From assembly GCA_044351795.1 (NCBI GenBank), contig JBILFA010000001.1, forward strand, positions 28,094-92,093: a DNA stretch of 64,000 nucleotides, given 5' to 3'. The translations under genes and the position numbers were made by a program. Shown one piece after another: positions 1 to 64,000 of the stretch. The notes below the pieces were generated by a model. That model was not told the origin of the DNA, did no database searches, and saw only the letters and a program-made list of their open reading frames with translations. Within the stretch, counting starts at the first letter, position 1. Each line of letters opens with the position of its first letter. This stretch comes from Bdellovibrionota bacterium. GTDB taxonomy: Bacteria; Bdellovibrionota_C; UBA2361; OMII01.

Positions 1-12
1 GAGAATGGTCCA

Positions 13-735
13 ATGCGAGGTCATACGTCGATGATGTTTGAGCGAATCGTCGGCTCGGACAATCGCAAATCCCTCTCGCAGAAAGTAGTACTCGATGTAG
101 GAGTGGGGGCTGGCCGGTTTGCGGACGTGGTGGTCAGAGCCGGAGGAAAGGTAATTGGGATTGACTTGAGCAGCGCCGTAGAGGTGGCGCGTAAGAATCT
201 CCCTAATGAAGAAAATTGCCTAATCTGTCAGGCTGATGCCCTTAATCTTCCAATTCGTAGCGAGGCTGTGGATGCGGCATACAGTATAGGGGTGCTTCAT
301 CATACGCCGAGCCCGTTTAGCGGACTTTCAGAGATGTTTCGCGCAGTAAAACGCGGCGGATGGTGCGCTCTAGCCGTATATCAAAAGGGTGGGTACTACG
401 ATTCGCTGCGTGTGAAAGTGTGGCGAACCATATTTCGAGGGCTCGCTCGCTTTACTAAACAAGATATTGCTCCCTACGCCTACGCCCATTTCGTGGCTCG
501 GTATCTCTACCGGCCCTCCTTCGTGCCCGTACTGGGTCATACAATTCGAGGCATCTTTCCTTCCGTTCGCTTACCTGATGAACGTTGGAGGATTCTAGAT
601 ACGTTCGACAGTGTGACCCCAGCGTACCAGTCTGCTCATACTGGTGCAGAAGTACGTTCGTGGTTCGAACAGATAGGCGCTAATAAGATTTATCAGTCTG
701 ATTGGGGCTCCAGCACATGGCGCGGCGTGAAATGA
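13..735 (+). CDS. class I SAM-dependent methyltransferase
   Basis: Glycine-rich SAM-binding motif VLDVGVGAGRF, then acidic residue GIDLS; typical MTase type 11 fold. Start at window edge may be approximate. Confidence 0.65.
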   Translation: MRGHTSMMFERIVGSDNRKSLSQKVVLDVGVGAGRFADVVVRAGGKVIGIDLSSAVEVARKNLPNEENCLICQADALNLPIRSEAVDAAYSIGVLHHTPSPFSGLSEMFRAVKRGGWCALAVYQKGGYYDSLRVKVWRTIFRGLARFTKQDIAPYAYAHFVARYLYRPSFVPVLGHTIRGIFPSVRLPDERWRILDTFDSVTPAYQSAHTGAEVRSWFEQIGANKIYQSDWGSSTWRGVK

Positions 736-744
736 GGTCAGGGC

Positions 745-1698
745 ATGACTAGGCCCCTATGCTCGGTCGTTATGAGTGTCCGGGACGAATCCCCTGACTT
801 CCTTAGATGCAGTGTTCGATCGATATTAGAGCAATCATTCCGAGAGTTTGAGTTCATCCTTATTGACGATGGTTCCTCTAGTCCTGCTTGTCTGGAGGGC
901 CTTGACGAGATAGGTGGATGGGATAACCGGCTCGTTACTTATCGACGAGAGAAGAGCGGACTGTCGGAATCATTGAACTTTGCCGTTTCTAAAGCTCAGG
1001 GGCAGATAATAGTCCGGCAAGATTCCGATGATTGGTCTAGCCCTGATCGAGTGGTGGAGTTGATCAATCATTTCAATACCCATCCTGAGCTGGTGTTAGT
1101 TGGATCATTTTGGAGGGCCTACAATTCCCGTACCCAACCGTTATGGGATGTAAAGCTACCCGTCTCCTACCTGGATATTGTCCGATCGCTCCCGCACTGT
1201 AATCCCTTCTGCCATGGTTCAGTCGCGTTTCGGCGAGAGGCTTTCATGAGATTGGGAGGATATCGTGCCCAGTGTGTACGCTCTCAAGACTATGACCTTT
1301 TTTGGAGGATGACGGAAATTGGTCAAGCAGAAAACCTGTCAAGATACTTATATCATCGGCGCTATAGTTCTCATTCAGTGACTTGCCGAGATAGCGAGGG
1401 ACAATTGATCGCTACTCGGGCCATCCGAACGCTGGCTCGGATGCGCGCGGAGCAAGGCTCGGAAAATATCCGTGAGGCCTTCAAGCAGGCAGCGGCGTCG
1501 GTGACTGATAAGGATCGAGTCTACTGCGCCCTGACGAAGGCTGATATGCTGCTACTTGCAGGTCATTCCAACGAAGCCTTGAGCTTGTTTTTTCGTATCT
1601 TTACGAAGAGCTTGTCGCTCCGTGCTTTTGGCAAGCTTGGGCGGGGGCTGATAGTTGCTCTGCTAGGAGGACGTTGGGCCAGATTCTTCTTTTCATGA
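745..1698 (+). CDS. family 2 glycosyltransferase
   Basis: N-terminal GT-A signature VVMSVRD...FILIDDGSS (DxD-like DDG), about 10 nt after the upstream stop (operon). Confidence 0.7.
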   Translation: MTRPLCSVVMSVRDESPDFLRCSVRSILEQSFREFEFILIDDGSSSPACLEGLDEIGGWDNRLVTYRREKSGLSESLNFAVSKAQGQIIVRQDSDDWSSPDRVVELINHFNTHPELVLVGSFWRAYNSRTQPLWDVKLPVSYLDIVRSLPHCNPFCHGSVAFRREAFMRLGGYRAQCVRSQDYDLFWRMTEIGQAENLSRYLYHRRYSSHSVTCRDSEGQLIATRAIRTLARMRAEQGSENIREAFKQAAASVTDKDRVYCALTKADMLLLAGHSNEALSLFFRIFTKSLSLRAFGKLGRGLIVALLGGRWARFFFS

Positions 1699-1869
1699 GT
1701 CCTCCTACTTACTTCGTTCGTAACGGATGAGGGTTAAAGAGACGCTGTTATTATTCCGACTACAGGACTGACTGGGCGAAATAATGAGCATGCGCGATGA
1801 TGCCTATTCCGGATATGCCAACGACCTAGTATGTTCCGTTAAGCTGAAAGTTTTTGAGGAGTCAGACCA

Positions 1870-2802
1870 ATGCGCTTGCGAGGTTATTGTACGATATTGG
1901 TATGTTTGATAGCGTTTTCTATGCCTACACCGCTGCGGGCAGATGCAGTTGCTGACAAGTTTTACAGTAAAATAGCATCCCATTTTGGCCAGCCGTTGAC
2001 GGTAGACACCTATGATAAGGTTCGCCTTGTAGACTGGATGTACCGAAATCTTGAGCAGGATGGGATTTCACTAACCAAGGAAAACCTACCATTTCTGATG
2101 GCTACGGCTCTGAGGAACATGTACCTTAAGGCCTCAAGGAACGCCGCTGAGAGTGGGGTTGAAGTCTTTGATTTCGTGAAATCAAACCCCCAAGAGCCTA
2201 TCTGGGGACACTGCGGCACCAGCTCGGATTTCCTACTAAAAGTTTTCACGATATTTGAGGTTGGCGTAAGACCGATAAGTCTGTTCAATTATGTTCGCGA
2301 TGGTCATGTCGCTATAGAGTTCTTCTCGCAAATTCATGGGAAATTTGTCTACTACGATCCTCTGTATGGGGTGTTCACAGCTTACGACGATGGAACACCG
2401 GCCAGTGTTGACGATTTGCAAGAGCAAGTTTCAGAGTTTGGGTTTGCGTACAGGTCGTGGCTAATTAAGCCAGTGAAAGTGTACGGGCTGTTCTCAAGCG
2501 CCCCCCGTCGCTCAGTTAACTCGACTTACGAGCAGTACGATTCCTTGAACTACTCCTGGGGAATCTTTAGAAGCTATTTGAATCTTGTCGCTGTTAGGAG
2601 AACTGACACGACGTTTCTAAAGCAAGACATTGATCCGCAGAATCCGACCATACGTGGGCGATGGACCGTTTACGACAACTTGGACATAGCCGATGTATCA
2701 CCTCAATGGCGAGCCGCGGTTAGGAGCGAGTTTAAGGCGACTTTCGATGCCGCTTCTCAGGGTAGGTATCATCTCAATTTTCTAAGAGGCGTACGAAAGT
2801 AA
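1870..2802 (+). CDS. hypothetical secreted protein
   Basis: N-terminal hydrophobic signal-like segment (CTILVCLIAFSMPTPLRADA); no recognisable catalytic motif. Confidence 0.4.
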   Translation: MRLRGYCTILVCLIAFSMPTPLRADAVADKFYSKIASHFGQPLTVDTYDKVRLVDWMYRNLEQDGISLTKENLPFLMATALRNMYLKASRNAAESGVEVFDFVKSNPQEPIWGHCGTSSDFLLKVFTIFEVGVRPISLFNYVRDGHVAIEFFSQIHGKFVYYDPLYGVFTAYDDGTPASVDDLQEQVSEFGFAYRSWLIKPVKVYGLFSSAPRRSVNSTYEQYDSLNYSWGIFRSYLNLVAVRRTDTTFLKQDIDPQNPTIRGRWTVYDNLDIADVSPQWRAAVRSEFKATFDAASQGRYHLNFLRGVRK

Positions 2803-2862
2803 GCGATTGGACTGCTACGGTGAAACTTCGAGCTAGCAGTGCCAAAGTAGTTTTGCAGATTC

Positions 2863-3423
2863 TCAAATAGTCCTTGATCCCCGCGAGGTTAATTTTCTCG
2901 CGGGTACTCCGACGTATACACCAAATGGAGTTAGATTTTTAGTGACTACCGAACCAGCTCCAATTACCACACCCTTTCCCACTGTGACGCCATCCAGAAT
3001 GCGAACGCCAGCTCCTATCCAGACGTCTGCCCCTATAATTATTCCCTTACATTTAAGGCCTTGATCTTGAATAGGTATTTCCGGCGACTGATAGCAGTGA
3101 TTAGCGGGTATTATTATCGAGTGACAAGCAATCAGAGTGTTATCACCAATATGTAGACCTCCATGGCCATATAGGACCGAATAGGGATTAATCCCTACGC
3201 GATTACCTATGACCACGTTACCACCATACGCTGCGATTATAACGCCCGGCATAATCGTACAATCGCTTCCGATGACAATTCTACCGCCATCGTTCGCGAT
3301 AAGTTGAGCGTTGGGGCAAATACAGGTTCGTTCGCCAATGGTTACGTCACCGACGATCGTCGCGCGCCTACTCGTGTATTTACAGCCGAAACGCCTCAAA
3401 ATTCGAGCGAAACTTGGAATCAC
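2863..3423 (-). CDS. hexapeptide-repeat (LbH) acetyltransferase
   Basis: Repeated [LIV]-G-x-x-x-x hexapeptides (IGERTCI, IGSDCTI, IGNRVGI, IGDNTLI, IGAGVRI), typical of sugar O-acetyltransferases. Confidence 0.7.
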   Translation of the reverse strand: MIPSFARILRRFGCKYTSRRATIVGDVTIGERTCICPNAQLIANDGGRIVIGSDCTIMPGVIIAAYGGNVVIGNRVGINPYSVLYGHGGLHIGDNTLIACHSIIIPANHCYQSPEIPIQDQGLKCKGIIIGADVWIGAGVRILDGVTVGKGVVIGAGSVVTKNLTPFGVYVGVPARKLTSRGSRTI

Positions 3424-3481
3424 GTCCTCCTTAGCCTCCCCAATATAATGACCTGGCGCACGCAGCTACCTCCACACGAGT

Positions 3482-4531
3482 TCACATTAAGGCCTCTAAC
3501 TTGGATGGTTTCCTGAGGATGTAATAAACAGTTTCGGTAACATATTTGTTTATCGGCGAGACACGCAAGAGCCATGGAAATAATCTGGCAAAAGCATCAG
3601 AGGGCCAAATCTCTTCTACTATTAAGCCCGATGACTGCAGCATTTGCTCGAACTCAATGAAGCTGATTTTATTCAACTGAATCTCTTCGCCATCAGAAAG
3701 GCTTTCTATTCGACAACCTGAACGAAAAAATCGTGCTTTTCCAGCTGCCTGATCCTGCGCAAGTTTTTGAGACCAATACCGACATAAGCTGTGCTCGTTC
3801 ACTACCCATGGGGCCCAGGGAAAGTGGATGTAGGGGAATAGGTGGTGACCTCCCTGATTGTGAAAAAAGTTGAATGACAGGACACAAATTCCATCAGGCT
3901 TTAGAACTCGCGCCACTTCCCTCAAAGCAGTAGGAGGGTCGGAGAGATGTTCGAAAACAGTATGAGAAAACACGGTATCCAAAGAACTAGTTTCGACGGG
4001 AATCCCGTAGGCGGACCCGCATATTACTTTCGCCCTTTCCGCAAACGGCTCTAGAATACTTTCAGCAAATGCCGCTTTGTCACGCTGATATTCCAGCGCT
4101 GTTACATGGGTAGCACCAGCTTCAAGCAAAGCACGACTGAATTGTCCAAGCCCTGCCCCAAGATCCAGTATTTTCTTTTCGATTAGCCAATCTCTGCTAT
4201 CCAAAAGATCTTTGTAAGTCGTAAGATCTCCCGGGAATGCTCGAATGTAGTTATCGTAGCTCAAAAAAATTTCATCGTCGTACTCGCGAGGGAAAATAAG
4301 ATTTCCCAAGTCAATCAAGAAACTATCAGCGATTGCCCTACCAAGCACAAACCGAAACGGGATTAAAGCGATCAACTTCAGAGAAAGCCACCTGACGTAC
4401 CGAGACAATCTTGCAAATATTCTTAGACACAACATGACGATGCGACTTGACTCCGCGACTACGAGCAACCTGATGAGACTACAAAAAACTTCCTCTCCAA
4501 CAAAATCTTCCTCTCCGAATACATCTGACAA
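3482..4531 (-). CDS. class I SAM-dependent methyltransferase
   Basis: Motif ILDLGAGLGQFSRALLEAGATHVTALE (MTase motif I) in the C-terminal half. N-terminal extension may be over-called by the ORF finder. Confidence 0.55.
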   Translation of the reverse strand: MSDVFGEEDFVGEEVFCSLIRLLVVAESSRIVMLCLRIFARLSRYVRWLSLKLIALIPFRFVLGRAIADSFLIDLGNLIFPREYDDEIFLSYDNYIRAFPGDLTTYKDLLDSRDWLIEKKILDLGAGLGQFSRALLEAGATHVTALEYQRDKAAFAESILEPFAERAKVICGSAYGIPVETSSLDTVFSHTVFEHLSDPPTALREVARVLKPDGICVLSFNFFHNQGGHHLFPYIHFPWAPWVVNEHSLCRYWSQKLAQDQAAGKARFFRSGCRIESLSDGEEIQLNKISFIEFEQMLQSSGLIVEEIWPSDAFARLFPWLLRVSPINKYVTETVYYILRKPSKLEALM

Positions 4532-4587
4532 CCAGGAAAATATCGATTGTCAAATACTCGCAAGACTACTCACGAAACTTATCCATG

Positions 4588-5925
4588 TCACGGAGTACTG
4601 GATCTAAACTTCCATGAGATGATTATACAAAGAGCAGCTTGTAAGAAAACTGCACTTGTGTACGTCCATACGAGAACCTTTGGCCCTAAAGGCTCGAAAC
4701 AGAGTCCATTGACGAGCATCTGCAGAAGCCAGCCCACTGAGTAGATCCAGCCAATAATATAGCGACCCCCGCTATTTAAAGCAGGAGCTAGAACGGTCCA
4801 GAGTAGTACGGCAGGGATGAGCGAGAGCACGAGAGGCCGCCCGAATTCAACCACCCGAGCGCTAGCTTTAGCATCGAATAATCCGCCACCAAACAACAAG
4901 CTGACCAAATCAGGAAGCCATATCATAATCACTAAAGAAGCAGCCCCACTGAACACAACCGCGAGAACGATATCTGTGCGAAGAGTATGCCATCGTTGAG
5001 CCTCGTTGCCTGCGGCAACGAATCGACTATCTCTTAGAGTATTCCTGAAATTGAGCATCCTGCCGATGACCAGAGACAAAGGTCCGATAAGGGCCAAAGC
5101 GAATGAAATAGAGGCGACTACTTCTACTCCTCCGAGAGTAGCAAACCGTTTCATGTAAATTGAATTCGCAATAGCTACCACAGATGCAATGCTTAATCCT
5201 ATCGAAACTTTCAGAAACTCCCGGAGTTCACTGTTAAATGAGATGTGCATCTGATAGCGAAAGTTAAGATATCGTCGAGCCAGCCAATACTGGACAATCA
5301 TCCCTCCACCACTGGTGATCAAAAGTAGAAGCCCAACTTGAGTCATCTGCGGAACAGACCAACTTACGAAGAGATAGGCAGCTGTGGTGAGCCGTGAGAC
5401 GCATAACGGGACTTCGCCAACGATCGGAACCATATGTGCCGTGAAGAGTGCCCCAAAGAGGGTTCCCAGCCCGAGAGTCAGAGTCAATGGCAGAGTGAGA
5501 ATCAGCAGCTCACGAGTTATCGACTGGCCAGACTCAGTCAAGCCTGGCGCCAACCAGCCGACCAGCAGAGGGAGGAAGAAGTAGGCAGTAACGAGTGCAG
5601 CACACGAACATATGAGCGAGATGTTAATAAGTGAGTTGGCTAAGTCTGACTCGTCCCTATTGCCTTTCAAACTAAGTCGAGCGAGTTGCGCTGCTAGTAT
5701 TCCGTGGAGAAAGGTAAAACCGCTGATATTCATAACATAGAAAGGGACCGAAAAGGCGATGTCGAAAGCGCTAGCTGCTTCAGATAACCCATATTTTGTC
5801 CCAATCGCACGTAAAAGCAGGAAGCCGGAGAGGGAATTTAGGACTATCTGAGCAGTATATAGAGATTGCCTCATGATTATTACCTGCTCATTCGCCGGGG
5901 TGGTTGTCTCATAATTACCGCTCAA
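4588..5925 (-). CDS. polysaccharide biosynthesis protein / oligosaccharide flippase (Wzx-like, MOP superfamily)
   Basis: 445 aa with many predicted TM helices, in a glycosyltransferase cluster; pattern typical of Wzx/MATE-like flippases. Confidence 0.6.
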   Translation of the reverse strand: MSGNYETTTPANEQVIIMRQSLYTAQIVLNSLSGFLLLRAIGTKYGLSEAASAFDIAFSVPFYVMNISGFTFLHGILAAQLARLSLKGNRDESDLANSLINISLICSCAALVTAYFFLPLLVGWLAPGLTESGQSITRELLILTLPLTLTLGLGTLFGALFTAHMVPIVGEVPLCVSRLTTAAYLFVSWSVPQMTQVGLLLLITSGGGMIVQYWLARRYLNFRYQMHISFNSELREFLKVSIGLSIASVVAIANSIYMKRFATLGGVEVVASISFALALIGPLSLVIGRMLNFRNTLRDSRFVAAGNEAQRWHTLRTDIVLAVVFSGAASLVIMIWLPDLVSLLFGGGLFDAKASARVVEFGRPLVLSLIPAVLLWTVLAPALNSGGRYIIGWIYSVGWLLQMLVNGLCFEPLGPKVLVWTYTSAVFLQAALCIIISWKFRSSTP

Positions 5926-6134
5926 AGCGCGCCCAAGTCGCGCATTCCAACTACATACCGCTTTTCGTCTTTGAGTTTACAGACTGGAAATTATATACTT
6001 CTTTTTGAGGTGTTCGGTAATCCCGCTGAAGAAGATAAAAATACTTCCTAATTAGCTTAATCTTAAAGACGTTCAGTTTCAGGTGAAGTGACACGGTGGC
6101 ATGTTAGCATCAATGGATATATGCTGGCTGTTGT

Positions 6135-7436
6135 ATGCGAATCTGGCTAATGACTGTTGGGGAACCTGTTCCAACGGATGGGAAAAATCCCCGCTATTTG
6201 CGAACCGGCTTATTGGCGCGGCGGCTTGTACACGAGGGGCACAACGTAACTTGGTGGTCTTCGACATTTAATCATGTCACAAAGACGCACCGCTTCAACG
6301 AAGAAGCTACCGTGGACTTGACTCCCACTTATCGGCTGATTCTTCTGCACGGTCGCTCCTACCCTCGAAACATATCTTTTAGTCGCATCAGGAACCATAG
6401 AGAGACCGCACATGCCTTCAAAAAACGTGCGAACGAGGAAATACCCCCTGACGTGATTTTGTGCTCATTCCCAACCATCGAATTGAGTGAAGAAGCAACA
6501 GCATACGGGAAGAAACAAGCAGTTCCCGTGTTCTTGGATGTTAGAGATCTGTGGCCTGATATTCTGCTTGATATTATCCCTCGTCCGCTGCGGTCGCTAG
6601 CGAGGATTCCACTGTGGTCTCTTTTCGGCTCGACTCGACGTGCCTTTCGCGATTGTGCCGGTATCATTGGCATCTCCAATTCATATCTTGAATTCGGTCT
6701 TAGATATGCTCATCGGACCAAACAATCCTCTGACTGGGTAATTCCCTTGGGGTATGAGCCCCCACTAATAACGTCCGCAGACGCTCAATGTGGAGCGATT
6801 AGGTTGGGAGCGATGGGTATCGACTGCTCTCGGCCTATAGTGTGGTTTATCGGAAGTTTCGGTCGAACTTATGATCTTTCAACGGTAATCGCGACTGCCA
6901 AGATGTTTAAGCAGGGGGATACCAATTCTCCGCTTTTTGTCCTGAGTGGAGAGGGGGATTGCGGGGAAGCCTGGAGACGTGAGGCCGCAGGGGTTGACAA
7001 TGTCATATTCACGGGATGGATCGATGGCGTTGAACTGCACTGGCTGCGAAATCGAGCCACAATCGGTTTAGCTGCGTATGCTAGATCTGCACCTCAAAGC
7101 CTTCCCAATAAAATTTTTGAGTACCTATCGGCAGGGATTCCTGTGCTGTCGAGCCTTGAGGGGGAAGCAAAAGTCCTACTAGCATCTCAAGAACTCGGCT
7201 TGAGCTATCGCGCTGGAGATCCGGAGGACCTGCATGACAAATTGTTGGTCTACTTGAGGGACGGGGATAAAAGGCGTGAAGCGTCCCTTAATTGCGTTCG
7301 TATATTTGATGAGTGCTTTTCATCCGAGATAGTTTATGGTCAGTTCACTGAGTGCCTACAGTCTGCTTGCTGTAGGAATACCGAGAGCCTTCAAGACCCT
7401 AAACCAGCCTCGATTGATTCACTTTTCAAAAGATAG
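6135..7436 (+). CDS. family 4 glycosyltransferase (GT-B, Glycos_transf_1)
   Basis: C-terminal GT1/GT4 domain pattern (FTGWIDGVELHWLRNRATIGLAAY...IFEYLSAGIPVLSS, EX7E-like). Confidence 0.7.
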   Translation: MRIWLMTVGEPVPTDGKNPRYLRTGLLARRLVHEGHNVTWWSSTFNHVTKTHRFNEEATVDLTPTYRLILLHGRSYPRNISFSRIRNHRETAHAFKKRANEEIPPDVILCSFPTIELSEEATAYGKKQAVPVFLDVRDLWPDILLDIIPRPLRSLARIPLWSLFGSTRRAFRDCAGIIGISNSYLEFGLRYAHRTKQSSDWVIPLGYEPPLITSADAQCGAIRLGAMGIDCSRPIVWFIGSFGRTYDLSTVIATAKMFKQGDTNSPLFVLSGEGDCGEAWRREAAGVDNVIFTGWIDGVELHWLRNRATIGLAAYARSAPQSLPNKIFEYLSAGIPVLSSLEGEAKVLLASQELGLSYRAGDPEDLHDKLLVYLRDGDKRREASLNCVRIFDECFSSEIVYGQFTECLQSACCRNTESLQDPKPASIDSLFKR

Positions 7437-7617
7437 GAAGTAACTAGGCAGCACCAATCGGAACGGAGCGGGGGAACAATTTCGCCTCGACACAGCGGAG
7501 CTGGTCGGTCTTGACAAAACCCCGAACGAATGGTCCCCTGCTCTAAGGGCTGCTCATATTGATTTTCAAGTCTCGGACAGGCCCCTAGGCCTGTGAACAT
7601 CAATAACGACCTCACCC

Positions 7618-8727
7618 ATGAAAAGAAAACTTGCACTAAATTTGATTTTAAGGCGATACACACTGCTTCTACCGCTGTGTGGAGTCTTAGTAGCTTTGCT
7701 CATTTTTGAAACCTCCCTGAGGCTTCTCCTACCCGTCTCCTTTCATGAATGGATGGAATGGATCCCTGATGGCCATATCCAAGGTAGAGGCAAGCCTGAT
7801 TCATCATTTAAGACCGAGCATGGAAGCATAGTCTCTATCAATGCCCTCGGCTTTCGGGGACCAATGCCGACTCTTCTCCCGCAACAGGGGATATGTCGGA
7901 TAATTGTTTTGGGCGGTTCCGCTGCCTTTAGCTATCATGCACGCGGTGAAGAGCGAACTTGGGCCAAGGTTCTTGAGCAGAAACTCCAACGCGCAGAGGG
8001 GCCTCGAGTCGAAGTTGTTAATCTCGCCCTTCCCGGTTTCAATACCCGAACTCAATTAATCAATTACCTAATCCTTGCGAGGCGATTGAAGCCTCATGCT
8101 GTGGTTGTTTATGAGACATGGAACGATTTAAAGGCTTTGCGTGAGTTGGAGTCAGATCCTTTTTTCGGATCGACCGCTACTGTCGCAGACCATAACAAGC
8201 CGCTATGGCAAGTATTGGCTAGACACAGCCAGATTGCGTTACGTGTCCGAAATCTCTTGCTCACGATGCAACGTCGAAAGCGGGAAAATGTGTACACTTC
8301 ATTGGAGAAGGTCGGGCAGCGGGCGCATACGCCAATCATGCAAATAGCTCTCGATTCATTTTGGCAAAGCCGGAGGGATTTTATCTCTCTTCTGACAGAA
8401 GATGGTGTGCGCCCGATCTTTGTTTCTCAAGCAAATCTTGCTCATGGAGAAACCATACAGGACGCTTCGATGAGAGAGAGGATTGACAATGACTTAGTCG
8501 GGATGACCCTTCCTGTTTTGGTAGCTACGCTTGAAGGGTTGAGCCAAGAGGGTCGTCAATTATGCTCATTGGGTGGCTGCTTGTTCATCGATGCATACGG
8601 CTCGATGCCCCCGACATTGGAAAACTTCGAGGATCATGTTCATCTCACGGACAAAGGGGAAGATGTCCTGGGTACACTGATTGCTCAGCAAGCCGCCGAT
8701 GACATCCATCGGGCATGCCAAGACTGA
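7618..8727 (+). CDS. SGNH/GDSL hydrolase-family protein with N-terminal membrane anchor
   Basis: N-terminal TM helix; block I IVLGGSAAFSY (GDS-like Ser), block III ALPGFNT, block V DHVHLTDKG (DxxH). Possible polysaccharide O-acetyl esterase/transferase. Confidence 0.55.
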   Translation: MKRKLALNLILRRYTLLLPLCGVLVALLIFETSLRLLLPVSFHEWMEWIPDGHIQGRGKPDSSFKTEHGSIVSINALGFRGPMPTLLPQQGICRIIVLGGSAAFSYHARGEERTWAKVLEQKLQRAEGPRVEVVNLALPGFNTRTQLINYLILARRLKPHAVVVYETWNDLKALRELESDPFFGSTATVADHNKPLWQVLARHSQIALRVRNLLLTMQRRKRENVYTSLEKVGQRAHTPIMQIALDSFWQSRRDFISLLTEDGVRPIFVSQANLAHGETIQDASMRERIDNDLVGMTLPVLVATLEGLSQEGRQLCSLGGCLFIDAYGSMPPTLENFEDHVHLTDKGEDVLGTLIAQQAADDIHRACQD

Positions 8728-10640
8728 AACATCAAGACATCCCAAAGACACAGGGACTGGTCTGATTCCCCAGAAATGTGGCGGTTCCAGAGTGCGAGAA
8801 TGGTGCGCTCATTGAGAAAACCCGTAGACTGTAGGGCTGTGGTAGAGAGTAGCTCTTCAGCCCAGTCGCGTAGGCCGTTACGCAACCAATCCCCGATAGG
8901 CATAGAAAACCCTACCTTCGGCCGTTCGATCATCTCGCGGGGCAGAAACTTGTGGAGAGCGAGCTTGAGCAATCGCTTTGAAGTCTGAGAATCAGCTTTG
9001 TATCGCAACGGTAAGCCCAGGAAAAATTCGACCAGGTGATGGTCCAAATACGGCTCGCGTGCCTCTAGACCAACGGCCATACTGGCGCGATCTACTTTCA
9101 CCAACAAATCATCCGGTAAGTAAGTTTGAAGATCGAAGAGCGTCATAGCCTCTGCGATATTAAAGCGCTCTAGCTCCTCAGAAGGGACTAAAGTACAAGG
9201 GCCTCTCGCTCCAAAATCATCTGCCAAAGGCGATTGGTGCCAATGGTTCATGAGCAGGTGGCAGAAGTTCTGTTTGTTGCGTGCGGCCAAGAGCGGAGCG
9301 AATCGCTCAAGTCGCTCTCCAAGAGATCGTCGCCCACGTCCGACACCACTCGAAAAGGGGAGTAATTTTCTAAAAGTATCCTGAGGTAGTCTTCTCACTG
9401 TTGCAGCCAATGAGGCTCGCAACCAACGGGGCACCATGTGGAAATAGGGCCACAATCTAGCGGCTGTTGCATATCTGGTGTAACCCAAGCAGAGCTCGTC
9501 TCCTCCGTCCCCCGAAAGTGCGACCGTGACATGCTGTCGAGCCAAACGGGAGACGAGAAACGTCGGTATTTGAGACGAGTCTGCAAAAGGCTCATCCCAA
9601 AGCTCAGCGAGGTGGGGCACTACATCGTAAGCATCCCTGTCTGAGATGTAGAGCTCCTCGTGAGATGCTCCAAGATGCCGCGCTATCGCACGAGCGTAAG
9701 GAGCTTCATCGTACATTGGGTTAGCTGAACCAATCGTAAACGTCCGGATTGGAGTTGAAGATACGGTCTGCATCGCTGCGGCTAGGAGGCTCGAATCTAT
9801 ACCGCCAGATAGAAATACGCCTAGGGGAACGTCAGCTATTGTCCTGAGTGAGATCGACTCCTTGAAGAGCTCCATGAAGCGCTCTACCGCCTCAGACTCG
9901 CTACCCTGAAAGGTTTCTGCTTTAGCGCGTTCTGTAGCATGGCGAACCGACCAGTACCTGCGATACCGAGTTTGTTGGCCGTTTTCGGAAAACCAGTCCG
10001 GGGGAGAGGCAAACTCATCATATTGGACCGTGAGTATGCTCCCTGGTAGCAACTTGAACACGTTTTGAAAGATCGAATACGGTGCGGGCACGTTACAATA
10101 ATGGAAAAAATCGGCAACCGAGCGCGGCGAAATCCTCATGGAGGGACGAAAGAGATACCAGAGCGGTCTGAGGGTCGAGGCAAAAGCAAAGCTTCCATCG
10201 CACCAACCGAAATAGAGGGGTTTAACTCCAAGCCGGTCTCGCACCAAATGAAGAGTTCTTTCGACAGTATCCCACAAGCCGAATGCGAACATACCGCGAA
10301 ATGAGTTCACCGCCCGCTCTAAGCCCCATTCTTCTATAGCTGCCAACATCACAGCCGTATCAGATCTCAAGGAAAGTGCAGCTGAATCGAGCTGCTGTGC
10401 GATCGACCTGAAATTGTAAACCTCTCCATTGAACGTGATTACGTAACGCCCGGAAGCCGATATCATGGGTTGATGGCCAGAGGGGCTTAGATCAAGTATG
10501 GCTAGTCGTCTGTGGCCCAACTGCACGCTTGAGTCGCGCCACACGCCTCCTGAGTCCGGCCCACGTGAGCTTATGGTAGACAAAGCTACTTCAAATGAAT
10601 CAGTCTTTAGAGCTCCTGTTATGCCTAGGATTCCGCACAT
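8685..10640 (-). CDS. asnB: asparagine synthase (glutamine-hydrolysing), WbpS/AsnB-like amidotransferase
   Basis: Ntn start MCGILGITG; HRRLAILDLS; SGGIDSS PP-loop motif (LSGGIDSSLLAAA). The ORF finder's earlier ATG (10706) is probably not the real start; MCGILG begins at 10640. Confidence 0.8.
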   Translation of the reverse strand: MCGILGITGALKTDSFEVALSTISSRGPDSGGVWRDSSVQLGHRRLAILDLSPSGHQPMISASGRYVITFNGEVYNFRSIAQQLDSAALSLRSDTAVMLAAIEEWGLERAVNSFRGMFAFGLWDTVERTLHLVRDRLGVKPLYFGWCDGSFAFASTLRPLWYLFRPSMRISPRSVADFFHYCNVPAPYSIFQNVFKLLPGSILTVQYDEFASPPDWFSENGQQTRYRRYWSVRHATERAKAETFQGSESEAVERFMELFKESISLRTIADVPLGVFLSGGIDSSLLAAAMQTVSSTPIRTFTIGSANPMYDEAPYARAIARHLGASHEELYISDRDAYDVVPHLAELWDEPFADSSQIPTFLVSRLARQHVTVALSGDGGDELCLGYTRYATAARLWPYFHMVPRWLRASLAATVRRLPQDTFRKLLPFSSGVGRGRRSLGERLERFAPLLAARNKQNFCHLLMNHWHQSPLADDFGARGPCTLVPSEELERFNIAEAMTLFDLQTYLPDDLLVKVDRASMAVGLEAREPYLDHHLVEFFLGLPLRYKADSQTSKRLLKLALHKFLPREMIERPKVGFSMPIGDWLRNGLRDWAEELLSTTALQSTGFLNERTILALWNRHISGESDQSLCLWDVLMFQSWHARWMSSAAC

Positions 10641-10965
10641 CGATATCATGGTAAGCATATTCCATTGATTGCGCGATACCAAGTTTATAGATTGCTCTCG
10701 CATCAATGCTCGTCGGAAAAATCAGCTTGAAACACAGGATTTCCGCTTCATCAGCTACGCTCACGGGGCGAAGTATTCGCGAGGGGATGCGACCTGGCGG
10801 CGACAGACCGCCCCTAGAGTCCCCGACTCCACCTAAACAGCTTTTACCTTCAAATGCCAACCTCTGATTAATTGCGAAGTTGGAAGGTAACTCGCAGATT
10901 ACCCACGAGGCGTTACGGAATCTAAAAGACTGAAAGGCCCTATTCCCTGAAGTTCCTGCTTTATC

Positions 10966-11300
10966 GGGAGCTTTTCGCTTGGGTTTGCTGATGGATCTAT
11001 CGGGACGATTCACTACTTTGCGAACGGGAGTCGTAAGGTGCCTAAGGAGCGCTTTGAGGTGTTCTCCGACGGGCGTACTGCGGTGATTGAGAATTTTCGG
11101 GGTGTGCGGAGTTTTGGGTTTGCGGGATTAAAGAGCAAGCGCTTGTGGTCACAGCAGAAGGGGCATGCGGAGTGTGTGGGGAGGATGTTGTGATCCCTTC
11201 TTGGGAGGAGATCCGGAATGTTACGCGGGCTACTGTGTTGGCTCGGGAGGCTGTGCGGAGTGGGGTTGCGTTTCGGGTGTAGGAAGGCGGCTGTGTCGGT
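10966..11300 (+). repeat. repeat copy A1: 3'-terminal fragment of a Gfo/Idh/MocA-type oxidoreductase gene, with an internal 25-nt deletion, plus trailing hairpin
   Basis: Encodes FSLGFADGSIGTIHYFANGSRKVPKERFEVFSDGRTAVIENFRGVRSFG...GVAFRV*; near-identical to copies at 18480–18840 and 23045–23216. Lacks 'atgcgtttctgcgggcggtgcgtgg' relative to other copies. Confidence 0.8.
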
Positions 11301-11412
11301 CGCCGGGCGTTTGCAGCATCGACATACGTATGTTTTGGAACGATGTGGTTGTTCGCGAAGATGGTGCAGGTCGTAGCTCGAGTGCCCGGCGACCGGGGGA
11401 GGACGAAGGTCC

Positions 11413-12570
11413 CTACCCTTCTCCAAACAGATCGAGATACTCCCGATACAGAAACTGTCGATTCCTCGATTGTCCCGTGATCTCGCTGAGAATACCGACC
11501 TCGACGAGTTTAGCGACCAAGTCGTTTGCCGCAGGATAGGTAGTGCCGGTAAGGGTCTGCACGTGCTTCACGCTGAGGACTGGCTTCTCATACAAATGTT
11601 CTAGGATGCGGAAACCATTCGCCGCCGCACGTCCTAATCGCTCAGTGATCGCTGCTCGGTGGCTCTCGCGCAGAACTATGATGCGTCTCGCAGTTTCAGT
11701 GGCTTCGCCGCTAACCTCGGTGACCCCTGTCAGAAAGAACGCGAGCCACTCCTCCCACTCGCCGCGATCGCGAACGGCTTGCAATCGTTCGTAGTACTCG
11801 GAACGATGCCGCTTGAAGAAATGCGAGAGGTACAGAACGGGTTTGGTGAGAATCTCCTGTTCGCACAGAAGAAAGGTGATGAGCAGGCGCCCGACTCGGC
11901 CGTTTCCGTCCAGGAACGGGTGAATCGTTTCGAACTGCGCGTGCGCGAGTCCTATCTTGACCAGAAGGGGCAGCTCGTCTGCGGTATGAATGAATGTCTC
12001 CAGGGCTCCCAACAGAGCAGGAACTTCATGAGGGGGTGGAGGTACAAACGATGCCTCTCTCAGCGTGCATCCACTGGAACCAATCCAGTTTTGGCTCGCT
12101 CGAAGCTCGCCGGGGGTCAGACGCGATCCCCGAACTCCTTTCAACAGTCGGGCATGAATCTCTCGAATGAGCCGTACTGACACCGGTAGCTCAGAAAGAC
12201 GAGCTACCCCGTGATTCATGGCGTCAAAGTAGTTGATTACTTCATCCACATCACGCGGAAGGTCAGCTGATAGAACTTTTGCCTCTGCTGCGAGAAGATC
12301 CTGCAGGGAGCTCTGCGTACCTTCGATTTGGCTCGAGAGTACTGCCTCCTTTCGAACGTACATGTAGACGAATAGGTCTGGGTTCGGCAGGGTCTGAATC
12401 GAGCCATCCAGGCGGCCCAGTGCTCGGTCAGCTTGGGAGAGAAGAGCTTGGAGTTTTCCAGTTACGTGAACAGGAGGATTCGGGGGTAACTTGGTAGGCA
12501 TGAATGCTCGGTAACCCGTTGGTTGGGTTACGTATTGTCCCGCCCTGCTGGTACTGTACTCAGTGTCCAT
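11413..12570 (-). CDS. Fic/DOC family protein (putative AMPylator / toxin)
   Basis: Canonical Fic motif HPFLDGNGRVGR present (IHPFLDGNGRVGRLLITFLL); size about 385 aa. Confidence 0.85.
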   Translation of the reverse strand: MDTEYSTSRAGQYVTQPTGYRAFMPTKLPPNPPVHVTGKLQALLSQADRALGRLDGSIQTLPNPDLFVYMYVRKEAVLSSQIEGTQSSLQDLLAAEAKVLSADLPRDVDEVINYFDAMNHGVARLSELPVSVRLIREIHARLLKGVRGSRLTPGELRASQNWIGSSGCTLREASFVPPPPHEVPALLGALETFIHTADELPLLVKIGLAHAQFETIHPFLDGNGRVGRLLITFLLCEQEILTKPVLYLSHFFKRHRSEYYERLQAVRDRGEWEEWLAFFLTGVTEVSGEATETARRIIVLRESHRAAITERLGRAAANGFRILEHLYEKPVLSVKHVQTLTGTTYPAANDLVAKLVEVGILSEITGQSRNRQFLYREYLDLFGEG

Positions 12571-12684
12571 CTTTGCCTATAGCTCCGAGCCTTTAACGAC
12601 GGAGTCGGATGCCCGTTTTATTATCGCCAGACTTTAATATAGGAGGGTTTTCTATCCTTAAGCAAGGCAGGCTTTACTAAGCGA

Positions 12685-13135
12685 GGCGCTTTGAGGTGTA
12701 TTCCGACGGGCGTACTGCGGTGATTGAGAATTTTCGGGGTGTGCGGAGTTTTGGCTTCAAAGGATTGAAGAGCAAGCACTTGTGGTCGCAGCAGAAGGGG
12801 CATGCGGAGTGTGTGGATGCGTTTCTGCGGGCGGTGCGTGGGGAGGATGTTGTGATCCCTTCTTGGGAGGAGATCCGGAATGTTACGCGGGCTACTGTGT
12901 TGGCTCGGGAGGCTGTGCGGAGTGGGGTTTCGTTTCGGGTTGAATAGGGTTTTGAGGGTTCCGGCTTAAGGCGACCGACACGGTCGCCCTCCCAATGTGA
13001 TTCGGGATTGGTTGGGGGCTGGCGCGATCGGCGAGACCCGGTTCCGGCTTGAGGCGACCGGGACGGTCGCGGTCCATGCGGATTCGGGGATGGTTGAGGT
13101 CTCTGGCGCGGACGGCGGCACACCGTCCCTCCTAA
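12685..13135 (+). repeat. repeat copy S1: oxidoreductase 3'-fragment (…GVSFRVE*) plus hairpin module H1/H1'/H2
   Basis: Protein fragment EVYSDGRTAVIENFRGVRSFGFKGLKSKHLWSQQKGHAECVDAFLRAVRGEDVVIPSWEEIRNVTRATVLAREAVRSGVSFRVE. Followed by ggcgaccgacacggtcgcc (12970–12988), ggcgaccgggacggtcgc (13053–13070) and gcgcggacggcggcacaccgtcc (about 13107–13128). Confidence 0.85.
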
Positions 13136-13229
13136 GGGCACGTGGAGCGGTTGATGTTGGTGTTCACGACTACGGCTGGGACCTCGCGGCGGAAGGTCCG
13201 TGGGGTCCATCGATTTATCTTCATACTAC

Positions 13230-14147
13230 TCACAGTGAGAGGACCTTCTTCAGGTTCTCGAGCTGCCGCGCGTGCTTGCCGGGTTCCATCCTTGCGATAT
13301 TTTGAAGTTTCCACTGAATTCCAGGGAGCTGATCAATACCTGTAATGGGAATCAGATCCCATTGAGGTGCTCCAGCTTTGACGGAAACAAGAAACCTGCG
13401 CTCGTTGTCGCTCAAGTCAACTCTCAGCTTTTGAACAACCTCTGCTCGGGTGGCTTCGAGGCTTTCGTACGACACCGAGATTCGACTCATACCGACGAAC
13501 TCGCTCTGGAATATGGTGCGCATATCCAGATAGCTCGGATCGAGTAATTCGTGCATCGGCCTGCTGTGGCTTGCCAAATACAGTACGAATGCCTGCCGTA
13601 TCTGGGTTGTTATACCTTCATTTTCGAGAAGGAGCTTTGCATCGAAGAGATCTCTTGGATGTTGCCTATCGAGAACTGCACACAGTTTCCCGCCGAAGAC
13701 ATCTCCGAAGGACAGTGTGGTAACTTCCGCATATGCTGAAAATCGGGTTTGAGCTGATTCACAAAGCTCTCGTATCTCACACGGAAAAACACTTCCACGC
13801 AGTACGAAATTCGGCTCGATTTTGATGACCGCACCATTGGCCGAGAGAACGAGGCTTCCTATCGTTTTATCGAGTGGCCCTCATGCTTTTTGAACTTTAC
13901 TGTAAGGTACCGCTGCGCATATTCGGTCGGCGAGAGAAGAGAGCGCACGGCTGATACCCTCGATTGTACGCTCGCGACTCTCCAATGGAAGATACGTTAC
14001 ATCGATATCCACAGAGAGACGCGGCATTTCTCGCATGAAGAGGTTTATTGCGGTGCCGCCTTTGAGGGCAAAAACCTTCTGCTCAGCTACCAATGGCAAC
14101 ACTTGTAGTAGCAGCTCAACTTGACGCGAGTACCGCTCGTTGCTCAT
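13230..14147 (-). pseudogene. AbiEii/AbiGii-family nucleotidyltransferase toxin, disrupted by an in-frame TGA and a probable pair of frameshifts
   Basis: N-terminus KGGTAINLFMREMPRLSVDIDVTY (NTase GS…DxD motif). In-frame TGA at 13881–13883 followed by protein-like continuation GPLDKTIGSLVLSANGAVIKIEPNFVLRG. Conserved …FGDVFGGKL / AVLDRQHPRDLFDAKLLL segments lie in two frames around the A5 run at 13736–13740 and the site at about 13680. Confidence 0.6.
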
Positions 14148-14920
14148 CGGGATCCCTCATCAAAAAGGTCCGCTGGCAGTGTGAGGCGATATTTAGGGTG
14201 GAGTTTTCCGCTTTTCACTAATGTTCTATCGCCGCTGCCAAGGTCGATCTTGTCCAGATTCAATTTCTTTACCCACGGGAGTTTTAGCTCCTCGGCTAGG
14301 AGGAGAAAGAGGCGCTTTACCTTGATCGATGAGCAGCTTTCGAGAAGCTGCTGGACAAGCTTCGGACGTAGCGTCAGCAGTCCCGTCATGAGAAGGCGTG
14401 CTTCCGATAGGCTCTGATTCTTTGGCGCTGCGTGGAGCGTCTCCAGCATCGCACGTTCCCGTGAGGATACTTGGATTGAAAAGCTGCCGACGGTTTGTGA
14501 GGAGAGGCCAATGTCGTGAGGGAGTAGGTTCGTCGTCGCAAGCGTTATCGGGACACCCCAGTCGTGACGAGAGAACCAGCTGGGCAGGCGCGTTCCGGGA
14601 TCGGCGAAAAGTGCTACGTCCTCGCTGTCGAACTTGATAAAATGCGCAGCACCGTGATACGCCAAAGCGCTCTTACCCCCGAGATGAACAGGAAGCCTCG
14701 ATTGCTGCTGAAGGGCGAACAGACCGCCGCGCCAGTCAACCACATCACCAGCCTTTGCGAATGCTCCCCGACCGATGCCCACGAGCCACCCAGAGGTCCG
14801 ATAGTGATGAAGCAATACGTCGCTATAGCCGCGTTTCTTCAGAGTGGCGCTGGTAAAGACTGTCCCGCTGGGCCAGCTTAGTAAGAGCTGCTGTATTTTG
14901 CTTCGTTTTTCTGAAACCAT
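14144..14920 (-). CDS. AbiEi-family antitoxin (type IV TA), wHTH N-terminus
   Basis: 258 aa; 4-nt overlap with the abiEii start (ATGA); N-terminal region typical of AbiEi transcriptional-regulator antitoxins. Upstream AT-rich promoter carries a perfect palindrome. Confidence 0.6.
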   Translation of the reverse strand: MVSEKRSKIQQLLLSWPSGTVFTSATLKKRGYSDVLLHHYRTSGWLVGIGRGAFAKAGDVVDWRGGLFALQQQSRLPVHLGGKSALAYHGAAHFIKFDSEDVALFADPGTRLPSWFSRHDWGVPITLATTNLLPHDIGLSSQTVGSFSIQVSSRERAMLETLHAAPKNQSLSEARLLMTGLLTLRPKLVQQLLESCSSIKVKRLFLLLAEELKLPWVKKLNLDKIDLGSGDRTLVKSGKLHPKYRLTLPADLFDEGSR

Positions 14921-14971
14921 ACTTAATAAAGTAGCATATTTTCGTAGGACTACACTGTGATTTTATATTCA

Positions 14972-14994
14972 TTGCTTAAATTGAGCTTAAGCAA
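14972..14994. promoter_or_regulatory. candidate operator palindrome TTGCTTAA-N7-TTAAGCAA in the AT-rich abiEi upstream region
   Basis: Perfect 8-bp inverted repeat read directly in an unusually AT-rich about 200-bp stretch (14921–15120), 50–75 bp upstream of the abiEi start; AbiEi antitoxins are known to autoregulate via inverted repeats. Confidence 0.4.
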
Positions 14995-15189
14995 TATGTA
15001 TACATCTACTGCAACTGCCACTAATACTAAGCTAATCTAAGTAGTTACAATATATATGGCGATCGCTTATAGCTTTTCGAGCTAGGAATGCTAGGCGGGC
15101 TCATGTGCCGGGGCGCTACGAGTCTAACTACGAGAAGAAGGGGCTCGATTATCCGATCGGTTTCGTGCGCTGGACGGAGCAGCGCAATT

Positions 15190-15600
15190 TCGAAGCTGTG
15201 CTTTTGAGATGCATTCCGACGGGCGCACTGCGGTGATTGAGAATTTTCGGGGTGTGCGGAGTTTTGGGTTCAAAGAATTGAAGAGCAAGCGCTTGTGGTC
15301 GCAGCAGAAGGGGCATGCGGAGTGTGTGGAGGCGTTTCTGCGGGCGGTGCGTGGGGAGGATGTTGTTATTCCTTCGTGGGAGGAGATCCGGAATGTTACG
15401 CGGGCTACTGTGCTTGCTCGGGAGGCTTTGCGGAGTGGGGTTTCGTTTCGGGTTGAATAGGGTTTTGGGGGTTCCGGCCGAAGGCGACCGGGACGGTCGC
15501 GGTCCATGGGGTCGGATTCCGTCATAGCTGATGTCGAGGATCCAGGCGAACGGCGACCGACACGGTCGCCCTCCCAATGTGATTCGGGATTGGTTGGGGC
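15190..15600 (+). repeat. repeat copy S2: oxidoreductase 3'-fragment (…GVSFRVE*) plus hairpins H1' (15483–15500) and H1 (15552–15570)
   Basis: Near-identical to S1/S3/S4. Hairpin order H1'-H1 is reversed relative to S1. Confidence 0.85.
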
Positions 15601-15685
15601 CGCTGAGCTTAGCATGTGCAAGATGGGGGATATGGCTATCTATCACCCGATTGCTTAATTACAAAATCGGCGGTAATCTGTAACT

Positions 15686-16852
15686 ATGATCGACAGAGTA
15701 GTTAAGATACCGAAGAAAGGGCACTTTTTTCTCTTCGGCCCGCGCCAAACTGGGAAGAGTTCACTCGTAAGGGTAGCTTTTGAAGCACATGAGACACTCT
15801 CTATTAATTTGCTGCTCAGTCAGGAATATCGGCGACTGAAGCTAGACCCCGGGCTGATCGCGAGCGATGTTGGCGGCCGTGGGCCTGAGGTGCGTTACGT
15901 CGTCATCGACGAAGTACAGCGGGTTCCCGAGCTGCTCGATGAGATACACCACCTGATCGAATCGCCGAATGCACCTTACTTTGTGTTGACGGGCTCCAGC
16001 GCCAGAAAGCTCAAGCGTGCGAAGGCAAACCTCTTGGGTGGAAGAGCGAGCACTATCGAACTCTTCCCTCTAACCTATAAAGAACTCGGGGATCGTTTCT
16101 TCCTTGATCGAGCACTAGCATGGGGAACTCTTCCAAAACTGTACCTCGAGAACGACGAAGAGGAGCGCGCTACCTTTCTGCGCTCGTACGTCGACAACTA
16201 TCTCAAGGAGGAGATTCAAGCCGAAGCTGCGGTGCGAAACCTCTCGACGTTCCTGCGCTTCCTACCGCTTGCTGCCGAGTCAAATGGACAGGAGCTGAAC
16301 TTCTCGAAGATCGCGCGCGTGTGTCTGTCGAACCACAACACGATTAAATCTTACTATCAGATCCTGGAAGATACTCTCATCGGAAGATTTCTACTTCCTC
16401 TAGCAGGCTCGACACGACAACAGCTGTCGAAGAGACCAAAGTTTTATCTTTTCGATACGGGGATCATTCGAGCAATTCTAGGGCGCGAGCGTGCCCAACT
16501 ACACCCAGGCACGTACGAGTTTGGCGCACTCTTCGAGTCCTGGATCATCAACGAGGTGTGGCGGATAAATAGCTACTACAAAAAGAACCTACAGACATTT
16601 TTTTATCGTACCGACGCCGGTGCCGAGGTCGATCTGATCATCATCGATCCCCACCGCGCGAGGTACGCGATAGAGATCAAGAGCGCGAGCGACGTCGCAC
16701 CCGCGGATCTTGGAGCGGGCTTTGAGTCCTTAAGCGCTCACGGAGAGCTAGCGAAGCGTATCTGCGTAACAACGGGACCACGACCTTATTCGTCACAGGG
16801 AGTCGATTTTATGCCGTGGCGCGATTTTTTCGAGTGGCTCGTAGCCGTGTGA
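15686..16852 (+). CDS. AAA+ ATPase with C-terminal DUF4143-like domain
   Basis: Walker A GPRQTGKSSL, Walker B VVIDEVQ; architecture typical of the widespread ATP-binding protein (DUF4143) family. Confidence 0.75.
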   Translation: MIDRVVKIPKKGHFFLFGPRQTGKSSLVRVAFEAHETLSINLLLSQEYRRLKLDPGLIASDVGGRGPEVRYVVIDEVQRVPELLDEIHHLIESPNAPYFVLTGSSARKLKRAKANLLGGRASTIELFPLTYKELGDRFFLDRALAWGTLPKLYLENDEEERATFLRSYVDNYLKEEIQAEAAVRNLSTFLRFLPLAAESNGQELNFSKIARVCLSNHNTIKSYYQILEDTLIGRFLLPLAGSTRQQLSKRPKFYLFDTGIIRAILGRERAQLHPGTYEFGALFESWIINEVWRINSYYKKNLQTFFYRTDAGAEVDLIIIDPHRARYAIEIKSASDVAPADLGAGFESLSAHGELAKRICVTTGPRPYSSQGVDFMPWRDFFEWLVAV

Positions 16853-16904
16853 CGGTGGTTACTTAGACTCTGCAAGGCAAAGACATCGGCAGGAATTCCT
16901 ATTG

Positions 16905-17085
16905 AGAACGTGTCGGGTGGGGGCGTTTTGGGGTGGCGGTTATCGTGGGGTCGGACGTGTGGCGACCGGGACGGTCGCGGTCCGTGGGGATGTAATTCCG
17001 TAATGGCTGATGTCGATGATGCACGCGAACGGCGACCGACACGGTCGCCCCTCCCAATGTTACATGTATCTGGAATGGTTATTAC
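16905..17085 (+). repeat. hairpin-only repeat unit (no coding fragment): H1' 16961–16978 and H1 17031–17049
   Basis: …gtggcgaccgggacggtcgcggtccgtgggg…gaacggcgaccgacacggtcgcccctcccaatg; same module as downstream of the S-copies. Confidence 0.75.
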
Positions 17086-17141
17086 GTTGCCATTCTAGGC
17101 ATTTAATAGTGCTATACATTATCATTAACTTCTCCTAGAAT

Positions 17142-17651
17142 GTGTTTATGGACATTATCCGAGCGATTGTAACGCAAGTCGACGAAGAGCTTTCTCGCCT
17201 CACTGACGCGCGTCGCTCAGAGGATCTGCCAGGGCTCAAGCCGCTTGAAATCAAAGTTTTAGGGCAGATGTCCTTGCTAATGGATCCGGTCGGGCAATCG
17301 CTTAATCCTGCGGCGACTCGAGATATCGACGCTCTGTTGATGGGGGATCTCCTAGCGATAAATATATTCAGAGCCGTAATAAAATCGCACAGCCTTGTGT
17401 TTGACGAGCTCAGTAAAGAAATTTGGCTACCCGAGACTGCTGTGTTTATCCCGTACCATTCATCTGCGCACCTGATTGTTTCCTATGTGGATTCGATCTC
17501 GGCGTTAACGAGCAAAGCGATAAAGGCGAAAGAGAAGAATCGATATCTGATACGAAGAGGGCTAGAGGTTTTTGGAAAGCCACTCGAGGAAGCTATCGTT
17601 CGGTACGGCGGAGATATCAACTACTTCGTAGTCGGCAAGCTGGGGCTGTAA
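17142..17651 (+). CDS. hypothetical protein (possible minimal nucleotidyltransferase-like; uncertain)
   Basis: 169 aa. Weak GQMS…(17 aa)…RDIDAL resembles an NTase Gly-Ser…DxD pattern but is unconvincing. First gene of a 2-gene operon. Confidence 0.4.
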   Translation: MFMDIIRAIVTQVDEELSRLTDARRSEDLPGLKPLEIKVLGQMSLLMDPVGQSLNPAATRDIDALLMGDLLAINIFRAVIKSHSLVFDELSKEIWLPETAVFIPYHSSAHLIVSYVDSISALTSKAIKAKEKNRYLIRRGLEVFGKPLEEAIVRYGGDINYFVVGKLGL

Positions 17652-17652
17652 T

Positions 17653-18159
17653 ATGGCCAAACGAGCACCAAAGATCTCACAGAGTCTGGAGCGCAGAGTA
17701 TTTGGCTTTTTTGTTGCCAAAGGGCTTCTTATCGCACCTCACATAGCGCCGAAGAGCTCTGTGAAGCTGCGAATCGCCGATGTTGTGAATGTTGGGCTTC
17801 ATGTTGAGCCCCGAATTATCGAGGTGCTGCCGGCAGCGCTGCTCCACTTTCCGCGCTCTTTCATCGGATATGAGGATATGCCGGAAAAGTTGAGAGAGGC
17901 GCTCGACTGTATTCGCTCTGGACGGGAGTCAGGGCCCTCTCTCGCAGGTATTCCGTACAAAGCGATACTTCGCTGGGCAAACGAACCTCTGCCTGATAAG
18001 CGAACACGGCCCGAGAGAGACCGCCGTATAACAAAGGCCTTTAGGCTGAAGCGGGCTGCTCTCGAGAAGCTGAAAACTGATGCCTCTTCGGCAGGATTAA
18101 CGGAGACTCGGTACCTGGAGGAGCTTCTACTCGGCGGGGAATTTCAGGGCGAGAATTAA
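17653..18159 (+). CDS. hypothetical protein, basic; second gene of coupled pair
   Basis: 168 aa; start ATG 1 nt after the upstream TAA (translational coupling); no recognisable motif. Confidence 0.4.
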   Translation: MAKRAPKISQSLERRVFGFFVAKGLLIAPHIAPKSSVKLRIADVVNVGLHVEPRIIEVLPAALLHFPRSFIGYEDMPEKLREALDCIRSGRESGPSLAGIPYKAILRWANEPLPDKRTRPERDRRITKAFRLKRAALEKLKTDASSAGLTETRYLEELLLGGEFQGEN

Positions 18160-18177
18160 AGCCTTCTAGAGAGGTAC

Positions 18178-18289
18178 GAGGGCAAAAACGTTCTGCTCAG
18201 CTACCAATGACAGCACTTGTAGTAGCAGCTCAACTTGACGCGAGTACCGCTCGTTACTCATCGGGATCCCTTATCAAAAGGTTCGCTGG
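18178..18289 (+). repeat. partial duplicate of the abiEi/abiEii junction (copy of about 14070–14175)
   Basis: ggcaaaaacgttctgctcagctaccaatgacagcacttgtagtagcagctcaacttgacgcgagtaccgctcgtt(a/g)ctcatcgggatccct… matches 14070–14170 with a few mismatches, fused directly to repeat A2. Confidence 0.75.
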
Positions 18290-18870
18290 TGGAGCTGGAT
18301 GGGCCAGTCTCGATGGTAATGACGGTCACTGCTGGGCGGCTTCCGGCGAATAGTTGGATCATGGATGAGGCTGAAGGTGGTGGGCGAGTTATTAGTGAGG
18401 TGTGCCACTTTATCGATCTGATGGTGGCTGTGTCGGGATCTTTGGTTAGTTCGATCTCGGGGTTGGGATTACGGGAGAGTGGACGGGAGTTGCAATCGGC
18501 GAGCTTTTCGCTTGGGTTTTCAGATGGATCTATCGGGACGATTCACTACTTTGCGAATGGAAGTCGCAAGGTGCCTAAGGAGCGCTTTGAGGTGTTCTCG
18601 GATGGGCGTACTGCGGTGATTGAGAATTTTCGGGCTGTGCAGAGTTTTGGGTTCAAGGGCTTAAAGAGCAAGCGCTTGTGGTCGCAGCAGAAGGGGCATG
18701 CGGTGTGTATGGATGCGTTTCTGCGGGCGGTGCGGGGGGAGGATGTTGTTATTCCTTCGTGGGAGGAGATCCGGAATGTTACGCGGGCTACTGTGCTTGC
18801 TCGGGAGGCTTTGCGGAGTGGGGTGGCGTTTCGGGTGTAGGAAGGCGGCTGTATCGGTCGCCGTTCGTTC
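18290..18870 (+). repeat. repeat copy A2 (longest): about 180-aa C-terminal portion of the Gfo/Idh/MocA-type oxidoreductase (…GVAFRV*) plus trailing hairpin
   Basis: VELDGPVSMVMTVTAGRLP…DEAEGGGRVISEVCHFIDLM…FSLGFSDGSIGTIHYFANGSRKVPKERFEVFSDGRTAVIENF…EEIRNVTRATVLAREALRSGVAFRV*; followed by gaaggcggctgtatcggtcgcc. Confidence 0.8.
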
Positions 18871-18902
18871 GACCCCACCCCTGCGCCATCTTCGCAGTTG
18901 CA

Positions 18903-18950
18903 GTCGGCTAGCTTTTCGCTTGGGTTTGCTGATGGATCTATCGAGGCTCT
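18903..18950 (+). repeat. mini-fragment of the same oxidoreductase repeat (…LQSASFSLGFADGSI…)
   Basis: agttgcagtcggctagcttttcgcttgggtttgctgatggatctatcga matches 18507–18552 and 10966–11000. Confidence 0.6.
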
Positions 18951-19016
18951 TCCCCCTGCCGGATCACCGAGGAATTGCATTGACGCTGACGCCGTCCGGC
19001 TATACCATGGATAACT

Positions 19017-20231
19017 ATGGATTGGCCAAGTATATGGATACAAAGAGATTTTGAAGGTCTCTTAGAGTCTGCCTCGTCTCTGGGGCCCTTCTCGGTGCTG
19101 CTCCTACTTGGCCCGAGACAGGTAGGGAAAAGCTCGCTTCTCAACCGGTGCACGCCACTCGGCACCCAGAAAGTGAATCTCGATGATTTGGACGTCCGCA
19201 CTCGAGCGAATCAAGATCCTGCGTTGTTCGGCCGGGAGCTGGAGGTTCCGCTCCTCATCGATGAAATACAGTATGCGCCTGCTCTGTTGAGTCAGGTCAA
19301 AATACTTGCTGACCGCTTCCCGCGAGAGCTCAAGATCTTTCTCACTGGCTCGCAGAGTTTCGAGGTGATGCCTGGTGTCCGCGAAAGCCTCGCGGGTCGG
19401 GTTGCGATTCTCAATCTTTTCGGACTCTCGCTATCCGAGAAGGGGCTATCTGACGAGACTTCGCCCATCGAGTTTTTCAAGGAGTTTTTCATCGGAACAT
19501 TTCCAGCACTCCGTACCAGTGAGAATCCTGTCTGGACGCGCTACATGAGCAGTTACGTGCAGACCTACGTTCAAAGAGATGTCGGTGAACTGCTGGGTAT
19601 CCAAAAGCGCAGAGAGTTCGAACTCTTCTTGAAAGCGTGCGCACTGCGGACTGGCCAGCTGATTAACTATGAAGAATTGGCGCGGGATTCGTCAGTATCG
19701 GCAGCCACTGCTAAAGAATGGCTATCGATCTTGGAAGACAGCTTCCTTATTCGGCTCGTGCATCCTCATTTCAACAATCGCACCAAACGATTGATAAAGA
19801 CACCGAAGCTTTACTTCCTGGACACTGGCCTGTGTGCCTATCTCGCAGGATGGCGTGATAGTGAGCAGATTCGTGTCGGGCCGTGGGCTGGAGCGTTTTT
19901 TGAGACTGCAGTTTTCGGTGAGCTAGTCAGATACTTTTCGCACCGGGGCCTCGATTATCAGATTCACTTCTGGCGAGACAAGGACGGTAATGAAGTTGAC
20001 TTTCTAGTAGAAACGGGGGGAAGAATCTACCCAATCGAGGTCAAGCTCGGCACCCCTAATCCACGCGATCTTTGCTCTCTCGAGAGACTACAAGTTCCGG
20101 GTATCGAAGACGGTACTGTCGTCTCTATGGCTATGAGGGCAGCTGAAGGTGGGAGGAGAGCGCATGTCAAGGATCGATGGGTAGCGGCTGGTGTCAGAAT
20201 CGATAGAGTATTCGGACGTGCTGCAGTCTGA
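19017..20231 (+). CDS. AAA+ ATPase with DUF4143-like domain (paralogue of 15686–16852)
   Basis: Walker A GPRQVGKSSLL, Walker B LLIDEIQ; same architecture as 15686–16852. Confidence 0.75.
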   Translation: MDWPSIWIQRDFEGLLESASSLGPFSVLLLLGPRQVGKSSLLNRCTPLGTQKVNLDDLDVRTRANQDPALFGRELEVPLLIDEIQYAPALLSQVKILADRFPRELKIFLTGSQSFEVMPGVRESLAGRVAILNLFGLSLSEKGLSDETSPIEFFKEFFIGTFPALRTSENPVWTRYMSSYVQTYVQRDVGELLGIQKRREFELFLKACALRTGQLINYEELARDSSVSAATAKEWLSILEDSFLIRLVHPHFNNRTKRLIKTPKLYFLDTGLCAYLAGWRDSEQIRVGPWAGAFFETAVFGELVRYFSHRGLDYQIHFWRDKDGNEVDFLVETGGRIYPIEVKLGTPNPRDLCSLERLQVPGIEDGTVVSMAMRAAEGGRRAHVKDRWVAAGVRIDRVFGRAAV

Positions 20232-20257
20232 GGCTGTGGTGGCTTCATAGCGTTCTC

Positions 20258-20600
20258 TGACGGGCGCACTGCGGTGATTGAAAATTTTCGGGGTGTGCGG
20301 AGTTTTGGGTTTAGGTGTGTGAAGAGCACACGGCTGTGGTCGCAGCGAAGGGGCATGCGGAGTGTATCGATGCGTTTCTGCCGGCGGTGCGGGGGGAGGA
20401 TGTTGTGATCCTTTCTTGGGAGAAGATCCGGAATGTTACGCGGGCTACTGTGCTTGCTCGGGAGGCTGTGCGGAGTGGGGTTTCGTTTCGGGTTGAGTAG
20501 GGTTTTGGGGGTTCCGGCTTTAGGCGACCGGGACGGTCGCGGTCCATGGGGTTGTGATTCCGTAATAGCTTATGTCGATGATGCAGGCGCACGGCGGGGG
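20258..20600 (+). repeat. repeat copy S3: oxidoreductase 3'-fragment (…GVSFRVE*) plus H1' (20523–20540) and a degenerate second hairpin
   Basis: Starts 27 nt after the ATPase stop. Several substitutions (e.g. …VVAAKGHAECIDAFLPAVRGEDVVILSWEKIRNV…) suggest an older or decaying copy. Confidence 0.8.
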
Positions 20601-20671
20601 AATACATTCGAGTGGATTCGTTCATCAAAAGACGACAACATGTAATTAGCTGTTTATTTAATGATGCTTGT

Positions 20672-20965
20672 ATGATCGACTTAAACGACATTCACTCTCT
20701 CTCTGATTTTCAGCGGAACGCTAAGGACCACATCGAGCGCTTGAAGAAAACCGGAAAGCCTGAGGTCTTAACCGTCAACGGGAGGGCAGAAGTAATTGTC
20801 CAAGACGCCCAATCGTACCAAGCGCTCATAGAAACGATCGAGCGTCTCGAAACCCTCGCTGGTCTCCGACTTGGGCTTCAGGAGGTCGAGCAAGGCAAGA
20901 CCGCATCGGCTCAAGATGTCTTTACTCGCATGCGCACTAAGCACAAGATTCCCAAGCGCGCATGA
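20672..20965 (+). CDS. Phd/YefM-family type II antitoxin
   Basis: MIDLNDIHSLSDFQRNAKDHIERLKKTGKPEVLTVNGRAEVIVQDAQSYQALIETIE… matches the Phd/YefM fold pattern. Start probably at the internal ATG 20672 rather than 20612. Stop overlaps the next ORF's ATG (ATGA). Confidence 0.7.
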   Translation: MIDLNDIHSLSDFQRNAKDHIERLKKTGKPEVLTVNGRAEVIVQDAQSYQALIETIERLETLAGLRLGLQEVEQGKTASAQDVFTRMRTKHKIPKRA

Positions 20966-21066
20966 TCTTCAAAGTACAGATTACCCAGCAGGCCGAAGCC
21001 GAATTAAATGAAGCCTACGAATGGATCGCCAACCAGTCGCTAGAACAGGCAGTGGTCTGGTTCAAG
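20962..21066 (+). pseudogene. RelE/ParE-family toxin, N-terminal about 35 aa only; truncated by insertion of repeat copy S4
   Basis: MIFKVQITQQAEAELNEAYEWIANQSLEQAVVWF is a typical ParE N-terminus. Reading frame then runs directly into the repeat (KGLKSKRLWSQQKGH…GVSFRVE*). Confidence 0.65.
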
Positions 21067-21320
21067 GGTTTAAAGAGCAAGCGCTTGTGGTCGCAGCAGA
21101 AGGGGCATGCGGAGTGTATGGATGCGTTTCTGCGGGCTGTGCGGGGGGAGGACGTTGTTATTCCTTCGTGGGAGGAGACCCGGAATGTTACGCGGGCTAC
21201 TGTGTTGGTTCGCGAGGCTGTGCGGAGTGGGGTTTCGTTTCGGGTTGAGTAGGGTTTTGGGGGTTCCGGCCTTAGGCGATCGGGACGGTCGCCGTCCGTA
21301 GGGATGTTATTCCGTAATGG
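21064..21320 (+). repeat. repeat copy S4 (short, begins at …KGLKSKRLWSQQ) plus hairpin ggcgatcgggacggtcgcc (21275–21292)
   Basis: Direct sequence identity to the other S copies; 5' boundary lies inside the parE coding sequence. Confidence 0.8.
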
Positions 21321-21371
21321 CTGAGGTCTATGAGGTACGCGCACGGGAAACGTGAGGATTGCTCTGGCGAT

Positions 21372-22652
21372 TTACTCTGTAGCATGAGCCACTCTAAATG
21401 CCGGGGCCATTCGGGCTTGCTCACTCTTGCCGATCTTTATCCCCTTTGCCTCAATCGGCCATGCTTTGACTGCCTTTATGACTCGGTTGATTGTCGCCTT
21501 GGCTTGTTTCGCATTCAACCGAAAGAAAGGTGCAACCTCTAACGCGAGGTCCAGTGACTGTGCGTTGTCGGTCTCGGATATATTAAGTAGTAGTCCATCT
21601 CCTAGGGGATTTGGGTTTACGTCGTACATGGGAGAGAGCGCCCACCCTTGCGGAGTAAGGAGGAATCCGTGATTACGCAGATGATCGTCTACGTTGGAAA
21701 CACATATCGAGAAAACGATTCGAGTCCACAGCTCATGCAGGTCTCTTTGAGGGCAAGCTCCGCTTCGAACAATAAGCTCTGCAAGCTCTAGATAGCTTGC
21801 GCCATCTGAACCGCTGTCGCCATCATTTCGCTGAAGAAGGGTCATGGCAGAAGCAAAATGAATTCTCGAGCGCCGAGCACCTCGATCAAATCGCTGCGTA
21901 AGAAAGGTATGGTGATCAGAGGCCAGCGTCCTCAAGCGCACGTTTGCCACATCTAGCCCGGCTTTTTTAGCAAGGGTGTGAGCCAGGTACTCCCATGCTC
22001 CGACATCATAGGTGTCACCTTTGCTGGGAAATTTCGCAATCCACAGAGCACCTTTAGGATCAATCACACTTGCCTTGGGTCTCGCACCTCCAAGAGAAGC
22101 CCCTGGAGCCATGAGCATAGAGAGCCATTTCTTGTAGCCAGGCTTGGTTTCAGCTCCGCTTTTCTCTAGCTGTAGGCTTGCGTGCTCTAGCTCGCGAAGC
22201 GATGTCCAGGGTGGTGCTGCGTAGGCATGATCGTCATCGAGGAAGGGGCCATCGGCGCTTGTCTTGAATCGTAAGCCTCCCATGCGGTGACCATCGTAGA
22301 CCCCCAGGAGGTAGTCAGACTCTCGAAGTGGCACAACTGCCCTACCCTCCTCTCGAGCTCGTTGGGCTTCCCGGCGGTCCATGAGTACTCGGCCCCATCG
22401 GTCCGGGCTGGAATCCAGGAAGAGGTTGAAGCTACCTGCTCCTTCTGGGGCGTATTGAACTCCGGTATAGAGAGCAAGCGAGGGATCCAGGTTTTGAGCG
22501 TTCGGAGATTGCAACCACTCCTTGTCGTACTCAAATGCAAAGATCTCTCTACCCCTTCCAGGAGAGGCGTACAGAGTACCGAGCCTCTGCGGGTTCTCCA
22601 TACCGATCCAGTCGGCCCACACCTCGATGCGCTTTCTCTCTCCCTTTCGCAT
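21372..22652 (-). CDS. hipA: HipA-family serine/threonine kinase toxin
   Basis: About 426 aa; HipA N-terminal coupling domain plus C-terminal kinase-like region (GGARPKASV…WIAKFPS, DDHLRNHGFLL with catalytic D-x-H-x-x-N). Confidence 0.85.
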   Translation of the reverse strand: MRKGERKRIEVWADWIGMENPQRLGTLYASPGRGREIFAFEYDKEWLQSPNAQNLDPSLALYTGVQYAPEGAGSFNLFLDSSPDRWGRVLMDRREAQRAREEGRAVVPLRESDYLLGVYDGHRMGGLRFKTSADGPFLDDDHAYAAPPWTSLRELEHASLQLEKSGAETKPGYKKWLSMLMAPGASLGGARPKASVIDPKGALWIAKFPSKGDTYDVGAWEYLAHTLAKKAGLDVANVRLRTLASDHHTFLTQRFDRGARRSRIHFASAMTLLQRNDGDSGSDGASYLELAELIVRSGACPQRDLHELWTRIVFSICVSNVDDHLRNHGFLLTPQGWALSPMYDVNPNPLGDGLLLNISETDNAQSLDLALEVAPFFRLNAKQAKATINRVIKAVKAWPIEAKGIKIGKSEQARMAPAFRVAHATE

Positions 22653-22660
22653 GGTGTGCT

Positions 22661-22981
22661 CTACGTGCGCCTCATTTTGGGCGCACGCTCCTTTGGTTTG
22701 AGCTCAGAGTCTTGCAGCTTTCGCCCCAACACATCATCCCTTCCCAAGTGAGCAAGGTCCTCCTGGAGCCCCAAGGCGGCAAGAACATTGACGTAGGCAC
22801 CCATGGCTACGCTCCCATCGCCACGCTCGATGGAGCGTAGGGTCGGAAGAGATATGTCCGCTCGCTCCGCTACGATTTGGCTTGAGAAGCGCCGTCGTAG
22901 CCTAGCTAGCCTTAGGTTCTCTCCCACTTGGCGTAGAAGGCGCTGTGCCGAGGGTAGAATGACAGGTGTACGCTTGGCCAT
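22661..22981 (-). CDS. hipB: XRE-family HTH regulator (HipB-like antitoxin)
   Basis: Cro/C1-type HTH (LRLARLRRRFSSQIVAERADISLPTLRSIERGD) immediately upstream of hipA, 9-nt spacer. Real start probably MAKRT (22981). Confidence 0.7.
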   Translation of the reverse strand: MAKRTPVILPSAQRLLRQVGENLRLARLRRRFSSQIVAERADISLPTLRSIERGDGSVAMGAYVNVLAALGLQEDLAHLGRDDVLGRKLQDSELKPKERAPKMRRT

Positions 22982-23044
22982 AACAGCAAATATAATTACC
23001 AATAAAATGCTTTATTGCAACTTTATTTTCACCTATTTTAAGAG

Positions 23045-23400
23045 CACGTGCGTGTGGTCGCAGCAAAAGGGGCATGCGGAGTGTATCGATGCGTTTCTGC
23101 GGGCGGTGCGGGGAGAGGATGTTGTGCTCCCTTCGTGGGAGGAGATCCGGAATGTTACGCGGGCTACTGTGTTGGCTCGGGAGGCTGTTCGCAGTGGGGT
23201 TGCGTTTCGGGTGTAGGAAGGCGGCTGTGTCGGTCGCCGTTTGTTGGACCCCACCTCTGAGCCACCTTCGCAATCGACATGATCGTCAAATGCAGGCGTA
23301 TGTCGATGGTGCCAACGCACGGCGACCGACAGGGTCGCCCTCCCCGGGGATTCGGGGAGGGTTGAAGGCTCTGGCGCGGACGGCAGCACGCCGTCCCTCC
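23045..23400 (+). repeat. repeat copy A3: oxidoreductase 3'-fragment (…GVAFRV*) plus H1 (23320–23338), a GGGGAGGG-type stem (23337–23364) and H2 (23373–23396)
   Basis: …WSQQKGHAECIDAFLRAVRGEDVVLPSWEEIRNVTRATVLAREAVRSGVAFRV*; ggcgaccgacagggtcgcc; ccctccccggggattcggggaggg; gcgcggacggcagcacgccgtccc. Confidence 0.8.
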
Positions 23401-23422
23401 TGGGCCATCGGCGTTTGCGATT

Positions 23423-24110
23423 TCAGCGAGCTAATGAACAAAACGTCTGAATTTGAGCAAATATCTTTTCTGCTCTCACCCGTTCGGACCGATGTAGGCA
23501 TCCATACACTGCATCTATGAAATCCTGGTCTTGCAATAGGACGCTGAATTGATTGCGAAGGAACCCTCTCACTTCCCTATCGGCCGTTACCAGCTTATCG
23601 ACGAAATTACTACAGCCGTCGATTACCAATACTATATCTTCAATATCGCTGGAGCCGCGGTAATCGTTCTGGCCCCGCGAATGAAAGGCCTCAAGCTTGG
23701 TCGCGATGAAACATGCAAGAGATAGTATCTTTATCTTGGTACCGGAGGGCAGCGAATACTCCTGACACTCTTGATATCCCTTGTCATACCATCTGTTCGA
23801 AAAACCAAGTATGTCTTCCGCCAAGGGCATGACATCAACGGTTATGTTTTTATAAATCCATCGGCAGATCGGGGCTCCAACCCTGGAATCATTTGCAAAG
23901 CCTTTTCGTCACAGCTCATAGGAGAGTTCGTCGAACTGCTTTTTGGATCCTACTTCCACGATGCAATCGACATCCTCAGTAGGGCGAGATTCAGGAGCTC
24001 CCTTACTATCGATATACAAGGAGGCAGTGGCTCCACCTACGAAAACAGCCTGACTCAACAGTTACCCGAGGCCTGCTGCTACTATCTCTAATCTTTCAAT
24101 ATTGGTGTTC
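23423..24110 (-). pseudogene. minimal nucleotidyltransferase (AbiEii/MNT-like), apparently frameshifted
   Basis: One frame gives LSQAVFVGGATASLYIDSKGAPESRPTEDVDCIVEV (GG…S…DxD NTase motif) ending in a stop just before the 135-aa ORF 23423–23830 in another frame. No single open frame spans the gene. Confidence 0.4.
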
Positions 24111-24127
24111 ATGCGATTGGGACACAG

Positions 24128-24690
24128 TCACGCTACACCGCCAAGCTCAACTCCGAACCTCTTTTCGAGTTCTCGCTTGGCAATCTTCTGCTCACGGACC
24201 CTACCTATACGTAGGGCATCGACTAATGAGAGAAGCTCGTGCAATTCTCTATCCTTGGACGCCGCGAATGGCGCGCTCGAATAGAGGGGCGTTACCGAGT
24301 GCCCCCTGATATCTCCATCAGGGAATGGCCACACGTACTGATCTTCCTTTGCGCTCACGATACCCTTTGAAAGTGGTAGTGCGGAATGAGCAGTCGCTAT
24401 ACCTCGAACCACCGGACCAAGCTCGACGGGAAAAACATACTTCAATCCATACACAAGAAATTCCAAGGCATTCCGCTTAAGCACCGCTTTCTTATCAGAG
24501 CTCAGTAGTTGGGATCTGACGAGCCGCTCGAGCCCATGCGAAATCTCTGAGGGGCTTACCCCTACATCTACCGCTAGATCAATCACTCTGGGGGTAGCCT
24601 CCAAGGTGAGTATCTTGAGCAGTATCAGGATATCTTGTGGTTTTAACGGTGAGGTTCTTCGCATAAGAGATCTTGCCTCCTCCATAACTA
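24128..24690 (-). CDS. HTH-domain protein (AbiEi-like / transcriptional-regulator antitoxin candidate)
   Basis: Putative wHTH region ILILLKILTLEATPRVIDLAVDVGVSPSEISHGLERL. 3' end 17 nt from the NTase gene. Annotated 5' end (24736) overlaps a perfect palindrome, so the real start is probably downstream (about 24650–24690). Confidence 0.45.
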
Positions 24691-24704
24691 TCATACTATG
24701 CATT

Positions 24705-24731
24705 TTGTGATTTGCAAATTGCAAATCACAA
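24705..24731. promoter_or_regulatory. perfect 27-bp palindrome TTGTGATTTGCAA-A-TTGCAAATCACAA at the 5' end of the HTH gene (candidate operator)
   Basis: Read directly: ttgtgatttgcaaattgcaaatcacaa, symmetric about AATT. Confidence 0.5.
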
Positions 24732-24837
24732 CACAAATAGTTTTAATAATTTACCCCCATCTCAGGCGACACGGGCGCTGTTACCGGATCGTATGAGGGG
24801 TAAATTGCCATGTCTTGAGATGCCCCATTGCGCCGGC

Positions 24838-24919
24838 TCACTTTTCGCTTGGGTTTGCGGATGGGTCGATTGGGAACATTCACTACTTTGCCAACGGTAG
24901 TCGTAAGGTGCCTAAGGAA
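24838..24919 (+). repeat. 3'-truncated fragment of the oxidoreductase repeat (FSLGFADGSIGNIHYFANGSRKVPKE|), interrupted by the REP/RAYT unit
   Basis: cttttcgcttgggtttgcggatgggtcgattgggaacattcactactttgccaacggtagtcgtaaggtgcctaaggaa then diverges. Confidence 0.65.
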
Positions 24920-25012
24920 GCGAGGCAAAACCCCTCCCTGCTGCGAAAGCGGATCTTGGGTTGCTCTTCAATTTTCACGACGGTGAAAAATCCTCAATGT
25001 ATCGCAGCGGGC

Positions 25013-25035
25013 AAAGTCGTGACAGTCACGACTTT
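25013..25035. repeat. REP-like hairpin AAAGTCGTGA-cag-TCACGACTTT (left flank of RAYT gene)
   Basis: Perfect 10-bp inverted repeat; related to the GGGAAAGTCGTG…CACGACTTTCCC hairpins at 25743–25771 and 26141–26168. Confidence 0.75.
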
Positions 25036-25703
25036 ACCACTTTTGGCCGACCCATTTTAGGAGGGTGAGCCATTACCCCATATTCTCTCTCCAAAGAATC
25101 GAGAAAGTCCGTCGTACCCGTGGGCAGGTCGCGGAATGTACATCTCCTCAGTTGAGCTACATCCTCAGGATTCTCGCTGACAGCCAGCCATGATTCCCAA
25201 TCCGTCTTGCTCCGGAGTCTTTCGGCGTAGGGGCCCTCGGTCGAAATGAGCGGGTCAGCGCTGCCTGCGCAGTGAGCACGAGCGCTCGACCATGCATAAT
25301 CGGTTGCCTGCCGCACCATATGGGCCTTGACTGGATTCTGCAGAATATAGCGGACGGCAGTCCAAAAGAATCGGTCGTCAACGGGACTGGAGTAAAACCG
25401 AGCTTGCCAGAGGTGTCCGGTCCAGCCACCCCTGGCGTTAATGTACTCTGCGTACCGCTTGTGCGAGGTTTGGAATGTCCACTGCAGAGAATCCTTTTCC
25501 AATGGTACCACGAGGTGGTGCACATGATTTGTCATCAGCGCATAAGTCAAGACTTGGGCGCCGTGCCGGGCTGCGCTCTGAGCCAAAAGGTTTAGGTAAA
25601 CCTCCCTATCCCCATCACAGAAGAATACATCCTGCCTGCGCCCCCCGCGTTGGGTCACATGGTGTGGAATGTTTGGAATTACGATTCGACCGCGTCTTGC
25701 CAT
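25026..25703 (-). mobile_element. IS200-like Y1 (HUH) transposase, REP-associated (RAYT-like) / TnpA_IS200 family
   Basis: HxH motif (TNHVHHLVVP) and catalytic Tyr region (WTGHLWQARFYSSPV); about 225 aa. Flanked by matching palindromic hairpins. ORF-finder start at 25763 lies inside the hairpin; MARRGRIV at 25703 is the likely start. Confidence 0.8.
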
Positions 25704-25771
25704 GCTGCTAATTCGGCATCCAAGGGCAGAAGTTGCGTAAAGTGGGAAAGTCGTGGCTGTCACGACTTTCC
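25697..25771. repeat. REP unit copy 1 (direct repeat containing hairpin GGGAAAGTCGTG-gctg-TCACGACTTTCCC)
   Basis: …gctgctaattcggcatccaagggcagaagttgcgtaaagtgggaaagtcgtggctgtcacgactttccc; duplicated at 26096–26168 with 5 mismatches. Confidence 0.8.
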
Positions 25772-26095
25772 CGCCAAGCTGTACTCGCTCGAGAGAGTAT
25801 TTGGAGGGGGGTTAAGAAGCGTCTGCGAAGCGGACATACAGCTGCGGTTCCCGGCTAGTTTGGAGATGCTATCAAGTTACCGGTAGGTTATGCGGCTGGG
25901 AGTAGTTCAAGTCGCGTACTCTTCGGATATAGTATTCCGTTTGGGATTGATGGGGTGTTCAGGGCGGCGGGGGTTGCGGGCGCAACTGCTCGGCTGTGTC
26001 AAAGGTCTCCTTAGGCGCTAGATCTGCCCGGATACGATCGAAATGGACGGTTTTGGACGATTTCTGCTCTGTCGAAGCAGGGGGGGGCGCCTTGC

Positions 26096-26168
26096 TTCCC
26101 GCTGCTAATTCGGCATCCAAAAGCAGAAGTTGCGGAATGTGGGAAAGTCGTGGCTGTCACGACTTTCC
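26096..26168. repeat. REP unit copy 2 (orphan, no adjacent transposase)
   Basis: cgctgctaattcggcatccaaaagcagaagttgcggaatgtgggaaagtcgtggctgtcacgactttcc. Confidence 0.8.
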
Positions 26169-26245
26169 TTATGTCACACCTTTGGAGACTCCTGCATAAC
26201 CGAAAAAGATACATTCAGCCCGTTAAACAGGAGGCGTAAGGAAAT

Positions 26246-27007
26246 ATGGGACCAGTTACTCAAGGAAATCGTGAGCAACAGAGCTCAGGGACAGTTGCAG
26301 CAGTAAATAGCTTGAACGATGCCACCACACCTTCTATCGACCGCCGTGGTTTTGGGATAAGACTCGCAGCTGCAGCGCTAACTGCCTTGGTCGGGACAAC
26401 CGTTCCAACCTCCGCTAAAGCTCAGGAACCAGAGCCAGCCCCGGGGACAACCCCAGAGAAAGCCCCCGAGACAGAGGCTAAGAAGGAACCGAGACCCGGC
26501 ATCGATTCTCCTCTCGATATGGCAACTGTGACCGTGCCGGACCATGTCTATGACGAGGAAGCCGTTCGGAAACCGATTGAGAAGGCGGGCCTTGGTCTCT
26601 TTTCTGCCCCTTCAGCAGGATCAGCGCTTCAGGTGGCCGCACTCGCGGTAGAGAAGGTTGGTAGGGAGAATATTCCAGAAGGTCATGTGATGATGATCTC
26701 TGTGACCGGCGCTAAAGGAGAGCGAGAGTTCGTCATCGATCCTGCGAAGGTGCCGAGGAGCGATTTCGATCAGAGAGACTACGACGAGGCTATTAGAGGG
26801 CCCAATAGGGATGCTGATCTGGCCGATTTCGTTGAATCTCTTTCGAGAGGGCGCCTTGGTATAGAACTCTCGGTCAGTGGCAAGCGGCTAGGAGATGACC
26901 CCTCGGTCACCTTCGAGTTCGTAAAGAGGGGCTACGGCACACCCGCTACTCTATCTGTGCAGTTTATCGACCCTGCAACGATTAGGGCAGCCGGTCCTAC
27001 GGAGTAA
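26246..27007 (+). CDS. hypothetical secreted protein with Tat-type signal peptide
   Basis: Twin-arginine motif DRRGFGIRLAAAALTALVG…AKA; Pro/Glu-rich linker; no catalytic motif recognised. Confidence 0.5.
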   Translation: MGPVTQGNREQQSSGTVAAVNSLNDATTPSIDRRGFGIRLAAAALTALVGTTVPTSAKAQEPEPAPGTTPEKAPETEAKKEPRPGIDSPLDMATVTVPDHVYDEEAVRKPIEKAGLGLFSAPSAGSALQVAALAVEKVGRENIPEGHVMMISVTGAKGEREFVIDPAKVPRSDFDQRDYDEAIRGPNRDADLADFVESLSRGRLGIELSVSGKRLGDDPSVTFEFVKRGYGTPATLSVQFIDPATIRAAGPTE

Positions 27008-27333
27008 CTAGTACCCCCCTAGCACCTCGGCCGCAAAGTTCTGCGCCTGTCGGCAGCGTCGTTGCGGTCGAGGTACTAGGAATTTCTGTAGTAGCACTCG
27101 GGCTCAGAGCCGCTCAAACCGGCTGGCCGGAGCGCGCATCTGCGTGTGCAGCTCCTGCATCTCACTTAGGGAACGATCCCCGTTGGCCTGTACCTGTGCC
27201 GCGGGGGTGCTCCCGTTTACTCACAGGTTCGTAACGCGCTAATTGTACTTGCATTTTGATTCCACTCACGAATACTGATGTAGAGGGCCCCGTTTAGCCT
27301 TGTATCAACCGGAATAGAGCCGAGCGAGCCGAG

Positions 27334-28314
27334 ATGACCGGAGAGTCCGCGACCGCGCCGATAGGATCAGACGAGATCGATTTCATAAACTACCTCAATG
27401 TGGCGCTCATGCTCGTGGCGCTCATCCTCGCTGCGTACATGCCGTTTGAGGTCTTCATATTCGCGTACGCTGTGCTCGGGCCGTTGCATTACCTGACGGA
27501 GATCTCGTGGCTTCATGACCGACAGTACTTTGCTTCGGGAAGGTATGATTGGCTCGTTCTTATCCTGCCGATACTTCCACTCTTAGCGGGATTCATTTCT
27601 CCCCACCCTGGGATAGCCTCAGTGGATATCATGCTTCTAGCGGGTAGCTTCGGTGCTGCCGCGGGGATGGCCTTCTGTCGCGACTGGAGGGGTAAGATCA
27701 CTTTGGCTCTCATTGGTCTCGCAGTAGGTTGGCTCGGGAGATCATTTGGGGTGATCACAACCTTGATAGGTGGACTTCTCCCTACCATCATTCACGTGTA
27801 CATCTTCACCGGTCTTTTTATCGTCTACGGCGCGCTCAAGAGCAGGCGCGTTAGTGGCGGTATTTCAGCGGTCGTGTACTTGGCGGCACCTCTTCTATGC
27901 CTGTATGTGTTCACGACGCCCGACAGCTATCAAGCCAGCCGGTACGCTCTCGAAGCATCACGGCCCTTTCACTGGTTGTGCCACTACTTGAATAGATCCT
28001 TGAGTCTGTCGCTTGATAGCTCCGATCTCGAGGTTGCGATGCGGTTCCTAGCGTTTGCATATACCTATCACTATCTCAACTGGTTTTCGAAAACGCGCGT
28101 TATCAATTGGCACAATATCTCACGGAGACGTCTAACGCTCATATTCGGTATCTACATTCTAGCAGTTAGTGCGTACGCGATTAGTTATGAGCTCGGGTTT
28201 GTTGTGCTGTTGGCGTTGAGCGCAGGACATGTGTACCTAGAGTTTCCACTGAATTTCAGGTCAGCGCTGGGGATAGTATCAGAGTTGAGGTCGATCGCTC
28301 GAAACGGCCGGTGA
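27334..28314 (+). CDS. hypothetical integral membrane protein
   Basis: 326 aa, multiple hydrophobic helices. Confidence 0.5.
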   Translation: MTGESATAPIGSDEIDFINYLNVALMLVALILAAYMPFEVFIFAYAVLGPLHYLTEISWLHDRQYFASGRYDWLVLILPILPLLAGFISPHPGIASVDIMLLAGSFGAAAGMAFCRDWRGKITLALIGLAVGWLGRSFGVITTLIGGLLPTIIHVYIFTGLFIVYGALKSRRVSGGISAVVYLAAPLLCLYVFTTPDSYQASRYALEASRPFHWLCHYLNRSLSLSLDSSDLEVAMRFLAFAYTYHYLNWFSKTRVINWHNISRRRLTLIFGIYILAVSAYAISYELGFVVLLALSAGHVYLEFPLNFRSALGIVSELRSIARNGR

Positions 28315-28446
28315 AAGATCGCAAAGGTCGTGCCTGACAGGAGATTGCTCTTGATGGCAAACATACCCAGGCTTCAGTTACCGAAGTACAAGCATAGAGC
28401 TTACGCGTTGTCGTAGGGATAACTACAGGTCGGTATTTTTTTCGAT

Positions 28447-28854
28447 ATGTTAGTACGTGATACTCAATACGGTCGTTTCACCGTTGTTTTTCACAACGCG
28501 GAACCCTCTGATGCTGTACAGGCGCGTGCGGAGCAGCTGCTAGACAAGTTGCTTCGTTTCCAGCCGAACATCATTCGGGGCACTCTGACTATTGAGGGGC
28601 GGCACAGACACCATCACCAAGGGAACCTCTTCCACGTTTCTCTTCTTTTGCATGTGCCTGGAAGGGAGATCGTCGTTAGCCGCGATCCGGAGCTCAACCA
28701 TGCTCACGAAGATGTGTATGTAGCGCTGCGCGATGCCTGCGATGCAGCGCGCAGGCAATTAGAGGCGCTCGATCAGGTCTCCGGCAAGGGAGCACGGCAC
28801 GAGGCCCATCGATCCGGGAGACGAGATAAGGGCGATGGAAGCTTGGCCGGTTGA
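28447..28854 (+). CDS. HPF/RaiA(YfiA)-family ribosome-associated protein (putative)
   Basis: Beta-alpha-beta-beta-beta-alpha pattern with the characteristic core …FHVSLLLHVPGREIVVSRDPELNHAHEDVYVALRDACDAARRQLEAL. Confidence 0.45.
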   Translation: MLVRDTQYGRFTVVFHNAEPSDAVQARAEQLLDKLLRFQPNIIRGTLTIEGRHRHHHQGNLFHVSLLLHVPGREIVVSRDPELNHAHEDVYVALRDACDAARRQLEALDQVSGKGARHEAHRSGRRDKGDGSLAG

Positions 28855-28919
28855 GGTCGGCCCGCTCGTTGGCGGATGTAGACAGGAAGGCGTGACCCCT
28901 TCTACTTCAGGGAAGCAAG

Positions 28920-29281
28920 CTACCGCCCCGCTTCTGCCTCTATCTCTTGAACAAATCGAGCGACATCATCGAGTTCCTCAAGGATGGTTTCAACCTTCTT
29001 GGTTCCGACTGATCCTGTTACCTGAAAGCCGACCTCTGCTCGCTCCACATAGAGGCAGGCGCATTTTCGTGCCTGGCAATCAAGGTACCACGAGTTACGG
29101 AGCGCCGCTCGGCTCGACTTTGTCACGAGCAGAAAGCCCCTCGAGCGCGCTATCTGGAGTCTTTCGATCTCATCCTGTCGCAGCCGATGTCGGATCTGGC
29201 GACTTCCAACCCGGCCGCGCGAGGGACGTCCTCGAATGAGCCTCGCTACGTCGTCTTTTGATGCTTCTTTTCTCTTACTCA
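28920..29281 (-). CDS. small basic hypothetical protein, translationally coupled to the photolyase gene
   Basis: ATG overlaps the photolyase stop (…catgagtaagag: cat gag taa / atg agt aag). Protein MSKRKEASKDDVARLIRGRPSRGRVGSRQIRHRLRQDEIERLQ…, Arg-rich, about 120 aa. Confidence 0.4.
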
Positions 29282-30846
29282 TGCGATCCCTCAGGGGGCG
29301 AAAAGAGCGCCAGTTGGTTAGTATGACCTTTCTTGGTGGAACGTCTGGATGCAGGAGATGTGCGGCCGCGGCGAGCACGGCTGCCGTGTTTGCGTAACGT
29401 ATCATTCACTGAGCTCTTCGTTTCAGCGCGTCTGCGAAATGCGGTCAAGGTCTCACGAGCCGTACGCACGGCGAGTTGGTGTTCGGCAATTCTGGCTGGA
29501 TACGAGTCTCCGGGCTCGAATCCGTACTCGCGCTGTTCGATAGGGGTGAGCTTCCACGGCTCATGGACGATTCTTCCCGGTACGAGTCGCAGCTCAGGCA
29601 CCCATTGTCGCACGAAATCTCCACTGGGGTCGTGATCATAGCCCTGCTTCACCGGATCGTAGATCCGGATAGCGTTGATTCCGGTGGTGCCTGACTGCAT
29701 CTGAATCTGGGGATAGTGGATCCCGGGCTCGTAATCGAGGAACTGCTGTGCGAGGAAATCCGCAAAGAGTCGCCAGTCGAGGAAGAGATCGTAGGCTGCA
29801 AAGCTTACCAACATGGCGCGCATACGAAAGTTGAGCCAGCCCGTTGCTCGTAGGTACCGCATGCACGCGTCGACAAAGGGGTAGCCGGTCTGACCCTTGC
29901 ACCACGCGAGTAGGTACTGCTCGTTGCCGATGCGGTCGCGCATGGCATCAAGCGATCGTATGAAGCACTGATGCTCGATCTCCGGCTCACTTTCGAGCTT
30001 CTGAATGAAGTGGCAATGCCAGTGCAGTCGCGCGTCGAAGGCTCGTAGAGAGCGGAGCCAGGCGCCGCGCTCCTGTGCAGGAAGCGATCGCACCTCTTGC
30101 TGTCGTCGTCGCGTTTCGGCGACGACGGTTCGCATCGAGACGTTCCCCCACGCAAGGTACGGGCTTAGCCGAGAGCCGTGATGAGCTGCCGACACCGGAC
30201 TCGAGATTCCTCCCGAGTACCCTTCCCCGCGAAGGTAAATGAACGACCGTAGACATTGCTGCGCTGCGCATTCTCCTGGAAGCTGGTGTAGTGATGAGGG
30301 CGAAAAATCCGAGGGAGCATCCGGGATAGAGCCCGGCTCGATATGTACAGGCGACAGCTTCTCAGGACGCCCTTTAGTCGCCTGACACATGAAGGATTCC
30401 CAGAGCTCACTCCATCTGTCCCTGCTAGCCAATCGGCGGATGACACCGAACTGCCTACACTCATTCCACGTGATGCCGTGCGTGCGACACCACTTCAGTA
30501 CTTCGAGATCTCTAGCGTAGGTCGCTCCATTGCCCGTTTCCTCGTGTGACCACAGAACAAACGATCCGTATCGAATGCGGATATCTTCGAGCACTTCGCA
30601 TATCTTTCCCGACCGAACTACCAGCGGCTGCCCGAGTGACGCGAGCTCCGCGCGGAGTTCGCGCACCGATTCGGTGACCCACCAGCAGTGTCGGGCGCTC
30701 ATGTCCGTTGACTCCCATACGTCGGGCTCAAAGACATAGAGCGGTAGTACCGGCCCACTAGCGGCAGCCAGCGTCAGAGGCTCATGGTCAGCTACACGCA
30801 GGTCACGTTTGAACCATACTACCTGCACTGTTTCGTGATGCTTCAC
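29275..30846 (-). CDS. phr: cryptochrome/photolyase-family FAD-binding protein (deoxyribodipyrimidine photolyase-like)
   Basis: N-terminal VVWFKRDLRVADHEPL (photolyase alpha/beta domain). C-terminal FAD-binding block TGYPFVDACMRYLRATGWLNFRMRAMLVSFA…; basic C-terminal tail. Confidence 0.85.
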   Translation of the reverse strand: MKHHETVQVVWFKRDLRVADHEPLTLAAASGPVLPLYVFEPDVWESTDMSARHCWWVTESVRELRAELASLGQPLVVRSGKICEVLEDIRIRYGSFVLWSHEETGNGATYARDLEVLKWCRTHGITWNECRQFGVIRRLASRDRWSELWESFMCQATKGRPEKLSPVHIEPGSIPDAPSDFSPSSLHQLPGECAAQQCLRSFIYLRGEGYSGGISSPVSAAHHGSRLSPYLAWGNVSMRTVVAETRRRQQEVRSLPAQERGAWLRSLRAFDARLHWHCHFIQKLESEPEIEHQCFIRSLDAMRDRIGNEQYLLAWCKGQTGYPFVDACMRYLRATGWLNFRMRAMLVSFAAYDLFLDWRLFADFLAQQFLDYEPGIHYPQIQMQSGTTGINAIRIYDPVKQGYDHDPSGDFVRQWVPELRLVPGRIVHEPWKLTPIEQREYGFEPGDSYPARIAEHQLAVRTARETLTAFRRRAETKSSVNDTLRKHGSRARRGRTSPASRRSTKKGHTNQLALFSPPEGSHE

Positions 30847-30939
30847 GGGTATCGCGCTGCTCCAGGGTCGAGGAAGATCTACCTTTAACAGGCTGCGGAA
30901 AAATGCTCTTCTGCTGCGAAGCCATTTTTCCGCAGCCTG

Positions 30940-31653
30940 TTAGTCTGCACACTCCACTTGAAGCTCATTCGTTAGAGCATTCGAGCCGAGCGCAAGAATA
31001 GTATCCACCGATACTTCAAGCAGGCTCATGACGGCGAGGTCAGGAATCGCAACGGTGCTCTGCACATTAATTCCGATTGCGGGCATCCCTGCTGATTTTA
31101 TCCCCTCAATTCCAACCTCGGCATCTTCGATACCGACACACTCCTCGGGTCGCAGGCCAAGCCCCTCGGCACCTCGGAGAAATATCTCCGGATCCGGCTT
31201 GCCGTTCACGAGGGTACTGGGATCGACTATAAAATCAAAGCTATCCGCAATCCCGAGGCGCGAAAGTACCTCCGGCGCATTTTTGCTCGCGGATACCAGA
31301 GCTATCTTCAATCCGTGCTCCCTAAGTTCTTGGAGTAGCTCTCGCGCATTAGGTAAGAGGTCTTTTTCGGACATCGTTTTCAAAAGTGTAAGGTAGAATC
31401 CGTTCTTCCGATCAGCGAGCTCAGCTTTTCTGCCCTCGTCGACCTGCACTGCTCCGATCTTCAAGATGAGTTCGAGGGAATCCATGCGGCTAACCCCTTT
31501 CAAGCGCTCGTTTGCAGCCCGATCAAAGGGTATCTCCAGCTCGTCGGCCAACTGCTTCCAAGCCAAGAAATGGTACTCTGCCGTGTCGGTCAACACACCG
31601 TCGAGGTCAAATAGGACTGCCTTGATTTTGGAAGGGACAGATTTGGTACTCAT
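30940..31653 (-). CDS. pgmB: beta-phosphoglucomutase (HAD-IA)
   Basis: HAD motif I AVLFDLDGVLTDTAEYH; motif IV GIEDAEVGIEGIKSAGM; adjacent to a GH65 phosphorylase. Start probably MSTKSV (31653) rather than 31701. Confidence 0.8.
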   Translation of the reverse strand: MSTKSVPSKIKAVLFDLDGVLTDTAEYHFLAWKQLADELEIPFDRAANERLKGVSRMDSLELILKIGAVQVDEGRKAELADRKNGFYLTLLKTMSEKDLLPNARELLQELREHGLKIALVSASKNAPEVLSRLGIADSFDFIVDPSTLVNGKPDPEIFLRGAEGLGLRPEECVGIEDAEVGIEGIKSAGMPAIGINVQSTVAIPDLAVMSLLEVSVDTILALGSNALTNELQVECAD

Positions 31654-31865
31654 TAGCTCTCCAGAGTCGTTAATTGATGACATCGCTCTCTTAGTGAACA
31701 CTATTTTGAGGCGGGTTAGAAGGGCATGGGTGGATGTCGTGTGGTGTTATCTGCGTAAGCGCCTGAGAAAAAAGCAAAAACAATAGCTTACGACCGACTG
31801 CTGCCCTGCTCTCAAGAAAGTGGTCGTGGTGTAAAAATATATGCTATTGTTGCCCTGCCTTCGGT

Positions 31866-32831
31866 TTGGGATTGCGTCTCGGTCGGCACTTTTTGAGTTT
31901 CCCTTTAAGACATAATACAGGAGGTCCAATTATGATGTGGTCTCGCTCTCATTCCCCCGGCCCCCAGAACCGGCTTACGCAGTACTTCGAACAGCTCGAT
32001 CGAGCTACGCCGGCCTTCGAGCAACTGAATCTGCGCTCGAGTTCCAAAGAGTCTAGCACTAATTCAGTTACCAACCTGACTAAGAGGTTCGCCTCCGATG
32101 GGCATTTCGATTCAATAGGTGAGTTGGCAGATCTCATCGTAGACCGGGAAGAGTACGATACCGGGAGGGCTCTACTTCACCAAGCAGGCTGTGCTTTGGC
32201 TTCCGTACTCTCAGAGGATAGTACCGTTCTGTTCTTGAAGCAGGTGGCCGATTGGAAAGAGAACGCGAGGCAGATTCTTGTTGCTGAGATGATTGAGGCT
32301 CGGCAGCTTGAGCCGATAACTCATCGCCCTATAGCTGAAGAGTTGATTAAGCTTGTGTGTGCACATCCGCTGACACGGGTAGCGGGGGCAGCCGGTGCTT
32401 GGCTCGGTGCCAGCGCCACACCGGACGATGGTGGTGGAGAGATTGCCCAGGCAGCTATCCGAGAGTCAGCTAATCGTCTTCACACGGCTATTACAGCAAT
32501 GTGGGATCCTGCTACTCACCTAGCAACTCGGGTCCGCACTAACAGTGTGCATCCGTGCGTTACGCTCGCTCGCATCGTTGTTGAGAATTGCTCAGAACCG
32601 CGTACGAGCGATATTTACCGCTGCCTGATGATTACCCAACGTCCGTGTTCGCCGGGAATACTACTGCTGGGTGCGTTGACTCAGAGCATCGATAAAGTGC
32701 TCTGTCGTGAGCGGTTTAGTGAATCCCAGTTGGAAGCGACCAAGAAGTTACTCAACGACCCAGGAATCGGTCCGATACTCGAGCGGCAGTTCGGATCTAA
32801 CCACTACGCTCCGCCTGAGTCCGGCGTTTAA
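31866..32831 (+). CDS. hypothetical protein
   Basis: 321 aa, no recognisable motif; followed by a strong terminator hairpin. Confidence 0.4.
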   Translation: MGLRLGRHFLSFPLRHNTGGPIMMWSRSHSPGPQNRLTQYFEQLDRATPAFEQLNLRSSSKESSTNSVTNLTKRFASDGHFDSIGELADLIVDREEYDTGRALLHQAGCALASVLSEDSTVLFLKQVADWKENARQILVAEMIEARQLEPITHRPIAEELIKLVCAHPLTRVAGAAGAWLGASATPDDGGGEIAQAAIRESANRLHTAITAMWDPATHLATRVRTNSVHPCVTLARIVVENCSEPRTSDIYRCLMITQRPCSPGILLLGALTQSIDKVLCRERFSESQLEATKKLLNDPGIGPILERQFGSNHYAPPESGV

Positions 32832-32833
32832 AC

Positions 32834-32863
32834 CAGTCAGGCTACCTGTGGGTAGCCTGACTG
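32834..32863. terminator. bidirectional stem-loop terminator between convergent genes (CAGTCAGGCTACC-tgtg-GGTAGCCTGACTG)
   Basis: Perfect 13-bp stem, 4-nt loop, directly after the TAA of 31866–32831 and about 30 nt beyond the GH65 gene stop. Confidence 0.6.
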
Positions 32864-32894
32864 CCTTTGGGTAGCCCGAAGTTATTTTCTCAAA

Positions 32895-35153
32895 TCATCG
32901 TGGGTGGACGATCTCCTGGCCGCTGCGCAGTTGCATGCGCTTGCCGTAGAGCTCGACTTCCATCTCCGGCCCCTCCCGATGCACGAGTCTCACCTCAGAT
33001 TCATCGATGCTGACTGCTATCTTGGTACCGTGCCAGGTAAACGGGAAAGATATCTTACTGAGCTGTTTCGGTAAGGTCGGAGCGATGGTGAAAATCGGGC
33101 TCTCCAGTGCGGGACGGATCCCACCAAAACCAAACACGATGTTCATCCAATTCGCTGCTGCACCTGCAATATGAATCCCTTCAGCAGGTCCACTACGGGT
33201 AAAGTCGATGTCGACCGTGCAGCTCTCCTTCCAAAGCTCCCAGGCATGATCAGTCATTCCAAGCCGACAGGCCAAGATACTGTGAATACCCGCAGAGAGG
33301 GAGGAGTCGTGAGTCGTGTACGGCAGGTAGTAGTCCCATGCCTGCCGAACCTCTGCATCATCGAAATCCTTACCGAACATGAACATCATCATGAGCACAT
33401 CGGCCTGCTTGAGATTCTTTGAACGGTAAAGCCGCTCTTGGGATACTTGAGACGCATAGGTTTTCGAGCGGTTTTTCCAGCGCAGGTCGAAGTTCGGTTC
33501 CGCCAAGCGCTCGAATCCCTCGTTCTGTAAGATGAGTCCATCAGCTCTGCGAAGAATCGGCAGAGTTTCGGATAGCAGCTTGAATTGTCTTATTTCCTCG
33601 GGAGAAGCTCCGGCTTCCGCGCCAACCTCAGCTGCCAAGGCCAAGGCATACTTCACCACCTTGTTCGTGTAGGCATTGTTGTGCGTAATGGGTCCGTATT
33701 CATCGGGACCCATCACACCGAGCAGTGCCGGTTGCCCATCAAGCATATCGATTCGAGCCGCCCAGTAGCGCGCGCTTTCAACGAGAACCCGAGCACGTCC
33801 GCCCGAAAGGTAGTCGCTATCGTCAGTTGCCGCTGCGATGTGTGAGAACGCATACGCTATATCGGCGGTGACGTGGATTTCGTGATCGCGATACTGCCAC
33901 ACAGCGCACGATTCAATTCCACTCCTATCGGACTCCCACGCAAACCTTGCACCCGGATATCCGTAGCTCGCGGCGTTTTGTTTCGCTGCCTCCAAAGTTC
34001 GCACGCGAAATTCCATCAACTGCTTGGCGCGCTCGGGCTCGGTGTAAAGAAAGAACGGCACCAGATAGACTTCCGTATCCCAGAAGAAACGTCCAAAGTA
34101 ACCCTCACCGGCGTAGCCCTTCGCGTCGATGGCTACCCGCTCATCACGTGGGTGGCTTCTCAGCAGATGATACAGGGATGTTCTAAGGGCCAGCTGAGAT
34201 TCCTCATCACCCTCAACGACGATGTCGCATCCATCCCATCGTCTCTGCCATTCGAGCGCATGCTCCGAGAAAAGATCCTTATAGCCTACTGCTATTGCAT
34301 CATTGAGCTCTGCCGTAAGGTCTCGAGAGGGTGTGTCTTGAGATGTTCCAACGACCGTGAACTTGAGAAACTCCAGACGCTCACTTCCAGATGCGGAGTG
34401 CGTCAGCGTGTGGCTTATATAGCCGTCATCGAGGTTTCTCAGAGCACGAGATCCCTTTCCGGAGATCTCCGACAGCATTTGAACGCGATCCCCGGTATCA
34501 GTCTCGATCTGACACTCGAGTCGTGTTGCCCCTACTGGGCTGCACTGACTCTCACGGAAGTGATTGTAACCGTTCGTCCGAACATTAGAATCGATCGCGC
34601 TCTCTACGGCTATCGTGCAAGCAGTTGAGGGTTCCAAGACCAATCGTTGAACACACAGACCGGGACGAGCGGCGCTCACGAATCGTTGGAAGCTAACGGC
34701 GACTGTTCCGTTGTCGGTGTGCCACAGCAACGAGCGTGAAAGGGTCGCAGTTCTCATGTCGAGGCAGCGTCGATAGTCGCTATACTTCGACGTGGTCATA
34801 TCGAGGCGCTTGCCATCGACGACCGGCACCAAAAGGGCGAAGAAAGGAAGGTTTATCAGCTCGCTGTTCAGAAGCCGGTGATGCCCGTACAGGCCGGGAA
34901 CAAAGGTGCCCCATCGGGCTTTGAAATCGACGAACTCTTCGGAGGTAACATTCGCAGGCATGCGAGTGTAGGTGACATCTTGAAGTGCATCAGCTATGTG
35001 TTCTTCGAGCGAGCCGCGTATGTGCAGATAGCCGCTGCCGAGTGTGAACAGCCCTTCGAACTTCCGATTGTTATCGGAATCGAAAACCGTCTCAACGACC
35101 CTCCAACCTTCCTCAAGACGTATCGGATTCATTGTGCCCTCCCAAGAAGTCAT
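32895..35153 (-). CDS. GH65 glycoside hydrolase / disaccharide phosphorylase (maltose/trehalose/kojibiose/glucosylglycerol phosphorylase family)
   Basis: 752 aa; N-terminal GLFTLGSGYLHIRGSLEE (GH65 N-domain signature); size and adjacent beta-PGM typical of GH65 phosphorylases. Confidence 0.85.
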   Translation of the reverse strand: MTSWEGTMNPIRLEEGWRVVETVFDSDNNRKFEGLFTLGSGYLHIRGSLEEHIADALQDVTYTRMPANVTSEEFVDFKARWGTFVPGLYGHHRLLNSELINLPFFALLVPVVDGKRLDMTTSKYSDYRRCLDMRTATLSRSLLWHTDNGTVAVSFQRFVSAARPGLCVQRLVLEPSTACTIAVESAIDSNVRTNGYNHFRESQCSPVGATRLECQIETDTGDRVQMLSEISGKGSRALRNLDDGYISHTLTHSASGSERLEFLKFTVVGTSQDTPSRDLTAELNDAIAVGYKDLFSEHALEWQRRWDGCDIVVEGDEESQLALRTSLYHLLRSHPRDERVAIDAKGYAGEGYFGRFFWDTEVYLVPFFLYTEPERAKQLMEFRVRTLEAAKQNAASYGYPGARFAWESDRSGIESCAVWQYRDHEIHVTADIAYAFSHIAAATDDSDYLSGGRARVLVESARYWAARIDMLDGQPALLGVMGPDEYGPITHNNAYTNKVVKYALALAAEVGAEAGASPEEIRQFKLLSETLPILRRADGLILQNEGFERLAEPNFDLRWKNRSKTYASQVSQERLYRSKNLKQADVLMMMFMFGKDFDDAEVRQAWDYYLPYTTHDSSLSAGIHSILACRLGMTDHAWELWKESCTVDIDFTRSGPAEGIHIAGAAANWMNIVFGFGGIRPALESPIFTIAPTLPKQLSKISFPFTWHGTKIAVSIDESEVRLVHREGPEMEVELYGKRMQLRSGQEIVHPR

Positions 35154-35203
35154 GCTCCGCCTTCCCTTACCATACTGGAATGAGGGTTGGTAGAGAATCT
35201 GTC

Positions 35204-36268
35204 CTAAAGGGCCCTGCCAACCCCTTCGACAACTCCCGCCAGATCGTAAAAGCCGCGAAGATAAATGGTTCCTGGGGCGACCCTGGCCGAGCGCTCATCG
35301 TTCCCTCCGTGAGGGAGGTCGAGAAGAAAGGCCTGATTCGCGCCAGGGCGTTCAGAGATATAGCGAAATGCAGGGATGTCGTTCTCGCCATCGCCAAAAA
35401 ACAGGAACTTGAAGTGATCTTCTGTCCGCCCCGACAAAGTCGAAATGATGCGCGAAATCGATGACATTCCGTCGAATTTCGTAACTCCCCCACCTAAATC
35501 CGCCGTCCAGAGCGGTGAGCCATCCATAGGTTCGGTGACAAGACAGAGAACTCCGGCGTCATGAGCCTTGGCCTGTAGTGCGCGAACAAAGCGCTCCCCT
35601 GAACCATCACTCCCTTCGAGCACTTTGACGTACGCGCTCCCCCACCGGACACACGCCTCATTAGTGCGTTCCGGAGATGAGTGCTTCGACATTTCGAACA
35701 ATCTTTGAAAATGCTCGGGTTGTGTGTTGTCAGAGACGCTACTGCTCCACTGTTCCGACGCGATACCGCACTCAGTGCACGCGGGCATTACGACCGCCTC
35801 GCGAAGACGATCTACCGAGACGCGTGCAAGGTTAACTACTGTTAATCCCGACTGAGAACGGTCTATCTTGAAGCCCGCATCTTCGAGTTTGCGCTCGAAT
35901 CGGTCCGGGAGCTTATCACAAAACACCACCGCTCCGTTCTCAGCGGCGGATACGCCGAAAAGGTCTCGACCATCGCTTGCACGAAACCCTAGGTTGAGGA
36001 TCCGACGAACCTCGAGCAGCGATCGCGAGGTACACAATCCTCCTATACGTTCGGGCTGACTCAAGAGTGGGCTGAGTGTTTCGCTACCGTGAGTTGCAAT
36101 GTGAGTGAAATGATCTTCGTCATTGGGAAAGCGGGGCGTCAAGGTGCCGTCGAAATCGCACGTGATGACGGTCGGTTGCACAGCACTTCTCGAGAGGTTT
36201 TCAAGCCACTGCTCGAGACGTGATCCATTACTAACTGAGGGCGATAGCATGCTCTTTGTTTGCCTCAA
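35204..36268 (-). CDS. HAD-IIB family sugar-phosphate phosphatase (SPP/T6PP/GGPP-like)
   Basis: HAD motif I VITCDFDGTLT; motif IV FLFFGDGENDIPAF; about 354 aa. Confidence 0.6.
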   Translation of the reverse strand: MRQTKSMLSPSVSNGSRLEQWLENLSRSAVQPTVITCDFDGTLTPRFPNDEDHFTHIATHGSETLSPLLSQPERIGGLCTSRSLLEVRRILNLGFRASDGRDLFGVSAAENGAVVFCDKLPDRFERKLEDAGFKIDRSQSGLTVVNLARVSVDRLREAVVMPACTECGIASEQWSSSVSDNTQPEHFQRLFEMSKHSSPERTNEACVRWGSAYVKVLEGSDGSGERFVRALQAKAHDAGVLCLVTEPMDGSPLWTADLGGGVTKFDGMSSISRIISTLSGRTEDHFKFLFFGDGENDIPAFRYISERPGANQAFLLDLPHGGNDERSARVAPGTIYLRGFYDLAGVVEGVGRAL

Positions 36269-36717
36269 AAGCGCTGATTATTACATTGCACGTCCAGAGT
36301 AGTGAGGACTACGGCACTAGTCAAAACTCTAGGTAACGTGTGACGTTTTACCCTCTCGTGTATGATATGTCATGCTATGAAATCCGACTAGAAAGCAGAG
36401 TGCTTCTTGTCAGTTGACAAAGAAGCAGGCCAGCGATACTTGTGGGGTCTTCGTTAACTCTTTGTTGAGTTGCTGGATACTTAAGTTACTGCAGCAGCTG
36501 TAGCTTCTAGGGTGTTACTGTACTTTGGGTTCTTGCCCGTTTGCTACAGAGACTTGTTCGGCAACGCTCGCTTGTCCCACTTTTCCGGGACGCATAATCG
36601 TAAATTCATTGTAAGGACCGTGGCGTTAGCACCCTTTTGGCTGATTGCTGATGCCGCAAGCGTTTCTTGCTCGATAATAGTCTACGACACGTAAGTAGCT
36701 CAAAGCACGGGGGATCC
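36269..36717. promoter_or_regulatory. divergent intergenic region (about 400 bp) between the HAD-IIB phosphatase and GT4 genes
   Basis: Long non-coding spacer between divergently oriented genes, relatively AT-rich; presumed shared promoter/regulatory region; no specific motif identified. Confidence 0.3.
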
Positions 36718-38202
36718 ATGTCTTCAGTATTCACAAACGGGGCTTTCACGCCTCCAGGACTTCGACAAGAACCGGTTGTCATCAACTCTCACATGTTTCA
36801 GGACTCCTTCGGAGCCCTCCCAGGGCGAACTAACGGTGTGGGTGGTTCTGCAACGGTGCATGCGCGGCAGGCTTTGGAGCTGGGAGATAAAGGGGTCATG
36901 GTGGCCCCGGCGGGCGATCCTGCACTTACTCTGAAGGATATCACCCTTCCCGCTGCAGCTTACGGTTTTCACGGAGAGTCCAAAGAACGCCACGACGACT
37001 GGTATGAACCTGGCAACAAGGCGTTCTTGGTCGAGCAGGTCTTGGGAACAATAACCGGACGCAATGACATTATCTATGCGCATATGCCGATCAGCGGACA
37101 GGTAGCGCTGGAGCACGTACAACAGCACAACAACCCGCTGGTATACCTCGGACACGCATGGGAGATTATTTCGGCAACTTTCTTTCCGTCACGGGATCTT
37201 AAGGTAGAGCGCCTACTAAGCGAGTATGCGATCATCTCGCACCTTGCAAAAAAAGGTGGTGGGATCATCGTGACCAACTCTAAATGGGAAGCAGACACGA
37301 TTGCGGAGGCGTACTCACAACCCCCGACGGAGCGTCACCTCAGAGAATTCATGCTGCGCTGCACAGGCGCGGAATTGACCGCGCAGCAGGAACGTCAAAT
37401 AAGCATTGCGTGCGGGTGCGCTGGCAGGAACTTCCAGGCTTTGGGGGCGCTGCCGTCCAAGGACCAGATCCGAGGCCTGTGTGTTCCGAATCCGATCGGA
37501 GTGGACACGAATGACTTTAACCCCACGCGGCGCGCGCACCTACGGCAGCTGAGGCGCATCGAGCTTTTGAAAAATCTCAATATCGACGGTGATGCCGTAG
37601 TTATCGGGAGTGTAGGTCGCATCCATCCCCAAAAGGACCCGATGGAGAGCATTAGGGTTTTTCACAAGGCCTACGATATTCTCGGCTCCAATAGGCCTAA
37701 AATGCACCTTCTCCTCGCGGGCCCGGGCGAGGTGAACCAAACAACGGGAGAACCCAAGGGTTACTTCAAAGACGTTGAGGAGTATCTACAGACTAAACAT
37801 GGTGAGATTCGCCACCTTGTTCATATCCCAGGTAGGCAAGAGTGTCCGGTGACGATCAACTCACTCTTGGATGTTCGGCTCGATACCGCAGAATTCGAGA
37901 CTTGGGGTCTCTCCCTGCAGGAAGCCCTTGCCATGGGAGTGCCATCGGTCGCGCGAAGCAACCCGGTCTACACTGAGCTGTACAAGGGCACCGGCATGGT
38001 TGTCGAAGAGTCTACCGAGGGTTTGGCAACGTCTCTCGCCAAACTTGCAATATCCGCGGACGACCGAGAGAGTTACGGTCAGACATGCGAAAAGATTGGC
38101 AGCCGCTATGATTGGACTGACTCCGTGGAGAAGTTGGGCAAGAACGTGCTGAGTAAGTTGGGCGTGGATTTGAATCTGCGGTCCGGCTCGAGGAACAATT
38201 AG
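36667..38202 (+). CDS. family 4 glycosyltransferase (sucrose-phosphate-synthase / glucosylglycerol-phosphate-synthase-like GT-B)
   Basis: GT-B Glycos_transf_1 C-terminal pattern (…IGSVGRIHPQKDPMESIRVF…LLLAGPG…EAMAMGVPSVAR). Real start may be the second ATG (36718). Confidence 0.65.
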   Translation: MLDNSLRHVSSSKHGGSMSSVFTNGAFTPPGLRQEPVVINSHMFQDSFGALPGRTNGVGGSATVHARQALELGDKGVMVAPAGDPALTLKDITLPAAAYGFHGESKERHDDWYEPGNKAFLVEQVLGTITGRNDIIYAHMPISGQVALEHVQQHNNPLVYLGHAWEIISATFFPSRDLKVERLLSEYAIISHLAKKGGGIIVTNSKWEADTIAEAYSQPPTERHLREFMLRCTGAELTAQQERQISIACGCAGRNFQALGALPSKDQIRGLCVPNPIGVDTNDFNPTRRAHLRQLRRIELLKNLNIDGDAVVIGSVGRIHPQKDPMESIRVFHKAYDILGSNRPKMHLLLAGPGEVNQTTGEPKGYFKDVEEYLQTKHGEIRHLVHIPGRQECPVTINSLLDVRLDTAEFETWGLSLQEALAMGVPSVARSNPVYTELYKGTGMVVEESTEGLATSLAKLAISADDRESYGQTCEKIGSRYDWTDSVEKLGKNVLSKLGVDLNLRSGSRNN

Positions 38203-38313
38203 GCGCTTTTGCTCGGGGAGCACGCTACCGTAGAGGGGCGCTTGATAAGCGCGGCATTCGACGATGTAGGTATCTGCTCGAAAGAGAACACCTTCAAGAG
38301 GCATTCATGAAGC

Positions 38314-38351
38314 GAGCGGCATGGTCCATGCCGCTCCTGCTTCCTTTTTTC
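38314..38351 (+). terminator. rho-independent terminator (GAGCGGCAT-ggtcc-ATGCCGCTC followed by CTTCCTTTTTTC)
   Basis: 9-bp perfect GC-rich stem plus T-run, about 110 nt downstream of the GT4 stop. Confidence 0.55.
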
Positions 38352-38449
38352 ATGACCCACCGACTTCTCTGTCGATGAGCCTTTTGTAATTGTGAGGACT
38401 ACTTGCTTGCCCTATTTTACGGGGCTAAGCTCCTCTTTCTCACAGTTGA

Positions 38450-40729
38450 GTGCCACCTACCATGCTATTCTATTTCCTGATCTTTGCGGCATTTCTCTTT
38501 GCTATCGTTCTTTGTACACATGGAGTCGTCAGAGCCGCGCTTAAGGTGGGTCGTGGAATCGATATTCCGACCGTTACCTTGTCATTAGTGCTTGGAATCC
38601 CCCTGTTTCTCCTCTCCTTTTCACTGGTGGCTCGTGTCATTGCTCCCTACCAGTTTGCTTTACCACTAACGCTGTTGCTTCTCTTTGGGGCGGGGTGTTG
38701 CGCTAATCGTGGTTCGAATAAGCCGGTGTGGTGCCTCGGTTGGTCGGACCGCGTGTGCTTGAGTTTCTTTGGAATGCTCGCTCTTTCGAGCTATCTCTTG
38801 AGAACGTATTGGCCTGCGATTCACTGGGAAAATTCGGTGGTACGGATCGGTGTGGAGCGGATGTTTAACCTTTCACTCCAGCAATCGTTCCTTCACGCAA
38901 GGGGCTGGCCGGTCGAGAACCTGTGGTTGTACGGGGAGCCGCTTGATTACCATGTGCTGTTGCGTGCCCTGCCTGGGCTTACGAGTTGGATTGTCCGCGC
39001 TGTGACGGGAGACGCTATGTCGGGGGGGGTGATCTACCTTCTCACAGATGCGCTCTATCTTTCACTCGCTCCAACTGCTTTGCTCGCATGTGCTCTCATT
39101 ACGGTACCGCTGGTCTATCCGCAGGTTGCGAGGGTCAAGGTTGCGCTGCTGTCGGGGCTCTTCGCACTGCTGGCGTTTCTGACCCCTAATGGAACTGCGC
39201 TCGCAAAGTCGCTTCGTTTTTTCTTTTTCGGGACGGGCTCCGACGATTTTTGGCGGCTTCAGCATGCAGTAGTACCAGGCACGGTGAGTTATTTCCCCTT
39301 CGGGCTTCTCCTGAGTGGAGAGAGTCATTCCTATGCACAGGCTCCTTTTCTGAGCGTTTGCTGGTTAGGGCTCACCATCGTGTACGTCGCTGGGACCAAG
39401 AATTTCACTCTGACAACTATCCTAGCCGCGCTTGGAGCCATGATTACGCAGAGCCACCCAGCCACGGCGATGGTGTGCGCGCTCGTGTCGCTTCCACTGT
39501 TTACGTGGGATGCCGTGTGGCCTTTTTGGAGGAGAGAGGAGCGTCCGTGGCGTAATGGCGCGCATTCGCTCTTGCTAGGATTCCTGGCGGGGATACTACT
39601 CATTCCGATGTATCTGGAACACCTGCCGCCCGAGATGAAATGGGTATTCGTTAGTACCTCGGTTGTCAGCTCGGTTTGGCCGTTCATAAAGGTGCACCTC
39701 TTTGCAACTCTTTGCCTGCTCATGGCAGCAGTAGCCCTTGTAGCGAGTGCGCATAGCTCACAGGGCGAGCGCCTGCGGGCTAGAGGTCTCGTGTGGCTTT
39801 CAAGCATCATGCTGTGCGCCATCTCCTTATATCAGCGGCCGATTATCGCGCTCTCAATAGTGTACGCGGGGCTCGTTGTTCTCCTGCTTGGAGCCAAGCG
39901 TCCCGTGCCCGTTCTTGTGTTGCTGGGCGCATTTCTGGTTTGGATCTTTCCGGAAGTTGCGGTAACCGACTGGGTCTATGACAACCGCACTGATTGGATT
40001 CGTTTTAATACGGCGATGCGGTTGTGGCTCGAATCTACGTACCTCTTCCCTCTGGCTGCTCTTCTTCTCGTTACGCCGGAATTCGCGGCTATGCTGGAGA
40101 AGCCTCGGGTGCGGCTGGTAGTGGCCAGCGGAGTTTTTTCATTGCTTGGCTGTGTGCTCATCTCTCTGTATGCCTTCACCACGGCGCGTATGGACCGCGC
40201 TCCCGAGCGTCCATCAGTTGATGGGTACACCTTCTTACGGGATGAGCGCCCGAGGGACTTCGAATTGATCAACTACCTCAACCAACTTCCGGGAACCGTT
40301 GTAATTGGGGAGGCGTGCGGGGACGGTTCTCATCCGCTGTTGCCGTACCATTACGGATCACCGGGGCGTATCGCAGCGTTTTCCGGTAGGCCGTCACTGT
40401 GTGGATGGGCGAGGCACACCTGGATGTTTCAACGGCGCTTACGACGTGCAAATGTAGCAAATGAGACGATTTGGCAGTCGTTTCTCTCCACTGGGGAGAG
40501 TCTCAAGATCCTCTACACAACTACAAGCGCTACTGAATCCGAGAATGAGGCTGCGCTACGCGCACTTCGCTATCTTAGGCAACGGGGAGTAACACACCTG
40601 GTTGTTGGAGAGCTCGAGAGAGCGGTGTTCCCGACTGCGGAGCCGCAGAGCATCGCGCGGGCGATTGGAGGGCGAGTTATCTTTAACCCCGCTCCGGGAA
40701 TCGGAGTGGTTGAATTGCCGGGAGTGTGA
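38450..40729 (+). CDS. large polytopic membrane protein (GT-C-like / YfhO-like candidate glycosyltransferase)
   Basis: 759 aa, many TM helices in N-terminal two-thirds plus a soluble C-terminal domain; function inferred only from architecture and context. Confidence 0.45.
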   Translation: MPPTMLFYFLIFAAFLFAIVLCTHGVVRAALKVGRGIDIPTVTLSLVLGIPLFLLSFSLVARVIAPYQFALPLTLLLLFGAGCCANRGSNKPVWCLGWSDRVCLSFFGMLALSSYLLRTYWPAIHWENSVVRIGVERMFNLSLQQSFLHARGWPVENLWLYGEPLDYHVLLRALPGLTSWIVRAVTGDAMSGGVIYLLTDALYLSLAPTALLACALITVPLVYPQVARVKVALLSGLFALLAFLTPNGTALAKSLRFFFFGTGSDDFWRLQHAVVPGTVSYFPFGLLLSGESHSYAQAPFLSVCWLGLTIVYVAGTKNFTLTTILAALGAMITQSHPATAMVCALVSLPLFTWDAVWPFWRREERPWRNGAHSLLLGFLAGILLIPMYLEHLPPEMKWVFVSTSVVSSVWPFIKVHLFATLCLLMAAVALVASAHSSQGERLRARGLVWLSSIMLCAISLYQRPIIALSIVYAGLVVLLLGAKRPVPVLVLLGAFLVWIFPEVAVTDWVYDNRTDWIRFNTAMRLWLESTYLFPLAALLLVTPEFAAMLEKPRVRLVVASGVFSLLGCVLISLYAFTTARMDRAPERPSVDGYTFLRDERPRDFELINYLNQLPGTVVIGEACGDGSHPLLPYHYGSPGRIAAFSGRPSLCGWARHTWMFQRRLRRANVANETIWQSFLSTGESLKILYTTTSATESENEAALRALRYLRQRGVTHLVVGELERAVFPTAEPQSIARAIGGRVIFNPAPGIGVVELPGV

Positions 40730-40833
40730 GCGAGGGCTTACCTCAGACTGATTGGTAACTCCCACCGGATGACGCACGGCGGAAAGATGGTCCTGTATCG
40801 TTGATAACGAGTCGTAGGAGACAGAACGACTTT

Positions 40834-43002
40834 TCATCTCTTTGGAGAGAAAAAGTTAGAAGCAACACTGGCCACCCTCTTTGGTGCTCTGGGGAAGATG
40901 AAAGGCAAAAGCAAACACAGGAAAAAGAGAAGTGATCTTAGTCGCAACGGCCGGTACTGAAGATCCAACCGATGTTCTCCTTTGGGTATCTCCACACCGA
41001 TAAAACCGGGTGTGACTCTCAGTGTCTTGTGCCTCTTCCCATCAACGAGAAGCTCCCAACGCGGGTGATATCCGATCTTGAAGACGACGAGTGCTGCTTC
41101 GTCGAGAGACACGACTGCTTGAACTGACTCCTGTGTCCAGCGCGACTCATTGATTCGTCCTTGCACCGGCTGCGAGCTGCTATCGAGCGGCAAAAAGTGC
41201 TGAGAGCTGAAGAGCAGACCTGGCTTAGCGCCGGAGGGGTGCGAGACTATCTCACCGTATGCTCCGCGAGCTGCTACGCCGAGAGAGACCCAGCGTGTCA
41301 TGAAGCGAGCAGCATCCGCCTTACTGCCCCAGCCTTCGAACTCAAGGTGCGCAAGTGTCACTGGACTTGCTGCGGCGTACTCGTAGAGCACAAACTGCTT
41401 GTAGCTTTTACGCAAAGCCAAGAACTCCGGGGGCGTCCATGAAGGGGGCGCTATCACGTAACGGACGCCGAACAGGTCGTATCGATCGCGCTTGAGAGGA
41501 TCGAATTCAAACATCACATCGCCCGCCAATCCGAATGGATGAAAGAGCATCCCCAACGCCGGTTGCCCTGCTACCATTACTCGGTGATAGATGGGCGTTA
41601 CACCGGCTACCTTGGTAGTGTTAGCCCAATCCCGCGCCATCCCCGCATACACCCATCCGCGCGGGGATTGTCGCAGCAATGAAAGAAGGTCGTTTAGGTC
41701 CTGCTCCTCCTGGTCCGCATAACGGATACCTGCGATCCATGAATGCCGCAGCTTGAAGGTTTCCGCCCGCTCGGCCAGGGCCGGATACAGAATAACTACA
41801 CTCAGAATGACGGCGACAAGACGGGAGGGTATCTGCCGAAATATCTCGGCGAAAGCGCGCGCCGCCATACAGATCCCAAAGATGTGCACCCCGACGATGA
41901 AACGATGCATGTGCATCGAACTCAATCCCGGCAGCGATCCGAACAACCATCCCCACACCTCGTATCCGGAAAGAAGCGATAACCAGACACCGAAGCAGGA
42001 CAGAATCACCGCCGCGTAGAAGCGCTGCTCGCTGTGCGCGGAACGGAATAGGTCGAGCACGAGCAGAACAGCCCCGAGGAGCAGCATGACCGAAAGAACA
42101 GGCAAACGCCCCTGATCGAAGAGTGTCCCGTCTATGAGGTGCGTATAGGTCCACTTGATTCCGTGCGAGGCAAATTTCCAACTCGGCTCGAGCACACTCT
42201 GGTGGATGATAGCGGTGTCGGGGATGAGCGTTACGAGCTGATAGGAGATGACCAACCCACATCCAACAACGAATAGTAGGAGCCTTGTAAAAACAATTTT
42301 CTTGGGTGACTGCGTAAAAAGCAGCATGGCTGCCGCCGTGACGGTGGTGAATCCGATCAAGTGAACTGAGAGAAGATGCGACCCGCACCCTAGAAACACG
42401 AGCAAAAGCGCCGTCGGAAGGTGCCGTCCTGTTCGAAGGTAGTCGATAATGTACCCGATCGCCGGTGCCACGAACACCAATGCCCACAACTGGCTGATGA
42501 TACCGTGCGTGCCCCAACTATAGTTCTGCATCCCCATGCCATACCCACCAACCTCTGCCACGAGAACAGAGAGGGCCCCTGCAAAGGCCGAGGGCACAGG
42601 AGCGCATCCGAGTTTCCGCGCCAGGGTATAGAACGACCAGGGAAGTAGCGCCGCTAAGGCGATAGTAAAAGCGGCGAGGATCGTCGGCAGAGAAACGGCC
42701 TCAAACAATGCTCGATACACCGCATACATAGTGAGGTGTGGAAGGCTCTGGTACGATCGCACAAGCGCGTGTCCGAACGGACTACCGTCAAAGATGAAGT
42801 CAAAGGCACTTCCCCCGGATTGCACAGCATCATGCATCTGCTGGATTATCGCGAGGTGAAAGGAGATATCACTGAACTGGTTCGGTCCCGCCGCCAACTC
42901 CGGCAGAAACGCCCAGAGGAGCGCAAGGCTAGACACCTTGAGCAGGCCGAAAGCTAGATACCGCTCCTGCTTATTCCCAACGTATTCATCGGATTTCATC
43001 AA
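40834..43002 (-). CDS. large polytopic membrane protein (GT-C-like / YfhO-like candidate glycosyltransferase)
   Basis: 722 aa, same architecture as 38450–40729; convergent with it. Confidence 0.45.
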   Translation of the reverse strand: MMKSDEYVGNKQERYLAFGLLKVSSLALLWAFLPELAAGPNQFSDISFHLAIIQQMHDAVQSGGSAFDFIFDGSPFGHALVRSYQSLPHLTMYAVYRALFEAVSLPTILAAFTIALAALLPWSFYTLARKLGCAPVPSAFAGALSVLVAEVGGYGMGMQNYSWGTHGIISQLWALVFVAPAIGYIIDYLRTGRHLPTALLLVFLGCGSHLLSVHLIGFTTVTAAAMLLFTQSPKKIVFTRLLLFVVGCGLVISYQLVTLIPDTAIIHQSVLEPSWKFASHGIKWTYTHLIDGTLFDQGRLPVLSVMLLLGAVLLVLDLFRSAHSEQRFYAAVILSCFGVWLSLLSGYEVWGWLFGSLPGLSSMHMHRFIVGVHIFGICMAARAFAEIFRQIPSRLVAVILSVVILYPALAERAETFKLRHSWIAGIRYADQEEQDLNDLLSLLRQSPRGWVYAGMARDWANTTKVAGVTPIYHRVMVAGQPALGMLFHPFGLAGDVMFEFDPLKRDRYDLFGVRYVIAPPSWTPPEFLALRKSYKQFVLYEYAAASPVTLAHLEFEGWGSKADAARFMTRWVSLGVAARGAYGEIVSHPSGAKPGLLFSSQHFLPLDSSSQPVQGRINESRWTQESVQAVVSLDEAALVVFKIGYHPRWELLVDGKRHKTLRVTPGFIGVEIPKGEHRLDLQYRPLRLRSLLFFLCLLLPFIFPRAPKRVASVASNFFSPKR

Positions 43003-43169
43003 GTGCTCGCTGTGGTGCGACGTGCGGAAAGTTTTTTACCAACGCACGTCCTCTCGCCGCGCTGAGGCTGTTCTGTTAGGCGACCTCTACGCTGCAAACA
43101 GTCTACATGCTACAGTTCGTCGCCTGCAACCAAACGGTCGGCACCTGAAGACACGTAGTGGACTAGGCA

Positions 43170-43685
43170 CTAGTTGCTCTGCGCTCCCATCTTCCGAATG
43201 AGATCCTCTTGGCGTGCCCTCGCTTTTTCATGGTTCTGGTCAACTCGTAGGAGAAGACGGATCTCTTCGTAGGCACCCCGAAGGTCCCCCTGCTCTTCGA
43301 GTACCAGGCTCTGATTGAAGCGAGCGGCGTGCAGCAGATCTTGCAGCTCTGTAATCGCCACGGCATAAAGCTCCTTCGCCCGGTCTCGATTTCCATCGAG
43401 CTGTTCGACCCAGCCGAGACCAAAAAGCGCTACCGGATCCTTGCCATCCCCTTGCAAGGCCGCGTTGAAATCCTCGCGCGCCTCCTTGCGTTTCTCGGCA
43501 TCGTTAGCACTTGTCGACATGAGGACTATCCCCTGGCGGCCGGGTGACGCTGCCACCGAAGCAGCAAACAATCCCTTCAAACTATCCTGAAATCCCCAGC
43601 CTACCGCCAACACAACGGCGAGTGTTACACCTATAATATTTCGAAAGTTTCCTGTCTCAGACATAATCAAGCATCCTGGAAGCAC
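43170..43685 (-). CDS. tetratricopeptide-repeat protein with N-terminal signal/anchor
   Basis: N-terminal hydrophobic segment; TPR-like helical repeats (…AKELYAVAITELQDLLHAARFNQSLVLEEQGDLRGAYEEI…). Confidence 0.5.
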   Translation of the reverse strand: MLPGCLIMSETGNFRNIIGVTLAVVLAVGWGFQDSLKGLFAASVAASPGRQGIVLMSTSANDAEKRKEAREDFNAALQGDGKDPVALFGLGWVEQLDGNRDRAKELYAVAITELQDLLHAARFNQSLVLEEQGDLRGAYEEIRLLLRVDQNHEKARARQEDLIRKMGAQSN

Positions 43686-44268
43686 TCATATGCCGAAGAG
43701 TTCCCATATAAAGCGAAATCTCGAACGAGTGCAACACAGAGACTTCGGAGGGGAGGAGAGAGCAAATAGGTACCTGTGTAGCCAGTAGCCTCCGCCAAGA
43801 GCAACCTCGATAGACTGTCCATGACCCAGCGCCAGAAGCAATAACAGCAGGGAGAGATTAGGGACAGAAGCTGTGAGACATGGCGATTGGTCTCGAGAAT
43901 GGACGTAGGAGCTCCTACAGTGAGGATATTCACCAACAGGTCCTTGTCATTTTAACTCCCGAAGTTCTGCTCCCTCAGGAGCTGTATCTCTGCTCATCAA
44001 TTAGGTCACTCAGTACAGCAAAACTACCGCGCTTCGCCTGGCTCGGGTCTGAGCTAACAAGTCTTGTTTGGGTGTCGCTGCCCATGTTGTACTTGCAAGT
44101 GCGCTATATAACCGCAATAAAAGCCAACTTCCAGTACTCAATTACGCCATCTGTTGTTGGGGAAGGTCGTCTGCGCAAGGGGCCGATAAAGAATTTATTA
44201 GTGTGGCGGTGAGGTTGCATAAGACCTAAAGTATCAAGACAATGTGCTAGCAGCTTGAGCGGAGTAAC

Positions 44269-45498
44269 ATGAAAAGGGATTGTATCGTCGTGGGTGGTGG
44301 GCTGGTCGGTCTGAGCACTGCCTATCATTTTTTACTCGCACGTCCCGGCTCATCAGTCTGCGTCCTCGAAAAGGAACCGAGAGTTGCGGATCATCAGAGC
44401 ACACGGAACTCGGGTGTCATTCACACCGGAGTTTATTACAAACCAGGGTCCTACAAGGCCCAGCTTTGCATAAAGGGTAGGCTTGCTCTTCTGGAGTTTG
44501 CGGCGCAACACAACATCGAACATGCAATCTGCGGCAAATTAATCGTTGCGACATCCCCCGCAGAAATGGACCAACTGACCGCATTGCATGCCCGGGGGCA
44601 AACGAACCATGTCCGAGTACAGCTCCTCACATCAGAAGAAATGAAAGAGAGGGAACCCTACGTCACGGGACTGGGAGCTATCTGGGTTCCCGACGCTGGA
44701 GTGATTGATTTTAGAGGTCTTGCTGAAGCTCTTGTTGCGCAAATTCGCTCTCGAGGAGGTGAGGTTTTAACTGGTGCCCATGTCATATCTGCTTCACGGG
44801 CGGGAGAGGAGTGGAGCCTCTCCGGGACATTCTCCGACATCAGGTCTTCGTATGTTGTAAACTGTGCGGGCCTTTACTCCGACCGGATTGCACGGGTCTT
44901 CGGAGAACGCCCTCTCGGGCAGATAGTTCCCTTCCGCGGCGAATATTATGTTCTGAAAGAATCGGCCCGGAAGCTTTGTAATAGCTTGATTTACCCCGTA
45001 CCAGACCCGCGCTTTCCCTTTTTGGGCGTTCACTTTACGAGACGATTTGACGGGTCTGTGGAATGTGGGCCAAATGCGGTTCCAGCTTTCACCCGAGAGG
45101 GATATTCTTGGCGAGAGTTTCACTTAACTGATGTCGCCGATATGCTCGGTTTTTCCGGATTCAGGCATCTGGCGCGACGCCATTGGCGGATGGGCGCCGG
45201 TGAAATGTATCGCTCTGTTTTCAAGAGTGCATTCGTGAAAGCCCTTCAGAAGCTCGTACCGGCGGTAACTGCGGAAGACCTCGTTCCAGGCGGTTCTGGA
45301 GTAAGGGCACAGCTTGTTCAGCCCGCGGGTGAATTGGAACAAGACTTCGCATTCTCGGAATCGCCAGGGGCGTTACACGTACTCAATGCACCGTCCCCCG
45401 CCGCCACGAGTTGCCTCGCGATTGGGGAGGAGGTAGTGAAGCGGATTTTAGGCGAAAAAAGGAATGCGCGCGCAGCAGAAGCAGGCAGAGTATTTTAG
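44269..45498 (+). CDS. lhgO: L-2-hydroxyglutarate oxidase-like FAD-dependent oxidoreductase
   Basis: N-terminal DCIVVGGGLVGLSTAY (FAD Rossmann) …NSGVIHTGVYYKPGSYKAQLC…, closely following the LhgO/YgaF pattern. Confidence 0.75.
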   Translation: MKRDCIVVGGGLVGLSTAYHFLLARPGSSVCVLEKEPRVADHQSTRNSGVIHTGVYYKPGSYKAQLCIKGRLALLEFAAQHNIEHAICGKLIVATSPAEMDQLTALHARGQTNHVRVQLLTSEEMKEREPYVTGLGAIWVPDAGVIDFRGLAEALVAQIRSRGGEVLTGAHVISASRAGEEWSLSGTFSDIRSSYVVNCAGLYSDRIARVFGERPLGQIVPFRGEYYVLKESARKLCNSLIYPVPDPRFPFLGVHFTRRFDGSVECGPNAVPAFTREGYSWREFHLTDVADMLGFSGFRHLARRHWRMGAGEMYRSVFKSAFVKALQKLVPAVTAEDLVPGGSGVRAQLVQPAGELEQDFAFSESPGALHVLNAPSPAATSCLAIGEEVVKRILGEKRNARAAEAGRVF

Positions 45499-45727
45499 GC
45501 TCACCGGGGCTGATCGGGAGATCTGACTGATGGCCAAAACAGGTCATCAGGTATCGGATATCGTGGATACTCTGGTCGGAAAATATGAGGTAGAGCGGGA
45601 GGAGTGTCGGCAAAAGGATCCTCGCAGCTTAGGCCGCTGAAGTCACCGGTTTGTCTATTTGCGAATTGATTCGCGATGTGTCACTCCGAGTCCTCTCGTG
45701 ACACTTTCTGGGATTTCACAGAGATCT

Positions 45728-46831
45728 CTAGATCCGCTGTGGTGTACACACCATGTGATAGGTCGCCGTCTCCGGAGTAACGAACGCCCCTGTATCGACA
45801 TCTCTCAACGTGTACCGTGCGGCCACGAGCGCCGAGAGAACCTCGCGCTCATCTTCGCCGTGATACTCGAGCAAGATCATCGGCCGCGTTGTTGCTAGTA
45901 TGCCAGCCATGCCGCGAATGACACCAGTGCCTGCGCCTTCGACGTCGATCTTGACAAGGTCGATGTGTTGTTTTCCGAAGTAGCCATCGAGTGATATTGC
46001 AGCCACGTCCATCGCCGGAGCAGTCTTTACACCACACACGTCGAAGCCTCGTAGATTCCACTCGGCGGACCACTTATTTCGTCCCTCATATAGAGTGACG
46101 CTAGGAGTGGAGCCATCAGTGACAGCATTCCATTCGGCTGTAAGCCAAGAATCTATGCCGAACGTAACGCCATTTAAACGCAGATCCGATACGTTTTGCG
46201 GGTGGGCATCGAAGGCGATCACGCGGCCAGTGTTAGTAACGAGCTGTGCCATGGTGATGGTGTGAGCTCCGACGTGAGAGCCTACATCAACAACTGTCCA
46301 ACCTGGCTTTATCGTTTGAACTAGGAAATCTCTGACCCGTTCTTCGTAGTTTGCAACTGTAGGTCCGAGTGCCTCCATGCGACGGTAAAAAGCGTTCATG
46401 TGCTGGGCAAATTGGTCGAGCCGCCGCTTGCTTTTGCAGACGATCAGGGCGCGAGCATCAGCGTTGCCGAATGAGAATGACGGTGCGCCAGCCGTGCAAT
46501 ATTGTAGCGCGCTGTCAGAATCACAGCGCAACAGGAGCGCCATACCGTCGTCAGCCAACTGCCTCCAAGCTTCGTGCATCCATTCGCCCAACTCAGGCCC
46601 CTCTGAGATGATGCAGCGGTATGATGGTGGTGGAGAGTCCGCGGGCCCCGGCATTACTGGGGTGTCCGATATTACAGATATTCCAGCAGTGTCGATCTTC
46701 CAGGATGCGGTGCGGGGGAACTCGCTGGCCATCGTGCGCGATACATGACCTCGGGTGCGGTCGAGGATTCGAGCATCGCAGCCAACCTGACCGCTCAAGA
46801 CGAGATAGGCTACAAGCTCATGACTCTGCAT
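45728..46831 (-). CDS. FkbM-family methyltransferase
   Basis: VVDVGSHVGAHTITMAQL…GRVIAFDAHPQN (FkbM-domain SAM-binding pattern) in the C-terminal half. Confidence 0.6.
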   Translation of the reverse strand: MQSHELVAYLVLSGQVGCDARILDRTRGHVSRTMASEFPRTASWKIDTAGISVISDTPVMPGPADSPPPSYRCIISEGPELGEWMHEAWRQLADDGMALLLRCDSDSALQYCTAGAPSFSFGNADARALIVCKSKRRLDQFAQHMNAFYRRMEALGPTVANYEERVRDFLVQTIKPGWTVVDVGSHVGAHTITMAQLVTNTGRVIAFDAHPQNVSDLRLNGVTFGIDSWLTAEWNAVTDGSTPSVTLYEGRNKWSAEWNLRGFDVCGVKTAPAMDVAAISLDGYFGKQHIDLVKIDVEGAGTGVIRGMAGILATTRPMILLEYHGEDEREVLSALVAARYTLRDVDTGAFVTPETATYHMVCTPQRI

Positions 46832-46974
46832 AGGGCGCCCTCAGAAGGTGGTTTAACTGACGATTATGATGGAGCGAAGGGGGGCGAAGATTCCGGAATC
46901 ATAGTGCTCGCGAACCGAATCAAAAGAGATACTGGACATCCTACCCGACTTCTCACATCCGAATTTGCACGATT

Positions 46975-48267
46975 ATGAACATGGAACGCGCCATTGAGTA
47001 TCTTAGCAAGGGAGCAGAAGCGCTACAGGCGCGGAGGCATGCCGAGGCCTTGTCGCACTTCCAGGCGGCTGACGCCTACAATCCGAACCTTCTAGACGTC
47101 AAGATTGGCCTGGCGACGACCCTGGCCTACGCACAGCAATTTCGAGAGTCCCTAAGGGTTCTGGAGCCATTTGTCCTACAGCATCCTCCAATTCCTGAAA
47201 TTCGGCTTTTGCAACGTAAGATACTTGCGGCGTGCCCACCTCCTGCATTGCGCATGTGGTCTCTCGACCGGGTTACGACTGCAGCACATTATCTGGAGAC
47301 GCGGCCCTTGCGCGGCTCCGCGCGCGCACTCCCGCTAGGAGGAGGCGAAGTTCCCCAGAGTTCGCTGACCTATTATCTGCTCGATGACATCGCGGTTCTC
47401 GGGACGCGCGCCATGCTCGTGACCCCCGATGGGCGCATTCTTCGCGAATCCACACCGGACGAGAATGTCGAGGCAGCGATATTCCCGGTTGAGATTCGCG
47501 AAGCGAGGCTGGGACGAGAGCGGCTGCGCAAAGGGGAGTTCGTCGCACTCTATGCGGTGTGGTCAGACGGGTTCTATCACTGGGTAATGGAGCAGCTTCC
47601 GCGTGTCCTCATGGCGGAACAGCTCGGGTTTACGGGAACGTACATCGTGCCGCAGGGGGCTCCATTCATCCTAGAATCGCTGCAACTCCTCGGCATTGCA
47701 GATGAGCGCGTCGAGGTCTTCGACGGGGGCGATTGGAGGGCGGAGAGGCTTTGGGTGCTCGAACCGTTTGCGGGCCACACCTTGAGACAGCACCCGGGTG
47801 CCACTGCCCTCCTGCGCGAGGCTTTTCTCGCCCGGTTGCCAGCGGGGGGATCGAGCGGGCCGCAAAGGGTGTATGTATCCCGAAGAGATCCCAATCGTCC
47901 GCGTCGTGTCGTCAACGAGACGGCGCTGGAAGCTCTGCTTGGGCCCTATGGGTTTGTCACCGTAGACTTTGCCACGATGTCGTTCGCTGAACAAATAAGC
48001 GCCGCAGCCTCGGCTACTGCCCTCCTTGGTCCTCATGGAGCTGGCATCATACATTCACTCTTCATGCCGCCGAAATCTTTACTCATTGAGCTCGTGTCGC
48101 CGACGTACATTAATCCTGTGGGCATGATCCCGGCAGGCTTCCTGCGCCACCGCTACCACCTGATTCCGAGCTATCTCAATAATTGCACATACCAGTTCGG
48201 AGAGGACATCGAGGCGTTTCTAATGTTCATTCAGCTTACGCTTGATGTGGAACTCGGAACTCCGTAG
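46975..48267 (+). CDS. TPR-containing DUF563 / GT61-family glycosyltransferase
   Basis: N-terminal TPR-like helices; central YHWVMEQLPRVLMAEQLG and …LLGPHGAGIIHSLFMPP typical of DUF563 (GT61). Confidence 0.55.
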   Translation: MNMERAIEYLSKGAEALQARRHAEALSHFQAADAYNPNLLDVKIGLATTLAYAQQFRESLRVLEPFVLQHPPIPEIRLLQRKILAACPPPALRMWSLDRVTTAAHYLETRPLRGSARALPLGGGEVPQSSLTYYLLDDIAVLGTRAMLVTPDGRILRESTPDENVEAAIFPVEIREARLGRERLRKGEFVALYAVWSDGFYHWVMEQLPRVLMAEQLGFTGTYIVPQGAPFILESLQLLGIADERVEVFDGGDWRAERLWVLEPFAGHTLRQHPGATALLREAFLARLPAGGSSGPQRVYVSRRDPNRPRRVVNETALEALLGPYGFVTVDFATMSFAEQISAAASATALLGPHGAGIIHSLFMPPKSLLIELVSPTYINPVGMIPAGFLRHRYHLIPSYLNNCTYQFGEDIEAFLMFIQLTLDVELGTP

Positions 48268-48879
48268 TCATCGAGCGTCCGGAGAGAATCAAGTGAGCTC
48301 TCGTAATAGGCGTTCTGATGGGCCTCGTCTCGGTGGATAGAGAAGCACCAGATCGTAGCCCTTGATCACTGTTTTATTCTCGGCATCCGGAGCGGCGGCT
48401 AATCAATGGAACAAGAATGTTTGACCGCCGACGCTTGGATCAGGCATCGCTCGTAATGATGAAACGAAAAGTCACAGCTTGATTCATGAGACATGAGACA
48501 GACTCTACGATTCAGATAGCTTACAAATAGGAAATACCCATAGGACCTTTGTAAGATGCACCGACTGTTGCCGCCGCAACATTACAATTCCGAACCTTCA
48601 AAATTCCACTATTCTTTGCCCACTGCCGACCTAGAACACAGTTGGAATGGGACACCCGATATCCATAGACTCATCTAGTCGATAATGGGCCAAGCATGGC
48701 CCGATTAAACACAACACGATGTCAAACAGTGACTCAGTGAATTCCATCAGCGTATCTTTAACATCCTATCTTAAGGCATGGGATTTTTTGTGGAGCGTCG
48801 CCTCACCGATCTGGTAATTAATCAGCCTTGATGGCACTGGCGACTAACGGCGTTAATGTGTTGATGAAAAGGCGTAACT

Positions 48880-49833
48880 ATGACCATCTCCTTCGCCCTT
48901 ATTGGAGCCGCGGGCTTTATTGCTCCTCGACATATGCGTGCTATCAAGGAAACCAACAACAAGTTGGTGGTTGCTTTTGATCCATACGACGGTGTCGGCG
49001 TAATCGACTCTTTTTTTCCTGAAGCTGATTTTTTCACCGAGTTCGAGCGCTTCGACAGGCATGTCGACAAACTCAAGCGCCGTGGCCATCGTATTGACTT
49101 TACCTCGATTTGCTCGCCTAACTACCTTCACGACGCTCATGTCCGCTTCGCACTGAGAAGCGGTAGTGATGCAATCTGCGAGAAACCGTTAGTCCTCAAT
49201 CCCAGGAATATCGAACCTCTTGAACAGATGGAAACGGAGACGGGGCGAAAAATCTTCACAATTCTTCAGCTTCGCCTCCATCCAGCAATCGTAAAATTGA
49301 AGGAGCACGTAGCTTCCTTACCGGATACGAGACGCGTTGATGTCGACCTTACATATATCACCTCAAGAGGTAGGTGGTACGACATATCTTGGAAGGGAGA
49401 TATTGCAAAGTCCGGTGGAGTCGCAACGAATATCGGTATTCACTTCTTCGATATGCTGACGTACGTATTTGGTTCGGTACAGCAGAATACGGTGCACGTC
49501 CTCGAGCCAAGACGGGCGGCTGGATACCTCGAACTCCAAAGAGCTCGGGTTCGTTGGTTTCTATCAATTAACAGCAAGGATCTTCCTGAACAAGCTGCGA
49601 GAGAATCCAAGACTACCTACAGATCACTCACAATGAATGGAGAGGAAGTGGAGTTTTCGGACGGATTTACCGACCTACACACTACCAGCTATCGCGATAT
49701 ACTGGCCGGAGGAGGCTTTGGATTGAAGGACGCCTACCCGTCAATCGACTTAGCGGCCTCTATTCGCAACGCCCATCCCATCGGGCTTAAGGGTGACTAT
49801 CACGATTTTCTCCGCGGAGACCGAAAACCATGA
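48880..49833 (+). CDS. wbpB: UDP-N-acetyl-2-amino-2-deoxy-D-glucuronate 3-dehydrogenase (WbpB-like, Gfo/Idh/MocA)
   Basis: Near-collinear with WbpB: [23 protein letters not shown]…ICSPNYLH…ICEKPLV…[10 protein letters not shown]…[12 protein letters not shown]…SWKGD…[14 protein letters not shown]…[13 protein letters not shown]…[22 protein letters not shown]. Confidence 0.85.
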
Positions 49834-50405
49834 AGGAGTTTTATGCACATCCCACCGCAGTGATTGACGCTGGGGCCTTCATTGGAGAAGGATCGAAGGT
49901 ATGGCACTTCTGCCACATCTCCACGGGAGCTCGCCTTGGTGAGCGTTGCATACTCGGCCAAAATGTATTCATCGACTCAGGGGTATCGATTGGCACCGGA
50001 TGCAAGATTCAAAACAACGTATCTATATACAAAGGCGTGGCGCTTGAGGACTTCGTATTTTGCGGCCCGTCATGCGTATTTACTAATGTGGTAACACCAC
50101 GTGCCGGCGTCGAGCGTAAGAGCGAGTTTGCCCCAACCGTTGTTAAAAGAGGCGCAACAATAGGCGCTAATGCCACAGTAGTGTGTGGCTGTACGATTGG
50201 TGAGTTTGCCTTGATTGGAGCAGGGTGCGTGGTCACAAAAAATGTACCTCCTCACGCCCTTGTAGTCGGCGTTCCCGCCACAGTAATCGGCTGGGTTTGT
50301 GAGTGTGGTGAAGTACTTTGTAAGAGCGGAGAACTGGGAATGCAAACTTGCAACAGATGCACCAAAACTTATGAGGTATCTTCCTCGGGCATTTCCACTC
50401 GCTGA
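49830..50405 (+). CDS. wbpD: UDP-2-acetamido-3-amino-2,3-dideoxy-glucuronate N-acetyltransferase (WbpD-like, LbH)
   Basis: [61 protein letters not shown]…[11 protein letters not shown] follows the WbpD pattern; 4-nt overlap with wbpB. Confidence 0.85.
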
Positions 50406-50412
50406 CGGTAGC

Positions 50413-51609
50413 TTAATCCCTCCCACCGCCAAAGCTACGAACCGCCTCGATTACCCGGGAAAGCTCCTCCTCCGTCAAAAGAGGCTCTATTGGGAGGCTT
50501 AGCACCTCGTTAGCGGCCTTCTGCGCCTCGAGACACGGGGCCGGAACTAGTGCCCGACCATTGAAAACCCTCATGGAACTCATCGGCACTGGATAATACA
50601 CCATGCTGCCAATGTTGTGCCTCTCAAGATGATCCCGCAATCCATCTCTTAGTCCATCCAGTACCCGAACAGTGTACTGATGGTAGACGTGATGTTCGCC
50701 TGATTCCCCAGGAGTTACTATACCAGGCACGTCTTTTAGGGCTCGGTTGTATGCAGCCGCAACAGCCTGTCGTTTGGCATTCAACATCTCCAGATACGGA
50801 AGCTTCGCCAAAAGAACAGCCGCCTGGATAGTATCGATGCGCGCGTTGTAGCCGATGTGCTGCACATCATACTTATCCTTTCCGCCATGCTTAGTAAGTA
50901 TGCGCACGTAGTGGGCCAAATCCGGATCGTTAGTGGTCACGATCCCGGCATCTCCGAATGCCCCTAAGTTCTTGGATGGGAAAAAGCTAAATGCTGCCAG
51001 ATCTCCCGCCGCTCCACACCGAACCCCTCTCCATGAAGAGCCACACGCTTGAGCCACGTCTTCTATTAGCCGCACACCGTGCCGACTAACGATAGCCCGT
51101 AGCTTGTCCTGGTCTAGAGAACGCCCGTAGAGATGAACCGCTATCACGGCGCGAACCCGACCAGCAGCTGAAGCCAAGTATCGGTCGAGTTTTTCGAGAT
51201 CAATGTTAAACGTGCATGGGTCAATATCTATGAATACAGGGGTGGCGCGCGACCGCAGAATAGTGTCACCAGTCGCGGTGAATGAGAAGGCTGTCGTTAC
51301 TACCTCATCCTTCTCGCTCCAATACTCTTCACCCGAGTCTCGAAGCGCCAAAGCCCGCAGTGCTAAGAGTAACGCCTCGGTACCTGAGGACACTCCGATC
51401 CCGTATTTCGAGCCATTGAATTCACAGAACAGCTTTTCGAAAGCAGCAACCTCCGGTCCCAGGATCCAGGTTTGATGGTTTAAGATTTTGTTTAACGCCT
51501 CGTCTATAGCCTCTTTCATCAAGAGGTATTCACGCTTTAAATCTAAGAGTGGTACGGTAGAGTTGTTTGAAGATCCAGGTTCCATATAGGTTTCGACGCT
51601 CAAAAGCAC
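50413..51609 (-). CDS. wbpE: DegT/DnrJ/EryC1/StrS aminotransferase (WbpE-like)
   Basis: PLP-dependent fold; …ILGPEVAAFEKLFCEFNGSKYGIGVSSGTEALLLAL…FSFFPSKNLGAFGDAGI… (Lys in SKNLG). Confidence 0.8.
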   Translation of the reverse strand: MLLSVETYMEPGSSNNSTVPLLDLKREYLLMKEAIDEALNKILNHQTWILGPEVAAFEKLFCEFNGSKYGIGVSSGTEALLLALRALALRDSGEEYWSEKDEVVTTAFSFTATGDTILRSRATPVFIDIDPCTFNIDLEKLDRYLASAAGRVRAVIAVHLYGRSLDQDKLRAIVSRHGVRLIEDVAQACGSSWRGVRCGAAGDLAAFSFFPSKNLGAFGDAGIVTTNDPDLAHYVRILTKHGGKDKYDVQHIGYNARIDTIQAAVLLAKLPYLEMLNAKRQAVAAAYNRALKDVPGIVTPGESGEHHVYHQYTVRVLDGLRDGLRDHLERHNIGSMVYYPVPMSSMRVFNGRALVPAPCLEAQKAANEVLSLPIEPLLTEEELSRVIEAVRSFGGGRD

Positions 51610-51700
51610 TCTACAGACTCAAGCGAAGCAGTCTTATCTGCGCCAGCATCCTATATTTGATAAGTTACTCGGAGATAGGTCAACCACAAAGCCGATCGGT

Positions 51701-53044
51701 ATGATGCCATTAGATACGCCGGATAACATACACGACGTAGTTCGGCTACTCCAAGAGGGCCGGCACTCGGACTGCCTGTTGCTCATCGAGCAGCTTCATC
51801 AAAAAGGCATCCACACCTCAGGTTTATCTTATATTGCCGCAGTATGTTTCATTTACCAAGGTCGATACCATCGTTGCTTGGACGAACTCTCGAAAGAGTG
51901 CTCGCGGCCCGGTCATCCACTCGAAGCAGCTCAACTCTTGGCCGAGATCATGGAGGATACCAGACGGAATCCAACTATGTCTCAAGATCTCTTACCTGGT
52001 CGTTACATTGTCTCCGGTCTCCCTCCAGGCAACACGGGCTCCGGCCGATTCTTCTCGAGCCTACTGCCCGTTGGGACCAAGGCTGGCTACGTAGGTCTAT
52101 ACCCTCGGCCTGACACCACTTTTAACCGAGCCGAGAAGATCCGGCTATGCTCGATCCGAGACTCCGATGTTTTGGTTTTACATCCTCAAACCCTAGGATA
52201 CGAAACCATGCGCTCGCTATTCGAAGCTGGGAACCGCGTCAGCATGTATGTATTAGACAACAGCTTCTTCTGTATGCGTTCCTATAATCATCGACCCGAT
52301 CAGCCTGGAGAGTGTCTCGACTGCCTAGGGAATGTTCGAAAGTGCCACTCGAGCTGTCAGCCGTTTCCGATGCCCCTCAACCGAACGGAGAACCTAGAGT
52401 TTCTTGAGTGGCTCCAAAGTGTAGCTCACCAGATCCCTTTTTTTTGTCAGACTAAGCATCAAGCCGAATTACTTACTCGCCATTTCGGCGCTCACATTCA
52501 GTACCAGGTCATCGGTATGCGCACCGAGGAATATGGCAGCAAAAACGGGATCAAACGCTTTGATATAGTTTTCCACGGTGAGGCTTTAGAGGCTAAGGGA
52601 ATCAGGTATGCACTCTACTTGGCGCGGGAGCTATCTGAGTTTTCAGTATTGGTTCCATCGGCACACGAAGATGTGAAACGAACATGCCCCGATGTGGAGA
52701 TTCCGCCGAATACGACTTGCTGTGCCTATCGATGGGATACCGGACTGCAAGATTTCGTAAAATTATGTAGTCTAGTGCTGTGCCCGAGCCAGTGGTCGGC
52801 GCCTGTGGAAGGCTCCCTAATGAAATCTCTATACTACAACGGTAACGTCGGGGTGATGGAAACCCAATTTGCATTTGAAAGAGAGCTGCCGTCAGACCTA
52901 GCTCTGCGAATGAGTCCTGATCCTAAAGTGGCTGCGACGCAAGTGCGTGAGTTTCTTTCGACTGGTAGATGCGATAGAGAAAAAGCGCGCCAGTGGGTAG
53001 AGCAGTATAACAGTCGCGTCCAACTCGAACGGATCTTTGCATAA
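51701..53044 (+). CDS. hypothetical protein, Cys-rich; possible GT-B-like glycosyltransferase
   Basis: 447 aa; CLDCLGNVRKCHSSC cluster; C-terminal region vaguely GT1-like (VLCPSQWSAPVEGSLMKSL). Weak. Confidence 0.35.
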   Translation: MMPLDTPDNIHDVVRLLQEGRHSDCLLLIEQLHQKGIHTSGLSYIAAVCFIYQGRYHRCLDELSKECSRPGHPLEAAQLLAEIMEDTRRNPTMSQDLLPGRYIVSGLPPGNTGSGRFFSSLLPVGTKAGYVGLYPRPDTTFNRAEKIRLCSIRDSDVLVLHPQTLGYETMRSLFEAGNRVSMYVLDNSFFCMRSYNHRPDQPGECLDCLGNVRKCHSSCQPFPMPLNRTENLEFLEWLQSVAHQIPFFCQTKHQAELLTRHFGAHIQYQVIGMRTEEYGSKNGIKRFDIVFHGEALEAKGIRYALYLARELSEFSVLVPSAHEDVKRTCPDVEIPPNTTCCAYRWDTGLQDFVKLCSLVLCPSQWSAPVEGSLMKSLYYNGNVGVMETQFAFERELPSDLALRMSPDPKVAATQVREFLSTGRCDREKARQWVEQYNSRVQLERIFA

Positions 53045-53947
53045 ATGACCACCCCCAGGAAGGTACTCATAATCGGGGCAAACGGATTCTTGGGGAGCCA
53101 TCTAGCAGCAGACCTGTCTCATTCGTTCGAAGTTATATGTTCGGTTCGACATGGATCAGATTGCTCACGCCTGGAGCCATTTCTTAACCGTGTCAAAGTA
53201 ATAAAATCCGAGCCCCATGACACCGCAGATGTCGTAAGGAGTACAGCTCCTTACGCCGTTATAAATGCGGCGGTATGCTACGGAGGCTCGAGTAAATTAC
53301 CTGAGGTACTACGTACTAATGTTCTCCTTCCACTCGAGCTTGTGCAGGCACTCTCGGAGAGCGAAGGCACTGTGTTCGTCCACATTGATACATTCTTCAC
53401 AAGGAGCTCAGGCTACGAATACCTGCCTGCTTACCAAATGTCGAAACGGCATGCGGTGCAATGGATAGCGGGATATGCCAAGGAGCTAAAGATTATCAAT
53501 GCTAGGCTTGAACATATGTACGGGGCAGGAGACGCACCATCGAAGGCAATACCAACTCTCCTATCAGCAATCGCTTCAAACCAACCTAGACTAATGCTCA
53601 GCCTGGGGGAACAGCGCCGTGACTTTATTCATATCGACGATGTTACTTCGGCACTCCGCACGCTCCTCCTCAATGTAGACGTCCTACCTCAAGAGCTCAT
53701 GCATGTTGATGTCGGTTCGGGAAAAGCCGTGACGCTGAAAGAGATGCTACTCCTTGCTAAGGAGCTCTCCGGAAGTAGCACTGAGCTGTGTTTTGGAGCC
53801 CTCCCCTACCGAACCGGAGAGCCGATGGAGTCGAAAGCAGATCCCCACGTGCTTGAATCACTCGGCTGGCGACCCTCTACCACCCTTCGCGAAGGCTTAG
53901 CCCGTCTCTTAGGGCACATTAAAGGTCAAAATCGTGGGGAGATGTGA
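53045..53947 (+). CDS. NAD-dependent epimerase/dehydratase (extended SDR)
   Basis: KVLIIGANGFLGSHLAADL (GxxGxxG Rossmann); about 300 aa; start codon abuts the upstream stop. Confidence 0.7.
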   Translation: MTTPRKVLIIGANGFLGSHLAADLSHSFEVICSVRHGSDCSRLEPFLNRVKVIKSEPHDTADVVRSTAPYAVINAAVCYGGSSKLPEVLRTNVLLPLELVQALSESEGTVFVHIDTFFTRSSGYEYLPAYQMSKRHAVQWIAGYAKELKIINARLEHMYGAGDAPSKAIPTLLSAIASNQPRLMLSLGEQRRDFIHIDDVTSALRTLLLNVDVLPQELMHVDVGSGKAVTLKEMLLLAKELSGSSTELCFGALPYRTGEPMESKADPHVLESLGWRPSTTLREGLARLLGHIKGQNRGEM

Positions 53948-54218
53948 TAACAAGCATCCCTCCGGGATTCGGAAGCATCTGTCTTTAGTGATGTGGATCA
54001 AAATAGATCAGCCAGGAGAAGCAGAATTTCACTTAATATTGGATTTTCACTGAAGGGATAGCCTAGAAGAAGTCGCTCTGATACATAAAAGATCCCTAGT
54101 CTTTAGTAGATATTGAAGTTCGCCCTAGTGCCCGACTTCGCGATAGCTGGGGTCTTACCGAGTTTCCCTAAAAGAGCGGGCTGTCCCACACGGATATTAG
54201 TGAGTCTATAAAGTTTTT

Positions 54219-55052
54219 ATGATGCCAAAGGTTTGCATTCTTGCCGGTGGGCTAGGAACAAGACTCTCCGAAGAGACCGTAGTTAAGCCTAAGCCGATGG
54301 TCGAGATCGGAGGACATCCGGTCTTGTGGCACATAATGAAGCTATACTCAACGCACGGCTTTAACGACTTCGTTGTCGCTCTTGGATATAAGGGCGAATA
54401 TATCAAGGATTACTTCGTACAGTATGCAACTCGCGCTTCAGACCTATCGGTGGACCTCGCGACAGGCGCGGTAAAGGCATCAAATTCTCGGGCTGAGCCT
54501 TGGAGAGTAGATCTTGTGGAGACAGGACTTGAGACCCATACCGGCGGCCGGGTAAAGCGGTTATGCGAACATGTTGGCGATGGCATCTTTATGATGACGT
54601 ACGGCGACGGAGTTGCGGATGTAGACCTCACAAAGCTTCTTGCGTTTCACCGGTCCCATGGCAAGCTAGCTACGGTCACTGCCGTAATCCCTCCAGCTCG
54701 CTTTGGAGCACTTTCGTTTCAAGGGGATTGCGTTGAGTGCTTCCAGGAGAAACCTATCGGCGGCGATGGATGGATAAACGGCGGATTTTTCGTGCTCGAT
54801 GCACGCGTGGTAAAATACATCGACTGTGACGACGTTCCTTTTGAGCAGGATCCACTGCGCAGGCTAGCTCGTGACGGACAACTCATGGGTTACAAGCATT
54901 CAGGATTCTGGCACTGCATGGATACCCTGCGGGATGTGCGAACATTGAACGATATGTGGATGAATGGAGCAGCCCCTTGGGACGTGTGGAGCAAAATAGT
55001 GCCGGATGAACAAGGGACTACCAATGAAACCTCAATTCTGGCACAACCGTAA
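54219..55052 (+). CDS. rfbF: glucose-1-phosphate cytidylyltransferase
   Basis: CILAGGLGTRLSEETVVKPKPMVEIGGHPVLWHIMKLYSTHGFNDFVVALGYKGEYIKDYF… matches RfbF/DdhA. Confidence 0.85.
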   Translation: MMPKVCILAGGLGTRLSEETVVKPKPMVEIGGHPVLWHIMKLYSTHGFNDFVVALGYKGEYIKDYFVQYATRASDLSVDLATGAVKASNSRAEPWRVDLVETGLETHTGGRVKRLCEHVGDGIFMMTYGDGVADVDLTKLLAFHRSHGKLATVTAVIPPARFGALSFQGDCVECFQEKPIGGDGWINGGFFVLDARVVKYIDCDDVPFEQDPLRRLARDGQLMGYKHSGFWHCMDTLRDVRTLNDMWMNGAAPWDVWSKIVPDEQGTTNETSILAQP

Positions 55053-56097
55053 AGTTTTCATCACAGGGCATACAGGCTTCAAAGGCGGCTGGCTTTCTCT
55101 GTGGCTCGCCAGACACGGAGCGCAAGTTTGCGGATATGGCTTGCCGCCGGATGTTAGTTCACCCTCCTTCTTTAATATCTGCGAGGTCGATAAGCACATT
55201 TCTCGCTCGATTATCGCCGATGTGAGACACCTATGTTCTCTTAAGGAGGCGATCAGAGTTTTTGAGCCGGAGGTAGTTTTTCACCTAGCTGCACAGGCTC
55301 TCGTGCGCGATTCGTACGAAGACCCGGTACTCACTTTCGAAACGAATGTTATGGGTACCGTTCATGTCCTCGAAGCGATAAGGACTACTCCGTCGGTAAA
55401 GGCGGTCATTAATGTTACGACGGATAAGTGCTACGGCAATCAAGAGTGGGTTTGGGGATACAGAGAAATCGATCCTCTTGGCGGTAACGACCCTTATAGC
55501 TCGTCTAAAGCCTGCTCTGAGCTTGTAACCAACTCGTATCGCAAATCATTCTTGTCAAATCACACGCTAGTAGCGTCGGCAAGAGCTGGTAATGTTATTG
55601 GGGGAGGCGACTGGAGTAAGGATCGGTTGATTCCCGATATCGTGCGAGCTGCAGATTCGGGGAGGCCTCTCGTAATACGTAATCCTCTTTCGGTGAGGCC
55701 GTGGCAGCATGTCCTCGACCCTCTTTCAGCCTACATTTCCCTAGCGGAGGGACTCATCTTCGGCAAGACCGAGCTTGCTGATGCCTGGAATTTCGGCCCT
55801 TCCGCTCTCGTCGTGCGACCAGTCAGTTGGATTGTTGAGCACTTTTCCGGGCACTATGGGGTACCAGTCAAGTGGGAGACGTGCCAAGCAGACCAACCTA
55901 GCGAAACATCGGTTCTCAAGTTAGATTCGTCAAAGGCACGCATGATTCTCGGATGGAACCCACGATTTTCTATCGACGAAGCACTCCAATGGACGGCTTC
56001 GTGGTACGAAACCTATCGAAAGCAGCCCTCGAAAATCGGCGAATTCACGAGACAACAGCTTGCTGACTACGAAAGCCGATCGCCTACGGAGACTTGA
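55006..56097 (+). CDS. rfbG: CDP-glucose 4,6-dehydratase
   Basis: [29 protein letters not shown]…; SDR dehydratase; follows rfbF with overlap. Confidence 0.85.
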
Positions 56098-57692
56098 ACA
56101 TGACTCTTACTTCCGGAACGCTTGTCGAGGTGCCGGTGACACCTCAATCGCAAAGTTCACTTGGCGTAGTTGTCTCTGAGCTTGACCGGGAAGAAGTAGA
56201 GTGCATCCTACTTTCGAAGTCTCCGATCAGTGAGTTCTCTGTGCGGATATTTTCCGGGGGCTCGGATTGCTGCATGTACGCCGATCTGCGGCATGTGCTG
56301 GTACGAAAAGAGTCTGAGCTCATTGAAAGCTCCTCCACTATCTCTGAAGGGGATTTCGATAATCTGTTGCGACAGCTTGTTAGAACCGGTGTAGAACGCT
56401 ACTACCGCGCAACTCACAAGAAAAAAACTCAGTCAGCATTCGCCGAAGGGGCAAGAGTTCCGTATGCCGGCCGAGTCTTTGATCATTCCGAAATGCTCAT
56501 GCTTACTGAAGCATCGCTCGATTTTTGGCTGACTTCCGGAAGATTTTCAGACACTTTCGAACGCGAATTTGCTAGTAGGTTAGGGGTGAGATTCGCAGCG
56601 CTGGTAAACTCCGGATCCTCCGCGAATTTACTGGCCTTCAGCTCACTGACGTCTGAGCTTCTCGGAGAAGACCGGATTAGAGCAGGTGATGAGGTAATCA
56701 CCGTCGCTGCCGGCTTTCCAACTACTGTAAGCCCGATTTTTCAGACCGGCTGCACGCCGGTGTTCGTCGATGTCACAGTCGATGACGGAACATACAACAT
56801 TGACACAGAGGCACTCGAAGCTGCGATTACAGATCGTACCAGAGCAGTCATGGTGGCGCACACGCTCGGAAACCCCATAAACCTGGACGTTGTGGGCGCA
56901 CTGTGTGAAAAGCACGATCTTTGGCTCGTCGAAGACAATTGTGATGCGCTAGGATCCCGCTACCGCAATAAACTGACAGGAACCTTCGGGGACATAGCCA
57001 CCAGCAGCTTCTATCCTCCCCACCACCTTACCATGGGAGAAGGGGGTGCGGTGTATTCGAACAACGTGCGTTTGCGAAAGATCGTCGAATCGCTCCGCGA
57101 TTGGGGGCGTGATTGCTGGTGTCCAGCCGGAAAAGACAATACGTGCGGCAAACGTTTCTGCCACCAGCTTGGCACCCTGCCTAAGGGATACGACCACAAA
57201 TACATATACCGTCATTTCGGTTACAATTTAAAAGCAACTGACCTGCAGGCCGCCATCGGGTGCGCGCAGCTAGATAAACTCGATTCGTTCGTTGAGGCTC
57301 GCCGCCGGAACTGGCAAGAACTCCGAGATGGGCTCGCGAACCTTCAGGATTTCTTCGTCCTTCCGGAACCAACTCCTCACTCAGCGCCGAGCTGGTTCGG
57401 CTTCCTATTGACGGTCCGAGACGACGCCCCATTTACCCGAAATGCTCTGGTAGAACATCTTGAACTAAAGAATATTCAGACCAGAATGCTCTTCGCCGGC
57501 AACCTGCTCCGCCATCCTCTCTTCGATGAGCTGCGGTCGCGAGGCGGCGGATACCGCGTGGTCGGTGACCTTCGTAATTCTGATCGAATACTGGAAAAGA
57601 CATTTTGGGTTGGAGTATATCCAGGACTCAAACCCGGAATGACGGACTACATGATTCAAACTATTAGGGATTTCGCTCTACAATCACGTTGA
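56094..57692 (+). CDS. rfbH: CDP-6-deoxy-D-xylo-4-hexulose-3-dehydrase (E1)-like PLP/PMP enzyme (RfbH/DdhC family), with about 90-aa N-terminal extension
   Basis: …[30 protein letters not shown]…[12 protein letters not shown]…[15 protein letters not shown]… DegT-fold. Extra N-terminal segment relative to typical RfbH. Confidence 0.75.
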
Positions 57693-57760
57693 ACCCAATA
57701 CTCACGCCGCTGAATCTTAATCCCGAGGGTCGTTGCACCTAGACCCTGGGAGGATCGGGC

Positions 57761-60211
57761 ATGTGCGGCATTACGGGAATTTATTCGTTCAAAGGACCAG
57801 TCTCTCAAGAGGCTGTGGAGAGGTTTACTGATGCCCTCGAACATCGCGGCCCTGATGGTCGCGGTATACACATAGACGGTGAAGTCGGACTCGGACATCG
57901 ACGTCTTGCGATCCTAGACCTCTCAGACGCGGGCAAGTGCCCCATGCGCTACGTAACTCCATCTGGTCGCGAGCTGTACATTACATTCAACGGCGAGATT
58001 TACAATTTTCTCGAGATTCGACGCGAACTAATTACAAAGGGCTATCGATTCATTAGCAACACCGACACCGAAGTTATAATCGCTGCCTATGCTGAATGGG
58101 GAGAAAAATGCCTCTCTCGTTTCAATGGAATGTGGGCATTCGCTATATTTGACCCTTTATCGCGTGAACTTTTCTTGAGTCGCGATAGGTTCGGCGTAAA
58201 GCCTCTCTATCTTCATACCTCGTCGAAACTCGTAGCCTTTGCGTCGGAGATCAAGGCGTTCCTCTCGATACCGGAGATGACACTTACATTCAATGAAAAT
58301 ATCGTCCGGCCTCTATGGGAACGCTACCGATATGACGGGAGGACACCGGACACTGCCGCTAGTGAGATAATCTCCATTCCTGCCGGACACAATGTTCGGA
58401 TTAGCAAGGATGGTCGAGTCGATCTTAAGCAGTGGTGGGATACTTCCGCCGTTCTCCCGATAGTACCCGACTCTTACGAGGAGCAGATTGAGCTATTTCG
58501 CGAATTATTCCTCGACGCAGTACGCATTCGAATGCGAAGCGATGTTCCGGTGGCTACATGCTTGAGCGGTGGGATCGACTCTAGTGCAGTTGCGGTGGCG
58601 ATGCATTATTTGAAGACCAGCGGCACTGACTGCGGAGAGCGAAGCGCTGTAGACTGGCAAAATTCCTTCGTGGCGACGTTTCCCGGCACATTTCTGGATG
58701 AGCAGAAATACGCACAGGTTGTTATTAAGCGCATTGGCGCTACGCCACACTATCTTCCGATAGGCTCTGATTGTGCTCTGCCCTTCATCGTCGAGAATGT
58801 GTGGTGCCTCGATGAACCTACGGCCGGCTTAGCCACCTCGGTGTGGATGCTCTACAGGTTGATGCGCGAACGTCAGATAGTAGTATCGCTCGATGGCCAC
58901 GGCGGTGATGAGTTATTGGGCGGCTATGCGTGGTACATGAACGCGCCCCATGCACTACTCAATCGAACTTTGTACTCTGATTTCCATTATGACTTACTGC
59001 CTACAATCCTAAGAAACTACGACCGTTGCTCTATGGCCCACGGCATTGAAGTTCGGATGCCGCTCATGGACTACCGACTCGTAGCGCTTGCCCACGCGTT
59101 ACCGGCATCTGCTAAGCTGGGTGGCGGCTTCACCAAGCGCATTCTTCGGGATGCTACAAGAGATCTACTTCCAGAGCAGATCCGGACTCGTCAGGGGAAA
59201 ATAGGCTTTAACTCACCACTAATAGAGTGGCTCAATGGCGATTTGGTTCATCTACTAGAGAAGGTTTTCAACCATGATGCCTTCTTGTCTCTTCCTCATT
59301 TCGATACAAAGCAGATTCGAGAAGAAATTCTGACTCGCTGCCGCGCCAAATCCTGGCGACGTGAGGATTGGGATCTAGCTTACAAGGTGACAGTCCTACT
59401 AAACCTTAGCGTCTGGAGAATGCTCTTCATCGAACGATGTGGAACCTCACTCGAAGACTGGCTACCTCGAGCGACAGGCGTGGTAAGTGAACATCGTCGA
59501 GAATATGAGTGTCGCGAAGTCTCGGATTTTCAGAGTGCAGAGCTAGACGTCGTCTGCCTGGTTAAACCGGGGCGCCCCTCTCCCGATTGGGTCGGTGTGA
59601 TGACGGCATTAGCGGATGCTCAAGCGAATAAGCCGCTAGAGTGTGGCGTGAGACTGCACTTTGACCCCTGGCCGGAAACTCCCGGAGCGCTGATGAAAAA
59701 TAGGTGCGGGGGTCCGGACGAGTATGTTCGAAACCGCGCACGGCAGGAGATATTCGTGGTTTTAGACCCAGCCGATCCGCTACCTGAAAGCTGTGACCGA
59801 ATCATCGCTCTCCGAGGCCTCAATCTAACTATGCACTGCGCGAGTGACTCATTCAGCACCGCCACAGAGCTTATCGACAAGCTCCTGAAGTTAATAACTA
59901 ACGAACCTTCTAAGGATAAGGAGCAGTCGCCGCCAGCACAAAGGACAGTTCCTGCTGCGTCTGTGAATGTGCTGGTGTCACAGGCGCTCGACGCACTGAA
60001 AAACCGCGACATTAACGGGGCCCAGGTTCTTATAGACGAAGCTCTTGAGTTCAATATCTCTGTGCGGGATCTCTACTTTGTTAAGGGATTGATATGCCTT
60101 GAGCTGCGACAAATAACTGAAGCTAAGGCTGCGCTGAGTGCTGAGTTGGCGGCATACCCGGAGCGTACTGACGTCCAAGTAGTTTTAAGTGAGATATTAC
60201 CGCAACTATAA
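57761..60211 (+). CDS. asnB: asparagine synthase (glutamine-hydrolysing)-like amidotransferase with about 200-aa C-terminal extension ending in a TPR-like motif
   Basis: MCGITGIYSF, HRRLAILDLS, CLSGGIDSSAV. C-terminal about 200 aa beyond the usual AsnB end, with a TPR-like helix pair (…AQVLIDEALEFNISVRDLYFVKGLICLELRQITEAKAALSAELAAYPERTD). Confidence 0.8.
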   Translation: MCGITGIYSFKGPVSQEAVERFTDALEHRGPDGRGIHIDGEVGLGHRRLAILDLSDAGKCPMRYVTPSGRELYITFNGEIYNFLEIRRELITKGYRFISNTDTEVIIAAYAEWGEKCLSRFNGMWAFAIFDPLSRELFLSRDRFGVKPLYLHTSSKLVAFASEIKAFLSIPEMTLTFNENIVRPLWERYRYDGRTPDTAASEIISIPAGHNVRISKDGRVDLKQWWDTSAVLPIVPDSYEEQIELFRELFLDAVRIRMRSDVPVATCLSGGIDSSAVAVAMHYLKTSGTDCGERSAVDWQNSFVATFPGTFLDEQKYAQVVIKRIGATPHYLPIGSDCALPFIVENVWCLDEPTAGLATSVWMLYRLMRERQIVVSLDGHGGDELLGGYAWYMNAPHALLNRTLYSDFHYDLLPTILRNYDRCSMAHGIEVRMPLMDYRLVALAHALPASAKLGGGFTKRILRDATRDLLPEQIRTRQGKIGFNSPLIEWLNGDLVHLLEKVFNHDAFLSLPHFDTKQIREEILTRCRAKSWRREDWDLAYKVTVLLNLSVWRMLFIERCGTSLEDWLPRATGVVSEHRREYECREVSDFQSAELDVVCLVKPGRPSPDWVGVMTALADAQANKPLECGVRLHFDPWPETPGALMKNRCGGPDEYVRNRARQEIFVVLDPADPLPESCDRIIALRGLNLTMHCASDSFSTATELIDKLLKLITNEPSKDKEQSPPAQRTVPAASVNVLVSQALDALKNRDINGAQVLIDEALEFNISVRDLYFVKGLICLELRQITEAKAALSAELAAYPERTDVQVVLSEILPQL

Positions 60212-60371
60212 CCCGGACTGAAGCCTGAGAATGCCCCTATGACGACATCAAATCCATCGGTGGACGAGGTGAATTTCGACGGAGGCCGCACTCTTGCTGA
60301 TTAGGTTTCGGAGACTCCTCAGGTTCACTGCGCATCTACAATATCAAACCTTCTAGCGGGCAGGTGCTCTC

Positions 60372-61838
60372 ATGCGATTTCTTCAGTTCTTCAATATCTA
60401 TGATACATGTCTGCAAGAGATGGCCAGACAGGATCAGCTATTACACTCTAGACCCTTCGAAGAGCAGATGCACCGTATGTGGCAGTTTGGGTTTAGTTCG
60501 GGCTATCTGTTTGCGCCATATATGAAGGATCTCGGATACGAGACTAACTTCATTGTTCCAAATTGCCGATCATCACAACTAAAGTGGGCGGAGGAGCACG
60601 GTATAAAACTACAGCACCCTCATCATTGGATGTATGAAGTAGCTTGGCACCAAGTTAACTTCTATCGTCCGGATATCATATTCTTTACCGAGCCGCTCGA
60701 TTTGGATAGCCGGTTCGTAAGAATGTTGGCTCATAAACCCAAAATGGTTCTAGGCTGGCGCGCGTCAATAATCCCTCCGGGTACTGATTGGTCTGAGTTT
60801 GATATTATCCTGAGCAACCTCAGCGCTCTGCGCCAGGTCGCTCTCCGTCTCGGAGCAAAGACCGCTGCCCATTTTTGGCCGGGATTCGAGCGCCGGTTGG
60901 CGGAAGCTGTTCAACACGAAGAAATAAAGCACGACGTTGTCTTCTGCGGGCAATGGTCGAAAGGACACGAGAAAAGAAACAAACTCGTCGCAGAACTCTC
61001 GGAAAAGGATGAGGCTGGAGAGCTCGGATTCTCGCTAGGCGTCTTCGCCAGCGGGAACCTATCGGATATGCCCCCCAACGTACGCTCCCGCGCCCTAGGC
61101 GCACGATTCGGTGTCGATTACTACCGCACCATCCGATCTGCGCATGTAGCCCTTGACGCGCGCGGAACTGAGCTCGTTGTTCCAGACCCCATCACGGGTA
61201 AGTCGCTGGATCTTTTCCGCGGTGAAACGGGAACAAATAGAATGCTTGAGGTCACTGGAGTGGGAACCGCGCTCATGGCGGAGCACTACGATGTCTTAAC
61301 GAAGTATTTTGAGATTGGAACAGAAATAGAAACCTTCAGGTCACTGGATGAGCTTATTGAGAAATGCCGCTATTTAAAAGATCACCCGCGAGAGCGTGAC
61401 GAAATGGCCCGTAGAGGACACGGGCGGTGTATGCGAGATCACTCAATGGAGGTCCGCGTGCGAGAACTCGATGAACTCATGAAGCGGTACATGAATCGGG
61501 GCCGACTCTCGTCTGGTAGACAAAGTGAACAGAGTTCGGCTATAGCCGCAGCAGAACGCTACATTGCGACTGGTCAGTGCGAACAGGCGCTAGACATCTT
61601 AACTCCTTTTACTGAGGATGTGCAGATTACGAGGGGGCTGTTTTTAACGAGAGGAAAGGCACTACTTGCTCTCGGTCGGCTTAAAGAAGCTAGTAACAGT
61701 TTAGAGCGCGAAGTACTCGTTTACCCGGACAACAACGAGGCCCGCACCCTACTTGAGCAAAACGAGCGGCAACTTACGTTTCACGTTTCGCCCCCGGCAT
61801 TCTCCTCGCAGGATATCATTCGAAGCCTCGTTGATTAG
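60372..61838 (+). CDS. CgeB-like / DUF3880-type glycosyltransferase with C-terminal TPR-like segment (putative)
   Basis: C-terminal GT-B-like region (…ELIEKCRYLKDHPRERDEMARRGHGRCMRDHSMEVRVRELDELM) typical of the CgeB family; low certainty. Confidence 0.45.
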   Translation: MRFLQFFNIYDTCLQEMARQDQLLHSRPFEEQMHRMWQFGFSSGYLFAPYMKDLGYETNFIVPNCRSSQLKWAEEHGIKLQHPHHWMYEVAWHQVNFYRPDIIFFTEPLDLDSRFVRMLAHKPKMVLGWRASIIPPGTDWSEFDIILSNLSALRQVALRLGAKTAAHFWPGFERRLAEAVQHEEIKHDVVFCGQWSKGHEKRNKLVAELSEKDEAGELGFSLGVFASGNLSDMPPNVRSRALGARFGVDYYRTIRSAHVALDARGTELVVPDPITGKSLDLFRGETGTNRMLEVTGVGTALMAEHYDVLTKYFEIGTEIETFRSLDELIEKCRYLKDHPRERDEMARRGHGRCMRDHSMEVRVRELDELMKRYMNRGRLSSGRQSEQSSAIAAAERYIATGQCEQALDILTPFTEDVQITRGLFLTRGKALLALGRLKEASNSLEREVLVYPDNNEARTLLEQNERQLTFHVSPPAFSSQDIIRSLVD

Positions 61839-62547
61839 GAAAATGTGTGCTGACCGTGCAAGTACCTACCCTCGCAAATGCACGCTAAACACTGTCGATT
61901 CCTGTCATGTCCATGGATCGCAGCCTCTGCAAGCGTCGATCGGTAGAATAACTTTTTGGCTAACTGGCGCAGAGGCGCGTGAAAAACGCGGAGAAGACAG
62001 ATAAAGATTGCGGAAGGTCAGCCGATAGGACCTTGGCCTCTGCGGCGAGAGGATCTGATAGATCCCTATCAAGGTGCCTGCTCCTCATTTTTTGAAAGCG
62101 GTGTATGTAGGTAGTGGCGACTACGTGAGCCCTGCGAATCAAGTAATCACCGCTACCGGGATTAGTGCTTAGTGTCCGCCCTAAGAGACAGGTATTTTTT
62201 TCCAATTCATCGGTAGGAGGCTGACGGCGGTATCCTCTGAGGGCACGTTTACTCTAGCGAGTACACCTGGGAGCCACTCTCAAGGATTCACTTTATGTTC
62301 GGGTCGTGATCCGGCAGCCCCCTGCAGCACGACGTAAGCACCGTGAATCGCTCCCTCCTGAAGGTCGCACCTTGGAAAGCGAGGGGCAAGTCCTACTGGT
62401 AGGGAGAACGTGGGCGGTTTTGTCTGGCTTGCATAGGCTCCTCCTCTACTTTCTCGCACTGTAAAGAGCCGGATAGCGACACTGCGTTGCTTGACGAGCG
62501 TCACGGCCCAGGTGAGTCATGCGCGCTAGCGTTCTCGGTAGATTAGA

Positions 62548-63909
62548 TTGCGGATGCGTGGGAGATATGCGGTGACTATTTGGAAAGATGTCGATCTCAT
62601 CACACGCTCTATCGGTGACACACCGCATTCTGTGGACACCATCTATCAGTACCTCCAGCCTCTGGTTCGCGATGCTCGCGTTGTGATGTTTGGGGAGGCA
62701 ACTCACGGTACTGAGGAATTCTATGCAGTTCGGGCAGAGCTGACCAAAAGGTTGATTGAAGAGCACGGCTTTAATCTCATCGGTATCGAGGCCGACTGGC
62801 CTGAAGCCTATGCGATCAATCGCTTCGTGCGGGGACGTGATGGAGAGATCTCTGCCAATCCCGCTCTGCAACTGTTTACTAGATTCCCGACTTGGATGTG
62901 GGCTAATACGGCGGTGCGCTCGTTTGTTGAGTGGCTCCGAGGGTACAATGATGAGCGGTCCGAGAATAGACGTGTCGGAATGTACGGGTTGGATCTATAT
63001 AGCCTTTTCAGCTCGGTGGATTCAGTGTTGGGGTATCTCGAGGTCGTTGACCCGAATGCGGTACGTACAGCTCGAGAGCGATACTCGTGCTTCAAGCACT
63101 ACACCAGCGATGCTCAAGGTTACGGTTTCGCCGCGAGCCTTGGATTGACACCTGGTTGCGAGGATCGCGCCGTTGAACAACTCAAGGAATTGCGGGCGCG
63201 AAGGTGGGAGTATCTTCAATCAGACGGACTTCTTGCTGAGGATGCACAATTTAGCGCCGAACAGAATGCGTTGATCGTCGTAAATGCCGCAGCATACTAC
63301 CACGCCATGTTCAGGCAGCCTCACACGACGTGGAATCTCCGTGACACTCACATGTTCGATACGCTGGACGCACTCATGCAGCACCAAGAGCAGCTCGGTC
63401 AGTACACACGGGCGGTGGTCTGGGAACACAACTCTCATATCGGAGATTCGCGCGCGACTGAGTTTGCACAGCGCGGGCAGCTCAATATTGGACAACTGGC
63501 GAGGCAGAAGTTCGGAAGTGCTTGTTGCCTGATAGGCTTCACCACCTACGAAGGCACCGTGATGGCGGCACCCGAATGGGGAGCCCCTGGAGAGGTTAAA
63601 ACCGTCAGAGAGGCTCTGCAGGGAAGTTTCGAAGACCTGCTGCACAGGGTTGGATCCGAGCAGTTCATCCTTCCTGTGCGAGGGAACAGTGTTCTGTCGA
63701 CGATGCTTGCACGGCCGCGTCTGGAGCGAGCGATAGGAGTCGTATACCACCCGCACTCCGAGCGCTACAGTCACTACTTTAACGCCCGACTAAGCGAGCA
63801 GTTCGACGCTGTCATACACATCGATGCCACTCATGCAGTTACTCCGATCACCGTTAAGTCAGAACCTCTTCTCGATGAGCCGCCGGAAACCTTTCCGAGC
63901 GGCGTGTAG
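62548..63909 (+). CDS. erythromycin-esterase (Ere)-family protein
   Basis: N-terminal VVMFGEATHGTEEFYAVRAELTKRLIEEHGFNLIGIEADWPEA, characteristic of the erythromycin esterase family. Confidence 0.7.
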   Translation: MRMRGRYAVTIWKDVDLITRSIGDTPHSVDTIYQYLQPLVRDARVVMFGEATHGTEEFYAVRAELTKRLIEEHGFNLIGIEADWPEAYAINRFVRGRDGEISANPALQLFTRFPTWMWANTAVRSFVEWLRGYNDERSENRRVGMYGLDLYSLFSSVDSVLGYLEVVDPNAVRTARERYSCFKHYTSDAQGYGFAASLGLTPGCEDRAVEQLKELRARRWEYLQSDGLLAEDAQFSAEQNALIVVNAAAYYHAMFRQPHTTWNLRDTHMFDTLDALMQHQEQLGQYTRAVVWEHNSHIGDSRATEFAQRGQLNIGQLARQKFGSACCLIGFTTYEGTVMAAPEWGAPGEVKTVREALQGSFEDLLHRVGSEQFILPVRGNSVLSTMLARPRLERAIGVVYHPHSERYSHYFNARLSEQFDAVIHIDATHAVTPITVKSEPLLDEPPETFPSGV

Positions 63910-64000
63910 TCAGGTGAAGAGTGCACAGTGGTTTTGTTCACAGTCTGAGGTCGTGTGACGATCAGCGGGCTTGACAGTAGAAGGATCGAGACATGTATCA

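What the first reader, a model, noticed from the sequence alone, without database searches (positions are those of the whole stretch)
20672..21320. ParE/RelE toxin gene truncated by a repeat copy, leaving an intact Phd/YefM antitoxin
The ORF downstream of the Phd antitoxin begins with a textbook ParE/RelE N-terminus (MIFKVQITQQAEAELNEAYEWIANQSLEQAVVWF). After about 35 aa it runs in-frame into the oxidoreductase repeat (KGLKSKRLWSQQKGHAECMDAFLRAVRGE…GVSFRVE*). The junction near 21064 is therefore a genuine insertion or recombination breakpoint inside a gene, the clearest evidence here that the repeat units move or recombine. It also creates an orphan antitoxin, a configuration proposed to give anti-addiction immunity against incoming homologous TA modules.
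Basis: partly seen in the sequence, partly recalled or inferred. Interest (0 to 1): 0.7.

Follow-up and report, generated by a model that had tools for sequence, protein, structure and literature searches.

The report
ParE toxin gene truncated by deletion
A toxin gene of a toxin-antitoxin pair lost its last two thirds in a 539-base deletion that fused it to a neighbouring gene fragment and left the antitoxin gene intact, which is the ordinary way such modules decay.

Summary
ORF 20962-21252 (96 aa) starts with the first 34 residues of a ParE toxin. It then reads in frame into the last 62 codons of a repeated oxidoreductase 3' fragment. An intact Phd/YefM antitoxin gene (20672-20965) lies directly upstream.

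Metagenome contigs from close relatives (99.2-99.4% identical over window 20594-21065) carry an intact 101-aa parE. A longer oxidoreductase fragment already begins 11 nt after the parE stop codon. The heptamer GGTTCAA occurs once in parE and once in that fragment. Removing the 539 bases between the two copies in silico gives the window sequence (494/498 bases). No parE 3' remnant exists anywhere in the window. The junction (21059-21065) is therefore a microhomology deletion, not an inserted repeat.

One relative has the same parE inactivated by a nonsense codon. Two other toxins in the same array also carry premature stop codons while their partner genes stay open. This is routine toxin-first decay, and anti-addiction is untested.

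The surroundings are more interesting. They form a 14-kb array of defence and toxin-antitoxin cassettes separated by eight oxidoreductase fragments. Cassette content and order differ between strains, and no integrase is nearby. How the array is built is unresolved.

The parts
20594..20671 (+). Leader region upstream of phd. Homology to the phd-parE modules of relatives starts at 20594.
   Evidence: BLAST matches of L001, L003, L005, L073 and L078 all begin at window 20594. No sigma-70 consensus promoter was found.
20672..20965 (+). phd, an intact Phd/YefM-family antitoxin gene (97 aa)
   Evidence: PF02604 E=4.5e-10, above the cutoff. The protein is 100% identical to the one on contigs that carry intact parE.
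20962..21065 (+). parE 5' remnant: codons 1-34 plus 2 nt
   Evidence: Identical in protein to residues 1-34 of the intact 101-aa ParE of L006 (PF05016 E=1.7e-13).
21059..21065 (.). GGTTCAA, the single surviving copy of the 7-bp microhomology at the deletion junction
   Evidence: In L006 GGTTCAA lies at 458-464 (in parE) and 997-1003 (in the downstream repeat). Deleting 465..1003 reproduces the window at 494/498 bases.
21066..21252 (+). Last 62 codons and stop codon of the Gfo/Idh/MocA-type oxidoreductase fragment (repeat copy c6), read in its native frame
   Evidence: Aligns to positions 10488-10675 of the intact 752-aa gene in L007 at 91%; alignment A1.
21253..21344 (+). 3' flank of repeat copy c6, with hairpin GCGATCGGGACGGTCGC at 21276-21292
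   Evidence: (family D4).
20962..21252 (+). Chimeric 96-aa ORF (ParE residues 1-34 followed by the oxidoreductase C-terminal 62 residues)
   Evidence: No Pfam family matches it. Found as an exact protein only on this strain's contigs.
20243..20593 (+). Repeat copy c5 with its flank, upstream of phd. It has a 1-nt deletion, so its frame is broken.
10964..24922 (.). Context: array of eight oxidoreductase fragments interleaved with defence and toxin-antitoxin cargo (SoFic, AbiE, two PDC-S01 genes, a 169/168-aa gene pair, Phd-ParE', HipBA, PDC-M21)

Best explanation
This is a decaying type II Phd-ParE toxin-antitoxin module. In the ancestor, still present in co-occurring strains, phd-parE was intact and a non-functional oxidoreductase 3' fragment followed it after 11 nt. 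One illegitimate recombination or replication-slippage event between two GGTTCAA heptamers, one in parE codons 33-35 and one in the fragment, removed 539 bp. The lost DNA comprised parE codons 35-101 and the 5' part of the fragment. By chance both heptamers were in the same codon phase, so the remnant reads through to the oxidoreductase stop codon as a 96-aa chimera. The chimera keeps only residues 1-34 of the toxin and lacks residues 35-101. The Pfam ParE domain and the match to a solved ParE structure span residues 5-94 and 10-94. I therefore infer that the chimera is non-toxic. Phd is left as an orphan antitoxin, and its start-stop overlap with the chimeric ORF is unchanged. Shown here: the ancestral state, the breakpoint, the microhomology, and the polarity of the change (outgroups have intact parE). 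Inferred: loss of toxicity, continued expression of phd, and a neutral or mildly beneficial effect of losing the toxin.
For: 1. L001, L003, L005 and L006 match window 20594-21065 at 99.2-99.4% and the match ends exactly at 21065. 2. In those contigs parE continues to 101 aa (PF05016) and is followed at once by an oxidoreductase copy that starts at gene coordinate 10169. 3. GGTTCAA occurs exactly twice in L006, at 458 and 997. Removing 539 bp gives 494/498 identity to window 20602-21099, and 532/539 when done with L005. 4. More distant modules (93% nt identity; L073-L079, P0009-P0014) all have an intact 101-aa ParE, so the intact state is ancestral. 5. No trace of the parE 3' two thirds is present in 64 kb. 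6. The same chimeric protein is recorded on contigs from two metagenome samples, one of them 100% identical in DNA, as well as in the window's source contig. 7. There are independent toxin knock-outs nearby. L005 parE has GAG->TAG at codon 39. The window's AbiEii-like gene has one premature stop and its PDC-M21B gene has two, while their partner genes stay open. 8. Other deletions exist in the same array: copy c4 lacks about 100 bp relative to L001, with the two flanking matches overlapping by about 10 bp, and c3 joins a mid-gene piece to the 3' end.
Against: The contigs with intact parE end inside the downstream repeat. It is therefore not shown that the copy deleted into is the one that now lies next to hipA. 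Over the 67 nt that can be compared after the junction, c6 matches the relatives' copy no better than c4 does (64/67 each). The deletion could thus have been larger than 539 bp if further cassettes lay between. A 7-bp repeat is short and occurs twice by chance in 2 of 200 shuffles of L006, so its role in the mechanism is an inference from its position. Loss of toxicity and expression of phd were not tested, and no consensus promoter was found.
Confidence: 0.9

Rival explanations
1. One reading: a mobile repeat unit (oxidoreductase 3' end plus hairpin) inserted or transposed into parE and split it.
For: The repeat is present in many copies with variable cargo between them. Cassette content and order differ between strains, so something does rearrange this region.
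Against: No parE 3' half lies downstream of the copy or anywhere else in the window. There is no target duplication. The intact allele already has a repeat copy directly after parE. A single deletion reproduces the sequence.
Confidence: 0.03
2. The junction is a by-product of the process that shuffles cassettes: imprecise excision or recombination between repeat copies, homologous or site-specific, that removed one or more cassettes together with the parE 3' end.
For: The array is rearranged between strains. The partner copy cannot be identified unambiguously. A recurrent module boundary at gene coordinate 10334 hints at some non-random process.
Against: One breakpoint lies in unique parE sequence that shares only 7 bp with the repeat, which fits neither homologous nor site-specific recombination. 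No recombinase gene lies among the ORFs of 180 aa or more scanned up to window position 45500. The junction is at gene coordinate 10488, not at a recurrent boundary.
Confidence: 0.05
3. The orphan phd is retained by selection as an anti-addiction or anti-defence gene that neutralises incoming or paralogous ParE toxins. This concerns function and is compatible with the deletion mechanism.
For: Phd is 100% identical in protein to the Phd of intact modules circulating in the same kind of samples. A second phd-parE module, whose ParE is 89% identical over the first 34-37 residues, occurs on a contig of the same sample. The literature proposes this role for orphan antitoxins (PMC7192599, PMC7354431).
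Against: The deletion is recent: only one synonymous difference in phd separates it from the intact alleles, so retention needs no selection. The cited papers state that many orphans are degraded toxin-antitoxin remnants and that anti-addiction by orphans is rarely demonstrated. Expression is unknown.
Confidence: 0.15
4. Assembly artefact: the chimera is a false join between parE and a repeat copy.
For: The source is a metagenome-assembled genome in a repeat-rich region.
Against: The same junction is recorded on the 128-kb source contig, on a 10.3-kb contig and, 100% identical over 2,590 bp, on a contig from another sample. A shared 7-mer is too short to cause a false join.
Confidence: 0.02

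Closest known systems
Type II Phd/YefM-ParE (ParDE-like) toxin-antitoxin modules
   Same: The antitoxin gene comes first and its stop overlaps the toxin start. Sizes are 97 and 101 aa. PF02604 and PF05016 match the intact alleles, and the toxin matches the solved ParE-family chain 6x0a (E=3e-5).
   Different: In the window the toxin is reduced to 34 residues fused to unrelated sequence, so the module is no longer a toxin-antitoxin pair.
Orphan antitoxins and degraded toxin-antitoxin loci, as catalogued in Klebsiella pneumoniae (PMC7192599) and reviewed with the anti-addiction model (PMC7354431)
   Same: An intact antitoxin sits next to a disabled toxin in the original genomic context. Those papers describe this class as remnants of degraded pairs.
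   Different: Here the event can be reconstructed to the base because the intact allele, a deletion allele and a nonsense allele co-occur in related strains. No functional test of anti-addiction exists for this locus.
Deletions between short direct repeats (microhomology-mediated illegitimate recombination or replication slippage). That this is a common source of spontaneous bacterial deletions is established knowledge recalled by me, not checked in a paper here.
   Same: Two 7-bp direct repeats in the ancestor, one copy left at the junction, and everything between them lost.
   Different: Nothing unusual. The in-frame read-through is a one-in-three coincidence.
Chromosomal integron cassette arrays, which also stockpile toxin-antitoxin and phage-defence cassettes (bioRxiv 10.1101/2024.07.02.601719; PMC12614218). 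This is a comparison for the surrounding array, not for the junction.
   Same: A string of small, mostly single-function defence or toxin-antitoxin cassettes separated by a repeated module that contains a hairpin. Cassette content and order differ between strains.
   Different: No integrase was found among the scanned ORFs up to window position 45500. The repeat is a 170-530-bp fragment of a protein-coding gene, not a 60-140-bp attC site. Cargo lies in both orientations. Module boundaries vary.
Tandem accretion of integrative elements at the 3' end of a gene (IME/CIME-type arrays; PMC5704250). This is a comparison for the array.
   Same: Repeated copies of the 3' end of a target gene flank successive inserts downstream of the intact gene in relatives (L073, L080).
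   Different: Units are 0.75-3.4 kb and carry no integrase, relaxase or conserved arm sequence. The identity blocks are hundreds of bases long and of unequal length.

Membership tests
ParE/RelE toxin (PF05016) | Significant match to the ParE_toxin profile across the domain | tested here: not met
   The window's 96-aa ORF matches no Pfam family. Its 34-aa N-terminus alone scores E=0.077, 14 bits, below the 23-bit cutoff. The intact allele in L006 does meet it: E=1.7e-13 over residues 5-94.
ParE/RelE toxin (PF05016) | Complete toxin domain present | tested here: not met
   Only residues 1-34 of 101 remain. The alignment to PDB 6x0a spans residues 10-94 of the intact protein. That residues 35-101 hold the second helix and the beta-sheet of the ParE fold is my recollection, not computed here.
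ParE/RelE toxin (PF05016) | Gene lies directly downstream of, and is translationally coupled to, a cognate antitoxin gene | tested here: met
   ATGA overlap of the phd stop and the parE start at 20962-20965.
Phd/YefM antitoxin (PF02604) | Profile match above the curated cutoff, small size, position upstream of the toxin | tested here: met
   E=4.5e-10, 39.6 bits against a 29.8 cutoff, 97 aa. It is paired with intact ParE in relatives.
Functional toxin-antitoxin pair (growth arrest relieved by the antitoxin) | Toxicity of the toxin and its neutralisation by the antitoxin | not testable with these tools
   Requires expression assays.
Anti-addiction orphan antitoxin | The antitoxin is expressed and neutralises a homologous toxin arriving on a mobile element | not testable with these tools
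   Only the precondition is met: an intact ORF identical to the Phd of circulating intact modules. No consensus promoter was found.
Microhomology-mediated deletion | Short direct repeats at both ends of the lost segment in the ancestral allele and one copy at the junction | tested here: met
   GGTTCAA at L006 458 and 997, and once at window 21059-21065. The reconstruction matches at 494/498 bases.
Insertion of a mobile repeat into parE | Both halves of the target gene flank the insert, usually with a target-site duplication | tested here: not met
   No parE 3' half by tblastn or blastn anywhere in the window.
Integron (for the array) | intI tyrosine recombinase adjacent to the array | tested here: not met
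   No Phage_integrase hit among the ORFs of 180 aa or more scanned up to window position 45500. The only recombinase-like gene is a REP-associated tyrosine transposase (Y1) at 25026-25763.
Integron (for the array) | attC sites of 60-140 nt with the R''-L''/L'-R' structure at cassette ends | not tested
   No attC model was available. Rfam found nothing in 10000-27000. The repeat is a gene fragment followed by an 8-bp-stem hairpin.

The most novel reading that the evidence does not exclude
The junction itself is ordinary. The array it sits in could be a previously undescribed, recombinase-independent cassette system. In a clade of freshwater Bdellovibrionota, defence and toxin-antitoxin genes would be gained, lost and reordered downstream of a polysaccharide-locus oxidoreductase through a 350-530-bp homology module (gene 3' end plus hairpins) that travels with each cassette. 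This would be a homology-driven analogue of an integron. Three observations hint at it: a recurrent module boundary at gene coordinate 10334 in unrelated contexts, cassette order that differs between strains, and differences among copies that fall mainly in third codon positions, implying each copy diverged inside a functional gene before it joined the array.
Probability: 0.2. Interest if true: 0.6.

Novelty: new member of a known kind. Interest (0 to 1): 0.25.

Why it matters
For the finding as given, very little. It is a clean, base-resolved example of how toxin-antitoxin modules die toxin-first, with three alleles (intact, deleted, nonsense) co-existing in related strains. It could serve as a small natural experiment on whether orphan antitoxins are kept. 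It also corrects the inference that this junction shows repeat mobility.

The broader region may matter more. It is a compact defence island (SoFic, AbiE, two PDC-S01 genes, HipBA, PDC-M21, Phd-ParE) built from cassettes separated by fragments of one gene, with no integrase in sight, in an uncultured predatory-bacteria phylum. Understanding how it is assembled could reveal a homology-based route for stockpiling defence genes.

Tried and rejected
I reached it instead through a homology search and cluster listing.

2. A metagenome scan with a 47-nt parE pattern found nothing. The second scan, with a 20-nt repeat pattern, found one contig (L080/L081). It was useful for the array but not for counting parE alleles.

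3. I tried to find what lies beyond the long repeat copy in intact-parE strains through HipA (exact look-up, homology search, cluster members). Only the window's own strain or short or unrelated contigs came back, so the adjacency of the deleted copy to hipA stays unproven.

4. I tried to identify the partner copy from post-junction sequence. c6 and c4 match equally (64/67), which is uninformative.

5. Integron hypothesis for the array: no integrase, no Rfam hit, mixed cargo orientation. Rejected as a membership claim.

6. REP/RAYT hypothesis for the array hairpins: all 9 GCGACCGNNNCGGTCGC sites lie on one strand and only inside the array. The RAYT gene at 25026-25763 is flanked by a different hairpin (family D9). 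No link was shown.

7. Inverted repeats pairing the two ends of the module: only chance-level 8-mers.

8. Recoding as an explanation for the in-frame stops in the other toxins: the stops are a mix of TGA and TAA, and all three stop codons terminate long ORFs in the window. Rejected.

9. The same gene in 60 other genomes showed no comparable 3'-fragment arrays.

Full report
**What is at the coordinates**

ORF 20672-20965 (+) encodes a 97-aa protein that matches Pfam PhdYeFM_antitox (E=4.5e-10, above the curated cutoff). Its stop overlaps the ATG of ORF 20962-21252 (+, 96 aa) in an ATGA. The 96-aa product matches no Pfam family.

The second half of that ORF belongs to a repeat that occurs eight times between 10964 and 24922. 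tblastn and comparison with an intact gene show what the repeat is. It is the 3' end of a 752-aa two-domain (zinc-dehydrogenase-like plus Gfo/Idh/MocA) oxidoreductase, followed by a flank with one or two GC-rich hairpins. The intact gene is L007 8420-10678, in a Bdellovibrionota metagenome-assembled genome, and the copies are 88-91% identical to it in DNA. No full-length copy of this gene exists in the window.

**The decisive comparison**

An exact-protein look-up of Phd returned metagenome contigs from other samples.

- L001, L003 and L006 encode the identical Phd followed by a 101-aa ORF annotated PF05016 ParE_toxin. I confirmed that match at E=1.7e-13, and there is a weaker match to the solved ParE-family chain 6x0a (E=3e-5, residues 10-94).
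- These contigs are 99.2-99.4% identical to window 20594-21065, and the match stops exactly at 21065.
- In them parE runs on to ...HVRHGARQHLRPEDM*. Eleven nucleotides after its stop codon a longer copy of the oxidoreductase fragment begins, at gene coordinate 10169 in L007 numbering.
- GGTTCAA occurs exactly twice in L006: at 458-464 inside parE (codons W-F-N) and at 997-1003 inside the downstream fragment (codons G-F-K).
- Deleting 465-1003 (539 bp) in silico gives a sequence that matches window 20602-21099 at 494 of 498 positions. The same operation on L005 matches 532 of 539.
- Both heptamers are in the same codon phase. That is why the remnant reads through in the native oxidoreductase frame to the native stop codon.
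- The 3' two thirds of parE is absent from all 64 kb.

**Polarity of the change**

More distant versions of the module (93% DNA identity; L073-L079; proteins P0009-P0014) all have a 101-aa ParE. The intact state is therefore ancestral and the window carries the derived allele.

The junction is not an assembly artefact. The same chimeric protein is recorded on the 128-kb source contig, on a 10.3-kb contig and on L002. L002 comes from another sample and is 100% identical to the window over 2,590 bp.

**Conclusion on the finding**

The junction at 21059-21065 is a deletion between 7-bp direct repeats. It removed parE codons 35-101 together with the 5' part of a repeat copy that was already there. 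It is not an insertion and has no target duplication. On its own it says nothing about mobility of the repeat.

They do not.

One caveat remains. The contigs with intact parE end inside the downstream copy. I could not show that this copy is the one now next to hipA. The 67 nt available after the junction do not discriminate between copies. The deletion is therefore at least 539 bp and could have been larger.

**Biological reading**

This is toxin-first decay of a toxin-antitoxin module.

- L005, another strain, carries the same parE with GAG->TAG at codon 39. That is a second, independent knock-out of the toxin.
- In the window's own array the AbiEii-like toxin (13230-14147, minus strand) has an in-frame TGA at codon 89, while its AbiEi partner is intact.
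- The nucleotidyltransferase-like PDC-M21B gene (23423-24112, minus strand) has TAA and TGA stops at codons 18 and 69. Its L073 orthologue is intact and its partner gene is open.
- The chimera keeps only residues 1-34 of a domain that spans residues 5-94. I infer it is non-toxic.

Phd is left as an orphan. Since the deletion, phd differs from the intact alleles by a single synonymous change (20893). Its retention therefore needs no selective explanation.

Orphan antitoxins are abundant in bacterial populations. The literature regards many as degraded toxin-antitoxin remnants, and anti-addiction is a proposed but rarely demonstrated role (PMC7192599, PMC7354431). The preconditions for anti-addiction hold here, because identical Phd and intact ParE modules circulate in related strains and a paralogous module occurs in the same sample. 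Nothing more can be said without experiments.

**The surroundings**

The region 10964-24922 is a defence and toxin-antitoxin island. In order, it contains:

- c1
- SoFic (PADLOC E=1e-122)
- c2
- AbiEi with a pseudogenised AbiEii
- c3
- PDC-S01 ATPase (AAA_14/DUF4143)
- a 169/168-aa gene pair of unknown function
- c4
- a second PDC-S01 gene
- c5
- Phd with the truncated ParE fused to c6
- HipBA
- c7
- PDC-M21A with a pseudogenised PDC-M21B
- c8
- a REP-associated tyrosine transposase

The island lies at the edge of a polysaccharide-biosynthesis cluster.

Relatives show that this is a hotspot.

- L007 has the intact gene with only a remnant of an ATPase gene behind it.
- L073 has the intact gene, then phd-parE, a 347-bp copy, PDC-M21, a 165-bp copy, and then wzy.
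- L080/L081 have the intact gene, PDC-S01, a transposase remnant, a second PDC-S01, a copy, and then the 169-aa cassette. This order differs from the window.
- The same phd-parE also occurs in an unrelated context next to a tyrosine recombinase (L078).

No integrase was found among the ORFs of 180 aa or more scanned up to window position 45500. Rfam finds nothing in the array.

Three further features of the array stand out.

- The 5' ends of the copies differ, and at least three were shaped by deletions: c6 as above, c4, and c3, which joins gene positions 9397-9492 directly to 10424. One boundary, gene coordinate 10334, recurs next to unrelated sequences.
- Copies cluster by genome.
- Among the in-frame copies of the window, variable sites fall 5/3/16 by codon position (p=0.0009), with pN/pS 0.15-0.47. 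That ratio resembles the one between functional orthologues. Most of the divergence therefore arose under coding constraint, which argues against simple duplication in place followed by neutral decay.

I could not decide how the array is built. The candidates are homologous recombination through the modules, an unidentified site-specific enzyme, or repeated illegitimate events.

**Verdict**

The feature is an ordinary, newly documented instance of a known kind of event, so interest is low (0.25). The array context is recorded separately as the more novel lead.

The organism assignment (Bdellovibrionota) is inferred from the nearest genomes. It was not determined directly.

Noticed in passing
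window 13230-14147 (-), stop at 13881-13883: The AbiEii-like toxin gene has a single in-frame TGA at codon 89 and is otherwise open for 305 codons. Its AbiEi partner (14144-14920, PADLOC E=3e-82) is intact. This is a second toxin pseudogene in the array.
   Followed up: partly
window 23423-24112 (-), stops at 24062-24064 and 23909-23911: The nucleotidyltransferase-like PDC-M21B gene has two in-frame stops (TAA at codon 18, TGA at codon 69). The orthologue in L073 (2979-3668) is intact at 229 aa, and the partner PDC-M21A gene (24128-24736) is open. This is a third toxin-like pseudogene.
   Followed up: partly
window 10964-24922: Eight fragments of one oxidoreductase gene separate cassettes that match known or candidate defence families (SoFic, AbiE, two PDC-S01 genes, HipBA, PDC-M21, Phd-ParE). 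No integrase gene was found nearby and no full-length oxidoreductase gene is in the window. Cassette content and order differ in relatives L073 and L080/L081.
   Followed up: partly
window copies c2, c3, c4, c6, c7 (for example 12783-12941, 21088-21246): Differences among the gene-fragment copies are concentrated in third codon positions (5/3/16; p=0.0009) with pN/pS 0.15-0.47, as if each copy diverged while part of a functional gene. This is unexpected for pseudogene fragments duplicated in place.
   Followed up: partly
window 10964 (c1), 24834 (c8); L073 2438; L074 1373; L075 1861; L076 1124; L077 35 and 1437: Many copies start at the same nucleotide of the gene (L007 coordinate 10334/10335) although the sequence upstream of them is unrelated (asnB leader, cargo, parE stop). 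Copy c8 ends at 10420, exactly where c2 and c3 begin (10421/10424). Recurrent breakpoints hint at a non-random process.
   Followed up: partly
window 25026-25763 (-), with repeats 25704-25771 and 26101-26168: A REP-associated tyrosine transposase (Y1_Tnp; NCBIfam REP_Tyr_transpos E=1e-16, 61 bits, below the 80-bit cutoff) is flanked by 68-nt repeats that contain the hairpin GGGAAAGTCGTGGCTGTCACGACTTTCC. A related hairpin lies at about 25013-25035. An internally deleted copy sits inside the array of L080 (10174-10683).
   Followed up: partly
window 12971-23338 (9 sites): The hairpin GCGACCGNNNCGGTCGC occurs 9 times, always on the + strand and only inside the array (expected 0.02 by chance). It is part of the repeated module rather than a genome-wide REP within this window.
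   Followed up: partly
window 18286-18295; window 15107-15202; window 14064-14170 and 18178-18284: There are further scars. Copy c4 lacks about 100 bp relative to L001, and the two flanking matches overlap by about 10 bp. A 96-bp mid-gene piece (L007 9397-9492) abuts c3. A 107-bp piece of a more 5' part of the gene is duplicated next to the AbiE cassette (93% identity).
   Followed up: partly
L005 1221-1229 (parE codon 39): A related strain carries the same parE with a GAG->TAG nonsense mutation. This is an independent inactivation of the same toxin.
   Followed up: yes
L078 3635-6091: The same phd-parE module (93% DNA identity) lies in an unrelated context next to a 322-aa XerC/D-like tyrosine recombinase, a Gp49/HTH_37 pair and AbiE, with no oxidoreductase fragments. 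The module is therefore mobile between contexts.
   Followed up: partly
window 17142-18159 (+): Two adjacent ORFs of 169 and 168 aa form a conserved cassette, also present in L001 and L081. They match nothing in Pfam, NCBIfam or PADLOC and may be an undescribed two-gene defence or toxin-antitoxin module.
   Followed up: no
L059 10615-10731 and 11465-11582: In an Omnitrophota metagenome-assembled genome, the stretch just after the homologous oxidoreductase gene is repeated 850 bp downstream (85% identity). It may be a similar duplication in a distant lineage.
   Followed up: no

What the first reader, a model, noticed from the sequence alone, without database searches (positions are those of the whole stretch)
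24838..26168. REP–RAYT-type unit: IS200-like Y1 transposase flanked by perfect palindromes, with a 70-bp promoter-plus-hairpin direct repeat
The 25026–25703 ORF has the HUH (NHVHHLV) and Tyr (WTGHLWQARFY) motifs of IS200/IS605-type Y1 transposases. It is flanked by hairpins of one family: left AAAGTCGTGA-cag-TCACGACTTT (25013–25035), right GGGAAAGTCGTG-gctg-CACGACTTTCCC (25743–25771). The right hairpin plus the region containing the transposase start codon is duplicated about 400 bp further on (26096–26168) as an orphan copy, a REP doublet. The unit has inserted into yet another oxidoreductase fragment (24838–24919, truncated at …KVPKE). These hairpins differ from the GGCGACCG family in the array, so the genome has at least two REP-like families; this RAYT is a candidate trans-acting mobiliser.
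Basis: partly seen in the sequence, partly recalled or inferred. Interest (0 to 1): 0.65.

Follow-up and report, generated by a model that had tools for sequence, protein, structure and literature searches.

The report
RAYT-type nuclease gene bracketed by hairpins
This is a small, real unit of a known kind: a gene for a single-strand-DNA-cutting enzyme of the RAYT/TnpA-REP type, bracketed by inverted copies of its own hairpin and sitting in a strain-variable array of toxin-antitoxin cassettes. Nothing here shows that it spreads hairpins around this genome.

Summary
ORF 25026-25703 (minus strand, 225 aa) is a Y1 HUH enzyme (Pfam Y1_Tnp). Its high-confidence model is closest to E. coli TnpA-REP (4ER8), not to the IS200/IS608 transposases. 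A 34-nt inverted repeat flanks it; each arm is a 5'-GTGG foot plus a perfect hairpin. A 68-nt copy of leader plus hairpin lies 397 bp away.

It is a REPtron/TIRtron-like unit (class 2 TnpA-Y1, with motifs most like subclass 2.1 / RAYT Group 1), not an ordinary IS200/IS605 element.

Related metagenome contigs carry the 763-bp unit (25010-25772) in at least three array positions. Every junction falls within 3 nt of a hairpin foot. Some strains also carry a deleted, catalytically dead copy.

In about 100 kb of this lineage, every hairpin sits at a unit end or remnant, so genome-wide REP mobilisation is unshown here. A sister clade (about 35% identical) has the same hairpin dispersed, mostly extragenic, sometimes as inverted doublets.

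Not supported:
- the "promoter" (no consensus match);
- the "REP doublet" (the extra copy is direct and distant);
- a simple insertion into the oxidoreductase fragment;
- a second genome-wide REP family (the GGCGACCG hairpins are confined to the array).

Verdict: new member of a known kind, modest interest.

The parts
25010..25772 (-). The whole unit (763 bp): REP, RAYT gene, leader, inverted REP
   Evidence: Matched over essentially this span (ends within 3 nt) at 95.7-99.5% in L001/L002 (left end; those contigs run on past the right hairpin), L097/L117 and L120, and L121. The neighbours differ, and the flanks diverge within 3 nt of the hairpin feet.
25026..25703 (-). RAYT/TnpA-REP-like Y1 HUH gene, 225 aa. 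HUH at H60/H62, invariant Y119 (YILQNP), WSS tail motif, C-terminal extension ending GRPK. The TGA stop codon lies inside the hairpin.
25010..25043 (-). REP on the 3' side of the gene. On the minus strand it reads AAAGTGG-TAAAGTCGTGA-CTG-TCACGACTTTGCC. It overlaps the last codons and the stop codon.
25704..25738 (-). Conserved 5' leader (CGCAACTTCTGCCCTTGGATGCCGAATTAGCAGC) between the REP and the ATG
   Evidence: Conserved in L117, L120 and L121, and partly in the Bdellovibrionota locus L022. No consensus promoter.
25739..25772 (+). REP on the 5' side of the gene. On the plus strand it reads AAAGTGG-GAAAGTCGTG-GCTGT-CACGACTTTCCC. It is inverted relative to the other REP.
25773..26100 (.). 328-nt spacer with no detectable homology outside the near-identical contigs L001/L002
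26101..26168 (+). Orphan direct copy of leader plus REP (94% identical), with no ORF attached
   Evidence: There is an analogous 60-nt tandem copy in L097 and extra end copies in L119 and L022.
24841..24918 (+). Fragment of the oxidoreductase 3' end (the 'left part' of the array repeat). It is followed by 91 nt of unique sequence (24919-25009).

Best explanation
This is a REPtron/TIRtron-type unit. A gene for a class-2 TnpA-Y1 enzyme (RAYT/TnpA-REP-like HUH single-strand DNA nuclease-ligase) is bracketed by two inverted copies of its cognate REP, each a 5'-GTGG foot, a 12-bp perfect stem and a 5-nt loop.

Inferred mechanism, by analogy with E. coli TnpA-REP and IS608: when the DNA is single-stranded, for example at a replication fork, each REP folds. 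The enzyme binds the hairpin and its foot. Its tyrosine cuts next to the hairpin and rejoins the ends.

In this lineage the detectable consequences are local. The 763-bp unit sits at different places in a strain-variable cassette array. Flanking DNA has been exchanged within 3 nt of the hairpin feet. Leader-plus-hairpin remnants and an internally deleted, non-autonomous copy exist.

The unit therefore behaves as a low-copy, semi-autonomous element. It falls between an insertion sequence and a domesticated RAYT, rather than being a fixed single-copy gene that services hundreds of dispersed REPs.

Shown: enzyme family, fold, hairpins, inverted arrangement, and junctions at the hairpin feet. Inferred: catalysis at these hairpins, the cleavage position, and the strand.
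For: Enzyme:
- Pfam Y1_Tnp above threshold.
- The only NCBIfam hit is REP_Tyr_transpos.
- H60/H62 and Y119 are invariant, with a Y---NP motif, across 50 homologues.
- AF2 model pLDDT 93.6. Best PDB match is 4ER8, E = 2e-9, TM 0.75.

DNA:
- 3 hairpins against 0.04 expected.
- 34-nt inverted repeat.
- Stable ssDNA folds.

Related contigs:
- L001/L002 diverge from the window at 25010, into a Fic cassette.
- L097/L117 and L120 have the unit next to a 17101-18132-like cassette.
- L121 has it directly upstream of the AAA2 cassette.
- L050/L117 and L120 also carry a copy about 250 bp shorter that has lost the W motif and Y119 but keeps both hairpins.

Family:
- More than 4,471 homologues of about 225 aa.
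- The flanking inverted repeats change with protein clade.
- A sister clade (33-35% identical) is flanked by the same hairpin in the same relative orientation.

Literature:
- REPtron/TIRtron arrangement (PMC6006769, PMC3733652).
- TnpA-REP cleaves and joins folded ssDNA REPs (PMC8266576).
Against: - No empty-site/filled-site pair was found, so whole-unit transposition is inferred from differing contexts, not demonstrated.
- All contexts lie inside one hypervariable array, whose own unknown rearrangement process could move the unit.
- Copies within one genome are 92-96% identical, not near-identical, so the moves are not recent.
- Unit divergence between strains (about 4%) equals that of neighbouring cassettes.
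- No target-site duplication and no shared flanking motif at the junctions.
- The GTGG foot is GGGG in the 5' REPs of relatives.
- The NCBIfam score is below the equivalog cutoff.
- No biochemical data exist for this clade.
Confidence: 0.68

Rival explanations
1. Classical domesticated REP-RAYT system. The gene is a single-copy host gene whose product mobilises many dispersed REPs/REPINs of this hairpin family across the genome. The copies seen here are just the REPtron.
For: - The sister clade has the same hairpin in 68 metagenome loci, 60 of them without a RAYT in the held flanks.
- 61 of the 80 hairpins lie outside long ORFs.
- Inverted doublets 32-44 bp apart occur in L023, L059, L070, L082 and L102.
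- There is a solo window-type REP (GTGG foot, GCTGT loop) in a related MAG, L033.
- Only 64 kb of the source genome (half of its 128-kb contig) could be read here.
Against: - No solo hairpin, even with 4 mismatches, in the window (64 kb) or in L117, L120 and L121 (about 37 kb).
- No half-arms above chance.
- The scans of one genome per species and of JGI metagenomes found the window-type variant only next to RAYT copies, apart from L033.
- The unit is duplicated and relocated in relatives, unlike a fixed housekeeping-like RAYT.
Confidence: 0.2
2. An ordinary IS200/IS605-family insertion sequence (tnpA only) that transposes by peel-and-paste.
For: - A discrete unit bounded by hairpins, in several positions.
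- An internally deleted derivative.
- Hairpins restricted to unit ends in this lineage.
Against: - The ends are inverted repeats, whereas IS200/IS605 left and right ends are not.
- The tyrosine motif is Y---NP (class 2), not Y---Q (class 1) (PMC6006769 Table 1).
- 225 aa with a C-terminal extension, against about 150 aa.
- No IS200 model hit in NCBIfam at E <= 0.01.
- The structure is nearer to 4ER8.
- No tnpB, and the copies are not near-identical.
Confidence: 0.05
3. Passive cargo. The gene is one more cassette moved by whatever rearranges the array. The hairpins act mainly as bidirectional terminators or regulatory palindromes.
For: - Every context found is inside the array.
- The hairpin overlaps convergent stop codons: its own ORF, AAA1 in L050, and the 168-aa ORF in L097.
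- Many sister-clade copies look like terminators (A-run, stem, T-run).
Against: - Junctions fall at hairpin feet and truncate the neighbours at arbitrary internal points. They do not fall at the array's recurrent breakpoints.
- The same inverted hairpin pair flanks homologues that are only 33-35% identical and lie in unrelated contexts.
- Other homologues sit among housekeeping genes, not arrays.
Confidence: 0.1

Closest known systems
E. coli REPtron / TnpA-REP (RAYT; PDB 4ER8; subclass 2.2, Bertels Group 2)
   Same: - HUH plus single Tyr catalytic core, and the best structural match.
- The gene is bracketed by inverted REP hairpins.
- The GT[AG]G-type foot 5' of the stem is GTGG here.
- The W-Q residues of the guide-binding region are present (HLWQ).
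   Different: - Only about 18% identical.
- 60 aa longer, with a conserved C-terminal extension.
- Perfect rather than bulged palindromes.
- No evidence here of hundreds of dispersed REPs.
- The unit is relocated and duplicated between strains.
- Below the NCBIfam equivalog cutoff.
TIRYT/TIRtron (Di Nocera 2013, PMC3733652) = TnpA-Y1 subclass 2.1 (Quentin 2018, PMC6006769) = RAYT Group 1 (Bertels 2017, PMC5581495)
   Same: - About 225-240 aa.
- NHVH, WQ and Y-x-x-x-NP motifs; the family consensus YVERNP is close to YIELNP.
- The 'SS' tail motif (WSS) and a conserved C-terminal extension.
- Flanked by terminal inverted repeats, some self-complementary and moderately repeated.
- The most IS-like of the large RAYT groups (duplicates and a few plasmid copies).
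   Different: - The TIR here is a perfect hairpin with a GTGG foot, not the GGGGWSAS consensus.
- Quentin et al. reported in their text that no REP-like sequences were found for subclass 2.1, though their Table S1 lists a few 2.1 entries. Here the flanks are REP-like, and in a sister clade they are dispersed.
- Membership rests on motifs only. The authors' profiles were not available. YILQNP also fits subclass 2.7.
IS200/IS605 family (IS608, ISDra2, IS200)
   Same: - Y1 HUH fold.
- Hairpins at the ends of the coding unit.
- ssDNA chemistry expected.
- A discrete unit with a deleted derivative.
   Different: - Inverted rather than same-strand end hairpins.
- Class-2 tyrosine motif.
- A longer protein.
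- No tnpB.
- Low copy number and diverged copies.
TnpA-REP (subclass 2.1) associated with prochlorosin gene clusters in picocyanobacteria (bioRxiv 10.1101/2020.03.09.984088)
   Same: Full-length and truncated copies of a Group 1 / subclass 2.1-type gene are interspersed in a hypervariable multi-gene region. A role in diversifying recombination has been proposed.
   Different: - Different cargo (toxin-antitoxin/Abi cassettes rather than procA) and a different host lineage.
- The authors themselves later found no strong evidence for causality.
- No causal link is shown here either.

Membership tests
Y1 HUH transposase superfamily (Pfam PF01797) | HUH metal-binding motif and a single catalytic Tyr on the following helix, with a profile match above the gathering score | tested here: met
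   - NHVH at aa 59-62.
- Y119 invariant in 50 homologues.
- Y1_Tnp 37.9 bits against 23.
- The ferredoxin-like fold matches all solved Y1 transposases.
RAYT / TnpA-REP (class 2 TnpA-Y1) | Class-2 tyrosine motif Y-x-x-x-N-P, rather than Y---Q as in IS200 | tested here: met
   YILQNP in the window protein; YVERNP in the family consensus. Criterion from PMC6006769.
RAYT / TnpA-REP (class 2 TnpA-Y1) | Gene flanked by REP hairpins in inverted orientation (REPtron) | tested here: met
   34-nt inverted repeat 25010-25043 / 25739-25772, each arm containing a perfect hairpin. The same arrangement occurs in relatives and in the sister clade.
RAYT / TnpA-REP (class 2 TnpA-Y1) | Conserved 5' GT[AG]G tetranucleotide at the foot of the hairpin | tested here: inconclusive
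   GTGG is present at all three window copies and in L033. The 5' REPs of L117 and L121 have GGGG. At the 3' REP the positions are also coding (K-V-V).
RAYT / TnpA-REP (class 2 TnpA-Y1) | Cognate REPs dispersed in many extragenic copies in the host genome | tested here: inconclusive
   None in about 100 kb of this lineage. The whole genome was not available. Dispersal is shown only for the sister clade and by one solo copy, L033.
RAYT / TnpA-REP (NCBIfam NF047646 equivalog) | Score at or above the curated cutoff (80 bits) | tested here: not met
   61.4 bits, E = 8.6e-17. It is the only family hit.
TIRYT / subclass 2.1 / RAYT Group 1 | About 238 aa, NHVH + W[EQ] + Y[IV]ELNP-like motifs, 'SS' proximal tail motif, conserved C-terminal extension | tested here: met
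   Alignment A3 compared with Table 1 of PMC6006769. This is a motif-level comparison only; YILQNP also fits subclass 2.7.
TIRYT / subclass 2.1 / RAYT Group 1 | Match to the authors' subclass HMM profiles, or clustering with Group 1 sequences | not testable with these tools
   Neither the profiles nor the sequences are held.
TIRYT / subclass 2.1 / RAYT Group 1 | TIR with the GGGGWSAS consensus (the majority type) | tested here: not met
   The TIR here is (A)AAGTGGGAAAGTCGTG.... The 46-47% homologues have a GGGACGCA core instead.
IS200/IS605 insertion sequences | Y---Q motif, a protein of about 150 aa, non-inverted subterminal hairpins, multiple near-identical copies, often with tnpB | tested here: not met
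   No tnpB was called next to the gene in any locus.
REPIN (inverted REP doublet) | Two REPs in inverted orientation separated by a short spacer and able to form one long hairpin | tested here: not met
   The extra window copy (26101-26168) is in direct orientation, 397 bp from the right REP. True inverted doublets occur only in sister-clade loci.

The most novel reading that the evidence does not exclude
The RAYT and its REP feet are the recombination engine of the array. Cutting and joining single-stranded DNA at the hairpin feet would capture, swap and delete the neighbouring toxin-antitoxin/Abi cassettes at the 3' end of the oxidoreductase gene. That would make an HUH-driven, integron-like diversification system, the kind of role once proposed for subclass 2.1 TnpA-REP at prochlorosin clusters.

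Consistent with this:
- Every close relative found has the unit inside the array.
- In pairs of related contexts one flank is conserved while the other is replaced within 3 nt of a hairpin foot.

Not supported by:
- The absence of RAYT-type hairpin arms at the other cassette junctions.
- The different sequence of the array's own hairpins.
- The ascertainment bias: all related loci were found through the RAYT gene.
Probability: 0.08. Interest if true: 0.75.

Novelty: new member of a known kind. Interest (0 to 1): 0.33.

Why it matters
RAYT/TnpA-REP enzymes are the textbook case of a domesticated bacterial transposase, but how REPs spread, and how REPtrons arose from IS200-like ancestors, is unresolved.

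This unit is a clean, low-copy example from a poorly studied lineage. It has perfect inverted REPs, an intact gene, a deleted non-autonomous copy and strain-level rearrangements at the hairpin feet. It looks like an intermediate between an insertion sequence and a domesticated RAYT.

The hairpin AAAGTCGTG-nCWGn-CACGACTTT is shared by protein clades only about 35% identical, across several phyla, and in one of them it is dispersed. If the protein belongs to subclass 2.1 / Group 1, this adds a REP-like hairpin case to a subclass whose main text reports none. It also offers a compact enzyme-substrate pair for biochemistry.

The value is that of a useful specimen, not a new principle.

Tried and rejected
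- **Rfam and tRNA scans of the window:** nothing.
- **Sigma-70 promoter scan of 24700-26400:** none. The terminator-like hits were at chance level.
- **Sequence search of the PDB:** only marginal hits (4ER8 E = 0.06). A fold search was needed.
- **A second RAYT copy or pseudogene in the window:** none, including in the 328-nt spacer.
- **Homology of the 91-nt (24919-25009) and 328-nt (25773-26100) segments:** none beyond L001/L002.
- **Half-arm 'footprints' of the RAYT hairpin at array junctions:** 8 hits, 6 of them the known arms, against 3.7 expected. The apparent remnants at 12686 and 18944 are not above chance.
- **GGCGACCG hairpins as a second REP family serviced by this enzyme:** they are confined to the array's repeated segments and are absent from all other RAYT-homologue loci.
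- **Target-site duplication or a shared target motif at the junctions:** none seen.
- **Plasmid search:** only distant homologues, at most 36% identical, in 24 records.
- **Looking for this hairpin in Table S1 of Quentin et al.:** not listed.
- **P0002 locus:** no DNA could be retrieved.
Full report
**1. What is in the sequence**

The minus strand of 25026-25703 encodes a 225-aa protein starting MARRGRIVIPNIPHHVTQRG.
- It matches Pfam Y1_Tnp at 37.9 bits, against a gathering score of 23.
- In NCBIfam it matches only REP_Tyr_transpos (NF047646), at 61.4 bits and E = 8.6e-17. That is below the 80-bit equivalog cutoff.
- The HUH motif is NHVH (aa 59-62).
The invariant tyrosine is Y119 in RYILQNP.

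The hairpin pattern AAAGTCGTG-N5-CACGACTTT occurs three times in the 64-kb window (25013, 25747, 26144). The chance expectation is 0.04, and no further copies appear even with 3 or 4 mismatches.

The two copies around the gene are the cores of a 34-nt inverted repeat, 25010-25043 / 25739-25772. Read in its own orientation, each arm is AAAGTGG, then a 12-13-bp stem, then a loop (5 nt at the 5'-side REP and the orphan copy; 3 nt at the 3'-side REP once its stem is fully paired). The GTGG foot is on the gene side and the 3' side of the stem faces outward.

As single-stranded DNA the hairpins fold at -11.7 to -15.2 kcal/mol, z = -4.7 to -6.9. The gene's TGA stop codon lies inside the 3'-side hairpin.

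A 68-nt direct copy of the 5' leader plus hairpin lies at 26101-26168 (94% identical). It ends one base short of the position of the start codon.

There is only one RAYT copy in the window.

**2. What the protein is**

A search of public proteins found more than 4,471 homologues, nearly all about 225 aa.

In an alignment of 50 of them, H60, H62, Y119 and N123 are invariant and P124 is nearly so. The consensus shows NHVH, HLWQ, Y-V-E-R-N-P, a WSS tail motif and a conserved C-terminal extension ending GRPxK.

An AlphaFold model built on this alignment is confident (mean pLDDT 93.6, pTM 0.90). Its best match among solved structures is E. coli TnpA-REP bound to a REP hairpin (4ER8: E = 2e-9, TM 0.75 on the target, 160 aligned columns). 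The IS608, ISDra2 and IS200 transposases follow at E = 5e-6 to 5e-4.

Compared with the published classification of TnpA-Y1 proteins (PMC6006769):
- The Y---NP motif places it in class 2, the RAYT side, not in class 1 (IS200, Y---Q).
- Its length, NHVH/WQ motifs, 'SS' tail motif and C-terminal extension fit subclass 2.1. That subclass equals Bertels Group 1 and the TIRYT group of Di Nocera.
- Its own YILQNP also fits the small subclass 2.7.

I could not run the authors' profiles, so the subclass is a motif-level assignment.

**3. Related DNA: the unit is discrete and its surroundings change at the hairpin feet**

The identical protein occurs on two short metagenome contigs, L001 and L002. These match the window at 99.3-99.5% from the spacer right of the unit (26075 in L001, 25980 in L002) down to 25010. 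At the foot of the left hairpin they diverge into the upstream region of a Fic gene that is 82% identical to window 12669-12349.

A 69.8-kb contig from another sample (L097/L117/L118; protein 93% identical) has the unit (window 25010-25772, 95.7%) next to a cassette like window 17485-18132. A 60-nt tandem copy of leader plus hairpin follows it.

The same contig carries a second copy between two AAA_14/DUF4143 cassettes. This copy is about 250 bp shorter, has lost the W motif and Y119, and is frameshifted, but it keeps both hairpins.

A 13.4-kb contig (L120) has the same two copies. A 4.4-kb contig (L121) has an intact unit directly upstream of the second AAA cassette.

So the unit occupies at least three positions:
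- **Site A:** right flank is AAA2.
- **Site B:** left flank is the 17101-18132 cassette.
- **Site C:** right flank is the 328-nt spacer.

Within each site one flank is conserved, while the other has been replaced within 3 nt of a hairpin foot.

Neighbouring genes are truncated at arbitrary points. AAA1 loses 4 codons and the 168-aa ORF loses about 8, with the hairpin supplying the stop codon.

I found no target-site duplication, no common target motif and no empty-site/filled-site pair.

Divergence of the unit between strains (about 4%) equals that of the neighbouring cassettes. The two copies within one genome are 92-96% identical. These are therefore old events, not ongoing bursts.

**4. Is it a REP system?**

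In this lineage, every hairpin in the window, L117, L120 and L121 (about 100 kb) lies at a unit end or a remnant.

Scans of one genome per species and of JGI metagenomes found the window-type variant (loops ACAGT/GCTGT) only next to RAYT copies. The one exception is a solo GTGG-footed copy on a 1.8-kb contig from a lake 'delta proteobacterium' bin (L033).

The same scans uncovered a sister family, AAAGTCGTG-CCTGT-CACGACTTT:
- It occurs in 68 metagenome loci and in several MAGs (Planctomycetales, Omnitrophota).
- Only 8 of the metagenome loci have a RAYT homologue in the held flanks: 6 are sister-clade genes and 2 (L050, L097) are the window-type unit.
- 61 of the 80 hairpins lie outside long ORFs.
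- Five loci have inverted doublets 32-44 bp apart.

The RAYT genes of that clade are 33-35% identical to ours over their full length. They are flanked by the hairpin in the same relative orientation: nCAGn loop upstream and nCTGn loop downstream on the sense strand.

Closer homologues (62-67%) have decayed hairpins. Homologues at 46-47% have a different inverted repeat with a GGGACGCA core. One at 52% has none.

Flanking repeats that change with protein clade are the hallmark of REPtrons and TIRtrons (PMC6006769, PMC3733652).

**5. How it most likely works**

The model comes from E. coli TnpA-REP and IS608 (PMC8266576): the enzyme binds folded single-stranded hairpins, uses the 5' tetranucleotide to select a nearby cleavage site, and cuts and rejoins through its tyrosine.

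By that analogy, I infer that this protein acts on its two flanking REPs. The junctions seen in relatives suggest cleavage immediately 3' of the stem.

The enzyme family, the fold, the hairpins and the breakpoints at the hairpin feet are shown. Catalysis, strand and cleavage site are inferred.

The 'promoter' in the finding's title has no support from a consensus scan. However, the 35-nt leader is conserved, even in a Bdellovibrionota locus.

**6. Context**

The unit lies at the distal end of a hypervariable array (10963-24918). The array is made of repeated copies of the 3' end of a 718-aa oxidoreductase, each followed by GGCGACCG hairpins, with toxin-antitoxin/Abi cargo between them.

The GGCGACCG hairpins are confined to the array, so they are not shown to be a genome-wide REP family. 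RAYT-type hairpin arms are not found at the other cassette junctions.

The idea that the RAYT drives the array remains a low-probability possibility. It has a published, and later hedged, precedent at prochlorosin clusters.

**7. Verdict**

This is a RAYT-type REPtron/TIRtron, not an ordinary IS200 element.
- Its role as a genome-wide mobiliser in this organism is untested.
- Several details are wrong: the promoter, the REP doublet, the insertion into the oxidoreductase fragment, and the second REP family.
- It is a new member of a known kind, of modest interest.

Noticed in passing
window 10963-24918: A hypervariable cassette array. At least 8 copies of the 3' end of a 718-aa ADH_N/ADH_zinc_N/GFO_IDH_MocA oxidoreductase are present. 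Each has a variable 5' truncation and a common 3' end, and each is followed by one or two GGCGACCG-N2-3-CGGTCGC hairpins. Between them lies toxin-antitoxin/Abi cargo: Fic, AbiEi, two AAA_14-DUF4143, Phd, and HipA plus an HTH protein. The oxidoreductase gene is intact only in relatives (L117 15663-17819). Cassette order and content differ between strains about 4% diverged. No integrase lies in the window, and the mechanism is unexplained.
   Followed up: partly
window 10969, 18504, 18896, 24838; and 12686, 15203, 24918: Recurrent breakpoints inside the repeated oxidoreductase segment. One lies before CTTTTCGCTTGGG. The other lies at CCTAAGGA^GCGCTTTG. This suggests repeated events at the same sites. 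The motif AGCGAGGC occurs at both 12678 and 24919.
   Followed up: partly
L023, L059, L070, L082, L102, plus about 55 further loci (L047-L114): A REP/REPIN-like family, AAAGTCGTG-CCTGT-CACGACTTT, in metagenome contigs of 44-49% GC and in Planctomycetales/Omnitrophota MAGs. It is mostly extragenic, usually far from any RAYT gene, and sometimes occurs as inverted doublets 32-44 bp apart. Its cognate RAYT clade (L032, L049, L054, L073, L075, L088) is only 33-35% identical to the window protein.
   Followed up: partly
L116 9967-9989/10745-10767; L123 9885-9908/10680-10703: Homologues 46-47% identical are flanked by a different inverted repeat with a shared GGGACGCA core. In L116 the downstream copy is duplicated. 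In L123/L124 the gene sits at the same place (between a type II secretion cluster and a polysaccharide cluster) in two samples.
   Followed up: partly
L121 1439-1993: An IS110-type transposase gene (Transposase_20) lies inside the same array in one related strain.
   Followed up: no
window 24695-24741: A 23-nt-arm imperfect palindrome (ACTATGCATTTTGTGATTTGCAA / TTGCAAATCACAACACAAATAGT) overlaps the TTG start of the 202-aa ORF 24128-24736 (minus strand, no Pfam match). It may be an operator.
   Followed up: no
L117 13784-14291; L120 8502-8988: A non-autonomous derivative of the unit, about 515 bp. It has an internal deletion of about 250 bp that removes the W motif and the catalytic Tyr, but both hairpins are intact. 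The same deletion is present in two samples.
   Followed up: yes
window 1-10706 and 36667-61838: The region surrounding the array is a large polysaccharide-biosynthesis locus: glycosyltransferases, a MurJ-like flippase, two AsnB-like amidotransferases, a DegT aminotransferase and YfhO. Homologues of the RAYT in L116 and L123 also sit beside polysaccharide genes.
   Followed up: no
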